A stretch of DNA of 64,000 nucleotides from Trichoplax adhaerens (lineage: Eukaryota > Animalia > Placozoa), in NCBI RefSeq assembly GCF_000150275.1, contig NW_002060981.1, positions 124,001 to 188,000 on the forward strand, given 5' to 3'. A program made the position numbers and the translations under genes. Positions 1 through 64,000 of this stretch are shown here, piece by piece. Positions within the stretch are counted from its first letter, which is position 1, and each line of letters opens with the position of its first letter. The notes beneath the pieces are model-generated. The model saw only the letters and a program-made list of their open reading frames with translations. It ran no database searches and was not told where the DNA came from.

Positions 1-1556
1 CTAGCACTTTATCCAGCATAATCTTCTATGTACAAGTATATTCAAATCTCATTAGGTTATAATTTCGCAAATAACTAAGTAATAAGCATTGACAAAAATG
101 AAAAGTAGCAACAGTTAAGGTTGCTTTTCACTTTAAGAGAGTTTTAAATTTATCGCGAGCGGCGATTATGAACTGTGAGGCATATTGAATAATTACTACA
201 CGTATATTCAATGGCGCTATCGTTATTACCATTTCTTGCATCCCTTACTTAGATCACACATTTTAGATTCCGTTTTCTGCCGATACTTAACTAGGAAAGC
301 AATCGGTTGCTATAATACTAGGATGCTGATCACATATTTTGCACTCCCGGCATCTTATGAAATATGAAGTTCTCATCTAAGGTAATCTTAATCTTAATCC
401 ATGGGAAAAATTATCCAATCCGTAATTCCTACTGTATATTTTGAGTCCAATTTTGACCTTCATAGGTTTGTTAATTACCGCTTACTGTTATGTTTATTTT
501 GTTGCTTTTGACAGTATTTTATTTTATGTTAGATACAAAATCGTAAAAATAAGTCACTTGTAATATTTTTTTCCTTTTCGGTCTTACATTCATAGTACCG
601 GGTATAGGAAAAGGATATTAAACTTTCTAAATTGGATAAGCCGCACACATGCAATCAGCTAGAATTGTTCTGTTCTATTTGAATTATTGAAAGCTATTCA
701 TTAATTATAAAGACCTAGTATACCATTACTAAATGGTAGATCATCTTATTAAGTCAAGAATGATGCTATACCTCATTTTGTAATACTAGTGTTAAATAAC
801 TGTTTATTTTGTATCTTTAGTTTATAATATCCGCAGTATAGGAATTTCATGATAAAACTTTCGCTAATTAATTAGTGTTATATGAGAATCAGTAAATATC
901 AATGAGAAGAGACACACAGAATTTACTTATTCAATTGTCCATTTATTTAATTCGAAATACAATTACACGTACGCACTTCAATGGTTACACCACTGACCAC
1001 TGAGTCAGTCATCGAAATGGCAGGAGTTACAGTTGTCACATCAATTCTGCATAGAGTTCTATCATTAAAATTAATTAAAGTGTGTATGAAATACAATAAG
1101 AGCCTACAAGGCTGTACGTTATGGAGATTTCAGTCGCACAATACCAATATGAGTGCTGCTTGAATAATTAAGTAATTTTCAATACACCTATATTCCTCAT
1201 AGTTTCGCTGAAAGTGGTTATCATAGTAGCGATACCTGCATTATTTATTCGCTATACACGTATATAAACATATATAATTATATAAGAAGTGTTTTTTCCT
1301 GTAATACTTTCAATTTATACAGTATATCACTACAAGTAGAATGCATTTGACCTGCATATAATTTAGGTCAAAATTGCTGCTAACATTGTGCAAGATAAAG
1401 GCTACAGATATAATTTTCCACGTATTATTCTACTTTTAGCTACTATATTTCCGGTATTGTCAGCATAACTTCTTTTTTACAAGTTGTGACTATTACTGTA
1501 CGATATAAGTGAAAGTAATTTAAGATTATAGTATCAATTTGAGTATTTTTAGCATA

Positions 1557-2322
1557 TTACGGGCATGAACAGTTATCTGGAACGAGTATGGATAATGTTA
1601 CTTTTTTGTCCGTTGACGGCCAGGTACTCTCTGGTGCATTATATTCAAATTCTATTCGCTTTTTTTTATTCGAGCTTTCACACGCTTTAATTTCTTTTGG
1701 CGAACAGGCTTTGTAACTACACTTTGCATATAAATGTCCAAGTGGGCGGCCGTACCCGTAACTGGCTGATATCCATGGAGCCGGGAAGAATTTTCGTTCT
1801 TGCTCGACATGGCAAGGTGGATCGAATTCATTAATTTTTGGTGATCTTTTAACAAAGGCTGATCTATCGTTGGACTCTTTCGTGTTATTACCTTCATTCA
1901 AATCGGACGAATTAAATTTATTCTCCTTGGCTACTGCTTTTGAATAGTCAGCCGGCCACGCACTACCGTATGGTAGAACGACTAAAATAATCACAATAAA
2001 TGCAATTGCCGACAATTTTGAAATGATCGAGTGTACCTAAGTTTTAAAGATAGAATAAATCCGTCAGTATAAAACTTATTGATTTAATTTATTTTTAAGC
2101 TAGCAATCAGTTCTACTCGACGTAGACCAATAACTAAAAATTGTAAATGTTCTAAGCACTTGAATATAACGTTAATAACTAACTTCTCATAAATGACTAT
2201 TATACCGACAATTACAATTATCATTGTAATTGATTAAGATTTAGTACCGCCGTATCCACTAGAACAAGTTAAATAATTAAACTATTAGAAAAAATGATTA
2301 ATTTATTAGTGAGTCTTACCAT
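1557..2322 (-). CDS. Secreted cystine-knot prepropeptide, IL-17/Trunk-PTTH-like (~160 aa, 2 coding exons)
   Basis: The coding part of exon 1 is only ATG (2322-2320), followed by a GTAAG donor. The acceptor TTAG at 2040-2037 opens exon 2 (2036-1557) in frame with the provided ORF. Protein: MVHSIISKLSAIAFIVIILVVLPYGSA (signal peptide), N/E/S-rich pro-region, KR dibasic site, then a mature part with 6 Cys (C..C-x4-C..C..C-x-C). APW...RP...AKCxxxxC and terminal ILVPDNCSCP resemble IL-17-family motifs. Confidence 0.75.
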
Positions 2323-2472
2323 TTTACTGCTTGATGGAAATGATGAATTGATTAAAACCGGCTTGAGATATTGCAAATTTAATTTATCCAAATGGAGGAC
2401 AACCTTATTAGTTTTGCTGTTTTGCTCAGGAGCTAGTGCTGGATAGCTTAAAATTAGAAAAAAAATTCTGGC

Positions 2473-2479
2473 TTATATA
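2473..2479 (-). promoter_or_regulatory. TATA box (TATATAA) upstream of the cystine-knot peptide gene
   Basis: The minus strand reads GGCTATATAAGCC about 150 bp upstream of the ATG at 2322. Confidence 0.45.
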
Positions 2480-3983
2480 GCCTGCTGAATAACTATTTGA
2501 TGCATACATGCAGCGACGGTTATCGTAATTAGGGAGAAATTTTGGTAGAGAATGTTGGGTTATTTATTGATCTAAAAAAAATAAACATTGCTAAAATAGA
2601 ACTCATCGGTAGCAATGATTTCATTGAGGATAGCTTAAACTTGAATTTATTGACTGTCTAAGTATGACTCATTATTAATTTATCAAAGAATAAACCGTAA
2701 TACAATACTGAGATATTGCAGTACTCAGTTAATCATTATTAAATACGTAGCTTAGATCCCATTGAGTACCAATACAGTATGTTTTAGGTAGAAATAGAGG
2801 ATTTATCATATTTGTACTTCCCACTGATAGTAGCGTTGCCCCCCGTCTTCCTGAAAGACGCCATTGGTAGTGTATGTGATACGTCTACCTATATTGCTAT
2901 ACAGTTGTACTTGTATGATTAGGAGGGAAAATGCAAATTCCAACAGAACTTTACAGTACATGAATGTAGTTATTTACAGAATTTTCTTAAATCATTATAT
3001 GCCCTAAATCAAAGATTGTATGGTATTTATTCCTGTTTTACTATTCTCTTGGAGTCAAAATTCTAAATCGCTCAAACACCATTGCTACTGATCTTGTTCA
3101 TACTTGCCAAGATACGTCAATATCCTAAATATAACTAGATTTACCCATCTAATTATGCTTTACTACTACACAAAATTGATGACTATTGTACGTATAAGTT
3201 ACACTTTTACAGTAATAATCCTGTGATAAATACACAAATACTCAACGAGTACTATCTTCATTTCATCGACACTTTGATAGTTCATGCGTATTATTATTAT
3301 TATAGCAGGTCTATAAATACCTCAAAGTTCAAAAACCTGTAGTACCCGATTTAATCGGTGTAGTCATTTATAGTGACAGTCTGACGTAATGAGATTGGTA
3401 TTGACTTATTGTTAATTGATCAGTTTATATAGAATCTTCAATGCCGTTTAAGCTCTTTTATTAATTTCTACGTATTCGCATTCAAATTATATCATTACAT
3501 AAATTTCATCATGTTGTATCGAAAGTTTCAATTAGGCGGACGTCATTGTTTAGTAATTCTAAGAGAAAGGTGTTGCTTAATATTATAACACAGCAAAACC
3601 TTTTTGCATATATACTACAGTGATACGATAACTATTAATAATCTATCTATATATAGATATCGTGAATACACTTAACAACTACCTATCCAGCTGATTACGT
3701 ACAGATGCAATTTTACTTCCTAAATTTTAAGAGCTAATCGTAAATGCAACCCTTTAAAACGTTAGAGTATTATAATATTTTGTGTCGTGGCATCCAAATC
3801 GGTTTAATTAATTACACCAAGACTTAGTAAAAATTTATCAATTGTGTTTGGATGGTAAATATATATATATATCTGTCTTAATTTGAGATTATATTTCAGT
3901 ATTAGCATAGATTTTTGTTAAAGTATATATACAGTACAATTAATTTCAGGGATGCATTCTTAGTTTTCATTTACATTGACCTT

Positions 3984-5780
3984 TTAAAGTACATTCATTA
4001 GTAGCGTGGCTAAAATCACGCTCGTCGTAAGCAAGATACTCCGTGATGATCTAGTTGCCCCGTTAATCTCGGTAGACTCCAATGGAGCAGCGGTTGCTCT
4101 TACAATTTTTTTTGTGACACTTGATGATGCTGATGTAGTTTCTACATGTGGGGCTTTAGAAGTAGTGGCTTCGGCTGATGCTAATGATAATTGATATTTC
4201 AAATAAATTGTAAGGTTAAGAACTTAACATAAATTCTATTCGTAGTTAGAAATAAATAGATAATTACTACAGAACAGTCCATGCTGTACACGGCGTGAAA
4301 TATCAGCTTTGAACAGATAGCATTGAATGCATTATGTAATAGTTGTTAACTTACTTGAACATGAATGCGTATTGCATTGATATTGGCGAATTGATGGGCC
4401 TTGACATCCAGCTCCATCACCTTGTGGTGCGGGATTAGTACACGTTCTTGTCGAAATAGTGACACCACCGCCACATGGAGCACTACAAGAAGTGTTCTGC
4501 CACTTGGTCCATTGACCATCCGCGCCACCTAATTGCACGATTGAATTAAAGATTTTGTTCGAAAATTGAGAATGAGGTATAATAAAGTGATACGAGCATA
4601 CAAGTGCTATACAGTCAATGATAGAGCAAATAATAAAGCACATTTTATTTTTACTTTTAAATACTAATTCTAACCTTTATGGCAGAGGTAATTCATCTTG
4701 CTGTCACACGTTTCACTCACTAATTTCCAATGTGAAAGAAATAGTGAGACGCATTTTCCTGCTCCTTTTCCAATCGTTGCAACGGAGACCCACGACGGGC
4801 TACTCAATGTAAAATTTTGTCCATTTAACCATTTGTAGTCATTATAACTTCCAGCCCCATTGCCCTGTGCTGCCTGCATGCCGATCCAAGCTAAAGCTGA
4901 CATTTTGTGATAAATTTTTCTGACCATGGCTGCTATATCTGGACTTACTATCTGTAGTAGGGTTCCGTTCGAGACTGCACAAGAGACTTTCGCATCGTTC
5001 CATTCAATGTGGCTGTTGTTAAACAGGCGAAAGCATTCAGTTCTTTGTCCATTCTGGTGTAAAGTCCAACCGCTTGGACACGTATATCCATAGCTGATGC
5101 CTATAATTATTTGTTTATAAATTGAATATTTGTCAGTTGTCATTAGAGGAAAATTGGAGACGAGACACAAAAATCAGTCCATTCTATCATCCGCTTTTGA
5201 CATTATAGTAATTTGAATTACTTTCAAAAAGAAGTACTTGCTCGAGTACGTTGTATATCGCATGAAAATAGCTAAGATTCCTTTATACAGTAGTTAGTCA
5301 AAGTCAACATCACTAAGAGCTTTTCGATCAAGTTCAATAGACGGACCGATGTTTTTCATACTATTGGACTTGATCCGAGTTTTTTTTGGATACTATTTCA
5401 ATTTTAATAGTAATTTCTGTCGTTGACTATACCAGATTTGGATTGACAGTAGTAGTTAGCACAGCATACACTAGCCGTAAAGTATTACTCTAGTTTACGG
5501 CAATGTCTTACTGCATCTGGTAGATGGCAGATTAATAGATGGAAAAAAGGCGCGGCTTTATCAAAGTTATCAAAGTTATTCCAATTCACAATAGTACAGT
5601 ACTGTACTACTAGGATGGCTAATTCAGTGAAACACGTCAATACGAAATAGGGCAATCCGATCCTTATTTCAAGTGTCAATATTCACAACGACTACAGTAA
5701 TGGTAGAAGCACTCTCTTCTTTTAATAGCAATCCAGTAAGACTCACCTATTTGATTGATGAAGAGTACGGAAAAAAATGC
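3984..5780 (-). CDS. C-type lectin domain + thrombospondin type-1 repeat + Ser/Thr-rich stalk + probable GPI-anchor signal (start exon not resolved)
   Basis: Phase-1-linked exons: 5780-5747 (AFFSVLFINQIG, part of a signal peptide), 5100-4675 (CPSGW..CFRLF..WNDAKVSC..WIG..W.NG..C..W..C..YLC, CTLD), 4528-4355 (DGQWTKW..CSAPCGGG..RTCTNPAP..C.G..CNTHSC, TSP1), 4180-3984 (T/S-rich stalk, then hydrophobic C-terminus ILLTTSVILATLLMNVL). Confidence 0.85.
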
Positions 5781-8700
5781 CTGAATAAAAAAGGAAATAA
5801 TGCAAGAGAATAGGATTAGTTTTAAAATCACGTGCAAACTTCTTCATTTTAAACTTGCGTAAAAAAGTACAATATACTATTCAACTATATTGTCCACTTT
5901 TACGCTAAACCGGTAGAATGCTATAGTTAGTATGATAATACAATTAGAATGGATGCATTGTAGTACGATGATATTTTTAGGAACTAAGTCATTTATTATT
6001 GCAATTGATTGGAATAGCATCGATCTGTATCCCGCTGCCAAGATGAATTTGTGGTACAGGATGTTGTAAAGTAAATAGAAGGGTCTGCAGTTATTTATAG
6101 AATTGTTGTATAATGGATTTACTGGATGCTATTCAATGCTCAAATAAATATAGTTATCCAAAATTGCTCATCATTGTTACCATGGCCATTTTATTTCACT
6201 CCAGTTTGAAAAATATAATGAAAAGTGAACTAATTTATCACGGTTTTCTATCCAAAGGGCACTATGCCAACATGTACTGAAAGTGAGAAAAAGCAATCGC
6301 TACCATCTTTGAGTGAAGTGAAACTATTTTTATTGCCCACTTGGCTACCGCTCGATCCAAGTCATTTAATATTACCGTACAGTATCAAGATGATTGCATG
6401 ACGTCAGATATCAGGAAGTTTTTAATGTTTAAATATGCGCCACATTTTACTACTCCAACTTCCGACTTGTAACATTCCAACAAATCTTTGTCACCGATAA
6501 TACTATTGAAGTTAGCGAAGAAAAGATAATTTTAAAATTTTATTTCATTTTGGATAGGGTTGTTGGGTAGTGTTGATGAAAGTGGAATGTACTCTTGGTA
6601 GGCGCTATTTTGATGCAATGAATTTCTGTCAGTAACATTATGGATGATACAGCACCATGATTTGTTGCATCTTGATAAACTACCATCAATCTCTTTTACA
6701 CCATCATCGCCTAAGAAATGTATTTTACAACAAGTAAAATAAAATTGACACAGTAGAAATAGGAGGTGGTCAACGGCTCCATCTATTGCGATTTTACCGC
6801 TTGAGTTGATGCTCACTTGTAGACAATCGTTTGATATTGAGTGATTCAACAATCATTCTACAGTATAGAAAGGAGTTCAATTCATTCAGTACTGCCTATC
6901 CAGCTGTGATTCGCCTGTGAAGTTTAATAGAATGAATCCATTTTCCAATGGCGTCTTCTCAAACGAGAACGCTCTTGAAAGAGGCGGCCAACCCTGTCCC
7001 CTTGGGGCATTTTTGGGTACGTACCGTACCGGTACGAGAGACAATTGGTCCAAGGGCAGCAATTCCCCATCATACTCAATACAGGTACGCCATCACTGCT
7101 TCCATCCAATACAAGATCCACTCACAAAGAGAAGAAATGTTACTGGGCGTTGGTATGTCCAATTTGCCCATGCGGTAAACAAACTTTGTATACAAACGCA
7201 AGCGGTAGTAGAATTCTTCTTGCATGTGTCAGTGTTTTGTTTACTTGGGAGCAACGGTTGCTGCACTCATTCACCTCAACCATCTCTATACTATAGTATA
7301 GAGTAGCGAGGAGGACGTCATCAGAGTACACTCACTACTCAGTGACTAGTCTTCCAAGTTCAATGGCGTCCATTTATTCATTTTCAACCATTGAATGATT
7401 CCTTCCATTTGGACTAATTTAACCCAATTTACCCTTTTAACTGTATAGAAAAATGGCTAAATAACTTGAAACAGCCTCCCATATCTTGCTACTTTATCAT
7501 CTTCCATACTAGCCTAAAACTACCATGGCAGCATTGGATGCGATGTACTTTGTATGCCAATATTGCAAGGTAGAAAACAACAACTGTAAATAGAGCCAAG
7601 GGTACAAGTAGACAGTCCTGACGACACTTTTTAAGCCATCAGTAACAAACTCGCCAACGAATAGGACTTTCGGCTCCCTTTCTGTCCTTTGGTTCAAGTA
7701 CTCATTTTCAAATTTATCAGCCATTATTACATTAAGTCCAAACTCGATCCAAGCAGTGATGAGAGGATGATCTTACTTGGCCATCTTCCATTGGCAATCA
7801 ATCACTAACAGAAATTCAATAGGGACTTGCGGTTTACTCTTGGGATAGAAATGACTCGTATGGGTGTAAATTAATGAAATTGAAAAATGATTTCTTGGTA
7901 TATCCAACAATTTGCCTCCTTTTCAATCCATTTAGTTTCACTCGATGACATATCCAGAATGCCAAACATTCAAAATAAAATTGAAAAATTCCCGCTACCT
8001 TCTTGGACATCGACTATAAATTTCAAAACATAAACATTGCAAAAATAAAAACATCGCTTACCAGTAGTAATCGTAGTGCCATGATGTGCCTCCTTGCTTC
8101 TTGCGTTTGTTTAGATTCTGATGTAAATGCCAACTGGCGCGGCTTAAAATAGCCGGCGAGCGTTGTCGCGGGAATACGCCTTCGATCTACGTAACAGAAA
8201 GAATCTTTATTTATGCGTGACTGCATTTTATCGATTGTTTTTATCAAACGAAAGGCGGATAATAATATCAATTGGTTAAGAATAGGACTTGGCTCTTGAT
8301 TGACATACTATTATGCAGGCTTGCAAAATGCCCGTCTCTGTTCAAATTGCATACCACCGTGTCCATCAGCTTTCTCCTACATCAAAAGCAATAAATGCCT
8401 TCCATTCATTGCTTTCAATAGATCAAGATCCCCTTGATTCTTTTCATTCATCAGGGCAGACAATGTCAAATGACCACTACTCCCCCCCCCGCAAAAATGG
8501 CAGTATTGATAGTATAGTACAGTTTACCAGGAAGGCCATCACTCGTCACCATTTCAAGAGAGTAATTGTTGCTTTTCCATCAATCGCTTTCTATTCTGGG
8601 GAATATTGTTGAATATTAGCTAGACAGTCTTGATTACCGCCTTTCCCCTTCTATTCAAAGTTTTATGTACCGAAGCAGTAAATTGGGGGTACTACCGAAA

Positions 8701-10255
8701 ATGGTGTACAACTATAGATGTCACGCATTTTCCTTTTCGGATTTTTTCCCTTGGAACTATAGAATACTGTATATATGTACATATCTATTTTACAACTAGA
8801 ATTTGAAATGTCTTAACCAGATGGGCGTAGCTTCAATAGTAATCACACCAGGATAGTTTTGGATGTTGCATTAGCAACACCGCTGAGACAACGTTGCCTC
8901 TTTTTCGATCGATGCTATGCCATGGAGATGCATGACAACAAAATAAGCAAATAAGCTGTAGAAAGGAAGTCTAAAAAAGTAAATTGTGCTGAATTACGAT
9001 CCAAACGTGAGGAGTTGAAAGAGATACGCGTATGTTTTCTTTTTATTTATTTATTTTCTATTCCTATTGATTTTCACCAACAATTTCGGATACTATTTAA
9101 AGCATGCCAACTTTCATATGTTTTACACCGCAGTCGAAGATCGCTAATACAGTACGGTAAATTAATTAGGATAATGAAATAATTTAGTATCACACAATCT
9201 CTTTGATGCTACAATACGTGGAGAAAGATTCATAGTCAGCAAAAGGATGTACTGTACTATTCTATGCTTGTCAGTGAACCGATTGAATGATTTGAATCAA
9301 AAAGAAAACGAAATGTTACAACTTACAAACGCACCTTGAAAGTAGAGTATTTATATTAGACATTGACTAGAAGACATGGACAATATCCTCGTGTCTTTCC
9401 TTCAAGTGTACTTTGCCCTTTAACTTAATAGAACGTGATGGAGAATAAAGATGAAAAAAAACATGATGCAATGCTATTGTTCAGTGCAATCTCATTCTCG
9501 TGATACCATTATTTCCGCTTCGGAATTTAGGCTATGCCAAAATATAAACAAAATTCAAAATAGCGATTCCAATTGCTCTACCATAGCAATTGGAATTATA
9601 TTTAATATGAGTATCGTTGTAAATCGATAATATCCATATTGATAGTTAGTCAAAGCATTTCCTATGTGCATCTCAATTAATTAAGTCAAAGAAATGCACA
9701 ACATTACAAAGTGTGAAGGTACCCGCTGCACTAAGTCTTCCATAGCACACTCCAACTACTTTCTGTTTTTGTTTATAATCAAAAATGGTAATTATTACCT
9801 ACGGAGCTGGTCAAAATTAATATTATGAATAGTAAGTAAAGAGAGCGTATGAACGTTCGCTGGACTATATCATTTATACCATATTATTATTAAATGTAAT
9901 AACATTAATATCTTAATCGAATACCGTACTACAACATTAAAATTTTAATATTTTCTCAACGAATTCACATTCAATGGTGCGTGCTTGATCTAAATTCGTC
10001 AATTTCGACAATTTAAAACGATTGGACTGTACTAGGAAAATTATAAAAATCAACATCTGTAGCAGCATTAATTAATTAATGCTCGACTGTGCCGAGATCC
10101 ATTAATTATACACGCTAGATAGAAAATGAGTGCATTAAAATTATCAGCCAACAGCACACATTATAATTTGACTATACCACTATGAATAGCGGTTACCAAC
10201 GATTGCTCAATCTATTCTTAGACGACCCGGCGATACCAAGCATCCTACAGCAGAG

Positions 10256-10410
10256 CAGTGTTGGAAAAAACACGGGTTATTCGTGATTTCTAGTTGTTGA
10301 CTCGGGTTAGAACGCTATTTTACAGCCTGCTATTTGACTTAGGCTGTACTTTTGTACTAAATTCTTGGGTTATTTGAACGGGGGTTATAATCTACTGCCA
10401 GCCAACACTG
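10256..10410. mobile_element. Putative 155-bp non-autonomous DNA transposon (hAT-like MITE)
   Basis: Perfect terminal inverted repeats CAGTGTTGG (10256-10264) and CCAACACTG (10402-10410), four internal GGGTTA motifs, and an internal hairpin TACAGCCT...AGGCTGTA. No 8-bp target-site duplication is visible. Confidence 0.4.
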
Positions 10411-13400
10411 CCTCGTTCGTACGATAGTATGCGGTAAGCATACTATTAATTATCCACGACACCTCGACTAATCACAGACTGAAAGTCTTAAATATTATTA
10501 TTTAGCAGAGTCATTACGTATATCAGTAAGCAGACAGATACGTGTTTTGTTGCACAGTTGGCCGGAAAACTGTAGCTATAGAAGCTTTCATTTTCCATTT
10601 ACAAATGTTATTTATGACTGGGTAATTAGTCCGTAATATTTACATTTAGTAATCACTCAGATACAGTCTTCCTACAAGTCGCGAGCAAGCTTGAAATTAA
10701 ACATTAATATCAATACTAAATATAATAGTTGACTACCGTCGTTGTATTATGACTGTATGCAGATTAATAATGGCGTCTGGTATGATCATTAACTTTTGAT
10801 ATGTATAAACTTGGAGTAGACAGTATGTATAGGAAGACGATGAAGTTGCCGCCGGTACATCTGTGCGCTTATATTTATATTTGCAATTAAGAAAATTAAT
10901 GATATGCTTATAATTATCAATATTTTTGCTCATGATTTCTACCAATCCACTCCGTAATGGAACTAAGTTTATTTTATCAATTCTAGAGTATATTAATGAT
11001 CATCCGTTCATTTATTTAAGCTAGATTGTCAATAAATTTGTTCAATATCATAAAAATGAAGTTATGAAACATTTCGCAATTTTATGATTGAATGAAAGTT
11101 AAGCAAAGAGTACATTTTAAGATCCGATTTAATTTGTAATTAATTGATCCTGTAACAGCATCGCAGTCAATGAGACAGGAATTGAGAAAAACTGTTTGAA
11201 TACTATTAACGCTATGTTGCAACACTGTAGAAGACGTAAAATCAATTCATTACTACGCTGTTATGATAAGAGTATGAAATTAGTCATTCAGTATAACACC
11301 GGTATTGATTACCCAAACTACAACTAAGATGCTCGTAGAAGCTACAGAGATCCGCTTTATCGGGTAGGAGCAATGGCGTAGTAAACAAGTATTTATTTAC
11401 AATAATTAAGAGGTCGCACGTGCAGAAGCGATTTTGTTTACATGCATTCATGCCTGCTAGATTGACTAGGAAATGGCTTAAATTAAAGAGTACTCAATAG
11501 ATCCCTTACATAAACTCTGCTTCAATTTGTACTAGTGCATTGATTGGTACAATATTCAAAATAGATGCTATGAAATACTGCCCAAGATAAGTATTAGAAT
11601 ATCGACGATTCGTAAAGTTATTTTCCTTCGAGATAATTGGAGAAAGAGAGATTCGGTCAAGACTGATCAACTACAGTGTAATACTATCCACCATTACTAC
11701 ATTTAGGTTGATCAGATAAAGTACGCACGGCATATTGTAATTATTGATAGTTTATGACCGAATCAGTGTCAGATAGCAACATACAACATTAAATTCTATT
11801 TATCCATAAGAGAATTAACAATTGTTCCATTAGGATTATCGATAAATTCAGCATTTTACGCAATTCCGTTCGGTCAAGCTGTTGTTACGTAATAGTGTTG
11901 TGCCACTGTACAGTCTCCTATTCATTCTGCTATTACAAAGGCGGATTTATTTTGGGATAGGTACGAAATTATCAACGGATATACGTATGTGTAGGTTGAT
12001 TATATAATCATGATAAAAAATTATGCCTTTCTTAATCACAATACATAAAACCCGGTCTCGATATAGGCAATTTGGTCAATAACATATTTAAGGCATTGGT
12101 AAGCAGGTGTGCAAGTACAAAAGATAATTGACAGTTTATTCTTGGAAAGTTCTTTACTTTTAATCATCTATCGTCGATACGATACGGTACTACGCTTAGT
12201 TAATTGCGATTTATAGAATACCTATGGAGTTTATTTGGATTATATACTATATGGAACGGAGACTAGAATAAGGCGGATAATATAACAGTCTAAACCAATA
12301 TTGAACATACAACATGGTAGGATATGAAGAAATGATCGCAATGAATAACGGTCTGGAAAAAGTATACAGTAATATCAAAGCGCTAATGCATTAAATGGAT
12401 ATCAAGCGTTAAATTCTATTGATGGCAGATATTAACATACAATCGATAATGAAAGAAGCGCTCTTTAAATAGAGGAAATTGTGCTCGTATATCAGTATGA
12501 CGTACATTATAAAGCAGAGCATGTTTTCTTTGTATAGAGGTAATAATGATAGTATTTCCTTTCTACGGTATAATTTACAACCAATGGTTTATTATTTGAC
12601 ATTATTGAAAAACGTACTGGGTATATTTTGTTTCGTATGCATGCCAAATAAATCAACGCAGCGTAATAGAGCTGCTTAATTAGGGAAAGCGAAAAATGAC
12701 AATATTATAGTGATTTGTTGATGAGATTCAATGGTGTATAGCGATATCTCCATAATTGCTCTTAAAATAAGCGTTGTTTGTAATTTTATACTCATTTAGT
12801 AGATCTCTAGATGTATTATAAAGTCTTAACTGTAGTTAATAAAACAGTACAAGGCCTAAATATTTGTTGATATTGTATTTTAACAACATTATGACAATAA
12901 GAATTTTGTAAGTAAATAGAAAGCAATACTTCGTGCTCGCACAAATTGTAAATTTTAACAATATGTTGCTAAAGGAAATCAGTTTCTTTGAAATACAAAT
13001 AATTTTGTGTTGTTGTGTTCATGTTCATGCCTATTTAAGATTTTTATTATTAATTAATGTATTAAATTGTGTGCAATTGTTGTTCTTATAGTTGCCGTGT
13101 GAAAAAATTAAAAATGACCGCTAGCAAGCGTATACAGTAGGCTGTATAGCAAATTTTTGAAATTTTACAGATTGTAACACAGCTCACTCATTAATTAATA
13201 TTTGATTCCTTATTTATAGAGCAAGAGTATTTGCTGTATGTTTATGTTTTTATTGTTATGATGTATTTATGTATTGAAAAATGTTTTAACATAAATCTCG
13301 TATTTACTTTTTTGTAAAGAATCCAAAGATGGATTGGTACATACGGTTATATTTATAATTGATGTTTCGAGTGAATATTGATTTACCCTGAATAAATTAG

Positions 13401-15052
13401 TATCTAAAGCAATGCATAATTTTTCTTTCCTTATTCTCCATTTGTAAACAGAGACTGAAAAATTTTAACCTTTACTTAAAGGAAGTAAAGCTTGGCTCAT
13501 GTATCGTAATATCTACGTTACTTGATATGATAATTTTTGAATAGGCTAACTTTGAATAAGATAGAATTGGATTACCAAGAACTGGATTAGCTTTGACTGA
13601 AAGTAAATTTTTCTAAGTAAAACCATGAATGAATTAGCCATACTGTTTTCAGTTGATCATATATTAATACTTTATCGTTTATCCGTGTTTGCTATAGCCA
13701 GTCGAATAAAATAAAAACGTAAATATTTTATTCGACAAATGGTGCATTTTTAAATTATTTACAACTAGTTTCTTCATTACATCAAATCCAGTCAAATTCT
13801 TAACAACGTAAAGCCAATATGATTTTGTATCTAGTTTTAAGGCTATAAGAAATATTTTAAAATGTCAATGCTTTTGTGACATTTCGAAAGTAATGTAACG
13901 CTATTGTCTAGTGGATAGCCCATTAAGGAAATATTAAACTATCCTGAATTCTAATATTTAGTCTCGTTGATATAATTTAATGAATGTGACGATGTTTCTC
14001 ATAAACTGAGGAGTTATCATTGATTAGATAAAATATATATATCTGTATAGATTTCACTATTGAATTGTAGTCTGCATTTCTGAAGAATCATTCATTCATG
14101 TGAAATAAACATATGTAATATGCTACTTGTGGTCTGCACAGTTGGAGTTTTACGTACAATGGCTATCCTTATTTGTCATGTTGAATATGCCATCAATTTC
14201 CTACTATGCAGTAACTTATAGAAGTACTCGAATGCTCTTTAATGCTAGAAGCAATCCATGCATAAGCTTTTGAGAAGACTAGTTTTAGTAGTCATTGTGC
14301 AATTAATTGTAACATGTATTGCATAATAGAGACAGTTGACAGAAGTATAGAATTACCTAGTAGCTCAATATAGAATAGTACTCTTATATGTACTTTGCGT
14401 AGAAGATGTACACTATCGCTACTATGGAGTTAATCTGGTGTGCATGAGGCCGTTCCATATTAGAAATGATTCGCACATGCGATTAATTGGCTTAAAATAC
14501 GCTTCACAAATGACCAAATTACTTACGCCAGTAACATAAAACAATCTGGAAGGGAAAAATTTCTTCATATTGAATGCCTTACAGTCTTATCAAAAGTCGA
14601 ATATAATATTTGTGATTAATGACGAAAATTATAGTCAGGCTAAATATGATTAGATAGCTCATGTCATAAGTTCTAATATATCATAGTCAAATTGATAACT
14701 TTCGTAGTAGAAGCAGCTATTTATCGGATTTAAAAACTAAAATAATAGATGTTGCTAATTGCATGATTGTGCTTATATTCAATGACTAGTGATATTTACT
14801 GTGCTGTATAATCAATGTATTGCGGAAAGAGCTCAACTAGCCACTAGTATCTTATACAATTTGCGCTTATATTACGATTAGAAATTTTTGAAACACATAA
14901 AAATTAAACTTTATCATACTAAGGAACTGGTTCAGATGGTTCGCAGACTATTGCACCGGCAGCTTTAAGAGAATAAAAATGTTTAAAATGCTTGAATAAA
15001 ATGGATTGAATTTCAATGATTTTACATCATAATTTGCAAACGCAAGGAGATT

Positions 15053-19367
<4,315 letters not shown>

Positions 19368-20066
19368 GGCGGTTGTAATCTTCTTCTCGATGAGATGAAC
19401 GGAATAGAGTGCTGGTAAAAGAGATCAAAATAGTATGATTACTGAGTACAGATAGGCGAAAAGATTCATTTACATTCCATGATGGGCGTACTAATACGGT
19501 CATTTGCATTTTGTACAGTACAGTAGTTCAGAACTTCAGAATTGCTCAGTCAACAGCTACCGTAATGAATGTTTATATAACAGGCAAATGGTTTGACCGA
19601 TTAGCGTATCATGTACTGTACAGTACTGAACGTTTTGATTGCATTTGTACAGTAGGAATGTCATGATAGAGAATATTCCTGCTCGATCTAACAACAGCTT
19701 TGCTGATCGACTAAAAATACGCCGACAACACTCAATATCACATTACGGCTAGATGTAAGATCAATCAATTTTCTTCCTCATTCAATACCACAAAGTTGTA
19801 TCCTATCGTGACCCGCAAATACCGCTTACATTTGGCAAATTTGAAATGGCAAGAAGTGATCATGCCCTACGCTAACTATGCGATTATCATCCTTGTATGT
19901 ACGTTAAAATTACTTTGGGCATGCTATCAAGAAATTAGCATAGTTAACATACGTATCTTGGCAGTTATCGACGTAACCGGAGGCAAGTAGCAGAAAAAGT
20001 AAATTTCTAATTGGAATGGTTTAAAATTCAAATTCAAATACAACAAATTTTGGGGGATTGAAAATC

Positions 20067-20385
20067 CTGTACAGTACAGTATACTGTATCAAAACTTTGA
20101 CTCACTTACAGTACAGTTGTGGTGAAGATACTGTACTGTACACTGTACATTGTACAAGGGTGTCTCATAAGTCTTTCCCGCTGTTGAAAATTATATGAAA
20201 TTTTTATTGCATATAATTATTAGACAAATTTGGTATCATTTGATTGGAAAGAAGATGAAATGGTACGATACCACAATGTACTGTAGCCAATTTGTACAGT
20301 ACTGTACAGTACTGTACACTGTACTTTACAGTACTGTACTGTACAGTATTACTATTTTACAGTATACAGTACACTGTACTGCACT
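20067..20385. repeat. TACAG/CTGTA pentamer low-complexity array (ETNPPL-EFHC1 divergent promoter, block 1)
   Basis: Runs such as TGTACAGTACTGTACAGTACTGTACACTGTAC; self-complementary units CAGTACTG and TGTACA. Confidence 0.85.
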
Positions 20386-20852
20386 TCATTAGATTAGGGG
20401 ACTTGCCGTGCGATAAGAAGAAAGCTGACTACAGTATGATCCACACCACGTCCACATGGGAGCAGAATTAGTGGAATAGGTAATCATGATGACAAGGAAT
20501 CTACGAGTGGCTGGCATACTGGTTCAGTACTGTACTGTACTGTATACAGACGGTGCGGTCTTAGGCAGAAAAATACAAACAATTGTTTTGGGTAGTGACG
20601 TCATAAGCAAGAGGCACGTAATCAATTCCCAAGCAAACTGGGCGATAAGCCAGAATTTTACGTCAGCGATATTTAGACGTCCGGGTTAAATTGACCTTAG
20701 CGTCTTTTCGGTAAGGGTATGGTCATGACAGCTATTACCATGAAATAGGATCAGCTTTATTCTATACGATTACAACAAAAATGGGTGGAAAATCATTGGA
20801 AAATATCTTGATATCACACTTAGAAATCTCAAATGACTTTCCACCCACCCTC

Positions 20853-20940
20853 AGTACTGTACAGTACTGTACACTGTACTGTAGTACCCTAAACCTAACC
20901 CTAACGTTACGGTACTGTACTGTACAGTGTACAGTACATA
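20853..20940. repeat. TACAG/CTGTA array (block 2) with an embedded telomere-like CCCTAAACCTAACCCTAAC
   Basis: Read directly from the sequence; a short further block lies at ~20525-20548. Confidence 0.8.
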
Positions 20941-20994
20941 CCACGGTAGGTCCGGCGTCTTGGACTGTGAGAAGTCTGCAAAACAGAATGTTTG

Positions 20995-21007
20995 GTATCT
21001 TAGCAAC
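20995..21007 (+). promoter_or_regulatory. Candidate RFX X-box upstream of the ciliary gene EFHC1
   Basis: GTATCTTAGCAAC has a strong TAGCAAC half-site about 180 bp upstream of the EFHC1 ATG. RFX control of ciliary genes is established in animals. Confidence 0.4.
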
Positions 21008-21185
21008 AGTACATAATTGTTTTGCTTCACTACTGCTTATATTGAAGTTAAATTGCCAACACAAAATCACATCAATTAATGAAAGTTAGTGCTGAAGCTA
21101 GACACCTACATCGTCAGCAATTTTTTTCCATATTGCTTTGCAAAATTTTCAACTATTAGAACTGATCGTTTCAACCAACATCAAA

Positions 21186-24100
21186 ATGTCCGGATTACCT
21201 CTCTTACCTGGAAACAGTTTTCGTGATCCTACAGTAAGTTACAATATTAATGCTTTTAGTGCTTCGTACTTTGGAGTTATGTCGTACATCATTGATAAAT
21301 CCAGTTTTAAAATTGTCTTGAAAGATTCTAATAATACATCTAAACGTTATGTCCTGATCTAAATTCACGCACATACAGTACAATATAAACATATTATCAG
21401 TACTCTAATAACAACTTCATCCTTACTTGGCAATCAGTGCGCCAGTTTAAAAAACATTCATATATTGCGGTCATAATTTAGACATCGAATTATACGGTTA
21501 TATATCGTAATGTGTCCAATTAATGTAGAAGCTAAGATATTTATTATAGATACTAGACTATCCATTATTCTACATCATAGAGAATGACCTGTAATGTTTT
21601 ATATCTAAACTGTTGTCTGATTTTATATTGCAGAAAACCAAGTATCATAAGCCTCAAACTTTAGGCTTCAGGAATGGATATACGGTTACTCCACCACCAA
21701 AAGCCGGCATTGGAGGTGAAAAATTAACAACAACTTTATATGATGAACTTCCCAATCTTTCTCAATTGGCTATAAACAAACCAGAGATGATATATGGGCA
21801 AGCTAATCAAGCCCCTGAGGAGGATTACATACCCGCACATGTTGCATTCGATAAAAAAGTGAGCCATTTTATAGTTCTAATATTCTGCCATAGCTTTATT
21901 ACAATAGTACATCTGAAACTATTGAGTTACTCTGTAAAGTAACCTTTTACTGCCAATATTTTGTAGGTACTATGTTTTCAAGCATTTTACAAACAAGCTG
22001 TCCATGAATCAGCAGATGAATACTATCGAATACGATTTGTGAAAATTTATTACTATTTGGAAGATGATTCCATCGCAATTGTTGAACCACCGATGAGAAA
22101 TAGGTACTTAACTTTATGAGATGATATTGTTAATTGAGTAGAATAGCCTACTCCCAAGATTGTTTTTCACTGACTGATAATACTACTGATGTAAATAGCG
22201 GAATGCCGCAAGGTAAACTATTAAAGCGACAACGTTTACCAAAAGATGATTTCGGTAGCACATGGCATTGGAAAGACATTAATCTTGGTGTTAATTTATC
22301 AACTTACGGAAAAGTCTTTCATATCTATGACTGTGATAAATTCACCCAGGTTTGCATTATCAGATAATTCGAAATGCAATTCTTCAACGCGCATAATTGA
22401 TTATCGTGTCATCTTAGGATTATTTGGAAAGTGAAGGTATCGTCATGAACCCTCCAGAAATTCCAGCCCCTGATCCTTATATCGAAAAAAGAAATACTCA
22501 GCAAAGAACTTTTGCAACCAAGTCAGATGAAGACAAATTGAAAAAATTTCTAACGCTTGATAAGAAAGTATTAAGATTTTTCTGCATTTGGGATGATCGT
22601 GACAATATGTTTGGTGAATTGAGGCCATTCGTAAGTTTATTACTCTCACTAATATTTATTAATTAGTGACGTTGATATCTTATATGATCTAGTCACTCGA
22701 TAAGGAACCATTCCATAAATTTTAATAGGTCCTTCATTATTATTTGGTTGACGACACGATTGAAATTCGTGAAGTTCGACAGCAAAATAGTGGACGCGAT
22801 CCATTCCCTTCACTCATGTCAAGGCAAAAAATACCATTGAATCGGAATTCAATTCCTTGTAAGCAAATGGCTGTTACTCTTGATATTGTTTATGATTTCA
22901 ATTTATCCATGCCATGTATCGTATGACTATTTATTTTAAGCTAACGTACTGTTTTGAATGATTAGCGTCATTTCCAACATCGGTGCTAGAGTTATCCAGT
23001 CAGGAATTGAAAGACTACATAGTTCCATCAGACCTCAGAATTGGTAGAACCTTGAATATTCTAGGTCGAAGATTCCTATTGTATCCTTTGTTATTTTTAC
23101 TATCCAATTGAAAGTAATACTAAAAATTCAATGGATAAAATAGTTTAAGCCGCAAAACGCTTAGAACTGTTACATAATACAGGATTAATCACTTATGAAA
23201 CTTGACGAGAAAGACTCCTTGACTGCTTACTTACTAGATATGATTGCGATCTTTTCACTCAAAATTATTATTATCAACATTATAATATAACTGATTTCAC
23301 ACCTATTGATGTGATGGAAAAGCGTCCACCTCCACCTAGAAAGGTACGATCACCAAGTAGTATAAGTAGTACAGATTTAAATATTAATTTTGCTATTAGC
23401 AATTTATGATCACTATAACTGATTTAAATAACTGCTTTATAGGAAATTCCACCATATAATGGTTTTGGCAGTCTTGAAGATTCAGAACAATCTTGTAAGA
23501 CCTTGATACCACAGCCTCCAAAGAAAGATTTTATGAAAATGCTTGAATTCAACAATGTTATTCTTCGTTATGAAGCTAAATATGTAAGTTCTACTGTCAC
23601 CTACCATTCTATGTATGCAAATTTTGTAAGCTGTCCGTTACGATAATGTTTACGGTCGCCGTTTCAGATTAGTCACTTTCGTTAATATTGAGGGAATATT
23701 AACTCCTTACTTCAGGTGAACCCGAGTCCAGAAGATGCTACTCGTCGATTTGTCTTTACATATCGGTTAGCGGATGACTTGATGCTTATCTATGAGCCAC
23801 GCCAGAGGTAAGATTTAGAAATAACTTTTCAGCTTCAAATCGAAATACTATTGTTCAAGATACTTCCAATAAAATCTATAGCACTATCTCATGAATTAAT
23901 AGATGCGTCCTCTTTTCTCAGAAATTCTGGAATAATAGGTGGAAAATTCTTAGAGAGAACTAGAGTGGTAAAACCTGGGTGTGATCCAAATAGACCAGAA
24001 TATTATGGCCCTAAAGATTTTACTATTGGATCAGTTGTTGTTGTTTATGGTCACAAGTTTGTTATAACCGATGCTGATGATTATGTATTCCGCTACATCG

Positions 24101-24850
24101 AAGAAAATCCAGATCAATTTCCATCCGATATCATCGAATCGATGCGAAAATATAAAATCGGAAAAGATAAAATTCGAGATGAGAAAAAACAGATTGAATC
24201 AAAAAAGACAAAAAATATGGCGGCTCCTGTGAGAAAGTATGTATTTTATCATAGTAATACATTTCTATTAATTAATTTTATTTATCATGGACATCTACTA
24301 GTTCACATCGGGCTGATATGACTCTCAAATTATGAAACAGCTCATTCTATAAAAGACTTAATAAGTTAACACTATACCCGTAGTGATATAGATCATTTAC
24401 TATCTTGAATTAATCTTGAACAGTGAACAAGAATTAGACGAATTGGTACGTACAATCCAAGCGCAACTGAAACGTGAAAATTACATGAACAGCCATTCAT
24501 TACAGGAAGCCTTTTTGCAATGTGATAAAGATCGATCTGGAAGAATTGACCGGGATGAGCTTGCTACATTATGCGAGAAATTTAATTTACCATGTGATGC
24601 CCAGCTTCTGCGAACTGTAAGTAAATTTGATTTACTGTTAAACTTGAAAAAACCTGCCTGTAGCAACACTGCTCAGGAATTTGAGCTATTTTAATATTAC
24701 TGTATATTGCACTTTAGATAGTATCAAGTCATCAATAATTGTTTTCTAACGTTAGTATTTTTATTTCTTCAGCTTATTAATAGATGCGATATGAATAACG
24801 ATGGTTTGATCGACTATTGGGAATTCAGTCGATTCTTAAACTGGAATTAA
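21186..24850 (+). CDS. EFHC1: EF-hand domain-containing protein 1 (Rib72/myoclonin; 3 DM10 domains + C-terminal EF-hands)
   Basis: 13 exons (approx. 21186-21233, 21634-21858, 21968-22103, 22199-22349, 22419-22630, 22729-22858, 22967-23080, 23238-23343, 23443-23583, 23716-23807, 23921-24237, 24424-24616, 24773-24850). Motifs: [114 protein letters not shown]. Confidence 0.95.
23081..23237 (+). other. U12-type (minor spliceosome) GT-AG intron in EFHC1
   Basis: 5' splice site GTATCCTTT; branch point TCCTTGAC at 23216-23223, close to the AG at 23236-23237. Splicing restores GRRFLL/YDCD. Confidence 0.85.
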
Positions 24851-26054
24851 TCAGTAATTCTAACTTAAAACTTTATCTTGGTAATATTCCAGCATTTATT
24901 ATGCAAGGATTTACGTTAATACGTACTGTAATATATGCAAGATCATGATTGAAACACTATTACTGTTTACGATGTGGTCTGGTATGATTGTTAAACTATC
25001 TTAATAAGTAATACGTATGACCGTAAAATTTTTGGCCTTTTTGATTGTAAATTTCAACATACGCGTATTTCATAGTTTAGTGTCACGAGTACATAAATGC
25101 GATATTGAGCTGGTGTGTTTCTGTTTTCACGCTGTGCAGTGTCAAGTCCTGATAATGTTATTATTAGCGATGATAATTCGATTCTTATTGGGTTCTGAAT
25201 AGCATAACACATAGCATATGCCTGTTAGTTAATCATTAACATTAATATGTCATGGTCGTAATATAAAGTGCCAAAAATAAAGACAAGCTAGTTTCCCAAA
25301 TTCAAGCCACTTACGCGTATCAGTTTGCTTCAATAAGTTAGTAATGCTATTTATACGTGATCTACAAAGTTCACTACTGTCAGTAATTGTGATTTATTAC
25401 AATGAGATGATGGCCATTAACTTCTTTCAGAAGCAAGTACATACAATTTATTTTTCCACCTTAACATGCTAACAATTTCGTATATTATACAGTCAAAAAT
25501 ATGCAAGTTTATGGCTATAAATATGCACTAATAATCGTCAAATAAATTCTAGTATCGAGCTTGATTACGTATTAATACAGTACTAGCGCCGAAAATGTTT
25601 GTTATTACAAGGATTATATAGCAAAAGTGATATTTCGCTGGTTACGAACTCCCACAGAGAACAAAGATGGGCAAAGCCGTAAAATGATTATACTGGTAGT
25701 CAATGAAAGAATAGATAATAAGTACAATGTCCTATAGGAAATCATGATATCAGAATCCAACTGATGAAAATTTTAATACATTGATCAGTGCTATTAATCA
25801 AAAATTGATATTGAGGTTAAGGTAAACAGTCCTACTTAGTGCTGTTTCGTAATATAGTTAGCAATTATTGAATTGTAGGTAATTATTAGAGCATATAATC
25901 CGCAATAACATTTTGGCATCATAATGTCATTCTCGGTGGAAAATACTTTGATGCTAGGGCGCTGCGACCATGGGTAACAGCGCTAGTTTTTCTTTAGCGA
26001 TAAAGCTAGACCGCCACAAGTTGCACACTGTACGTATGAGGTAATTACAATAAA

Positions 26055-29000
26055 CTAATTATTAACACTGACATCAGTCCTCCGCCGTCTAGTATTCGAT
26101 CGAAGACCGTACGATCCATTTTGGGCTTTTCTATGATTTGAAGTCCGATATTTTGGAGACGTGTCACTACTATCTTCGTCAACATTGTCACGATTTCGCA
26201 ATGCTTTCCTTGCGAATTCATTAGCTGTACCACTTAGATCTTGAGCCCCAGATCGTCGACGAGTTCCAAGTTTTCTCTGAGCATCAATAAGTAAAAAGAG
26301 TTTGTTACTTTATCGAAATTATAACTGTGCAGATTGCAGTTTTATTTCATACTGGCGATCGGCAAACTTACCCCACGAATTTTTGCGATCATAACGAATA
26401 TATAAGTTATCACCAGACAGTATACAGCCTGTAAATGATACAGTAAAGTTGCTTAGATAGGTCATAAATATGAAATTAGTCACACCGATTACGAATTCAG
26501 GTCAAAGCTACCTGAAAGATGACCCACAAGCCAATTTTAATTACGTCAGCTTTTGCAAATAATTCAGGTGCAAATTTCAGACAAATTAGGAATTCGATAA
26601 GTGTGATTGCTCTGTAGAGTAAATTTGATCTTATAAGGCATATTTTAAAATTTTTATTGTAGTTGTATTGGTATACTTACATATCTATACTTACAAAAAA
26701 ATCCAGCATTGTGTACCCAAGCTCCTGGATCTAGCGTCCGTAGTATATACGTAATATTGCCTATAAGTGATTTCGATGTAAAGATAACATGGTAGTATAA
26801 GTAATTTACTACTGAACTGTACTTCAAAGAGCTAATGAAGAGTTGATTATGTAATTAATCAGGATTGAATATTATTTTACTTTATAGACGGGGAAACAAT
26901 TGCACCAATTAGCAGCAAGCGATAAGTATTGAGCATATTATATATAGGAACCATAAGGATGTGCTTTAGTAGAAAGGTATTTAATTCTGATATCTGAAAA
27001 TAAGATAATATTCCAAGGAAAATTAGCCGTACAAAAATCATGTTTGTTTATTTTAAGTCATGGACAGTTTTGTTCCCTAAAGGAAGCAAGTAATAAGCCG
27101 TACCTGCCACACAAAAAGTAACTGCCATACATACATTATTCGCATAACTGTGCTTGTTGGTTCAAACCATCTTACGGGTTGAAAACTGAAAAAACATAGC
27201 AAAGTAGAGTCAATTGGAAGGTCGTCATAAGATAGTAGATGGTATGAAATGATATTTACATTAGTCTTTACCTTTCAGGACCAAACTGCATAATTACCCT
27301 TCTAATTTTACCGCTAGTTGTATGAATATCCCTACAGAAATCACGAACATAGAAATTTCTAATCATTGACGCGAATATATAAACACAAGAATTCAAACCG
27401 AAATTACTAACTTGACACTTTCCCAGTGATACGATGCCATTTCAAGTTTGCGGCAAATGAATAAGCCCACAAATATGCCAAGTCCATTGCACAATAGTAC
27501 GTCAAGTATAATCATGTCCCACCAGCATTCAGCAAAGTTAGGTAATAAATGTTTGAAGGCTAGCTAAAAGTAGCATCAAAGCCTTTAAGCTAAATAGCCT
27601 GCATATGTAGATGTGCAGTGTTACATCCAATATATTTTAAACTGCTATCATACCTCTGTTATTTCCCATAGAACGCTAATTGCCCAAAGTATACCAGCAT
27701 GGCGTAAGAATAGTGCCTTAAAAACCCAACCAATAAAGTGAGCGAAAGCATAAATATCAAGGCACTCCCAAAGACGATAAAAAGAAAAGGCGCAGTTGGT
27801 TGCCCACGACTAGGAACGCGGCGGCGTAAATAGAAACGAAAAATAAACGTTTCATTAATTACATGGAGTATAAAGGAATGTAGGGTATACATTTTGTAAA
27901 AAATTTTTACCTTGTTTTCTGGTTTAACGTCTAATAATTCTGGATATAACCAGCCTAGCATGGCTCTTACGTCACTCAGTTTTTGAAAGAGAATGAATGT
28001 TAATCCTAAAAGGTATATTAAGCTAATTCCTAATTAGAAAATAAATCAGTAAGTTCCGGTTACAATATTGAAGCAGTATTATTAAATTTTGTTATATACC
28101 ATTGAATTAAAATAATAGTAGTAACTTATTATTGGTAAGGAATTATACATTCATGATTTAGTAATAAAACTCACCAAATACCACCCTCCAAACTAATGGA
28201 TGAGGTCGAATGTAAGGGCCTATTTTAGTAATAGCAAATAGTGAGATTTATTGACTAGAAGTTGTATCAAATTTCGTAATGCTGTACTTAGAAATTGCAT
28301 ATTCAATTACTTATAATATATTACAACAATATTAGCTAAAGGACGAGAATTACAGTTTTACGTTATCATATTCCAAATAGAGTACTAGTAGTACATCGAT
28401 TACTGAATTTTAGTATTGTTTGATCGTCACGACGACATTAAAAAATGGAGCATCTGCATAGAAATTGGTTTACTGTAAGGTACGCAAAAGATAGAATAAT
28501 ACACGTATTAAGAGAACATGCAAGTTAGATAGTCCAGCACTTGAGGCAAATATAACACATAAGCACATGGCCAAAACTGATGATGCGTAGCGGACAAGGT
28601 TGGATGATGCCAATGTAAGAGAATTTAGAGTTAGAGCCAAGTGTATTGTTGAGCCGTTATTTATAGCCAAGTATTTTAAATAAGCTTATCATCCTGCAAC
28701 TTGGTATTCTATCATTAATTATTCTTACCGTTAGGGAAACACATCAAACTCACGATAAGGAATAGAAAAGTGACGCAAAACAGTCCCGAAGCGATGTTGT
28801 CCTCACGATTAACATTTGGATTTCTATCGGATATGTTATAATTAGTATAACAAGAAAACTTTAGATCTAGTCTGTACTGATGTGGTATTCATTAGCATAT
28901 TTCATATAGAAGAAACTATAGTGACGATTAGCTTCTAAGGCAGTGTAGTCGTAAAAAGAGAATACTACCACTACCATGTTACTCAGATTTTCCACTTTTG

Positions 29001-30610
29001 TTGTAATCTACAGTGGTAAGCTATCTTAATCTTAATGGAAAGTGCTGTAATTTATCGTGGGTATGCATCTGATCTTACTCGCCGATAGATAAGTTTATAA
29101 GAAATTTATGGCACCTGTGAGATGACGAATGTCCAATAAATCAACTATGTTTCAGATTCAACGGCTTCATTCCAGATACAGTATGTTGATTGTAAAATTG
29201 ACAAGTTATAAAATCAGCCATTAAGCTAAATCATTCTATTTCATTTAATGAATGAAACAGTGTTTACAAATCGATTATCCAAGCCAAGGACTACTATCCC
29301 AGTTTGCACACTGTAAGCTATCAGAATCTTGGTTTTGACATTCTCAGGTACCATGGTCCAGCAAATGTGCAAACTGCAGACTACTGTAGCATTGTATTGT
29401 AATGTTAATAATATTTTTAGTCCTTCAAGTGCAGGACAATTAATTTACTATACGTGTACTGCACATATAATTTTTTATTGGATAGGAAAAATTGGACGAT
29501 TCAAGTAAGTTAAGCCGTTGCGGCTAACCCAATAAGCTCGAAGAGGTAGTTATTGCTCATTTAGAGACGTACTGTACAATACATCGATGAATCAAAATGG
29601 ATGGCGCAACCATAAGAGTGTATCAATGGGTAGCTGATTTATTGACATCGGTCACTGCTGTAAGCTGCTTTATAAGATATCCTGAGGTACAGTGGTCTGG
29701 AAAACTTGCAATTGATATCATCATGTTATCACTGAATGCGCTTTGCACTTATTCAAAATGGACCACATTTCTGTGCAAACATTGGATATCATGGCATGCG
29801 ATGACTTCACGTACGCATCATAACGTTGGTAAAACTATTTTTATAAAGCAACATGGTGAGTTATCGTTCAATTGAAATGGACGAAGAGCTAATGTTGAAT
29901 ATGTCATTACTGTATTGCACTTGTGGATGCTGTAGGCATTTGTAACGTAGGAGTAATGTTATAGCAGAGCAAAGTACACTGCAGTATTGGTGGTATGTCT
30001 ATTGGTCGTCGATGGGAGATGGGCATGGATGGTCATCAATTTGTAAGTAGCAAGGCAAGGCAAGTTGCATTTTAATGATAGTTTATGGTATTGGTACAAC
30101 TAGAATGGAGGCTTAAGATTCAATTTGAGAGTATTATGTCCATTGGGTGAATAGCGATTAGTTTTATTAGACATGACGTTGGAATAGTGCAGTCTGGTAC
30201 TGCACATGTCGACATTAGCGATGTCATGCATCCTGTACGTTGTTCTCAGATGATTCGAAGTTCGCTTATCCCGATATGAATGAACATGGTGTTGCTATAA
30301 CTTTTAGGATAGTGTTGTTATTGATATTATGATTGGATAGCATTGGAGTAGAATAAATAAGTGAGATTGGGGAGAAATGGATATTATGAATATACAGTAG
30401 TCAGACTTACCTGTTAAATGCCATCATAACGACAATACCAACAGCAAAAATTAACAAGGAGATCGTTTTGGGCCTATAGAAAAAGTCCATTGTGATGTTG
30501 GATACAGTTTGCGAATGAACATTTAAGACTTCATCATCAGAGGCTGAAGTTTCTCCGGATAATGACGTTCGGTGAGTGCGAACCTTTAATCGCCGTACTG
30601 TATCTGCCAT
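26055..30610 (-). CDS. PTDSS1: Phosphatidylserine synthase (base-exchange type, PTDSS1-like)
   Basis: About 12 exons. [52 protein letters not shown] region in the ORF track plus the frame-corrected [53 protein letters not shown]; stop TAG at 26057-26055. Confidence 0.92.
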
Positions 30611-30999
30611 AATGTTTGGAAGAATGAGAATTTTAGCCTTGTGTGGTGGTTAATATGCCAATGCAATGAATGAAGAAGAATGGATGATAAGCAAGCTTTT
30701 AGAATTTCCCTCTCTCGTTGATGGATATCGTTGCAAGTAAGTGAAGCAATGGCAGGCTACAAGGTTTAGTACATCCCAAGTGAACAATGCTATTTTTCTT
30801 CTCTTTTTAGTCGTCACTGGCTAAAGTCGTGACTATTATGTCGCACAAGCAATCCAATGCTGCAACTAGATTTCAATCACGCAATGGGCAGCCAGCTAGA
30901 GCCTAGTGGCAGGTAATCATTTGCTGGTGCTAGGCTGTTATCAAATCAGAAGGCCAACCTAATACTGCAGTATGCTTTGAGTCTGCTCTACAATAGTCA

Positions 31000-31505
31000 G
31001 CACAGTACAGTACAGTACAAATAATGATATGGAGTGGTGCCATGTCAGCGATGTCCAATCATCATGCTGCAAAGGCATCATATGATAATCATGAAATGAA
31101 TAACAGTTTACAGTAATACAGTGTACAGTGAGTATTCAGTACAGTACTGAGTGCTGGATGTGCACGTTGCAAAATACTGTACAGTAAAGGTCACGTTCTT
31201 ACGGTGACCCAGAAGGGACACGTAATACTGTACGCGTTCCACAGAGTACTGTACAGTGTACAGTACTCTCTTGCGGTGTGCAGTACAGTAATGCAGTACA
31301 CAGTTTGACCAACTGTACAGCACAGTACTGTACAGTGTACAGTACAGTACACACATACTGTACAGTATGTACAGATATTTGTACAGTACAGTATACTGTA
31401 CAGTATGGTACATACTGTATTAGTGACACTATTTTTGCAAGCGACTAATTACAGTAGATATCTACTACTGCAGTACAGTACAGTATAGTTTATAGTGTAC
31501 TGTAT
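31000..31505. repeat. TACAG/CTGTA pentamer array in the PTDSS1-RPL11 divergent promoter
   Basis: Dense CAGTACAGTACTGTACAGTGTACAG runs, mostly 31108-31505, with an embedded hairpin GGTCAC...GTGACC near 31189-31209. Confidence 0.85.
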
Positions 31506-31695
31506 ATAGCTCAACGAGCTTTACTTTTCCACTTTTACTGGTAACATAATAGAATAACTTACTAGCAAAAATGATGTCATCGGTAAAGTCTACAGTACCA
31601 AGTCGACATTACGACTGTTGCACATGGTACAATGTACTTGCGGTAGGACGGCATCGCACCTGCGTAGTTAATAGGTCGAACGAGCCAGCCTCATT

Positions 31696-31704
31696 CTTTT
31701 CTCT
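31696..31704 (+). promoter_or_regulatory. 5'-TOP / TCT-like pyrimidine initiator of RPL11
   Basis: CTTTTCTCT about 10 nt before the ATG at 31714, typical of ribosomal protein genes. Confidence 0.6.
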
Positions 31705-31713
31705 GCTATCAAA

Positions 31714-33924
31714 ATGGCTGACGGAACTGCGAGTGTAAGTCAAACACTATCGGTACTAATCCTCCCCATTTTTTATACATTTGTTAACTATTTTTGTTCA
31801 GACATTTTAATGATATCAAAGTTAATCATTATCGCTAGTTATTTTTGAGTTTATTCATTAATACCAAGTGAAATGATCATTTTCCACACACGCTGCTATA
31901 TTTCGCATTGGTCGACGGACATACTGTACTGTATATGCTAAGATAGCAGTCATCGTGCTGAGCCAGGTCAGGGATTTCTCTTCGAAATCCTTGCTTAGGT
32001 TTGCCATTGCAAAATTTTTACCGTAAGGAATTCAGAAATGGAGATTTTAGTTGTTCTAACCGTCTCATATACTACTTATCAGTGCCTGTAATAGACTGCA
32101 AAGTTTTCGAAATTAGCCGATGTGGTAAATGGTAGTTTAGATTGCCTTAAACCGAAGTCTCTGTCGCCGTGGTTCACGGTAAAGCGATTTTACTCGATCA
32201 GTCTGAACGGCATAATTATAATCTTTCTTTGTCAATCCGTCGAGGTGAATAGTTTGTATTGCAGTCATCTGCATGAAACAAAACTATCCTGGCCAAGCAA
32301 TAAGAAGAGGACAGTACTACATTGTTTTATCCTATCTTATTCCTTGACTACTTCCATATTTATGGAATATGGATGATTCTGCTATGTTCAACGCAGTTGC
32401 TTTACTAGAGTATATTTAATCCATCGGCTTTGCTTAGTCAAATGCATTTCAGTGCTACAAATTATATACAGTATAATATGAATCGCCTGGTAGATCATAT
32501 CGTATGTAATAAAAGTTTGGTTATATACCGTGTATGCTTTACGATACATATAGCGACATGGATGAGTATATTCCTTTGATGTTAGTATGCAGTGTTTAAT
32601 ATGTTGGGCAGTTGAGATAAATTTCACTAATTTATGTTGCATAGTCTCAATGAAAAACTACGTCACCTGTGAGTCTGATCAATGGCGATGAAACTGGAGT
32701 TATTGATGCACGATAGGAATTCACCATGTATAAAAGGTTACTTTAAAAGACAAATTACGTGGTGTTGTTTCACTACATTTTGTGTGTAATAGCATTCAGA
32801 GCATCTTCGGGGCTATCTCTACGCTAGAAGACATTAAAACGTCACCCTTGTTCTAGCTATTTTCACATTTATTGTGTGACCATGTTGCATTTTTAATACA
32901 AGCATTTATACTGTACTGTCGTCAATCCAAAAATGCAAGATATTGCAGTATACTGTATTATATAAAGCCTTTCCTTTGCTGACAGCATTACACTATGTCG
33001 TGATTTGACGCAATACTGTATAATGATCAATCATTGATAAAAATCTTATTTATACTACTTAAATTTACAGAAGAAGACGAATAATCCTATGCGACAACTT
33101 CGCATAGTTAAACTTTGCCTCAATATCTGTGTTGGTGAAAGTGGTGATCGTTTGACGAGGGCTGCGAAAGTTTTGGAACAACTGACTGGACAGACCCCGG
33201 TATTCTCGAAAGGTATGTTTCTATTTTCAATTGGAATTGTGGTACCAGTATACGCATTATACAAATATCGCTTTCATTAGTTACTTTAGAATGGCGAAGT
33301 AATCCACTGTAATTCTAATACAAATTAGGTGTAGTTTTATGTCATTCTATTGATTAATGACGATTGTTATTAAAGCACCATCTTGTTCATTGCTGTTGAT
33401 CAATCAAGAAAAAGAAGTGATGAAAGTCTATTTCTTTCTAACGTTACTTTGTATTTAGCTCGATATACCGTCCGTTCTTTTGGTATCCGTCGTAATGAAA
33501 AGATTGCAGTTCATTGTACAGTTCGTGGTGCTAAAGCTGAAGAAATCCTTGAGCGTGGTTTAAAAGTACGCGAATATGAGCTACGAAGAGATTGCTTTTC
33601 TGCAACTGGCAATTTTGGGTTTGGTATCCAAGAACACATCGATCTTGGAATCAAGTATGATCCGAACATTGGAATCTACGGTATGGACTTTTTCGTAGTT
33701 TTGGGCCGTCCAGGGTTTAACATTAGCCAACGCAAACGAAGGGCTTCGCGTATTGGAACTTCTCATCTTGTGACTAAAGATGAAAGTATAAGATGGTTCC
33801 AACAGAAGGTACAATATCTTGTGATTACAGCCTTCTTTACGTTATCTTGTTAATGTCTAATATAACTTACTTTACATTTCTATTCTAGTATGATGGTGTT
33901 ATTCTGCCTGGGAAGAAGCGTTAA
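31714..33924 (+). CDS. RPL11: 60S ribosomal protein L11 (uL5)
   Basis: Exons 31714-31734 (MADGTAS), 33071-33212 ([43 protein letters not shown]), 33459-33808 ([38 protein letters not shown]), 33889-33924 ([11 protein letters not shown]). AATAAA at ~33971. Confidence 0.97.
32730..32870 (+). ncRNA. Candidate H/ACA snoRNA in RPL11 intron 1
   Basis: Hairpin (ATTAC..GTAAT), H box AGAGCA, hairpin (GCTAGAA..TTCTAGC), then ACA at 32865-32867 followed by TTT. Intronic in a ribosomal protein gene. Confidence 0.35.
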
Positions 33925-36900
33925 TAGCGGTGGAAAGATTGTCAGTTTTAGCTCATAGAATCTTTACTGTAATAAAAAGTTTAATAAAACGATGAGTCTT
34001 TAAAGGAGTTGTAATTGCTTTGATGTTGAGCATTAGTTAGTGTCGCTGCAGATATCATTGATGTGCGCGTACGTAGTTTATTGATAAATTTGACGTACTA
34101 ACTTACTGTATTCATTGGAAATGTAGCCTGCTACAACTCTGTATCGAAAATTTTCCCTACTGCAAAGAGTGTCGACGGTGCTCCTTCCTAGATGCAGATT
34201 GATAGTGCGCAGACATGCTTTCAAAGTAATTCGATAACGACGCTTTGTCGATAAATTTAATTTTAATTCCCATTAATTAAATATATCGTCACGAGAAATG
34301 GAGAATAGTTACAGTATCTTTTGAAGGCTACGTTTATTTTAGAGGAGCTAACTGATTACGTCGCTATATACTTTACTGTGATCGAATAAATTTGCTTCGG
34401 CAACGAGGGAGAATTTGAGTAATAGATGTAATACAAGGCATTATCAACATCATTGAGCATTAATATGCCGTAAGAATAGGCATAGCGCTTGAAAGTAATG
34501 TTTACATGAACTGACGTAATGCAGTGTGGTAGAAATTATTTGCAAGGCTATCATCTCATGTTTTGAATTGCTTAGTACAGCATTGAAACAAGTGTGAAGC
34601 ACTTTTTTCAACAGTGTTGGAGACAATCCCTATTCGCCAAGTTGAACTCTCTAATTCTTGATTCCCTAGCTCATAGCTGTGACTTACAATTATCTAATTC
34701 AGTCGATAATTTCATTCAGCTAAATTGTAGTGACAAAGTTGGCCCATATCAACAAGTTTCAACAATCGTGGCTGTTGCCAAGTGCCGATAAAGGGCTTAA
34801 CTTTAATAACTATATAATTAATTAATGTTTCACATACAGTACCGTTCTGTACAGTGTACGCTACGCAAAAGTTGTCAGTCTAATAAACGTATAAGAATTT
34901 TCTCTTATATTTAGACGTCTTTGACTGTTGTAGTCTTCAGTATGAATCATATTACTTATATACTGTTTAATTAATGGATGTAAATCTGGTAATATGTCCT
35001 TTAGTCTCAATTAATAAAGTCATTACATAGAGTGTAGCAAGCGATACACTTTTATTGAGATATAAGAGAGAAGAGAAGAAAAGGAAGAATGATCTCGCGT
35101 TCGAAGTACTATAGTATCAAATATGCGTATACTAAGAAGTCCCAATTTCTGATTGGCCAGTTGATGATACAAGTCAATAGTACGCATATATTATAGGTAT
35201 GTGGCAAATCCCATAGAGATATTTATTTTTTTTGTATTTTTATGCTAAATCAAGGAAACAAATTCTCGACCTCGGTTTGCATATTAATTGTACAATATCA
35301 AATTGAGCTTGCAGTCGATCATTTCTAACGAAGAGTCGTATATAGGAGTTTATCCGCTATAAGCTCTAAAAAAATAAATTTTATATAGATGATGGACTCC
35401 AATAAATACAAGTACACGGATAGCAATGATCATACTATCCAATTTAGTGCAATATTCAATTTACTGGCTTTACTAGTACTTTTTCTATCATAATAATTAT
35501 AATAAGCTATAATTTACCTAAATTGAATAATGTATGGTTGAACTCAGTACGGATGTAAATAATTAAGGTATAACCTTCTATAACAATATTTGGGTATACT
35601 AGTAATACAGTAGTCTATGATGTGAAAATATGTACTGCATTTAATTAATAAATTAAATCGTCAGTTTTTTTTTATCGTTTCTATAGCCTCGATTAATTAG
35701 CTTCGATTGCTTTATTCCATACAGTGTGTGTGAAATAAACTATCATCCTTTCCGTAAAAGCATTGAGAATGGCAGTTTATTTTGTAGGCAGTCCGGTAAT
35801 TAGCCGTGGCAGACTGACAGTAGTAGGATCTTGAACAATATACAGTATAATAACGACGATGTAAAGTATTTAGAATATGCAGTAGATTGCACAGTCCAGT
35901 AGTTTAGCGTGTAATAATATGTCTTTCTACTTATAGACTGAGACGAGAGAGAACTATTTCAGAGAGGAGAATTATATTACTCTAAATCCGTCAGGTACAA
36001 GGTAAAGAAAGAGAGATATAATGCTACACAGAGAAAAGATTCTGAACCCAATACCCTAACAGCACATACATACATCATATATATGATGTACTGTATGTAT
36101 ATATAATAGATTGTGTGCTAGTGCGGTTCTAGCTGTATTATGTTATTGTTACCGTTCTGTACGCGTTATCATCATGATTTATGTTAGTGAACCTGATTAG
36201 TAGATAAGTAGGCAATAACATTACATAGCGGATATTGAAAATGAGCAATAACATTAATCACTATATTACTAGTAATATTCGTGAAATAACTACGTTTATA
36301 TGAAGTTGCGCTCGTAATATCCTTCTTAAAATGGATACAGCCAAATGAAATATCGGATCAGTGGACTTCGGCACTTGATACAGATGAAAACTTAATCTGA
36401 ATTTTACTCTATCCACCCTAATTAAGTAAATTTATGCTATGCTGAGATTTGATATAGGCAATCCTAATTGCACACTATGAACGCGTATCAAGAAATCCGA
36501 AACCCGAAATCTGAATTGTACTCTGTAATTTGATAAATCTCATAACGATGCTGGAATTTGATCTAAGCAATCCCAGTAGCATATTATAAACGCATATCAA
36601 GAAATCACGACTAAATTATTGATATTATGTATTAATTAAGAAGTATAGGTGAGATATTAAAAAGTGTGCGAGTTTTAAAAATCAATCTGCAAGGCTGAAA
36701 TCTCGAATCTTATTAATTTATTTCATTTAATTATTTAATTTTACAATACGCATACGTATATACAGTATGTAAAGTTTCAGTTTCCTACTCATACAGCGGC
36801 ATTAGGTGCACTTATTTTAAATTAACAAAGGTTTTCTAAAACTATAGATCAGACTTGCTTGCATTTTCTTACAAGGTGACGACCGTGATTCCAATAAGAG

Positions 36901-38210
36901 ATTCATGGCAGTGTTGCTTAAATTAATTTTTTCGTGTTGTTGTTATTTAGCCTGAATAATATTATTTTTGTGTGGTCCTTCTATAAATGTATGTCAATGG
37001 CAATATCTGTAGCATTGCATAATATTAGCACAGCTTGTGAATCTATTAAATACTAAGAAATTGTAATGATTGCATGAATAATCGTACATTAGCCATTATA
37101 GGGAAAGGAACCCTGTTGTGTCTCTAAGCCAGTGGTCTTCTTTTACGTACGGCTTAACATTGTACTATAATGGTAATTGAGTAGTTAAGTAGCGGATCTA
37201 AAATAAATACTGTACGTTAGTGCTGGTTATACGCTTCCTTTATAATATTTCAACATTAGATGAAGAGGCAGCACATAATTAAATCATCGTGTGATATTTT
37301 ATTGTTTCGCGAACGTGATTAGTTCTTAGGATTCAAGCTGTGGTCCATTAGTGCACTAACCACACAGTACGATGACTAATAATTGTTTTACGCTATACAT
37401 ACGTTTGGTCTTTTGGGATTGCTCTATTCACTAGCTTTTCGCAAAAATAATTTAAGAAGGCGTATTAGCCTACCGTTCGAATTAGATATTTATCTTCTAG
37501 TCACGAAAACTTTACAGTGAAAGATGTTGTCTTTTGACAGCTAATGTTTAATAATGTCGCACAATCTTGTAAGCTAAACTAAACCAACTGCATTTATACA
37601 TGTCTTTTTCAAAGTTGATGGCCAAAATTTTGTTTACTAGGATTGGCGATCATCAATGTTGAGAAAGTTTTATGGATGATAAATTAGCGGGGTGCAGTTT
37701 GACTTAATTTACAAACTCGGTACAGTCTCTGACGCTGGTTATAAGTAAATCAGCTCAGTTAATTTTTCAACACAACGCGCTGTAAGTTGATATTAAATTA
37801 CAGTATGCAGCATAATAACTCATTCATGATATAATAGTAAGCGAAATAAATAACCGTATGAATTAACTTAACAGTGGTAAGTCTTATCCATTGGAGAAAC
37901 TGATAATCTTATTACTTTCTACTAAAATATACGGATTAAGCATCAATTGTGTTTTTCGTCACTAACCAAACAATTATCTAATGGGAGCTATGGAAAACTC
38001 AAGGGAGAATAGCGACTACGTCCCAAAGGGATTAGCGGACGACTACAATTATGTTTATTCCAGAAGTAAAACAACGTTGTTTGGTCCCTGAAGGACTTAT
38101 AGAACCTTGCAAAAGGCCATTAGCACATCATATTAGATAGGAAGTGTAAGTGTTCGAAATCAGGTCAATTTTTTGATTGAAGGTTCAATTTTTGGTAGGA
38201 ATTAAAAAAG

Positions 38211-39188
38211 ATGGTTAAGTTCAGCCTGTGTTTTCAACTACTTTTTATCTTTGGTATCTTTAGCGCAAGTAAGCTTGTACCTGCTTGATTTTATTCATGA
38301 GTGCAGATTGAACTCTACTTGAGTATTAACGTATTTATTTCAGAATAAATATGATATTTTTTTATCTATTTTAAAGGCCACTGCTTGTCCAAATTTGAAC
38401 ATCAATGTCTGGCAGCACACAACGCTTTAAGGCATAAACATGGCGCAGCACCGTTGGTATGGAACGATAATGCTAGAAATAAGGCCCAGGTTACCGCTGA
38501 TGCAATACTCCAAGATGGACGATTTGAATATCCCGTTCGTGAAAGCCTTCAACAGAATATTTTAATGGCTAGCTCTAGTTATGCTAAGGGGATTACCGCA
38601 CAAGCAGTAACGAAAGAGTGGTATAGTGAAATTCGCTTTTATAATTTTACAAAGGGTGGATATCAACATAAAGCTAGACATTTCACTCGTGTAATTTGGA
38701 ATGGTTCCAAAGAACTTGGCTGCGCAAGAGCCTCATCTAGCAATACTGTAGTGATAGTAGCTGATTACTTTCCCAAAGGTAATGTTAAGGGCGAATTTAA
38801 AGCCAACGTTTTCCCAGTTAAAAATTCCTTCCGTTACATTGATGAAGCCGAAATGGCTCATGAGGAGGATGATATAGCCAAAACAGCGCCAGAACAAATT
38901 CCAGATAGCAGTTCTTGCAGAGGAGCAGTGGACAAAAATGGCATGTGTCGCGAAGGACTTCTAGAACGTGAGGATGATTTTACTTCTCCAACGAATATTG
39001 TCGTTTCTAAAGCCAATAACCAGGAACAAAAACATTCTAAAAAGGTTACTGACTCTAGAAAGGAGTCTAAAAAGGAGTCTAAAGAAAGTAAAACAGAATC
39101 AGACGCTTTGCCTTTGGATGCAGAAAGGATACTCGATGAAATCGAAAGCCGATTCGAAGCCGAAGAATTTCGTCCTGTGAAAGCGTAA
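38211..39188 (+). CDS. Secreted CAP-superfamily (SCP/GAPR-1/PR-1-like) protein with a charged C-terminal tail
   Basis: Exon 38211-38268 (MVKFSLCFQLLFIFGIFSAS, signal peptide, GTAAG donor) splices in phase 1 to 38377-39188: CLAAHNALRHKHGAAPLVW, WYSEIRFYNF, HFTRVIWNGSKELGCA, YFPKGN, then a ~120-aa E/D/K-rich tail. Confidence 0.88.
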
Positions 39189-42100
39189 TAACTAGAAAAC
39201 TAAGTGCATAAAGTTTCCCTCGGGCCTGAAAATGTGATCAGCTTACTAATGATTTTATTTTTGTAAGAAATTAATCGGCTTATATATAGTCTGTTGTAAT
39301 ATCGTTAGCAACGCCGTATTTCAAATAACGTAATGAAACTGTTTTACACTTACGTCTAATCATTTCATACTAAAAAAATTAACTTGAATATTGGTTCAAT
39401 ATATTCATTAAATTTTTGCAATGTAATTGAAATGTCGGTGTAACTACTAATTTCTTTATTAATTTAAATTAATGAAGTACCTTAATCACTGGGTTTGATA
39501 CTTAAAACTAGTTTAGGACAGTTTTCTAGTAAGTAGTTAAATTAGATGTATTCGTTTTTATAGATTTTATCGCTAGATATCTCCGGATTTTGTCGCAATA
39601 AATTTGTTGCCATAAATGTTAAAAATCTTAAATACTTTTGAATCAAGGGTAAACACAATAACGAAAATGTGGCAGATCACTGAGATCAGTAACATTGCAG
39701 GCATTAGGAAGGCTAAACAGATGAAAGTTTGACGATTGCAGATAAACTTATTCATTTAGGTTATTTGGATTATACAATCTCTCCTGCAATGTAAAATATT
39801 ATTGCTGTTCAGTCGTACCTGCTGATGTAAAAGGAGTTTACTATATTAAAATTAAAATTCATCATGGTTTTCTTGCGTTAAAGCTTAGACACCGAGAATG
39901 AATAATTTCGGGTTTAGAACGCTCTATAGTAACGGTTTCCTTTGCGTAATAATCCCACTATATGCTCTTACCAACACACGAAAAAGTTTCAAGAATTTAA
40001 TTCTTTACTTTTCTTTATCACTGGTTATTTCTAAACCTGCCTCCGTCAATTGCGCCTTATCCTATAGTATATTTCTCAAATTCATTGCTTGCCTAAAGTT
40101 ATTATGTGATTAGTGATATTCAACCAATCATTAACAAGTACAACGTCTCTTTAATATTTATGTAATCACAGCCAGGTCTAAACCACACTAATAAAACGTT
40201 CTAGTACTAATACTACTAAGTTGGATGGCAAAATTTCGAGCTATTTAAATCATTTACGAAGTGATTATGGTGATAAAATGTAATCGCAGTATCAGCCATT
40301 TCTCAGCAAGGAAAGATTTAGTACCCAGTGCAAAATTGTTAAACCTTTCGGCAACCTGGGTACTTTTTGCGTTATATCCATGAAATATTACTATATATAT
40401 AGCAAGAGGACATAAAGAGCAGAAGACTTTTTCCGGGCTTCAGAAAACTAGTCTATTTTGTTACAAAAACGTAGATAGGTAAACCTATGATCATAATGCA
40501 GCATTCTTAAAGATTTTGATCGACAGAAAAATTTCCTTTCGCTATGACTGTATTTATTGTAAGTAAAGTGGTTATCTTTTGCATGCCTATATTTTTAATT
40601 GTAGATTCGGATGAAAGAACAAAAATACCTCTTGCTATACTTTTCAATTTTGTATAAGAGTACTTCGTATTTTGAAAACTCTTCATTCGGTCTTTCTTAC
40701 TTGATTGATACCGTTTAAATTTAGCTCTTAGATATTCTGCCTTGTTTCGTACTACTGCCCTGCCGAATAGTTATAAACGACTATATACGTCACTGCCTAG
40801 CGAAATGCAGACTTTTCTCTGAAAATTGCGGTTAGCAGTTATTAGGAGGATAAAAGTACTGTAGTTGCAGATCTACTAGTTAGTAAATAATTTTAAGCTT
40901 CACTACTATTCTTCTCCTCTATGGTAGATTAATTAATTATTGCCAGTTCTGAAATGCTCAATCTTAGTTCGTAATAATCAATTTATCTGCAAATTCGCTC
41001 TACTTTGACCCTTCCATCGCTAGTACTACGGTTAAATTCCTCATTTTTGTATAATATAATTAATTATACGTAATCAGATGATTTCTTTCTCAGTAAAACA
41101 AAAGCCATGGGTTTAAAGTTCTGCTATTCGAGATATAATAACTGCTGCTTAAATTATGGATGTTTTGTATACTCGTTCGCGTACAGTATATGCAAAAGAC
41201 ATACATATACCGCACATCTACTCGTATTACATTTTACAAACAATGTTATATAAGGTTTTTATTGGAAGCAAAACATCATACTACCCTCATTGGCTATGAC
41301 TATCTTGACGACACTGGCGTACGAATCTATAATTTGATATAATTTTAATATACGAGTACTGTACATTTCATTGATTATTTAGATCGATGGTTATATAAAT
41401 TATTTTGTTTATCAAAACACTTCTACGATCCAAACGAAAGCAGACAGGGTATGAATCTCCTCAATCTACAGTAGATAGAGGCTATTAATAAACTTGCAAA
41501 TGGCACCAAAATGTAAGCGCAAAGCTTGTAGCCTTTCCGAGCAATTTTTTTTCAGAAATAATCTGCGAATCAAATGTGTTATTGAACTAGTTGTTAGCAA
41601 CTACGTCTAAGTAGCCAGCCGAAATTGGGCTTATATTACATCAAGTTATGTCATAGGAAGGGAAAACTTGCAGATGTAACTATTGAATTCTAAATATTCT
41701 TTTTTTCCATCCTCTAATCATCCCATCCTCACAGAAATTTTTATATTTTTACTGAAGACTATGCGTCATTTGAGCTGTCATAAATTTATTTCTAAAGCTT
41801 AGTATTAGACGAAGTACTGATAAAACTGAAAATTTGTTACAGATTATGGTCAAGGGTGCGAGCATAGCTTGTCTTACATTCACGAATAGTATTGGATTCG
41901 ATAAACTATTCGCTCTTAATAAATACGCTGTAAGGAGGGGAGAAACGGCAAGAATTCATTATACGCTGGGGATTTGCTTCATTACAATTTACTGTACTTA
42001 CGTCATATATGATCTCTGGGGGGGGGGGGGATTCGTCTTCATCTACAGTAACTTTAACATTTGCGATGCAGTTTAACGCTGATCGTACTGCAGCTGTTTC

Positions 42101-42817
42101 TTTTTAGATACTGGACGCTTTATTCATCAGTCATGAACGGTCCTATCCATGTCTTATTCATTATTAACGGGTGTTCTACTTCTCAATTAACCATCAACGT
42201 AACTTGCTGATGGATTAGTCGTTGTATTATCACAGTCACTACTATACGTATATCAACTGTACATTAACTATGATGTAATTGGTTCGACCTAAAGTGTATA
42301 ATTATACATGTAATACAAATTTTGACAGTGTAATCAAAGTTCCTTTAGTATAAATAGTGAACACTGTGGAGTCGAAAGTGTTTTGTTATTAATTTTATCG
42401 AAAACTATTGATCACCGATTTGCGACAGGAATACACTATTTAATCGCAGTTCTTACAGTGCAACTCTTGCTGGTTTTATTTTACAGCTTGTCAAGTTTAT
42501 GCTACATTATCTAGCATTTATAGTCTACAACAAGAAGCTGTAGGACTCAAATTCCCTAACAACGATTTGAACTATTTCCATGGTAGTTACCTGGCTGCAC
42601 AATGAGAACTAAAAGTAAAAATTAGAATGCTCAACTACTTCAGCTTAATTACCTCAGTCTATGCATTCATACCACTGCTGTAGCTTTCACAAATGTGAGA
42701 TATTCGTATTACACATTAAAAGTAACATAGTCAAGATTGATTTTACATCAACGAACTCACAATTTTATTTTTCTACGTATATAATTCTGTTTTTACAAAA
42801 AGTCGTACAGTTGTAGA

Positions 42818-45224
42818 TCACTTTTCAGCTTCATCTTGCTTGGCGAATGCAGCAAGGCGCTCATTTCTCTTCTCAGTGATACGATCTTCACGTCTTTGGC
42901 GAGCTGCCTTTTTCTTAGCACGACGAGCCTCGGCTTGATCCCTACAGTAGCATATTCAATTAATAAATAGTTGTAGAATGTGGCATATATCAACTATTAC
43001 AATACTTACGCAAACATCTTGGCACGAGCTTTCTCAGCTTTCTTCTTAAAGATATACTCCATAAGTACTCGCTTATTTTTGAATACGTTACCCTTGGCTT
43101 TAGCGTAATATTCATGATACCTTCCAACAGGATAAATGAAGGCGGTTATTTTGAATCTATACTCGATACTGTAGAGCACCGTCATGTCTAATAACGGAGG
43201 AAGCAGTAATTATGCTTATCACTCACATATGATTATCGATCTTCTTTGCTTCACGATATTTACGCAGTAATCTTCTCAACACACGCATCCTACGCATCCA
43301 AATAATTTTTTCTGGCATACGGGCATTTGCCGTACCTTTCCTCTTACCGTATCCTCGATGTCTACCTTTTCTGCGTGCTTCCATCGCAGTTCTTACTCTG
43401 GATCTAGAATGGATAATTTGAGGTTTTCTGATAATTAAACCATCCTTTACGAGCTTGCGGATATTTTGCCCTAGGAAAATGGATTATTTGGCTTCAGAAT
43501 AGAAGGGGATTTATTCAAATCTACATGCAGTACTGTGTTACAAAGAATTATAATATATAGAAGAATATTACTTGAATTGGCATTAGAGATTTCGTTCGTT
43601 TCATTAGGATCTAACCAGATCTTTCTTTTTCCGCACTTTAGTACGCTAGCAGCTAAACGCTTCTGCAAACGTAGGGTACTGAAATAGCAAGCATTTATTC
43701 CGTTAGGATTACTGGCAGTCTGATAACGAAGTTCACTAAAAGACTAACAATGTATGACATCAAACTGTCGATTACTCGCCTTGCAAGGCAGAGTTTTAAT
43801 TTTAAAGTACTATGGACGTCCTGAAGATACCGGTAACCCAATATTACTACTGCGATGCTAAATATTGCCTGCCGTACTGAGTGTATCGATAGTAGTAGAT
43901 GTCAGAAAGTCAGCTCCATGACGTACTGTATAATGACTTCTAAGCCCTACATTTGTTAAAGCCAAAATTGCGGAGCAACTAACACAACGATAGTTGTGAA
44001 ATTTTACAAATACTAAACAGGGCCGAAATACTTGAACTTTTTGAAATATGATCAGCTATAATTTACGATTCGCAGACGCAATCTGTGCTACGAGCATAAC
44101 AATTTCCATCCACTACATTATCCTGTAGGTGTGATTGTAAATCATAGCAAGAGTTTTATAATCTGCCTCTGTGTAGACTAGGCGTATTATATTTATTAAC
44201 TTACTAACGCAAATACGTTTGATGTTGCTACAATCACTCTATACTTCGCTATTAAATTTGTTACATCATGGATAGCAGTTGCTACGGTGAAAGAATATAT
44301 CCAAAACTGCACTCTAAAACATGAAATAGGGTATTCTCCGAATAGACGGTTTTAGTTACTGTACTGTATGGGTGGAATATACTCTTAAGTCCTAACAATG
44401 ACATCGCACTATGAGATGACTGTAGACTAGAAATGCCGGTTGACTCCATCAAATATACGCTGAAGGAAAAATTATGTTCTTAAAGTAAGAGAAGTACGCT
44501 ACAGCAATATCCGACATCACACTAAAGCGCTACCAAACATCAGAGTCAACTACATCGATTCCTTTAACCTTGTATAAGTGCTCCATAAGACGAATCTGCC
44601 ATTGTGCAGTATAAACTAAACTGAGTTGAGCACATCTATCGTCTTCTAATTAGCACTCGCCTTAGTAGTCGTTTTCAACTAAGTTCAGTCTACACTACTT
44701 TCCACTAGGAATTTAGGCCTTCCAATGAACGAGGCAAAGTACAACTGACAGATGACAGAGAGCTCAGTAAAGTAACCGATAAACTAATGAAATTAACTAT
44801 CGGAGATAGCGTTCCAATTTCAGGAAAATGATTGTAACAAGCAACAATTCTATTAGGATCGAAAGATTGATGCAGCTAATTTACGCACATGTAAAATATA
44901 ATCCAGTTTCTATAAAATATAATTCTGTACTACGATAAGCGTCGAGGATAGGACACGAGTTGTCATTATGCTAAATCAGCGAAAAATCGGTATCACGTCT
45001 ACTACTGCCTACAGTAAATCGCAATATACAGTGATGCGTTTCGGTAGTCGATTTCAGAGTTAAAATGGTTGATCAATCGGTAAAATAAGTAATAAAACTA
45101 ACAAATTTCGTTATAATCATTGATAACGCATCATTTCTTACAATTCTATGTAAGTCAATGTCAGCTATATCAACGATTTGTAGTCGTTTACGATTAAGAA
45201 AAGATTGCCATTTTCTTACCTCAT
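42818..45224 (-). CDS. RPL19: 60S ribosomal protein L19 (eL19)
   Basis: Exon 1 ATGAG (45224-45220, GCCATG context, GTAAG donor); exon 43678-43572 [26 protein letters not shown]; then [64 protein letters not shown]; stop at 42820-42818. Confidence 0.97.
43748..43880 (-). ncRNA. Candidate H/ACA snoRNA in RPL19 intron 1 (A)
   Basis: Minus strand: hairpin CAATATT..AATATTG, H box ATAGTA (43813-43808), hairpin ACTCTGCCTTGCAAGGCGAGT, ACA at 43753-43751; about 130 nt. Confidence 0.4.
44568..44710 (-). ncRNA. Candidate H/ACA snoRNA in RPL19 intron 1 (B)
   Basis: Minus strand: hairpin CTTAGT..ACTAAG, H box AGACGA (44644-44639), hairpin GTGCTC..CTGC..GCAG..GAGCAC, ACA at 44573-44571; about 140 nt. Confidence 0.4.
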
Positions 45225-45248
45225 GGCGGTGCTTGATTTTAGTATGAT

Positions 45249-45260
45249 GGAAAGAAAGAC
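45249..45260 (-). promoter_or_regulatory. 5'-TOP / TCT-like pyrimidine initiator of RPL19
   Basis: The minus strand reads GTCTTTCTTTCC about 25 nt before the ATG. Confidence 0.6.
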
Positions 45261-45395
45261 AGTAATCACATGGATCGATTTTTATGTGCGCTGGCCCTAT
45301 AGGGGGGTGATTGCAATTCGCCATCGAATTATCACATCTTCGACATAGTGAATGATACACAGGATTTGATGAATCATACTGTCGTATTTCATTGC

Positions 45396-45625
45396 CAGTA
45401 CTGGACTGTACACTATATAGTCCATTTTTTTTACCTCTACAGTACCGTATTGTACAGTACAGTACTGTATGGTACAGTCTACAGTACAGTATACAGTACT
45501 GTACTGTAGTACTGTACTGTAGAGGTAAAAGTCTTACTGTGCAGTACAGTACAGTACTGTAATGTACTGTACTGTATACTGTACTGTACTGTACAGTGAG
45601 TGCACACTGTACTGTACATTGTACA
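45396..45625. repeat. TACAG/CTGTA pentamer array upstream of RPL19
   Basis: TGTACAGTACAGTACTGTATGGTACAG...GTACTGTACTGTACAGTG, 150-400 bp upstream of the RPL19 start. Confidence 0.85.
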
Positions 45626-46984
45626 ATTCCGTTGGAGATTTTCTGGACCATGAGGTTGCTGCTACCGCCAGTGCTCGAGTAAAAGCAAACAATCGATGCA
45701 CAATTGCGCATGACTTTTCTAAACGGTGAGTCGACTCAGTATGTCTGCTGTGTTGGAGAGAGAGAGAAGGACGCGGAATGGCACTGCGTAGGTGTAGCAA
45801 AACCAATGTGCCAGCTCATTGGTTACTACATTCAACCCAGTATAGTGCACACTAGAGACCCTCTATCAAACTATCCGCTATCAGGTCTTTCATGAGCTAG
45901 CCACAGCCAGGTGGGGAAGTGTGACAGTGTTATATACTGTATTAGCGTAGAAATATCTACGTTAGGATAATTTTGTTAGCCTATCCTTATTTAGTTAACT
46001 TCTAATTTGGATATAATGTGTTTTAATATAGCACTGGCTTTTTATGACAGTGACACATGTAGACATACTGAAATCAATAGTTATATTGGGGAATGCGAAT
46101 GATCTACTTACAGTTCGAATCATGTGATTGTAACTTACTTATGGTAGATTTTAAATTATCGTGGAAATGTCTCGTGATAGGACATATCGCAAGCTGACTA
46201 TTCTGTATTAGTCATCAGATGTCCATGTTCGTAAATACAGTTATCTTAATTAGGGAGCAATAGCTAAAATTAATGTCTAATTCAGTGAATGATTCCAAAG
46301 TTAATCGTACTAACTATGACTCATGAACTATTGAGGAAGAGTATACAAATGCAGTATATGGTGCAATAAAGTTAATTCTTAAACTTAGTGTTTAAAGTAA
46401 AATACGAGGCGTCTAAATCTTTGTCTAGTCTGTTAGTAGAGCAGAAGTGTTCCTGATAGTGCTGATATCGTTCCTTGATACGTGGTTCAAGCAATTGACT
46501 TCTTGATCGTACGTTATCTTGTTACAAAGCTATTTTGTGACACCGACATAAACGGACATTGTCACATCCATTTCTACATATCAGAGAAACAATGAAATAG
46601 AGAATATTTATATTAAATTAACCTATTTATTCTCTTCGATACGAACACAGAGTGGATGCGTTTTAAATCTAGGCAACCTGCATATCTTGCTCGTTAATAG
46701 TATGCATAAGCTGTTCCAAGATCATTTATAATGCCAGGATATAATTAACAATAATAATATACTCGTACATTGTGCATATGCTATTCGAATGTTGTGATTT
46801 GTGAATATGTTTCGTTGCATATTATACATAAATAATACATCATTATTGAATATTTATTTATATTTTAACGAGCTGTACCATAATTGTCATGAACTTGTCA
46901 ACATACGAATAAATGACATATAGTTGTTAACACAGTATAAGTCATGCATCAATAACGTAAAATGGATAACCATGCAACGTAATT

Positions 46985-47190
46985 GTTAAATAGAGAATTA
47001 CGATTTAGTTAATGATAACATACAGTAATCGTTTCAAAGTTGTCAATATAGTGAATCATCCAGCAATAGTTATAAATACAGCATACGCTATGCTTAATGC
47101 ATCAATAACCTTGGGATAAAATTTTAGTTACCTTTATTGATTGGGCTTATCATCTACCGAGGCGGAAATGACATTAGCCTGACGCATTCT
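46985..47190 (-). pseudogene. Decayed duplicate of the LRR-GPCR C-terminal tail and 3'UTR
   Basis: Colinear with 47985-48185, e.g. ATACGCTATGCTTAATGCATCAATAACCTT vs ATACGCTACGCATAATGCATCAATAACCTT. Translates RQANVISASVDDKPNQ* vs RKTNVLSVTVDEKISNIND*. Confidence 0.65.
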
Positions 47191-48118
47191 GCTATTCTAC
47201 GTTATAATGCTGCTTTATGTAACAATTATACTTTCAAAACACACCACTGCTATTGACTGAAATCTCTGCAGATCCTTTGTCGCACACCAACTCTGCGACA
47301 AGGGAACATAAAGTAAAAGTCTATTAGCAATTTTCTGACTTAAACGCTCTTTTACTAAACGTAAAACATATAGTAAAGTTCTGTAAAATTGAAGAATTTT
47401 ATTAGCCTAGCCACATTCATTACACAATTATACTTGAATTGTTCCCGTTTATATAGGAACCATCTAACTTGTGAACTGTAATCTAATCATTTTACCTTAC
47501 TAGAAAAGGCGTACCAAACTGAAATATTCGTAACATAGCTTTTTATCAATATACAATTTTTTTGTTTACTACCAAATTTATTGATCTATTTAATATATAT
47601 GTGTGTTTATTACTTTAAATATATTCCAGTACATACAACACGATTTACTGTATACAGTGTACAGTCTAGATATAAGTATTATATTTGCATACAATCTCGT
47701 TTGTTAAACATACATGTGTAAATACACTTAATTAAGAATTAGAGGAGTTATTAATGCCAGCATATATTCTGTAGATAGCATTTAGATTATTATTGTACTT
47801 TATATGGTGTAAGCCATGGAGATGGTCTTGATATTATGCATCATGTACAGTACCTATCAGCGAGCATCACTCTTAATTAATAGATCTACAATAAAGCAAA
47901 GCGTTGATAATAGATATATTAGAACTCTCAACTCTGTAACAGTTGCTTGTTGATAATAAAGTAAACTTTTCGAAGACCATCTATTAAATGACGGGGCTAT
48001 GATTTAGTGAATTATAATGCCATTATCTCAAATTTATCAACACATCGAAAAATCGAGTAATAATTGTAAAGATAGTATACGCTACGCATAATGCATCAAT
48101 AACCTTAAGATATAATTT

Positions 48119-51100
48119 TTAGTCATTAATATTACTGATCTTTTCATCTACAGTAACTGAAAGTACATTAGTTTTCCGTAACTTAGCGGTAAATGCACTA
48201 GGCACAGTTCCAGTGATATTAGCGTTGATACGAGCTGATCGTATTTTTCTTAAAAAGGTTGGACTAGTTAGTGTATAGAGACAAGGGTTCACGGCTGAAT
48301 TGATAGGCAACGCGAATATAATGATAAATTGCAGTGTAATTATATTTACATCTTCTGAATATGTTAATTGTAATAAAGTCATTATATAAAATGGTAACCA
48401 ACTGATTAAATCTGTCACCAAGATTAAAAGTAGTCGAATTGCCATAGCTTTATCATTAGCAGTATTTGATTTGGCAACATTTTTATGACTCTGTTGTACT
48501 GTCAAAAATATTTGTATATATAATAGTGCTGTAATAATCCAGCAACATATGGTTACAGCAATAAAGGCTACAAGCCAGTTGGCAAACGTGGAATTTGTAA
48601 GATTACTCGCCATACAGATACTACTGTATCCATATAATCGGTTCTCTGCCGAAGCGTTGATACTGCTCATAGCTGGTACACCAACGAAGATAGAACAGAA
48701 TATCCACAATGTGCACACAGTTGCTATTGCAGCTTTGGCATTAAACCTATGTCTTGAAAATGGATGGACAATACAAAACCATCTATCGAGACTGATTAAT
48801 AGCATCATAAAGACAGACATTAGGCTAGATACACAACACAGAAAGCATGCAAATGCGCAATAACCACTTGAAAGCCATGACTCCGACAATTGTGCAAATC
48901 TTCCTGTGTAGTATCCATCGGCAATAGCAATAATAAGTAAATAAATAGACATAACGAAATCTGCTATTGCTAGATTAGATATTAAAATGCGAGGGACATT
49001 ATTGCCGTGACTTTTACTTTCAAACTTATGTAAAGCAAGAACTAGGATATTGCCGATGAAAGCGAAACAGCCCACAATCCATATGAATAGCTGTAGAGAT
49101 ACGTGTGATAAAAGGTTATGGCACGTGGAGAAAGATCCTTTCTGTTCATACGGTTGACAGGTAGTAACTTTAGCAGGCACCATGCAGCATAAATAACTTC
49201 GAGTAGATAATCTAGAAAATAATAAATATGCAATGCATTCTTTAGATAAAAGTGTAAGGATCAGATGTTAGAATTATAATCATGGGAAGATAACGTATTG
49301 AACCCGGCACTGAATGATTTCTCATAGTATCTAGATTTCGCCAGGTAGCATAAGATAGACTGTACACTAGTTGTTTTGCTACTTGATTTATACACGTTAG
49401 TTAAAGGTAAGGTCGGTCCTAAAGGACCATATTATCTAAATAGTGATAAAAATTGATATTCAGGTAATGGAACAACAGATTAATTTATAATGCAATTGGG
49501 TTGCATAATTTAATTTTAGTGAAGATGCTAATTAACTTTGGCTTCCTACGCTCATCAGTAGTTCGAGTCGTACATTAGATATGTTACAGGAAGAGTGTGG
49601 GCGGCTGTTGACTAGATATTTGTTTATTATCAAAATAATGTCGCAACCCTCTGGTAGCAAAAATACTGCGCATCATTGTGGGTAAACTAGTCACTTAATT
49701 TATATCTGTACTTACACTGTTTGTAATGCAATAGCACCTGCAAATGAATCAGAAGTTATGAAGGTCAAGGAATTGTCTTTCAACGACCTGAAATAATATA
49801 TTACAATTAGTGTTAGCACATGATTAATATTACGACATTATTTCGTATTTCAATATTTTACAGTTTTAAAGAATTATACAATCGTCTATAGTCAATGAAT
49901 TGATAAGTTAACAAAGAGAATTAAAAAAATTACTTATACTATGCAGGTTTGTGTAAATGAGCATCTTTGATAGATAAAAGCAATAAACTTACAGTACTGC
50001 TAAAGTTCGCAGATTTGAAAAGCAATCTGTTATTAGATTCCTAATGCCATTGCGATCTAGATATCTGATTATTTTTTATGAATGTTTTATAGAAAAACAT
50101 AAGATGAATTTTCTTTAAATCAATTAAGAATGGTTTAAATATAAAAATAAGTAATAGCTGATCTGCTATCATTAACTTACAGGTTAGTTACACCAGGAAA
50201 AAGATACTGGAATTCGGTTTTGCAAATATCAACTAATGAATTGTTCGACATATTGCTATAAAATTAAAAAATAAAAAGTATCTTTTATATGTAGATTAAT
50301 AGATTGCATTACAGATTTTTCAACATACAGTATACATGACATATCAAGATAATAAAATTAAATTAAAGGATATATTGGTCATTTTCATACACTGTTTTAA
50401 GGCCGCTGAAGGCCAGAGTGTATTTGTTGCTAAATGTCTTTAATCCATTATTGGCCATGTTTCTAACAAATTTATACAAGTTATTATGATAAGTATTTGA
50501 GTGCAGTAAAATTATACGATTTAGTATGGATATCTGATGTGATATCTAGAAGTTCGTGATTATTGTAACCTTAATTTTGGTTAAATGATTTTTACTTAAA
50601 TAAGTTAATAATTATTTTATCGATAAAAAAGATACGATAGCAATTGCTAGTGTGAATTTATATCAGGCGTTCCGACTGATAGATAGTATGCCAGACAGTT
50701 TCTTAACTTACAAATTATTCAGTCTATAGTCATGGCTACGAAATATATCCGATGAATCCATCGTTGTAATATTATTGTTGTTAAAGGTCCTAAAAAAATT
50801 TAGTGATATTTTCACAAAGTTTACCAGCGTGGTTGTTACCGATCCTATAATTAATAACGTTTGCTTTACTTTATCTTTATTAATTAAGAGTACTACTCGC
50901 CTTGTAACATTATGAGTAAGCAACATTTGATAAACAAGGCCGGGCTAAGATATACAAAGCCCGGCGTACTAATTATGATTTCAGTAGTCCGCTATTTAGT
51001 CTTCTGATCTTAGAGTTGCAATATATTGTGTTGCAATATACTGTTCGCGTATATTGTGCAGTCAGTCTAGAATATAAGATCATTTTTTGCTATATAAAGT

Positions 51101-54100
51101 AATGTAATCTACGCCTGCTATGGGTAGCTTTGTCTGCTTAATGCTGAAGACTAGTATCTACGGTACAATTGTAAACTAGTATGTTTAATCTAGATCTTTA
51201 GGCTGATAGCTTAATATAAGTAATTTTTGACGATATTATATTGCTGTAAAGCACTTACAATGATTGGATGGTATTTCGTAAATTTCTGAAGGCCTCTGGA
51301 AATTCTTGAAGGTTATTACCAGCGAAGTTACTGTGTAATTGTCGAATAGGATTTAAGTTATTTCCATTTATTTGCATTATAACGTCAGCACTATAATCTT
51401 AGACTAATATAAATATCGCATTACACCCTTTCATTATTTACAATTTATAATAGTTGAAGACACACACGGATTCTTGGTGTATCTGTTCATTTGAAACTCC
51501 ATCAAGTAGGCAATTAAACAGATTTCTAGAACGTAACGATTGTATTTTTTGACGGATCACCATTTTAGTCAGGTTATTATAACTAAAATCACTGAAAAAG
51601 CAATAAAAAAGATCCATTATGCTAAAGGATTTTTAATATTCATGTTAGAATGAATCCTATCTGAAAGAGATGTTGACATATCTAAGGTAGGAATGAATTT
51701 GTATTAGAGCCATTACAACTTGTGACTTCAATTTTTAGAGAACAAACTGGCATGTCTACTGAATGAAGAAATTCTCTTTCCGATTTCAAAGAAAAATTGA
51801 AGCAATACTCCATATTAATAGTATAGAATTCGGAGATTGATCCTGTTGCTCTGTGTTACACTACAGTATTTTCTATGTCGAATTACTAAGGTAATGAAAT
51901 AATTGTTCTAAACGTGTCGTGTTTGGAGTAGCTATATTAAAAATGATTAGTTCTTATTGACAGTGAATATGCATGTAAATCTAAACTAAAAAATAATAAT
52001 ATGTCTCTCATGATCTAACTACATACTACATGTATTCATTCTTCGATAAAACCAAATATTGATAATCTAGTCAACAGACTAATGGAGGTGTAAGGTGATA
52101 TTGTAAGCGCTAAAGTATGGATTTCTACTTAGATAATCCACAAATTAGCTAGTGTAATAACAGATAAGAATTAAAGCATGGAATACGATATCATCAAAGT
52201 ATTAACAATCCCAATACTAGTAGAAATTAATAATTGTAACGCATATAATACAAAAATATCTTTCGATCTTGAAGAGTTATGGACTTACATTGATCTTAGT
52301 CTAAAACGTAGTAAATTTACTACTAGTTGAGAAATATCTTCTATGCCGTTGCCAGCTAAGTACCTAGAATAATCAGAATATCAATAAAATCTTGCCAAAT
52401 TCAATATTTGAGCCTCCTGTTTAAATGGTGTTCATATTATTAAGAGAATAGTTTTGCTAGAGTAAAATTTCCTTAATTTTTTGGGCTGCTTACACTTCCT
52501 CAACTTTCATTGTATTGGTTAAAATATCTTCTGCAATAACACTTTGGTAATGAGATAGTCCATTATAGCTAAAGTCACTATAAGTATGAAAAATTGTAAA
52601 GACACCATTAATGGACTGCTTTATAAGATTAAACATTTAAAATTTGTATGATTGATAAACGGATGCAAACTAGGTGCATTACAAAGATTTTAGTCTTCCA
52701 AAAGTTGGCCAGCAGTTAGACATGATTTTTGAAAAATTATTTCGAGCTACATGCCTAGATAATAAATATAAGCCATTGTACAAATTAGGCATTAAACAGG
52801 GCATACCATAATACCATTCGTTGATATCTGGCTATAATGTATGAGTTGTAGCATGAATATATAGCTACTGTTCTTAACTGAAATCATTACACTGGCACAA
52901 AGTCTAGTAAGTTGCATTACGCTGGTACGATATATAAATACGGAAATTAAACAATTCTTGAGCAGCCAGTCTCAAAATTTACCAAGTTGTAAGAAAAATA
53001 TTAGATTTTAAGGGCAGACAGTCAAGTTTCTGAAGCCGGTTAGAATTCAATGAACTGCAATAAATGATTAATACTGAGCATGCAGCATCGGTAATCAACT
53101 TATTTTGACATAAGTATGGGTAAGAATCATTGAATACTTACAGCTTCGTCAAATATCGGAGGGATCTAAAGCCATCATCACTTATAGAGGCTATTGAATT
53201 TCGTTCTAAATATCTATGAATCATAATAAAATTGTAGCATTACATATCTAAACCATTAGTACTTAAGCTAGATATATTAAATGAATATTATTAATATCTT
53301 TGTAAGAAGCACTATTTTTATCCCTACTATAGAACGATAGCTTAGTAAATGGTGCCCAATATTAGCAGATAAAATAGTTTATTATTTGAAACTATTTTTG
53401 GACATTGCAGTTATAAAATTAGACACATAAGCTGCCCAGCTGTCGACTGTAAAAATTATTCACTAACAGCTGTCCTATTGCTTAATTATAATTTCTGACA
53501 TCACTAGTCGTCTCTGGTCTAGCGCCGCCATCCTACTTATGATTATCGGGAATTCACTATAGAACCTATTTTCCGATAATCTTTTAATGTAAGTTCAAAA
53601 CAAATCTATCTAGGCTAGTTATAAGCTAAGAAGCAATCACGCTATGCAGCAGCAAGTGATCTAATTCATAATATATAACATTATTAGTGAATAGAAATAT
53701 TTTATACGGCTTCAATCTCATGATAGCATAAAACGACTGAGTCCTCTATAATGAAATTATGAAAACTGCCCAATTATTATCAATTTTATGTGCGTTTGAA
53801 AGCTAGTTACAACTTTAAACGTTACTTACAGTTCCTTAAGTTGTTTTAAGGTTGCAAAGATACTGTCAATATAAGAAAGCTTATTTCCGTTAAGATTCCT
53901 ATATTACAAGAACAATAAAAGTTTAGTAATGAATGAAGGTAGCTAATAGGCTTTCGAATATTAAAATGGAAATAGAAAAACATCGTTGTAGCTTGCCACG
54001 ATACGATCTATGCATATTTTAATCCTACAGTTTACAATCATTTATATTTTTAGAAACAAGTAGCATCTATTTACATCTGCGTAGTCTCTTGATACAGATT

Positions 54101-57100
54101 AGATTTAAGGCTATTATTTTGATCTGTTCAGAAGTACATATGCTTAGTGCCAGAAAACACTTACAGGACAGCTAGTTTAGACAAGTGATTTTGAAAAATA
54201 TCTTTGGTAATTATTATTTCACAATCTTCTAAAATTCTTTTAGAAAATAAATAATGGGATTAATTAAATACTAATAGTGAAAAATTCCCGTATAGTTACA
54301 AATATTAGTGTAATATTGAGAACTTCTTATATTCATTTGAATGAATTTGCTTTATAGGGATATGGCTTACAATGTCGTAAGTGAACTCAGTCCTTTAAAT
54401 GAATTATTATGCAAATTCAAATTTACATTTTCAGATAAGTCCCTACAAATTCGTAATTGTCAGCATGATCAGTTACAGATACTAAGTGCAAAGGCATACA
54501 TAGAGCATTATTAAGCGATGAAAAAGTGCCATAAAGTAAATAATGATAAAAATTTACGAATAAATTAGATCGACATAGGTATAGTATACGTACAAGGTCA
54601 ACAGCCTAGTAGCGTTCAGAAATACATTATTCGATATCGATTTAATACGGTTTTGTCCGAGATCACTATATTGGTATTAATTGTTAGCGATTGAATTGCA
54701 ATACATTAACAGAAATTTTATACTAAATTTAAAATAAGAATCGGCTGTGAAGATTACAGATTTTCAATGGCAGACATAGCCTGAAATTCTGCAACAGGAA
54801 TCACTTTGATGTTGTTTTTCCGTAAATTTCTACATATATGAGACATAGTTAGTAAAGAACAGAAAAATCCAAATTATTATCGATTCCAACTTAATTTAAT
54901 TACTACATTCTTAAGAATTAATAACTCTATAACCAATTTTTTATGGTGCGTTGATGATAAATGTACATAAAAATTTACGAAATTGTATTATTTAGCAAAT
55001 CCATCAGATTACTAATCATCATGAATTTGACGATTAATTATAATGATACATTTACATAGATTTCCACTGAATTTTGCTTTCCTTACTTTAGGAACTAAGA
55101 GCTCTTAGATCTATTAGAATCTAGGATATCTTAACTTGCTCTTAATTATCGTACTTTTTTGTAGCTACTTACGTATGGATAATACATTCTACTGAAATAT
55201 TTAGTGTTCAAAGATTTCAATTTCATTTTAATTTTATGTATTAACGATAGTTATAAGGCTATAATATGCCAATCTTAAATGTATATTTTATATCGTAGCC
55301 GTCATATATTGATATAAATGGATTTTAAATTCAATGTTTGAAACAATAAATGATCTTACAGGGCTTTTACGGTAGATAATCCAAATATAAAATTTATGTT
55401 TTCTAGAGAATTTTCTTGCAATATTCTGTAAAAATGTCAAAACGAAATCATTTACAGCTGCTTTGGGTATTTATTTTTATTAGAAATTATGTAATACGAA
55501 AGTAAGCGTAAGGAGAAAGCACGTTATTTTAAGATTCTGGAGTAATTAAATAATATAAATTATAAATTGAATAATGCAAGATGTTACTGATTGTCATTGT
55601 AGTGTTAATATTTGATAAATAAGATGCAATAATCTACTGGTTACGTTGAAATAATGCGATTAAATGCTTATGATGAACTGTCTAAAGCTTACAAGGTCGT
55701 TAACGAATAATTGGCCAAGGTGAAGACATTATCGTTAATTGATCTCATCCTATTTGATGACAAGTTTCTGTAAGGATAAATTATTGAAACTTATCATGTA
55801 AGTAATCTGTAGTATTTTCCAGAATAATTTTTATTATGTAGTACTTTAATGCTGAAAGATTAACGACAGCAGTAACTTACAGCACTTTTAGATTAGGTAA
55901 AGATTGAAATTGTTTTGCAAATTGGCTTGTCATGCTATTAATTCGATTTTTGCTTAAATCTCTAAACGTATTATGTTGAATAGAATTATATAATACAATT
56001 GGTAATTCCATATAACATCAACCTTAAAGGTAGTTGACTTTGCCTCACTCACAGTTCACTTAACGATGTTATATTTGCTAAAGGTATCCGGGAAAATTTG
56101 CTTATAACATTATCTGAAAGATTTCTAAAATTTTTTTCGATTATTGAAAAGCTGTAACATTAATTACAATCTATAACAGATTCTAAATGAATACGCATAC
56201 TTACAAAGATTTTATATTTCTCACTTCAAATGAGTTAATGTTTTCTATAGAGTTGCTTGATAAATCACTATTAAAAAAGAATTATTAAAAAAATAAGTTA
56301 AGAAGAATTATTAAGATAATTATTTTGCAGCACACAACATAAGATACTGTAAGATGATGTGATTGATTAACTGAAGAGTACAAGCATGTGAGGTAAATAG
56401 GAACATTTTGCACTTTACATTACATTTTAGTGAAATTAGATTGTGAAATGGAAACGTTCCAGTTGACATTCACGGTACCGGTCTTAGATAAACCCCTAAA
56501 TAGATGTTAAGGGAAAGATCGTCAAGGAAATGAATTACAGAATGTTGAGAACCAACATTATCGTAGATTAGGTAGAAAACTAAAGAATAGATAGTTTTAT
56601 TAACAAGCCGCTAATTGTTCAGTAAGAAATTTGTACGGCATATTTTATATTTAAGAGAAGTGCTATCATTTAAAAGCACTTGTTAAGGCATTTACACTAT
56701 CATGTATGGTATGTTTTCATTTATTAATGCAGATTTTATCCATATTGCAATAAATCATGCTGTGATACTTGATCAAGAAATAATGATATTGAAAATTTAG
56801 ACAATTCAAATGACTAAGCTAACTAAAAAGAAGAAAGTTATTACTAGCCAGTTATCATGATATTAATAAACGGGCCAAAGACTTTAGAAGATCAGATTAT
56901 CGTCTAGTATTGAGATAGAAACAGAGATTTACTTATTTTATATTAATTGTAAACCGCACTGTCACGGTACGCCGTTACTAATTAAGTAACTGTAAATTAA
57001 TGAATGCTTATGAATAGATAAGATAAGGTTATGTGCTATGTTTTAATGCGCTTGTAGCTGATAATAGGATGGTAGAAATGAGATAAAAATAGAAGTTGTT

Positions 57101-60100
57101 AGCAGTTAATTTACTGTAGGTTTATAAGGTGTGTTAATCTCTAAAAATTGAGCTGTATATGGACGAAGGTTAAGCGTCTTAACACCTGATAGCTTGTAGC
57201 TATCTAAGTCTGAGAATATCGACATGTATATTTAGTAATGGTATTATACTAATTAATGTAACTTGTAAAGCATGAATTCTCACTCGTTAATATTGGAATT
57301 CACTGTAGAAACCTATTTAAGCGCGTGTGTTTGTAGAATAAAGAAAGTAATTGCTCAAGAAACGGCAAGACTCATATCGTGAAGAATAGTGTAATAATTA
57401 GTCAGTTGTCTGTGGAGATCAGCCGAGAAATCGAGTTCTCAAATACTTCTCTCATAGAAACTGAAAGTACTGGGAGAAATAGCCCAAGTTTTAAGTAACT
57501 ACACTAGAGTTCTTTACTTTCCTTTGCCACAAGTGAGGGTTGTGACACGCACATGATGGAAATATAGTTTATTTCGGTTACTTGAACAATGATCACAATA
57601 TTTCTATACAGTATCATAGTTACTATTTCAAATTAAAATTATCCTGGCTATAAATATTAGTATTTTAAGATACTTGCAAGTCTAAGTCTTTGGAATCACC
57701 CGACAAGAGGGACTTTAATTTTGGCAAGCTCTTCAATGGATTTCCATCAAATTTCCTAGTTAAAGTAATTAAATGAAGTTATCAACCTAGTCGCATTAAT
57801 ATTGGTACGTCAAATAAGTCTATTAATGTGATAAAAGTAATTATAAAATATTAATGCAAGGTCAAATTTTGTATTACTTACGCTGACATTAGAGAAGATA
57901 CATTGGATAATAAACCATCAGATAGCTTTGAAATTTGATTCGATCGGACATTACTAGACGATGAGTTGCGAAAGAACGATTTTGGAGCGTTAAAATATTG
58001 GTAACCATAAATTATGAGGAATAAAATATTTGATTTTCTTAAAAAATGATTATTTTAATGATGGAAAGCTACAGTACTAACAGATGTTTCAATTTAGAGA
58101 GTCCCTGGAAATGTTTTCGCGTCAGGTTAGTTAGGAGATTCTCATCTAAATTACTATAGTCAATGGCTCAATTTAGAATTAAATGGTGAATTGGAGATAC
58201 AATGAATCTGTTTTATAATTTATTGTCAACCACATAAACTCAACACCAGTATGCTTAATTTCGGCAAAAACAGATTATAGACCAATTAAATTGATATTAT
58301 TGAAATAATATGTTTGTAAAGTGTCTTGTCCGGAATCTCAGCTCTGTAATAAGGTTCAATTCTAATTTGATAACTTATGTTTCTCTAAACTGAATAAACA
58401 AATAAACTATAGAATGATGAGGAAATTAACTTGGAAAAACATCGCATATTATATTATTAATGGTTTATCAAATGGATTTTGGTGTTACTTATTTCAGATT
58501 CTTGTAAATTACTAATAATCCACACTATGTTAGAATTCATAAAACAGATAATATACTTAATACAAGTATATACGTAAAATGTACTTGTATTGTGTAATAT
58601 GTAAGATATGATTAACTCCATCCTGTAATCTACGTTATTTTGGAACTGGATGATTCCATAACTTACAGATTAGTTACGGCTTTTACTGATAAAAAGGCTT
58701 CTTCCGAAATATGTGAAATTTTACAACCATATAAGCTCCTAAATACGAAGAAATAGGTAATAAAACGACTTATATTAAAGAATTATTTTATTTCGATCAC
58801 TAAATTACGAGACTACCAAATATTAAAAGGGAGAAGAAAAATAAAGATCTGCTTGAGACTTTGAACTAAAGATGGATAGAATTTGGCTTTCAAGTAAGAT
58901 ATATTTTCTTTGAGTATCTTTTTCAGACTCCATTATTACAGATATCTTCTATTGCTAACTATGAATTAGAATTGCATTAAAATACTAAGACCTATTTTCA
59001 TTAAAATTTCCTAAGAATTTGTAATTGCCTTATGGCAATAAATTAATCAATACAGCTAAAATAGATTAATTTCTAGCTAGAAGATATTGATTGAAGATAG
59101 CTTAATGCTTTTAATTTACTTTGAACAATGCTATATTATGAATTACTTCAATTAAGCATTGCTTCGACATACAAAGATGCCTTAGTTATTTCTATTATTT
59201 CCAAACCTCTGGTTTTAAAACTTACAGTATGTGTACTTGATTCAATCCCAAAAATGTTTCTTCGCTTAGATTGCGAAGCAAGTTTGTTGAGAGATCTCTA
59301 AATAAAATTAAACAATTAGAGGGATCGTAGGCTCACCGGTTTATGATATGATAATTTTAATTCATGTTGGCAAACCAATCAATAGACTAACATTTCATAC
59401 AGATTATTCAAGTCCTCAAAACTTCTATCTTCGATTGTCATCATACCGTTACTGAATAAATGTCTATATCATGGGTATTAATAGTTATGATTGAGGTTAA
59501 TTTACCGTAAAGGAGGTACGCTTATCTAAGTAATCTGTTTCAAAGATATTGATAGAACTGAAAAGGTTACTACATTTACAAATAAACTGAAATTTAGAAT
59601 TTAAACAACTTACAGTTGCAGTAGTTTATTTAATCCCTTAAATTGGCTTTGCTTGATATTTTTAAGGTTATTATTTTGTAGTTTTCTATAATTTTAAATC
59701 ACAGGGAAACTTTTATTTGTTATAAAAGTTCTATTACTTCCAATACAATTACTTATAGTAGAATTAAAAATATTCTGCTAATTTTGTCGGCTATAAACCG
59801 GTCCGCGAATTAAAATTTTATAATGTAGCATACAATATTCCAAGCTCCGTCAAGTTTTGAAATGAGCCAGGCTCGATGTCGGTCAGTTCGTTTCTATTTA
59901 TATATCTGAATACCCCAAAATTTAAGTTTTCAGAAAGATTATTTAAATAAAAGCCAGATAGGTTTCATTAACTTAAATTTAGTTCCTAATATCCGTTATT
60001 ACTTACAAGGATTTTAAAGATTGCAAACCACTAAGGCTATGTAATCCGATACTGATAATCTTATTACCGGTTAGCTTTCTATATATAAGATCAATTTACT

Positions 60101-62727
60101 TATCAATTATGACAATTTACCAACGCTGTTACTTATATGAATAAGCTAATGATACCTATTAGTACTTACAGTGTCTCTAATCTTGTTAGTTTAACGAATG
60201 CTTTCTTAGGTAAGGCATTTATTAGATTTGATGTTAAATCACTATTGATATTAAATTTCATTCGTTGCGAAATAGGCGCAATCAAAATAAATTGATTATT
60301 CAATTCACGATTACTGAAAAGTTTTAGATATATAACGATTATCCACTAACAGGGATTCTAAGTTTGTTAATTCATCAAATGCATCTTCATGTATAAACCA
60401 TAAATGATTTGCAGACATTTCCCTAAATTTATTCATTTGTGACAAATAACAGCAGATAGTAAGTTTTACATGACTTATAATAATTTAATGAACACCTGAA
60501 AATTTATCGATAATTTGTTACATACAAAGTTTTTAGGTTATCCAAACCCAGAAACAAGCTTGCGTTTAATACTTCTAGATTATTGTAATTCAAATTCCTA
60601 TTCGTGCAGCAAAAGTAAAATTTTCATCGCATTAAGTGAATTTTAAAGTGAATTACAAATAATTTACATCAAATTGGTTAAACTTAAGGGATTCATCATG
60701 CTACAGGTATTGCAGTAGGTCTTAGTTACTAATTGGCAATCGTATTTAATAATTGCTTCTAGTTAATGGCTTCTAATTTTTCGATGATTATTTTAAAAAT
60801 ACTAGGAGTTTTAATAACTTTAATGATAATGATGAACATTAAGTACTTATTTCTATTGTTTCATTTTACCAGACAAACTGTTACCACTATGCCTCATGAT
60901 CAATAGTAGGTTTATCAATTACAGAAATCTCGACATGAATATGTAGACAATTTTTTTATTGCATACAAAAACTTATTTAATCATAACAAAATTGAAATAG
61001 CTTTTAAATTTCTAAACAACAAGTCAATATCACGAATAATTAGGAATATACTGTACACTGGTACGAATAGGATGAAAAAGTTATGTAAATGATATTTACT
61101 ATTAAAGTAACTCCATTAACTAAATACTTACAGTGATTTAGCTTTGTAATTTGATTGAAACAAGTTCCTTTCAATAGTATCTATCTCGTTTGATGGCAAT
61201 TGGCTGATAGGTATGAAGAATGGTTAGTATTAATTTGAATATTATGAGTCGACAGACAGTGCTACAAATATGCTAGTGAAAAATTAAAATCTTTAGATTA
61301 GAAATTATGATAAAGCAGATGACACTACTGCTGGAGAAAGTGCAATAAAGTGATGAAGCTACAAGATATCCTAAATTAAGCGATAAACTTACATAGTAGT
61401 CAATTGTTTTAAGTTGGCAAAGGTTCCACTATAAAGTTTTACTATATTGTTATTTTCTAACATTCTATAACGAAATGATGATAATAGGCATATAATTACA
61501 ATACTGCAGAACATGAATAAAACTGCCAGAATTAGTTACATTTTGCCGATTGATTGTAGTTTTTGAAAGGCTTGAGGATGGATATCAGTTATCTTATTAT
61601 TATTTAGATCTCTAATAGCAAAAATGAGATAAAAATATGACCAACGAATTATTATTGCCTTATAAGATACTTATCTATGTAAGTGTAGAAATTTCAATGT
61701 TACAGAAACGTGAAACCTACAATTTGTTTATTTTAGCAATATATCCTAGCGAGTATTGTGAAATTTGCGTCATAGAGTTGGTATCCATAGAGCTATATTT
61801 TAAAGTAAGCAACAATCTTGTTAATTTTGATAGAATAGCAGTAATGTTGTATAAATATAAGCTTTAATTTTCATGTTTTAGATGCTATTATTATTAAGTA
61901 AGTGGCTTTATTAAGCTAGCTTATTGTTGGTCACAGTGTAATGAGTTTACACTGTTAGGCTTCTACTGCTATTGATCCGATCGAAAGTTTCCGGTTGGAT
62001 CGTTTCGATGTGATTTGTATCTAGCCTTCTATTGAATTAAGAAATATGCATGTCAACGTTAATAAGGCATTGGACGTATTATTGCATTAAATACGAAAGA
62101 TTTGCACATTTGGCTAGAATCATAATTTTGTTTCATTTACTAAACAATGGCAATGACGTCAGGTATAATGCTTTATTCTTACATCGTTATGAGGTTGCTC
62201 AAATTTTGAAATGTTCCAGATTTTAATTCTATTATGGAATTGAACCCTAAATTGCTAATTGAAAAAATTATCGTCGTATTATATAAACGGAAAAAAGAAA
62301 ACAAAAAGGCAGAGCTTCCATATTTCGGCTAACATCGTTTGTATATATTGCAGATCGGTGAAGGCTTGAAAATGAATTCCACTTATTGAATTCCTGTATA
62401 AATTCCTAATGTATTGATATATTGAACGGTTCTTTCATTAAGTATTAAATAGTAAAATACGTATTTAAACAAGTTATAGTAACACTGTTTTTGTATTCTG
62501 ACGTTTGAGGTAAAGTTAATGCTATAGTATTTCAAACTGTGGATGTATAGTTATAGTATATTATCTCATAGCAAAATGCTCGATAGAATTATACACTTAT
62601 CATAGAAATGCAATTATAGTTAAATGTACATAAATTTGAATATTAATTGCTTACAAGACTTTCAAATTCGGTGTATTTCTAAATGCTCCAGCCGGAATAA
62701 TTTCAATGTTGTTATTGGATAAGTCTC
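48119..62727 (-). CDS. Giant leucine-rich-repeat GPCR (LGR, relaxin-receptor/GRL101-like 7TM and hinge) with ~43 single-LRR exons; 5' end unresolved
   Basis: The terminal exon 49211-48119 encodes hinge YLCC..CQP..STCHNLL and a rhodopsin-type 7TM (GNILV, NLAIADF, SLDRW, CMA, TDLISWLP, LPINSAVNPCLYT). About 43 upstream AG/GT-flanked exons, mostly 63-84 nt (modal 72) and almost all phase 2-2, each read xLxxNxIxxI...F..L..L..L (e.g. 62727-62656 DLSNNNIEIIPAGAFRNTPNLKV; 59905-59834 YINRNELTDIEPGSFQNLTELGI; 49787-49716 SLKDNSLTFITSDSFAGAIALQT). The splice path through ~56500-57600 is uncertain. Confidence 0.85.
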
Positions 62728-62830
62728 TATAATAAGTAAGAATGTTTAATATTAGGTTAGTACTAAGGTTAAGTCACTGCTATTATCTGTCAAAATTTTG
62801 TATTTATAAACTGATTTGTAGACAGACAGT

Positions 62831-63711
62831 TTGGGCATAAATCTTCAGAACATAATAAATCATAATTTTAAATTCCGATACATGCGTAAGTAAAACTGAA
62901 TGTAGTATATTTTATATGATGCACAATAGTATCGATAATTTTAAAACCTATAATAAATATGATAGTGTCAAAGTGTGTACTTCCAAACTTGGCATTTTTT
63001 AATCACTAGATATTTCGTGCAAAATCTTTATCTTATCTTTAATTGAATTATTTATGAAATCTGTTACTTTGGTGTAATGTAACTAGTATTGTGATTGTAG
63101 ACTGCTAGCCATGTTTAGTATAATGTACGGTAGATATTATCCTAAGATATATTTGGTAGCTATAACTATAGACTATAGTGGTATAGACTCTATGCTAGAG
63201 TACAGATGACTATATACAGCAAGGTGTTGAGTTACTAATAAGGCTATAGGTAAAAATAGAACTGTAAATCATATATTAGGATATGGTTAATTCATTGTAC
63301 TTTGGCTGATGTGAATAATGTCTACATAAGTACTGTAGTCGTATCCATATTGGATTAATGATGGTCCGCAGTAGAATAGTCTGACTAAGAATAATTTAAC
63401 TATGTGTGATATAAGGTAAAAGGTTGCCATGCGGATTGTAGCTGCGAATGCTACGAAAAGTATAAAAGCATGCAACTTTAGATTATTCAGTTAGTTCGTT
63501 CTAGAAGTCTTTAGTAGTAGTATTCGGCTAGAGTAGAGCTGTGTAGTTAATCTTTGTATAAGATTCAATAAAGCCCTTGTTTTTCAAAAATTTGGAATCT
63601 AGTGATTGGTATATATCACATTTGGGCATAAAGTTTCAGAATGTAGCGAATTATAAGTATGAATTCCGATATATGGGTGAGTAAAACCACATGCAGTATA
63701 TTGTATATGAT
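62831..63711. repeat. Diverged ~90-bp direct repeat pair (62831-62920 and 63622-63711)
   Basis: TTGGGCATAAA..TTCAGAA..AATTCCGATA.ATG.GT.AGTAAAAC..ATG.AGTATATT.TATATGAT is present in both copies. Confidence 0.7.
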
Positions 63712-64000
63712 ATAATAACATCCAAAATTTTCTTAAGCCTATAGTCAGCATGATAGAATAAATTCAGATAGTTGAATAGAAATAAACCAAAAACCAACTT
63801 AAAATTTTAGCCCTTTAAAAATTGAACTTTGCTTGATTTGCACATCTTATGAAGTAGCTTTAAATAGCAGCAGTAAGATGAGGTTGTTGTCATGAACTAG
63901 CTCAGAGTACCTGCAACTATCAGTAAGTGTTTCTCAAAAGTTGTGTTTTTATCTGGAGACTAGATGAAGTACTGCATAATAAAGTAGTTTTAATTCTAAT

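Follow-up and report, generated by a model that had tools for sequence, protein, structure and literature searches.

The locus described here, in the placozoan Trichoplax adhaerens, is probably best explained as a whole by one intact, protein-coding gene of the LGR type, which forms part of a placozoan-specific expansion of these receptors. This giant LRR-GPCR gene is encoded on the minus strand, which the earlier note on this DNA left unstated, and comprises 55 exons spanning ~21.8 kb. Within the window, i.e., the whole stretch of 64,000 nucleotides that was analysed, 42 exons of one LRR each (62726 to 49716), two irregular Cys-containing exons and one last exon are found (Table 1). Contrary to what was supposed earlier, 62727 is not where the gene begins; the first in-window exon starts one base lower, at 62726, and ten more exons lie past the window end (base 64000). 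These are eight further LRR exons, an LRRNT exon and a signal-peptide exon, all at most 5.9 kb out, and the 5' end probably lies ~5.9 kb past that base.

When joined, the 55 exons give a stop-free chain of 5163 nt with a frame of 1720 codons, in DNA of ~30% G+C. Canonical AG/GT borders are present at all 54 introns (median length 150 nt), and the donor reads GTAAGT in 23 of them. The signal-peptide exon (phase 0 to 1) and the LRRNT-like exon that follows it (phase 1 to 2) both fit the chain, the sole Pfam match of the latter being LRRNT at a below-threshold E of 0.047. The predicted protein of ~1720-1728 residues carries ~50 LRRs, one per small exon. It starts with the signal peptide and an LRRNT-like N-cap, followed by 27 LRRs, an irregular Cys-containing segment of 56 residues, 23 more LRRs, one of which has an insertion, a short hinge with four Cys and a 7TM domain of the rhodopsin type. 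No hydrophobic segments occur in it besides the signal peptide and the seven TM helices. All 50 LRR exons are of phase 2-2. The 42 in the window measure mostly 72 nt (~30-31 exons), with ~3-4 of 75 nt, two each of 78 and 81 nt, and single exons of 63, 66, 69, 84 and 126 nt. Thus, the earlier description of a giant LGR-type receptor, in which about 43 short, symmetric, one-repeat exons lead to a single 7TM exon, is borne out, and so is its remark that the repeats far outnumber those of the glycoprotein-hormone and relaxin receptors.

Table 1. Exons of the receptor gene inside the window, in the order of transcription.
Feature	Position	Strand	Length (nt)	Phase	Remarks
LRR exon 11	62655..62726	-	72	2-2	first in window
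LRR exon 12	62334..62405	-	72	2-2	
LRR exon 13	62183..62254	-	72	2-2	
LRR exon 14	61951..62028	-	78	2-2	tandem acceptor 3 nt downstream (62025) gives 75 nt
LRR exon 15	61721..61792	-	72	2-2	
LRR exon 16	61540..61611	-	72	2-2	
LRR exon 17	61393..61464	-	72	2-2	
LRR exon 18	61132..61203	-	72	2-2	then 534-nt intron
LRR exon 19	60526..60597	-	72	2-2	
LRR exon 20	60351..60422	-	72	2-2	
LRR exon 21	60170..60241	-	72	2-2	
LRR exon 22	60007..60078	-	72	2-2	
LRR exon 23	59834..59905	-	72	2-2	sole LRR exon in public model P0160
LRR exon 24	59614..59685	-	72	2-2	
LRR exon 25	59392..59463	-	72	2-2	
LRR exon 26	59226..59297	-	72	2-2	then 487-nt intron
LRR exon 27	58667..58738	-	72	2-2	Cys replaces conserved Asn; then 513-nt intron
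LRR exon 28	58082..58153	-	72	2-2	
LRR exon 29	57882..57953	-	72	2-2	final regular repeat of first block (27 LRR exons, including 8 outside window)
Irregular exon 30	57674..57755	-	82	2 to 0	LRR-like start (..DGNPL..); first half of upstream 'cap'
Irregular exon 31	57518..57603	-	86	0 to 2	three Cys (CxxC ... LTC); then 1250-nt intron
LRR exon 32	56205..56267	-	63	2-2	66 nt at matching place in paralogues A and B
LRR exon 33	56053..56124	-	72	2-2	
LRR exon 34	55881..55961	-	81	2-2	also 81 nt in paralogues A and B
LRR exon 35	55693..55767	-	75	2-2	
LRR exon 36	55360..55425	-	66	2-2	also 66 nt in paralogues A and B; then 530-nt intron
LRR exon 37	54758..54829	-	72	2-2	
LRR exon 38	54594..54665	-	72	2-2	
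LRR exon 39	54371..54442	-	72	2-2	
LRR exon 40	54165..54236	-	72	2-2	Cys replaces Asn
LRR exon 41	53830..53898	-	69	2-2	
Possible LRR exon 42	53500..53580	-	81	2-2	weak acceptor (AAAAG), weak donor (GTCAGA), poor LRR consensus
LRR exon 43	53142..53213	-	72	2-2	
LRR exon 44	52983..53054	-	72	2-2	
LRR exon 45	52683..52754	-	72	2-2	
LRR exon 46	52494..52577	-	84	2-2	
LRR exon 47	52289..52363	-	75	2-2	then 697-nt intron
Irregular LRR exon 48	51442..51591	-	126 or 150		downstream 'cap'; in-frame donors 51466 (126 nt, GTGTGT) and 51442 (150 nt, GTAAAT)
LRR exon 49	51259..51330	-	72	2-2	then 469-nt intron
LRR exon 50	50712..50789	-	78	2-2	78 nt at same rank in paralogues A and B
LRR exon 51	50391..50462	-	72	2-2	
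LRR exon 52	50181..50255	-	75	2-2	75 nt and similar ..NN.L..IC.. sequence in paralogues A and B
LRR exon 53	49993..50064	-	72	2-2	
LRR exon 54	49716..49787	-	72	2-2	last repeat; then 504-nt intron
Last exon 55	48119..49211	-			hinge, 7TM, C-terminal tail; stop codon 48121-48119

The repeat is written into the exon borders themselves. Every codon formed at a junction (two bases from one exon and one from the next) encodes L, I, V, F or W, the residue with which the hydrophobic positions of the LRR motif begin. As a control for chance, a strict pattern was defined as AG, then 72 open nt in phase 2-2 with xLxxNxLxxL, then GT. The minus strand between 49200 and 62800 contains it 29 times, the plus strand and the remaining 48 kb of the window not once, while shuffled sequences average 0.015. 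The scaffold positions are conserved, position 6 being N in 32 of 34 exons, whereas all the others are highly variable, in line with the divergence noticed at first. The nucleotide identity among LRR exons is 40% on average and 57% at most, and neighbouring pairs are no more similar than distant ones. Judged by this identity, the exons are old and are not interchangeable look-alikes.

The architecture of the gene is shared with its relatives. Two gene-length paralogues on contig C1380, A and B, have ~35-40 one-LRR exons of phase 2-2 each, and the exons of odd length stand in the same order in all three genes, namely 63/66, 72, 81, 75/69 and 66 in the middle and 78, 72, 75, 72 and 72 at the end. 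Such agreement argues for a fixed architecture and against the earlier proposal that the exons are interchangeable. Structure prediction had been suggested as a check. For another paralogue, P0009, the AlphaFold model (mean pLDDT 77) displays a strand periodicity of 24 residues followed by seven helices; the best match is full-length LGR4 (E 7e-30), and the LRR part matches the ectodomains of TLR8, TLR13 and TLR3.

The last exon indicates the receptor family. Its domain is recognized as Pfam 7tm_1 (E 3e-29), its DRW and NPxxY motifs are intact, and the preceding hinge is short with four Cys (YLCC..P.KV..C ... C). Among solved structures, RXFP1 is the closest (9e-35), followed by TSHR, LHCGR and FSHR, and other class A receptors appear only from 3e-13. 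The exon has 103 matches in the T. adhaerens genome, of which more than 60 are nearly full-length, and it shares 43-57% identity with many paralogues that have been named (TRIADDRAFT_* and 'GRL101-like [Trichoplax sp. H2]'). According to a review, T. adhaerens possesses 46 LGRs, of which 41 (Tadh-LGR6 to 46) are placozoan-specific, with a hinge of their own and an unusually high LRR number; Tadh-LGR15, for example, has 34 LRRs (PMC9545775). With the same genome, more than 60 paralogues, and the relaxin, TSH, LH and FSH receptors as closest relatives, the gene belongs to this already published expansion (PMC9545775). No match to one of the Tadh-LGR numbers was obtained.

The earlier note had seen in the array a possible combinatorial receptor, wherein regulated or stochastic skipping of phase 2-2 LRR exons creates many ectodomains on one signalling module, with a diversity like that of Dscam or the VLRs. 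Since all 50 LRR exons are symmetric, any subset of them does keep the frame, and in the public model P0160, exon 23 is followed directly, and in frame, by the 7TM exon. Possible variant sites exist at the tandem acceptors of exon 14, the two donors of exon 48 and the weak exon 42, which is the least certain exon of the chain and the likeliest optional one. Low-level, in-frame skipping of LRR exons is known in mammalian LGR5 (PMC4891500, PMC11678308), and placozoans lack canonical TLRs (PMC6321704), which makes a family of LRR-based sensors plausible. Nevertheless, frame symmetry is common to paralogues A and B and is an automatic by-product of growth by exon duplication. Vertebrate LGR genes have the same symmetric LRR exon phase. 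The exons are old and dissimilar regardless of adjacency, and their odd lengths keep their order in the paralogues. A Dscam-type shared element or intron complementarity was looked for in the 54 introns, where no motif is common to more than three and no inverted repeats were found. Donors are strong and introns short, and short introns favour intron definition, under which exon skipping is rare. Unlike a VLR locus, the gene is complete in the germline and has canonical splice sites throughout, and more than 60 paralogous genes already supply diversity. Nothing was found in support of combinatorial mixing, which we consider very improbable, though an exon may occasionally be skipped.

It is very unlikely, too, that we see here a family relic that is unexpressed or has recently been inactivated. 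Several paralogous 7TM exons of the genome do contain stop codons, and the only public protein here is P0160, of 345 aa, in which exon 23 is joined directly to the 7TM exon; this model is taken for a prediction artefact. The unbroken frame over 55 exons in such A+T-rich DNA, the retained splice sites and the retained LRR scaffold residues would be unexpected if the gene were not maintained by selection. Furthermore, an unrelated metagenome assembly contains a relative whose 7TM domain is 75% identical.

The two cap-like regions named earlier (~51466-51591 and ~57520-57735) are indeed irregular, Cys-containing exons; however, neither exons 30 and 31 nor exon 48 match any LRRCT or LRRNT model of Pfam, and their places correspond to irregular repeats kept in the paralogues. 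The insert at the position of exon 48 is a feature across the receptor family, and the longer form of this exon (donor 51442) adds eight residues, including a second Cys, like the paralogue proteins. Against the idea that the LRR exons upstream of ~57600 form a separate gene, paralogue proteins align straight across. P0011 (model 387-1705), P0151 and P0009 are each collinear with the local model, in single stretches, over the irregular segment, and P0151 also has the LTC-x-K-x-DLS motif of exon 31. Together with the odd-length exon order of the two paralogues, this points to one gene with a fixed order of repeats. Two adjacent genes, a secreted LRR protein ending near 57518 and a shorter LGR gene starting in the 1250-nt gap before 56267, are highly unlikely: the intron after exon 31 is the longest in the window and reading through its donor meets an immediate stop, but so does read-through wherever a phase-2 exon is followed by a GTAA donor, the frame runs unbroken from exon 31 into exon 32, no signal-peptide-like start exon was found in this or any other long intron of the gene, and no TM segment follows the first LRR block.

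For the single LGR-type gene, the following course of events can be proposed. Duplication of a phase 2-2 exon of 72 nt would have built the array in the distant past. The gene is presumably expressed, and all its LRR exons would normally be spliced in, in fixed order. The long solenoid may bind a large ligand, a protein or another macromolecule, on its variable faces, and the 7TM domain would relay the signal to G proteins. Diversity of recognition in Trichoplax would then come from dozens of germline paralogues and not from isoforms of one gene.

The resemblance to Dscam1 and the lamprey VLRs goes no further than the broad concept of one receptor served by many alternative modules. The gene has neither the clusters of similar alternative exons and the docking or selector intron elements of Dscam1, nor the incomplete germline gene with flanking cassettes of the VLRs. 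The repeat arrays of Tetrahymena and Ectocarpus resemble it in gene structure, as each exon, of fixed length, holds one repeat and the arrays grew by exon duplication; in Tetrahymena at least, the introns are of phase 2 and the junction residue is split between adjoining exons. For Ectocarpus, it has been speculated in print that the cassettes could give adaptive-like variability. Some exons of these arrays are young and near-identical, and non-coding spare exons occur as well, whereas the Trichoplax exons are old and diverged; the arrays also belong to other protein contexts, with no GPCR.

Toll and TLR ectodomains are likewise large solenoids of 24-residue LRRs, and the LRR part of the P0009 model superposes on those of TLR8, TLR13 and TLR3. 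In the multiple-cysteine-cluster Tolls, such as Drosophila Toll, internal Cys clusters break the LRR array, as in the present gene. However, its internal segment fits no LRRCT or LRRNT model, and the receptor would signal through a 7TM domain in place of a single-pass TM helix and TIR.

The bilaterian LGRs (FSHR, LHCGR and TSHR of type A, LGR4-6 of type B, RXFP1/2 of type C) likewise unite an LRR ectodomain, a hinge and a class A 7TM domain in one chain, with LRR exons of ~72 nt, and RXFP1, the glycoprotein hormone receptors and, for P0009, LGR4 are the nearest matches. They have 9-18 repeats against ~50, hinge signatures and (in type C) an LDLa module that are missing here, and known ligands, i.e., glycoprotein hormones, R-spondins and relaxins, where the Trichoplax receptor has a presumed large ligand only.

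The closest likeness is to the placozoan-specific Tadh-LGRs of the same organism, which have the short Cys-rich hinge (YLCC..P..V..C..C) and a very long, pure-LRR ectodomain without LDLa or other modules. In the available part of the review, no mention was found of the one-repeat-per-exon, all-phase-2-2 structure or of two irregular segments, and the receptor shown there has 34 repeats, compared with ~50 in the present gene (PMC9545775).

A 382-codon open frame on the window's minus strand encodes a 7TM domain of the rhodopsin family in full (Pfam 7tm_1), and no long open frame is seen on the plus strand of the gene region. The same strand shows, upstream (5') of the 7TM frame, a series of short open segments flanked by AG and GT, each of which encodes one LRR of the 24-residue type (LxLxxNxIxxIxxxxFxxLxxLxx). 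Forty-two such exons could be chained, and all 42 are in phase 2 at both ends. The two irregular exons lead, as a pair, from phase 2 to phase 2, and the last exon is again entered in phase 2, at 49211. The codons split by the junctions are those of L, I, V, F or W throughout, i.e., the first hydrophobic residue of the repeat. A strict exon pattern was matched 29 times on the minus strand of the gene; neither strand of the window had any other match, and shuffles gave about 0.015 matches. Thus, the array described in the earlier note, of about 43 short one-LRR exons leading to one 7TM exon, is real and was accurately counted (42 LRR exons and two irregular ones).

The chain does not end with the window, which is C1376:124001-188000. 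In the next 10 kb (locus L014), it is continued by eight further phase 2-2 LRR exons, with L or I at the junction codons. Upstream of these is an N-cap-like exon that is left in phase 2 and has the C-x-C ... C ... L..IP pattern usual in LRR N-caps; its sole Pfam match is a below-threshold one to LRRNT (E 0.047). The first exon has an ATG and a hydrophobic, signal-peptide-like core, and its phase-1 donor is compatible with the phase-1 acceptor of the N-cap exon. A spliced model was built from the window and the locus sequence; on it, the frame was checked, motifs were counted and BLAST was run against related proteins. The input to database searches and folding was single exons (the 7TM, the LRRNT-like and the two irregular ones) or paralogue proteins. 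The 55 exons, when joined, give 5163 nt without a stop, and the chain predicted from this genomic sequence has 1720 residues, or 1728 if exon 48 takes its better donor, 51442. The hydrophobic segments of the model are the signal peptide and seven helices, with no others, and its ectodomain has 25 N-glycosylation sequons.

The introns hold a few features of their own. A 70-codon open segment, whose nature is not assigned, lies inside a 1239-nt intron of the 5' part. Within the 1459-nt intron upstream of exon 11 there is a 109-nt direct repeat (75% identity), the only DNA repeat detected in 48000-64000, which may be a small dispersed element. Weak LRR-like open segments, either without usable splice sites or with stops, are also seen in the unusually long introns of the array (450-700 nt); these may be remnants of decayed repeat exons.

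Coordinates of the receptor gene, its neighbours and its paralogues (plain numbers count within the window; C1376 is the contig of the window, L014 the locus just past its end and C1380 a contig with giant paralogues)
Feature	Location	Strand	Remarks
7TM open frame	48122-49267	-	
Chain of 42 LRR exons	62726 down to 49716	-	
Irregular exons	57755-57674, 57603-57518	-	
5' part of gene	L014:186-5893 = C1376:188186-193893		signal-peptide exon (near C1376:193809-193893), LRRNT-like exon and eight phase 2-2 LRR exons; introns up to 1459 nt
Public protein P0160	59834-59964, 48119-49211		345 aa
Open segment	~L014:2622-2831		70 codons
Direct repeat	62812-62920, 63603-63711		
Weak LRR-like segments	50487-50602 and other long introns, e.g. 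59088-59161		
Tandem repeat	45438-45618		10-15-nt unit, 11-17 copies, ~70% matches
Artificial open frames	45076-45815	-	
C-type lectin	4670-5170	-	exon-sized open frame, Pfam match
DM10 domain	23851-24321	+	exon-sized open frame, Pfam match
Ribosomal L5 C-terminal domain	33383-33853	+	exon-sized open frame, Pfam match
CAP (cysteine-rich secretory protein) domain	38385-39188	+	exon-sized open frame, Pfam match
Gene-length paralogues	C1380 ~25.3-46.7 kb and ~66.8-87.5 kb		35-40 one-LRR exons each
Paralogous receptor cluster	C1380 ~1-90 kb		
7TM fragment	C1380:51836-52240		with stop codons

Around the gene, the C-type lectin, DM10, ribosomal L5 and CAP genes are ordinary neighbours with no visible tie to the receptor gene. 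A tandem repeat with a TACAGTACTG-like unit lies downstream, about 2.5 kb from the stop codon of the gene, and gives rise to long artificial open frames.

The sole public protein of the locus, P0160, is 100% identical to the model over the 7TM part. It is made up of a few residues from the intron before exon 23, then exon 23 and then the 7TM exon. As exon 23 is joined directly to the 7TM exon, 31 exons and the signal peptide are omitted, and P0160 is probably a gene-prediction artefact. Since it has a single LRR exon besides the 7TM exon, the present reconstruction enlarges the known product five-fold. This suggests that the public gene models of placozoan LGRs may be badly truncated.

The 7TM domain matches Pfam 7tm_1 across the whole profile (E 3.3e-29), has seven hydrophobic segments and keeps the DRW and NPxxY motifs. 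Its nearest solved structures are RXFP1 (9e-35), followed by TSHR, LHCGR and FSHR (all 1e-25 or better); the somatostatin and serotonin receptors come next at 3e-13. This wide gap sets the LGRs above the other class A receptors as its relatives. In the predicted chain, the same polypeptide has a tandem-LRR ectodomain behind the signal peptide, with a frame that is unbroken and collinear with the annotated paralogue proteins. Between the LRRs and TM1 there is a Cys-rich hinge; four of the 40 residues at the start of the last exon are Cys. The hinge motif YLCC..P.KV..C ... C is common to the gene and to P0009, P0011 and P0151, three annotated paralogue proteins of Trichoplax sp. H2, and its four Cys do not vary among 12 aligned paralogues (C709, C710, C719 and C731 of P0009).

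The hallmark of type C LGRs and GRL101, an LDLa domain N-terminal to the LRRs, with or without CUB, is absent from the gene, where the LRRNT-like exon comes directly after the signal-peptide exon, with the LRR exons next. Similarly, P0009 has Pfam matches to LRR and 7tm_1 and nothing else. The term 'GRL101-like' is a name given by sequence similarity, not by architecture. The single-pass TM and TIR of Toll-like receptors are absent as well; the C-terminal part is the 7TM domain, whose helices are the only hydrophobic segments after the LRR blocks. In PMC9545775, it is reported that T. adhaerens has 46 LGRs; 41 of them are specific to placozoans and combine a Cys-rich hinge of their own with 'an unusually high number' of LRRs. 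The present Trichoplax gene has this hinge type and 50 LRR exons. The names of its paralogues, its 7TM relatives, the shared hinge Cys and the high LRR number place it in this published family. It is a very large member of the known placozoan LGR expansion, regular in other respects. Placozoan LGRs are candidate sensors of large ligands, food or microbes in an animal that has neither neurons nor canonical Toll-like receptors.

The family is a large one. A search of the 105.6-Mb genome with the 7TM exon gave 103 matches. More than 60 are nearly full-length, with 35-57% identity, and many of the matches are clustered, with nine on contig C1380. The matching public proteins are named either TRIADDRAFT_* [Trichoplax adhaerens] or 'G-protein coupled receptor GRL101-like [Trichoplax sp. 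H2]'. The receptor cluster on C1380 includes two giants, has one 7TM exon just 8.6 kb after another and contains a 7TM fragment with stop codons; it looks like a birth-and-death array. An orthologue was sought in the sister strain, Trichoplax sp. H2: the 7TM region of P0011 gave only seven proteins in a word-indexed search, and a search with the 7TM exon among proteins of 210-668 aa returned only P0160 and paralogues. The best outside relative, the metagenome protein P0001 (75% identity), is on a 1.1-kb contig without an LRR exon.

Four results argue that the exons upstream of about 57600 and the 7TM exon would form one gene, as read from the genomic sequence. The frame continues unbroken from exon 30 through 31 to 32. 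A stop is met on reading through the donor of exon 31, as at most exons here, and it is trivial because a phase-2 exon is followed by GTAA. No start exon with a signal-peptide-like core was found in the nine long introns scanned, including the 1250-nt one. Further, blastp gave single collinear alignments across the irregular region, in which model residues 387-1705 align with P0011 1-1221, 463-1670 with P0151 and 528-1720 with P0009; P0151 even has the landmarks ..DGN.L.. and ..LTC.K.DLS.N.. of the irregular segment. The frame, the start-exon scan and the collinear paralogues thus agree on a single gene, as was assumed earlier. When the model was aligned to the paralogue region by tblastn, the LRR exons could not be mapped one to one and the irregular segment had no match. 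As the repeats cross-match at 25-50% identity, exon-length order and whole-protein blastp were used instead.

The earlier note had also placed Cys-containing caps at two points of the array. Irregular exons are indeed present at both, and exon 48, the downstream one, is an insert at a matching distance from the membrane in all the paralogue proteins compared; their identity as caps found no support, as Pfam gave no cap family and no LRRCT or LRRNT match at either place. The AlphaFold model of the paralogue P0009 (mean pLDDT 77) has a regular 24-residue strand periodicity broken by lower-confidence regions, two of which are taken to be the two irregular places. Its best match is full-length LGR4, and its LRR part matches the ectodomains of TLR8, TLR13 and TLR3. 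Fifty such repeats in a single arc would close on themselves; the block of 27 repeats and that of 23 may each form an arc of its own.

The phase 2-2 symmetry is shared by both gene-length C1380 paralogues that were read, and it is the expected outcome when one symmetric exon is duplicated. The gene is a clear case of a protein solenoid grown in this manner. The repeats have since diverged, with a mean nucleotide identity of 40% between LRR exons (maximum 57%), and neighbours are no more similar than distant exons. The exons of odd length hold their rank across paralogues, with 63/66, 72, 81, 75/69 and 66 in mid-array and 78, 72, 75, 72 and 72 before the 7TM exon; the repeats therefore have a positional identity. 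Of the earlier picture of interchangeable cassettes, the frame symmetry stands, while the divergence and the fixed order of odd-length exons speak against interchange.

On a combinatorial reading, drawn from the arithmetic of the frame alone, the subset of the ~50 LRR exons that is skipped would differ between individual cells or between conditions, and many ectodomains would be displayed on one signalling module, perhaps likewise in dozens of paralogues. If true, this would matter greatly, since a nerveless, TLR-less animal would gain a diverse repertoire for sensing or immunity. We consider it very improbable, as the indirect evidence speaks against it. The donors are strong (GTAAGT in 23 of 54) and the introns short, with a median of 150 nt; short introns favour intron definition, and exon skipping is then uncommon. 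There are no Dscam-type clusters of similar alternative exons, given the low identity even between neighbours. No inverted repeats were found in the gene region, and 10- or 12-mers, complements included, recur in 3 of the 54 introns at most, hence there is no Dscam-like docking or selector system. A VLR-like assembly, from an incomplete germline gene and flanking cassettes without splice sites, is ruled out as the germline gene is complete, with AG and GT bounding every LRR unit. In mammalian LGR5, in-frame skipping of LRR exons is known as a minor event (PMC4891500, PMC11678308). Small-scale variation of the present gene is plausible at exon 42, which is weak, at exon 48 with its two donors and at exon 14 with its tandem acceptors.

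Growth by duplication of one symmetric exon, the reading preferred here, can be set beside known systems. The vertebrate glycoprotein hormone receptor genes have LRR exons of the same phase. Among 182 related proteins compared, the present model is the richest in LRR motifs, with 44 by a strict pattern as against at most 31. Giant relatives in crinoids and Nematostella (2000-3300 aa) have few LRRs and owe their size to MAM, CUB, LDLa and lectin domains. Tadh-LGR15, the example shown among placozoan LGRs in PMC9545775, has 34 LRRs, compared with about 50 here. One repeat per exon is also seen in the LRR arrays of Tetrahymena, where the exons are of exactly 90 bp and more than 96% have phase 2 introns between them (PMC6564038), and in those of Ectocarpus, with 72-nt exons, for which a similar 'adaptive' speculation is in print (PMC3341825).
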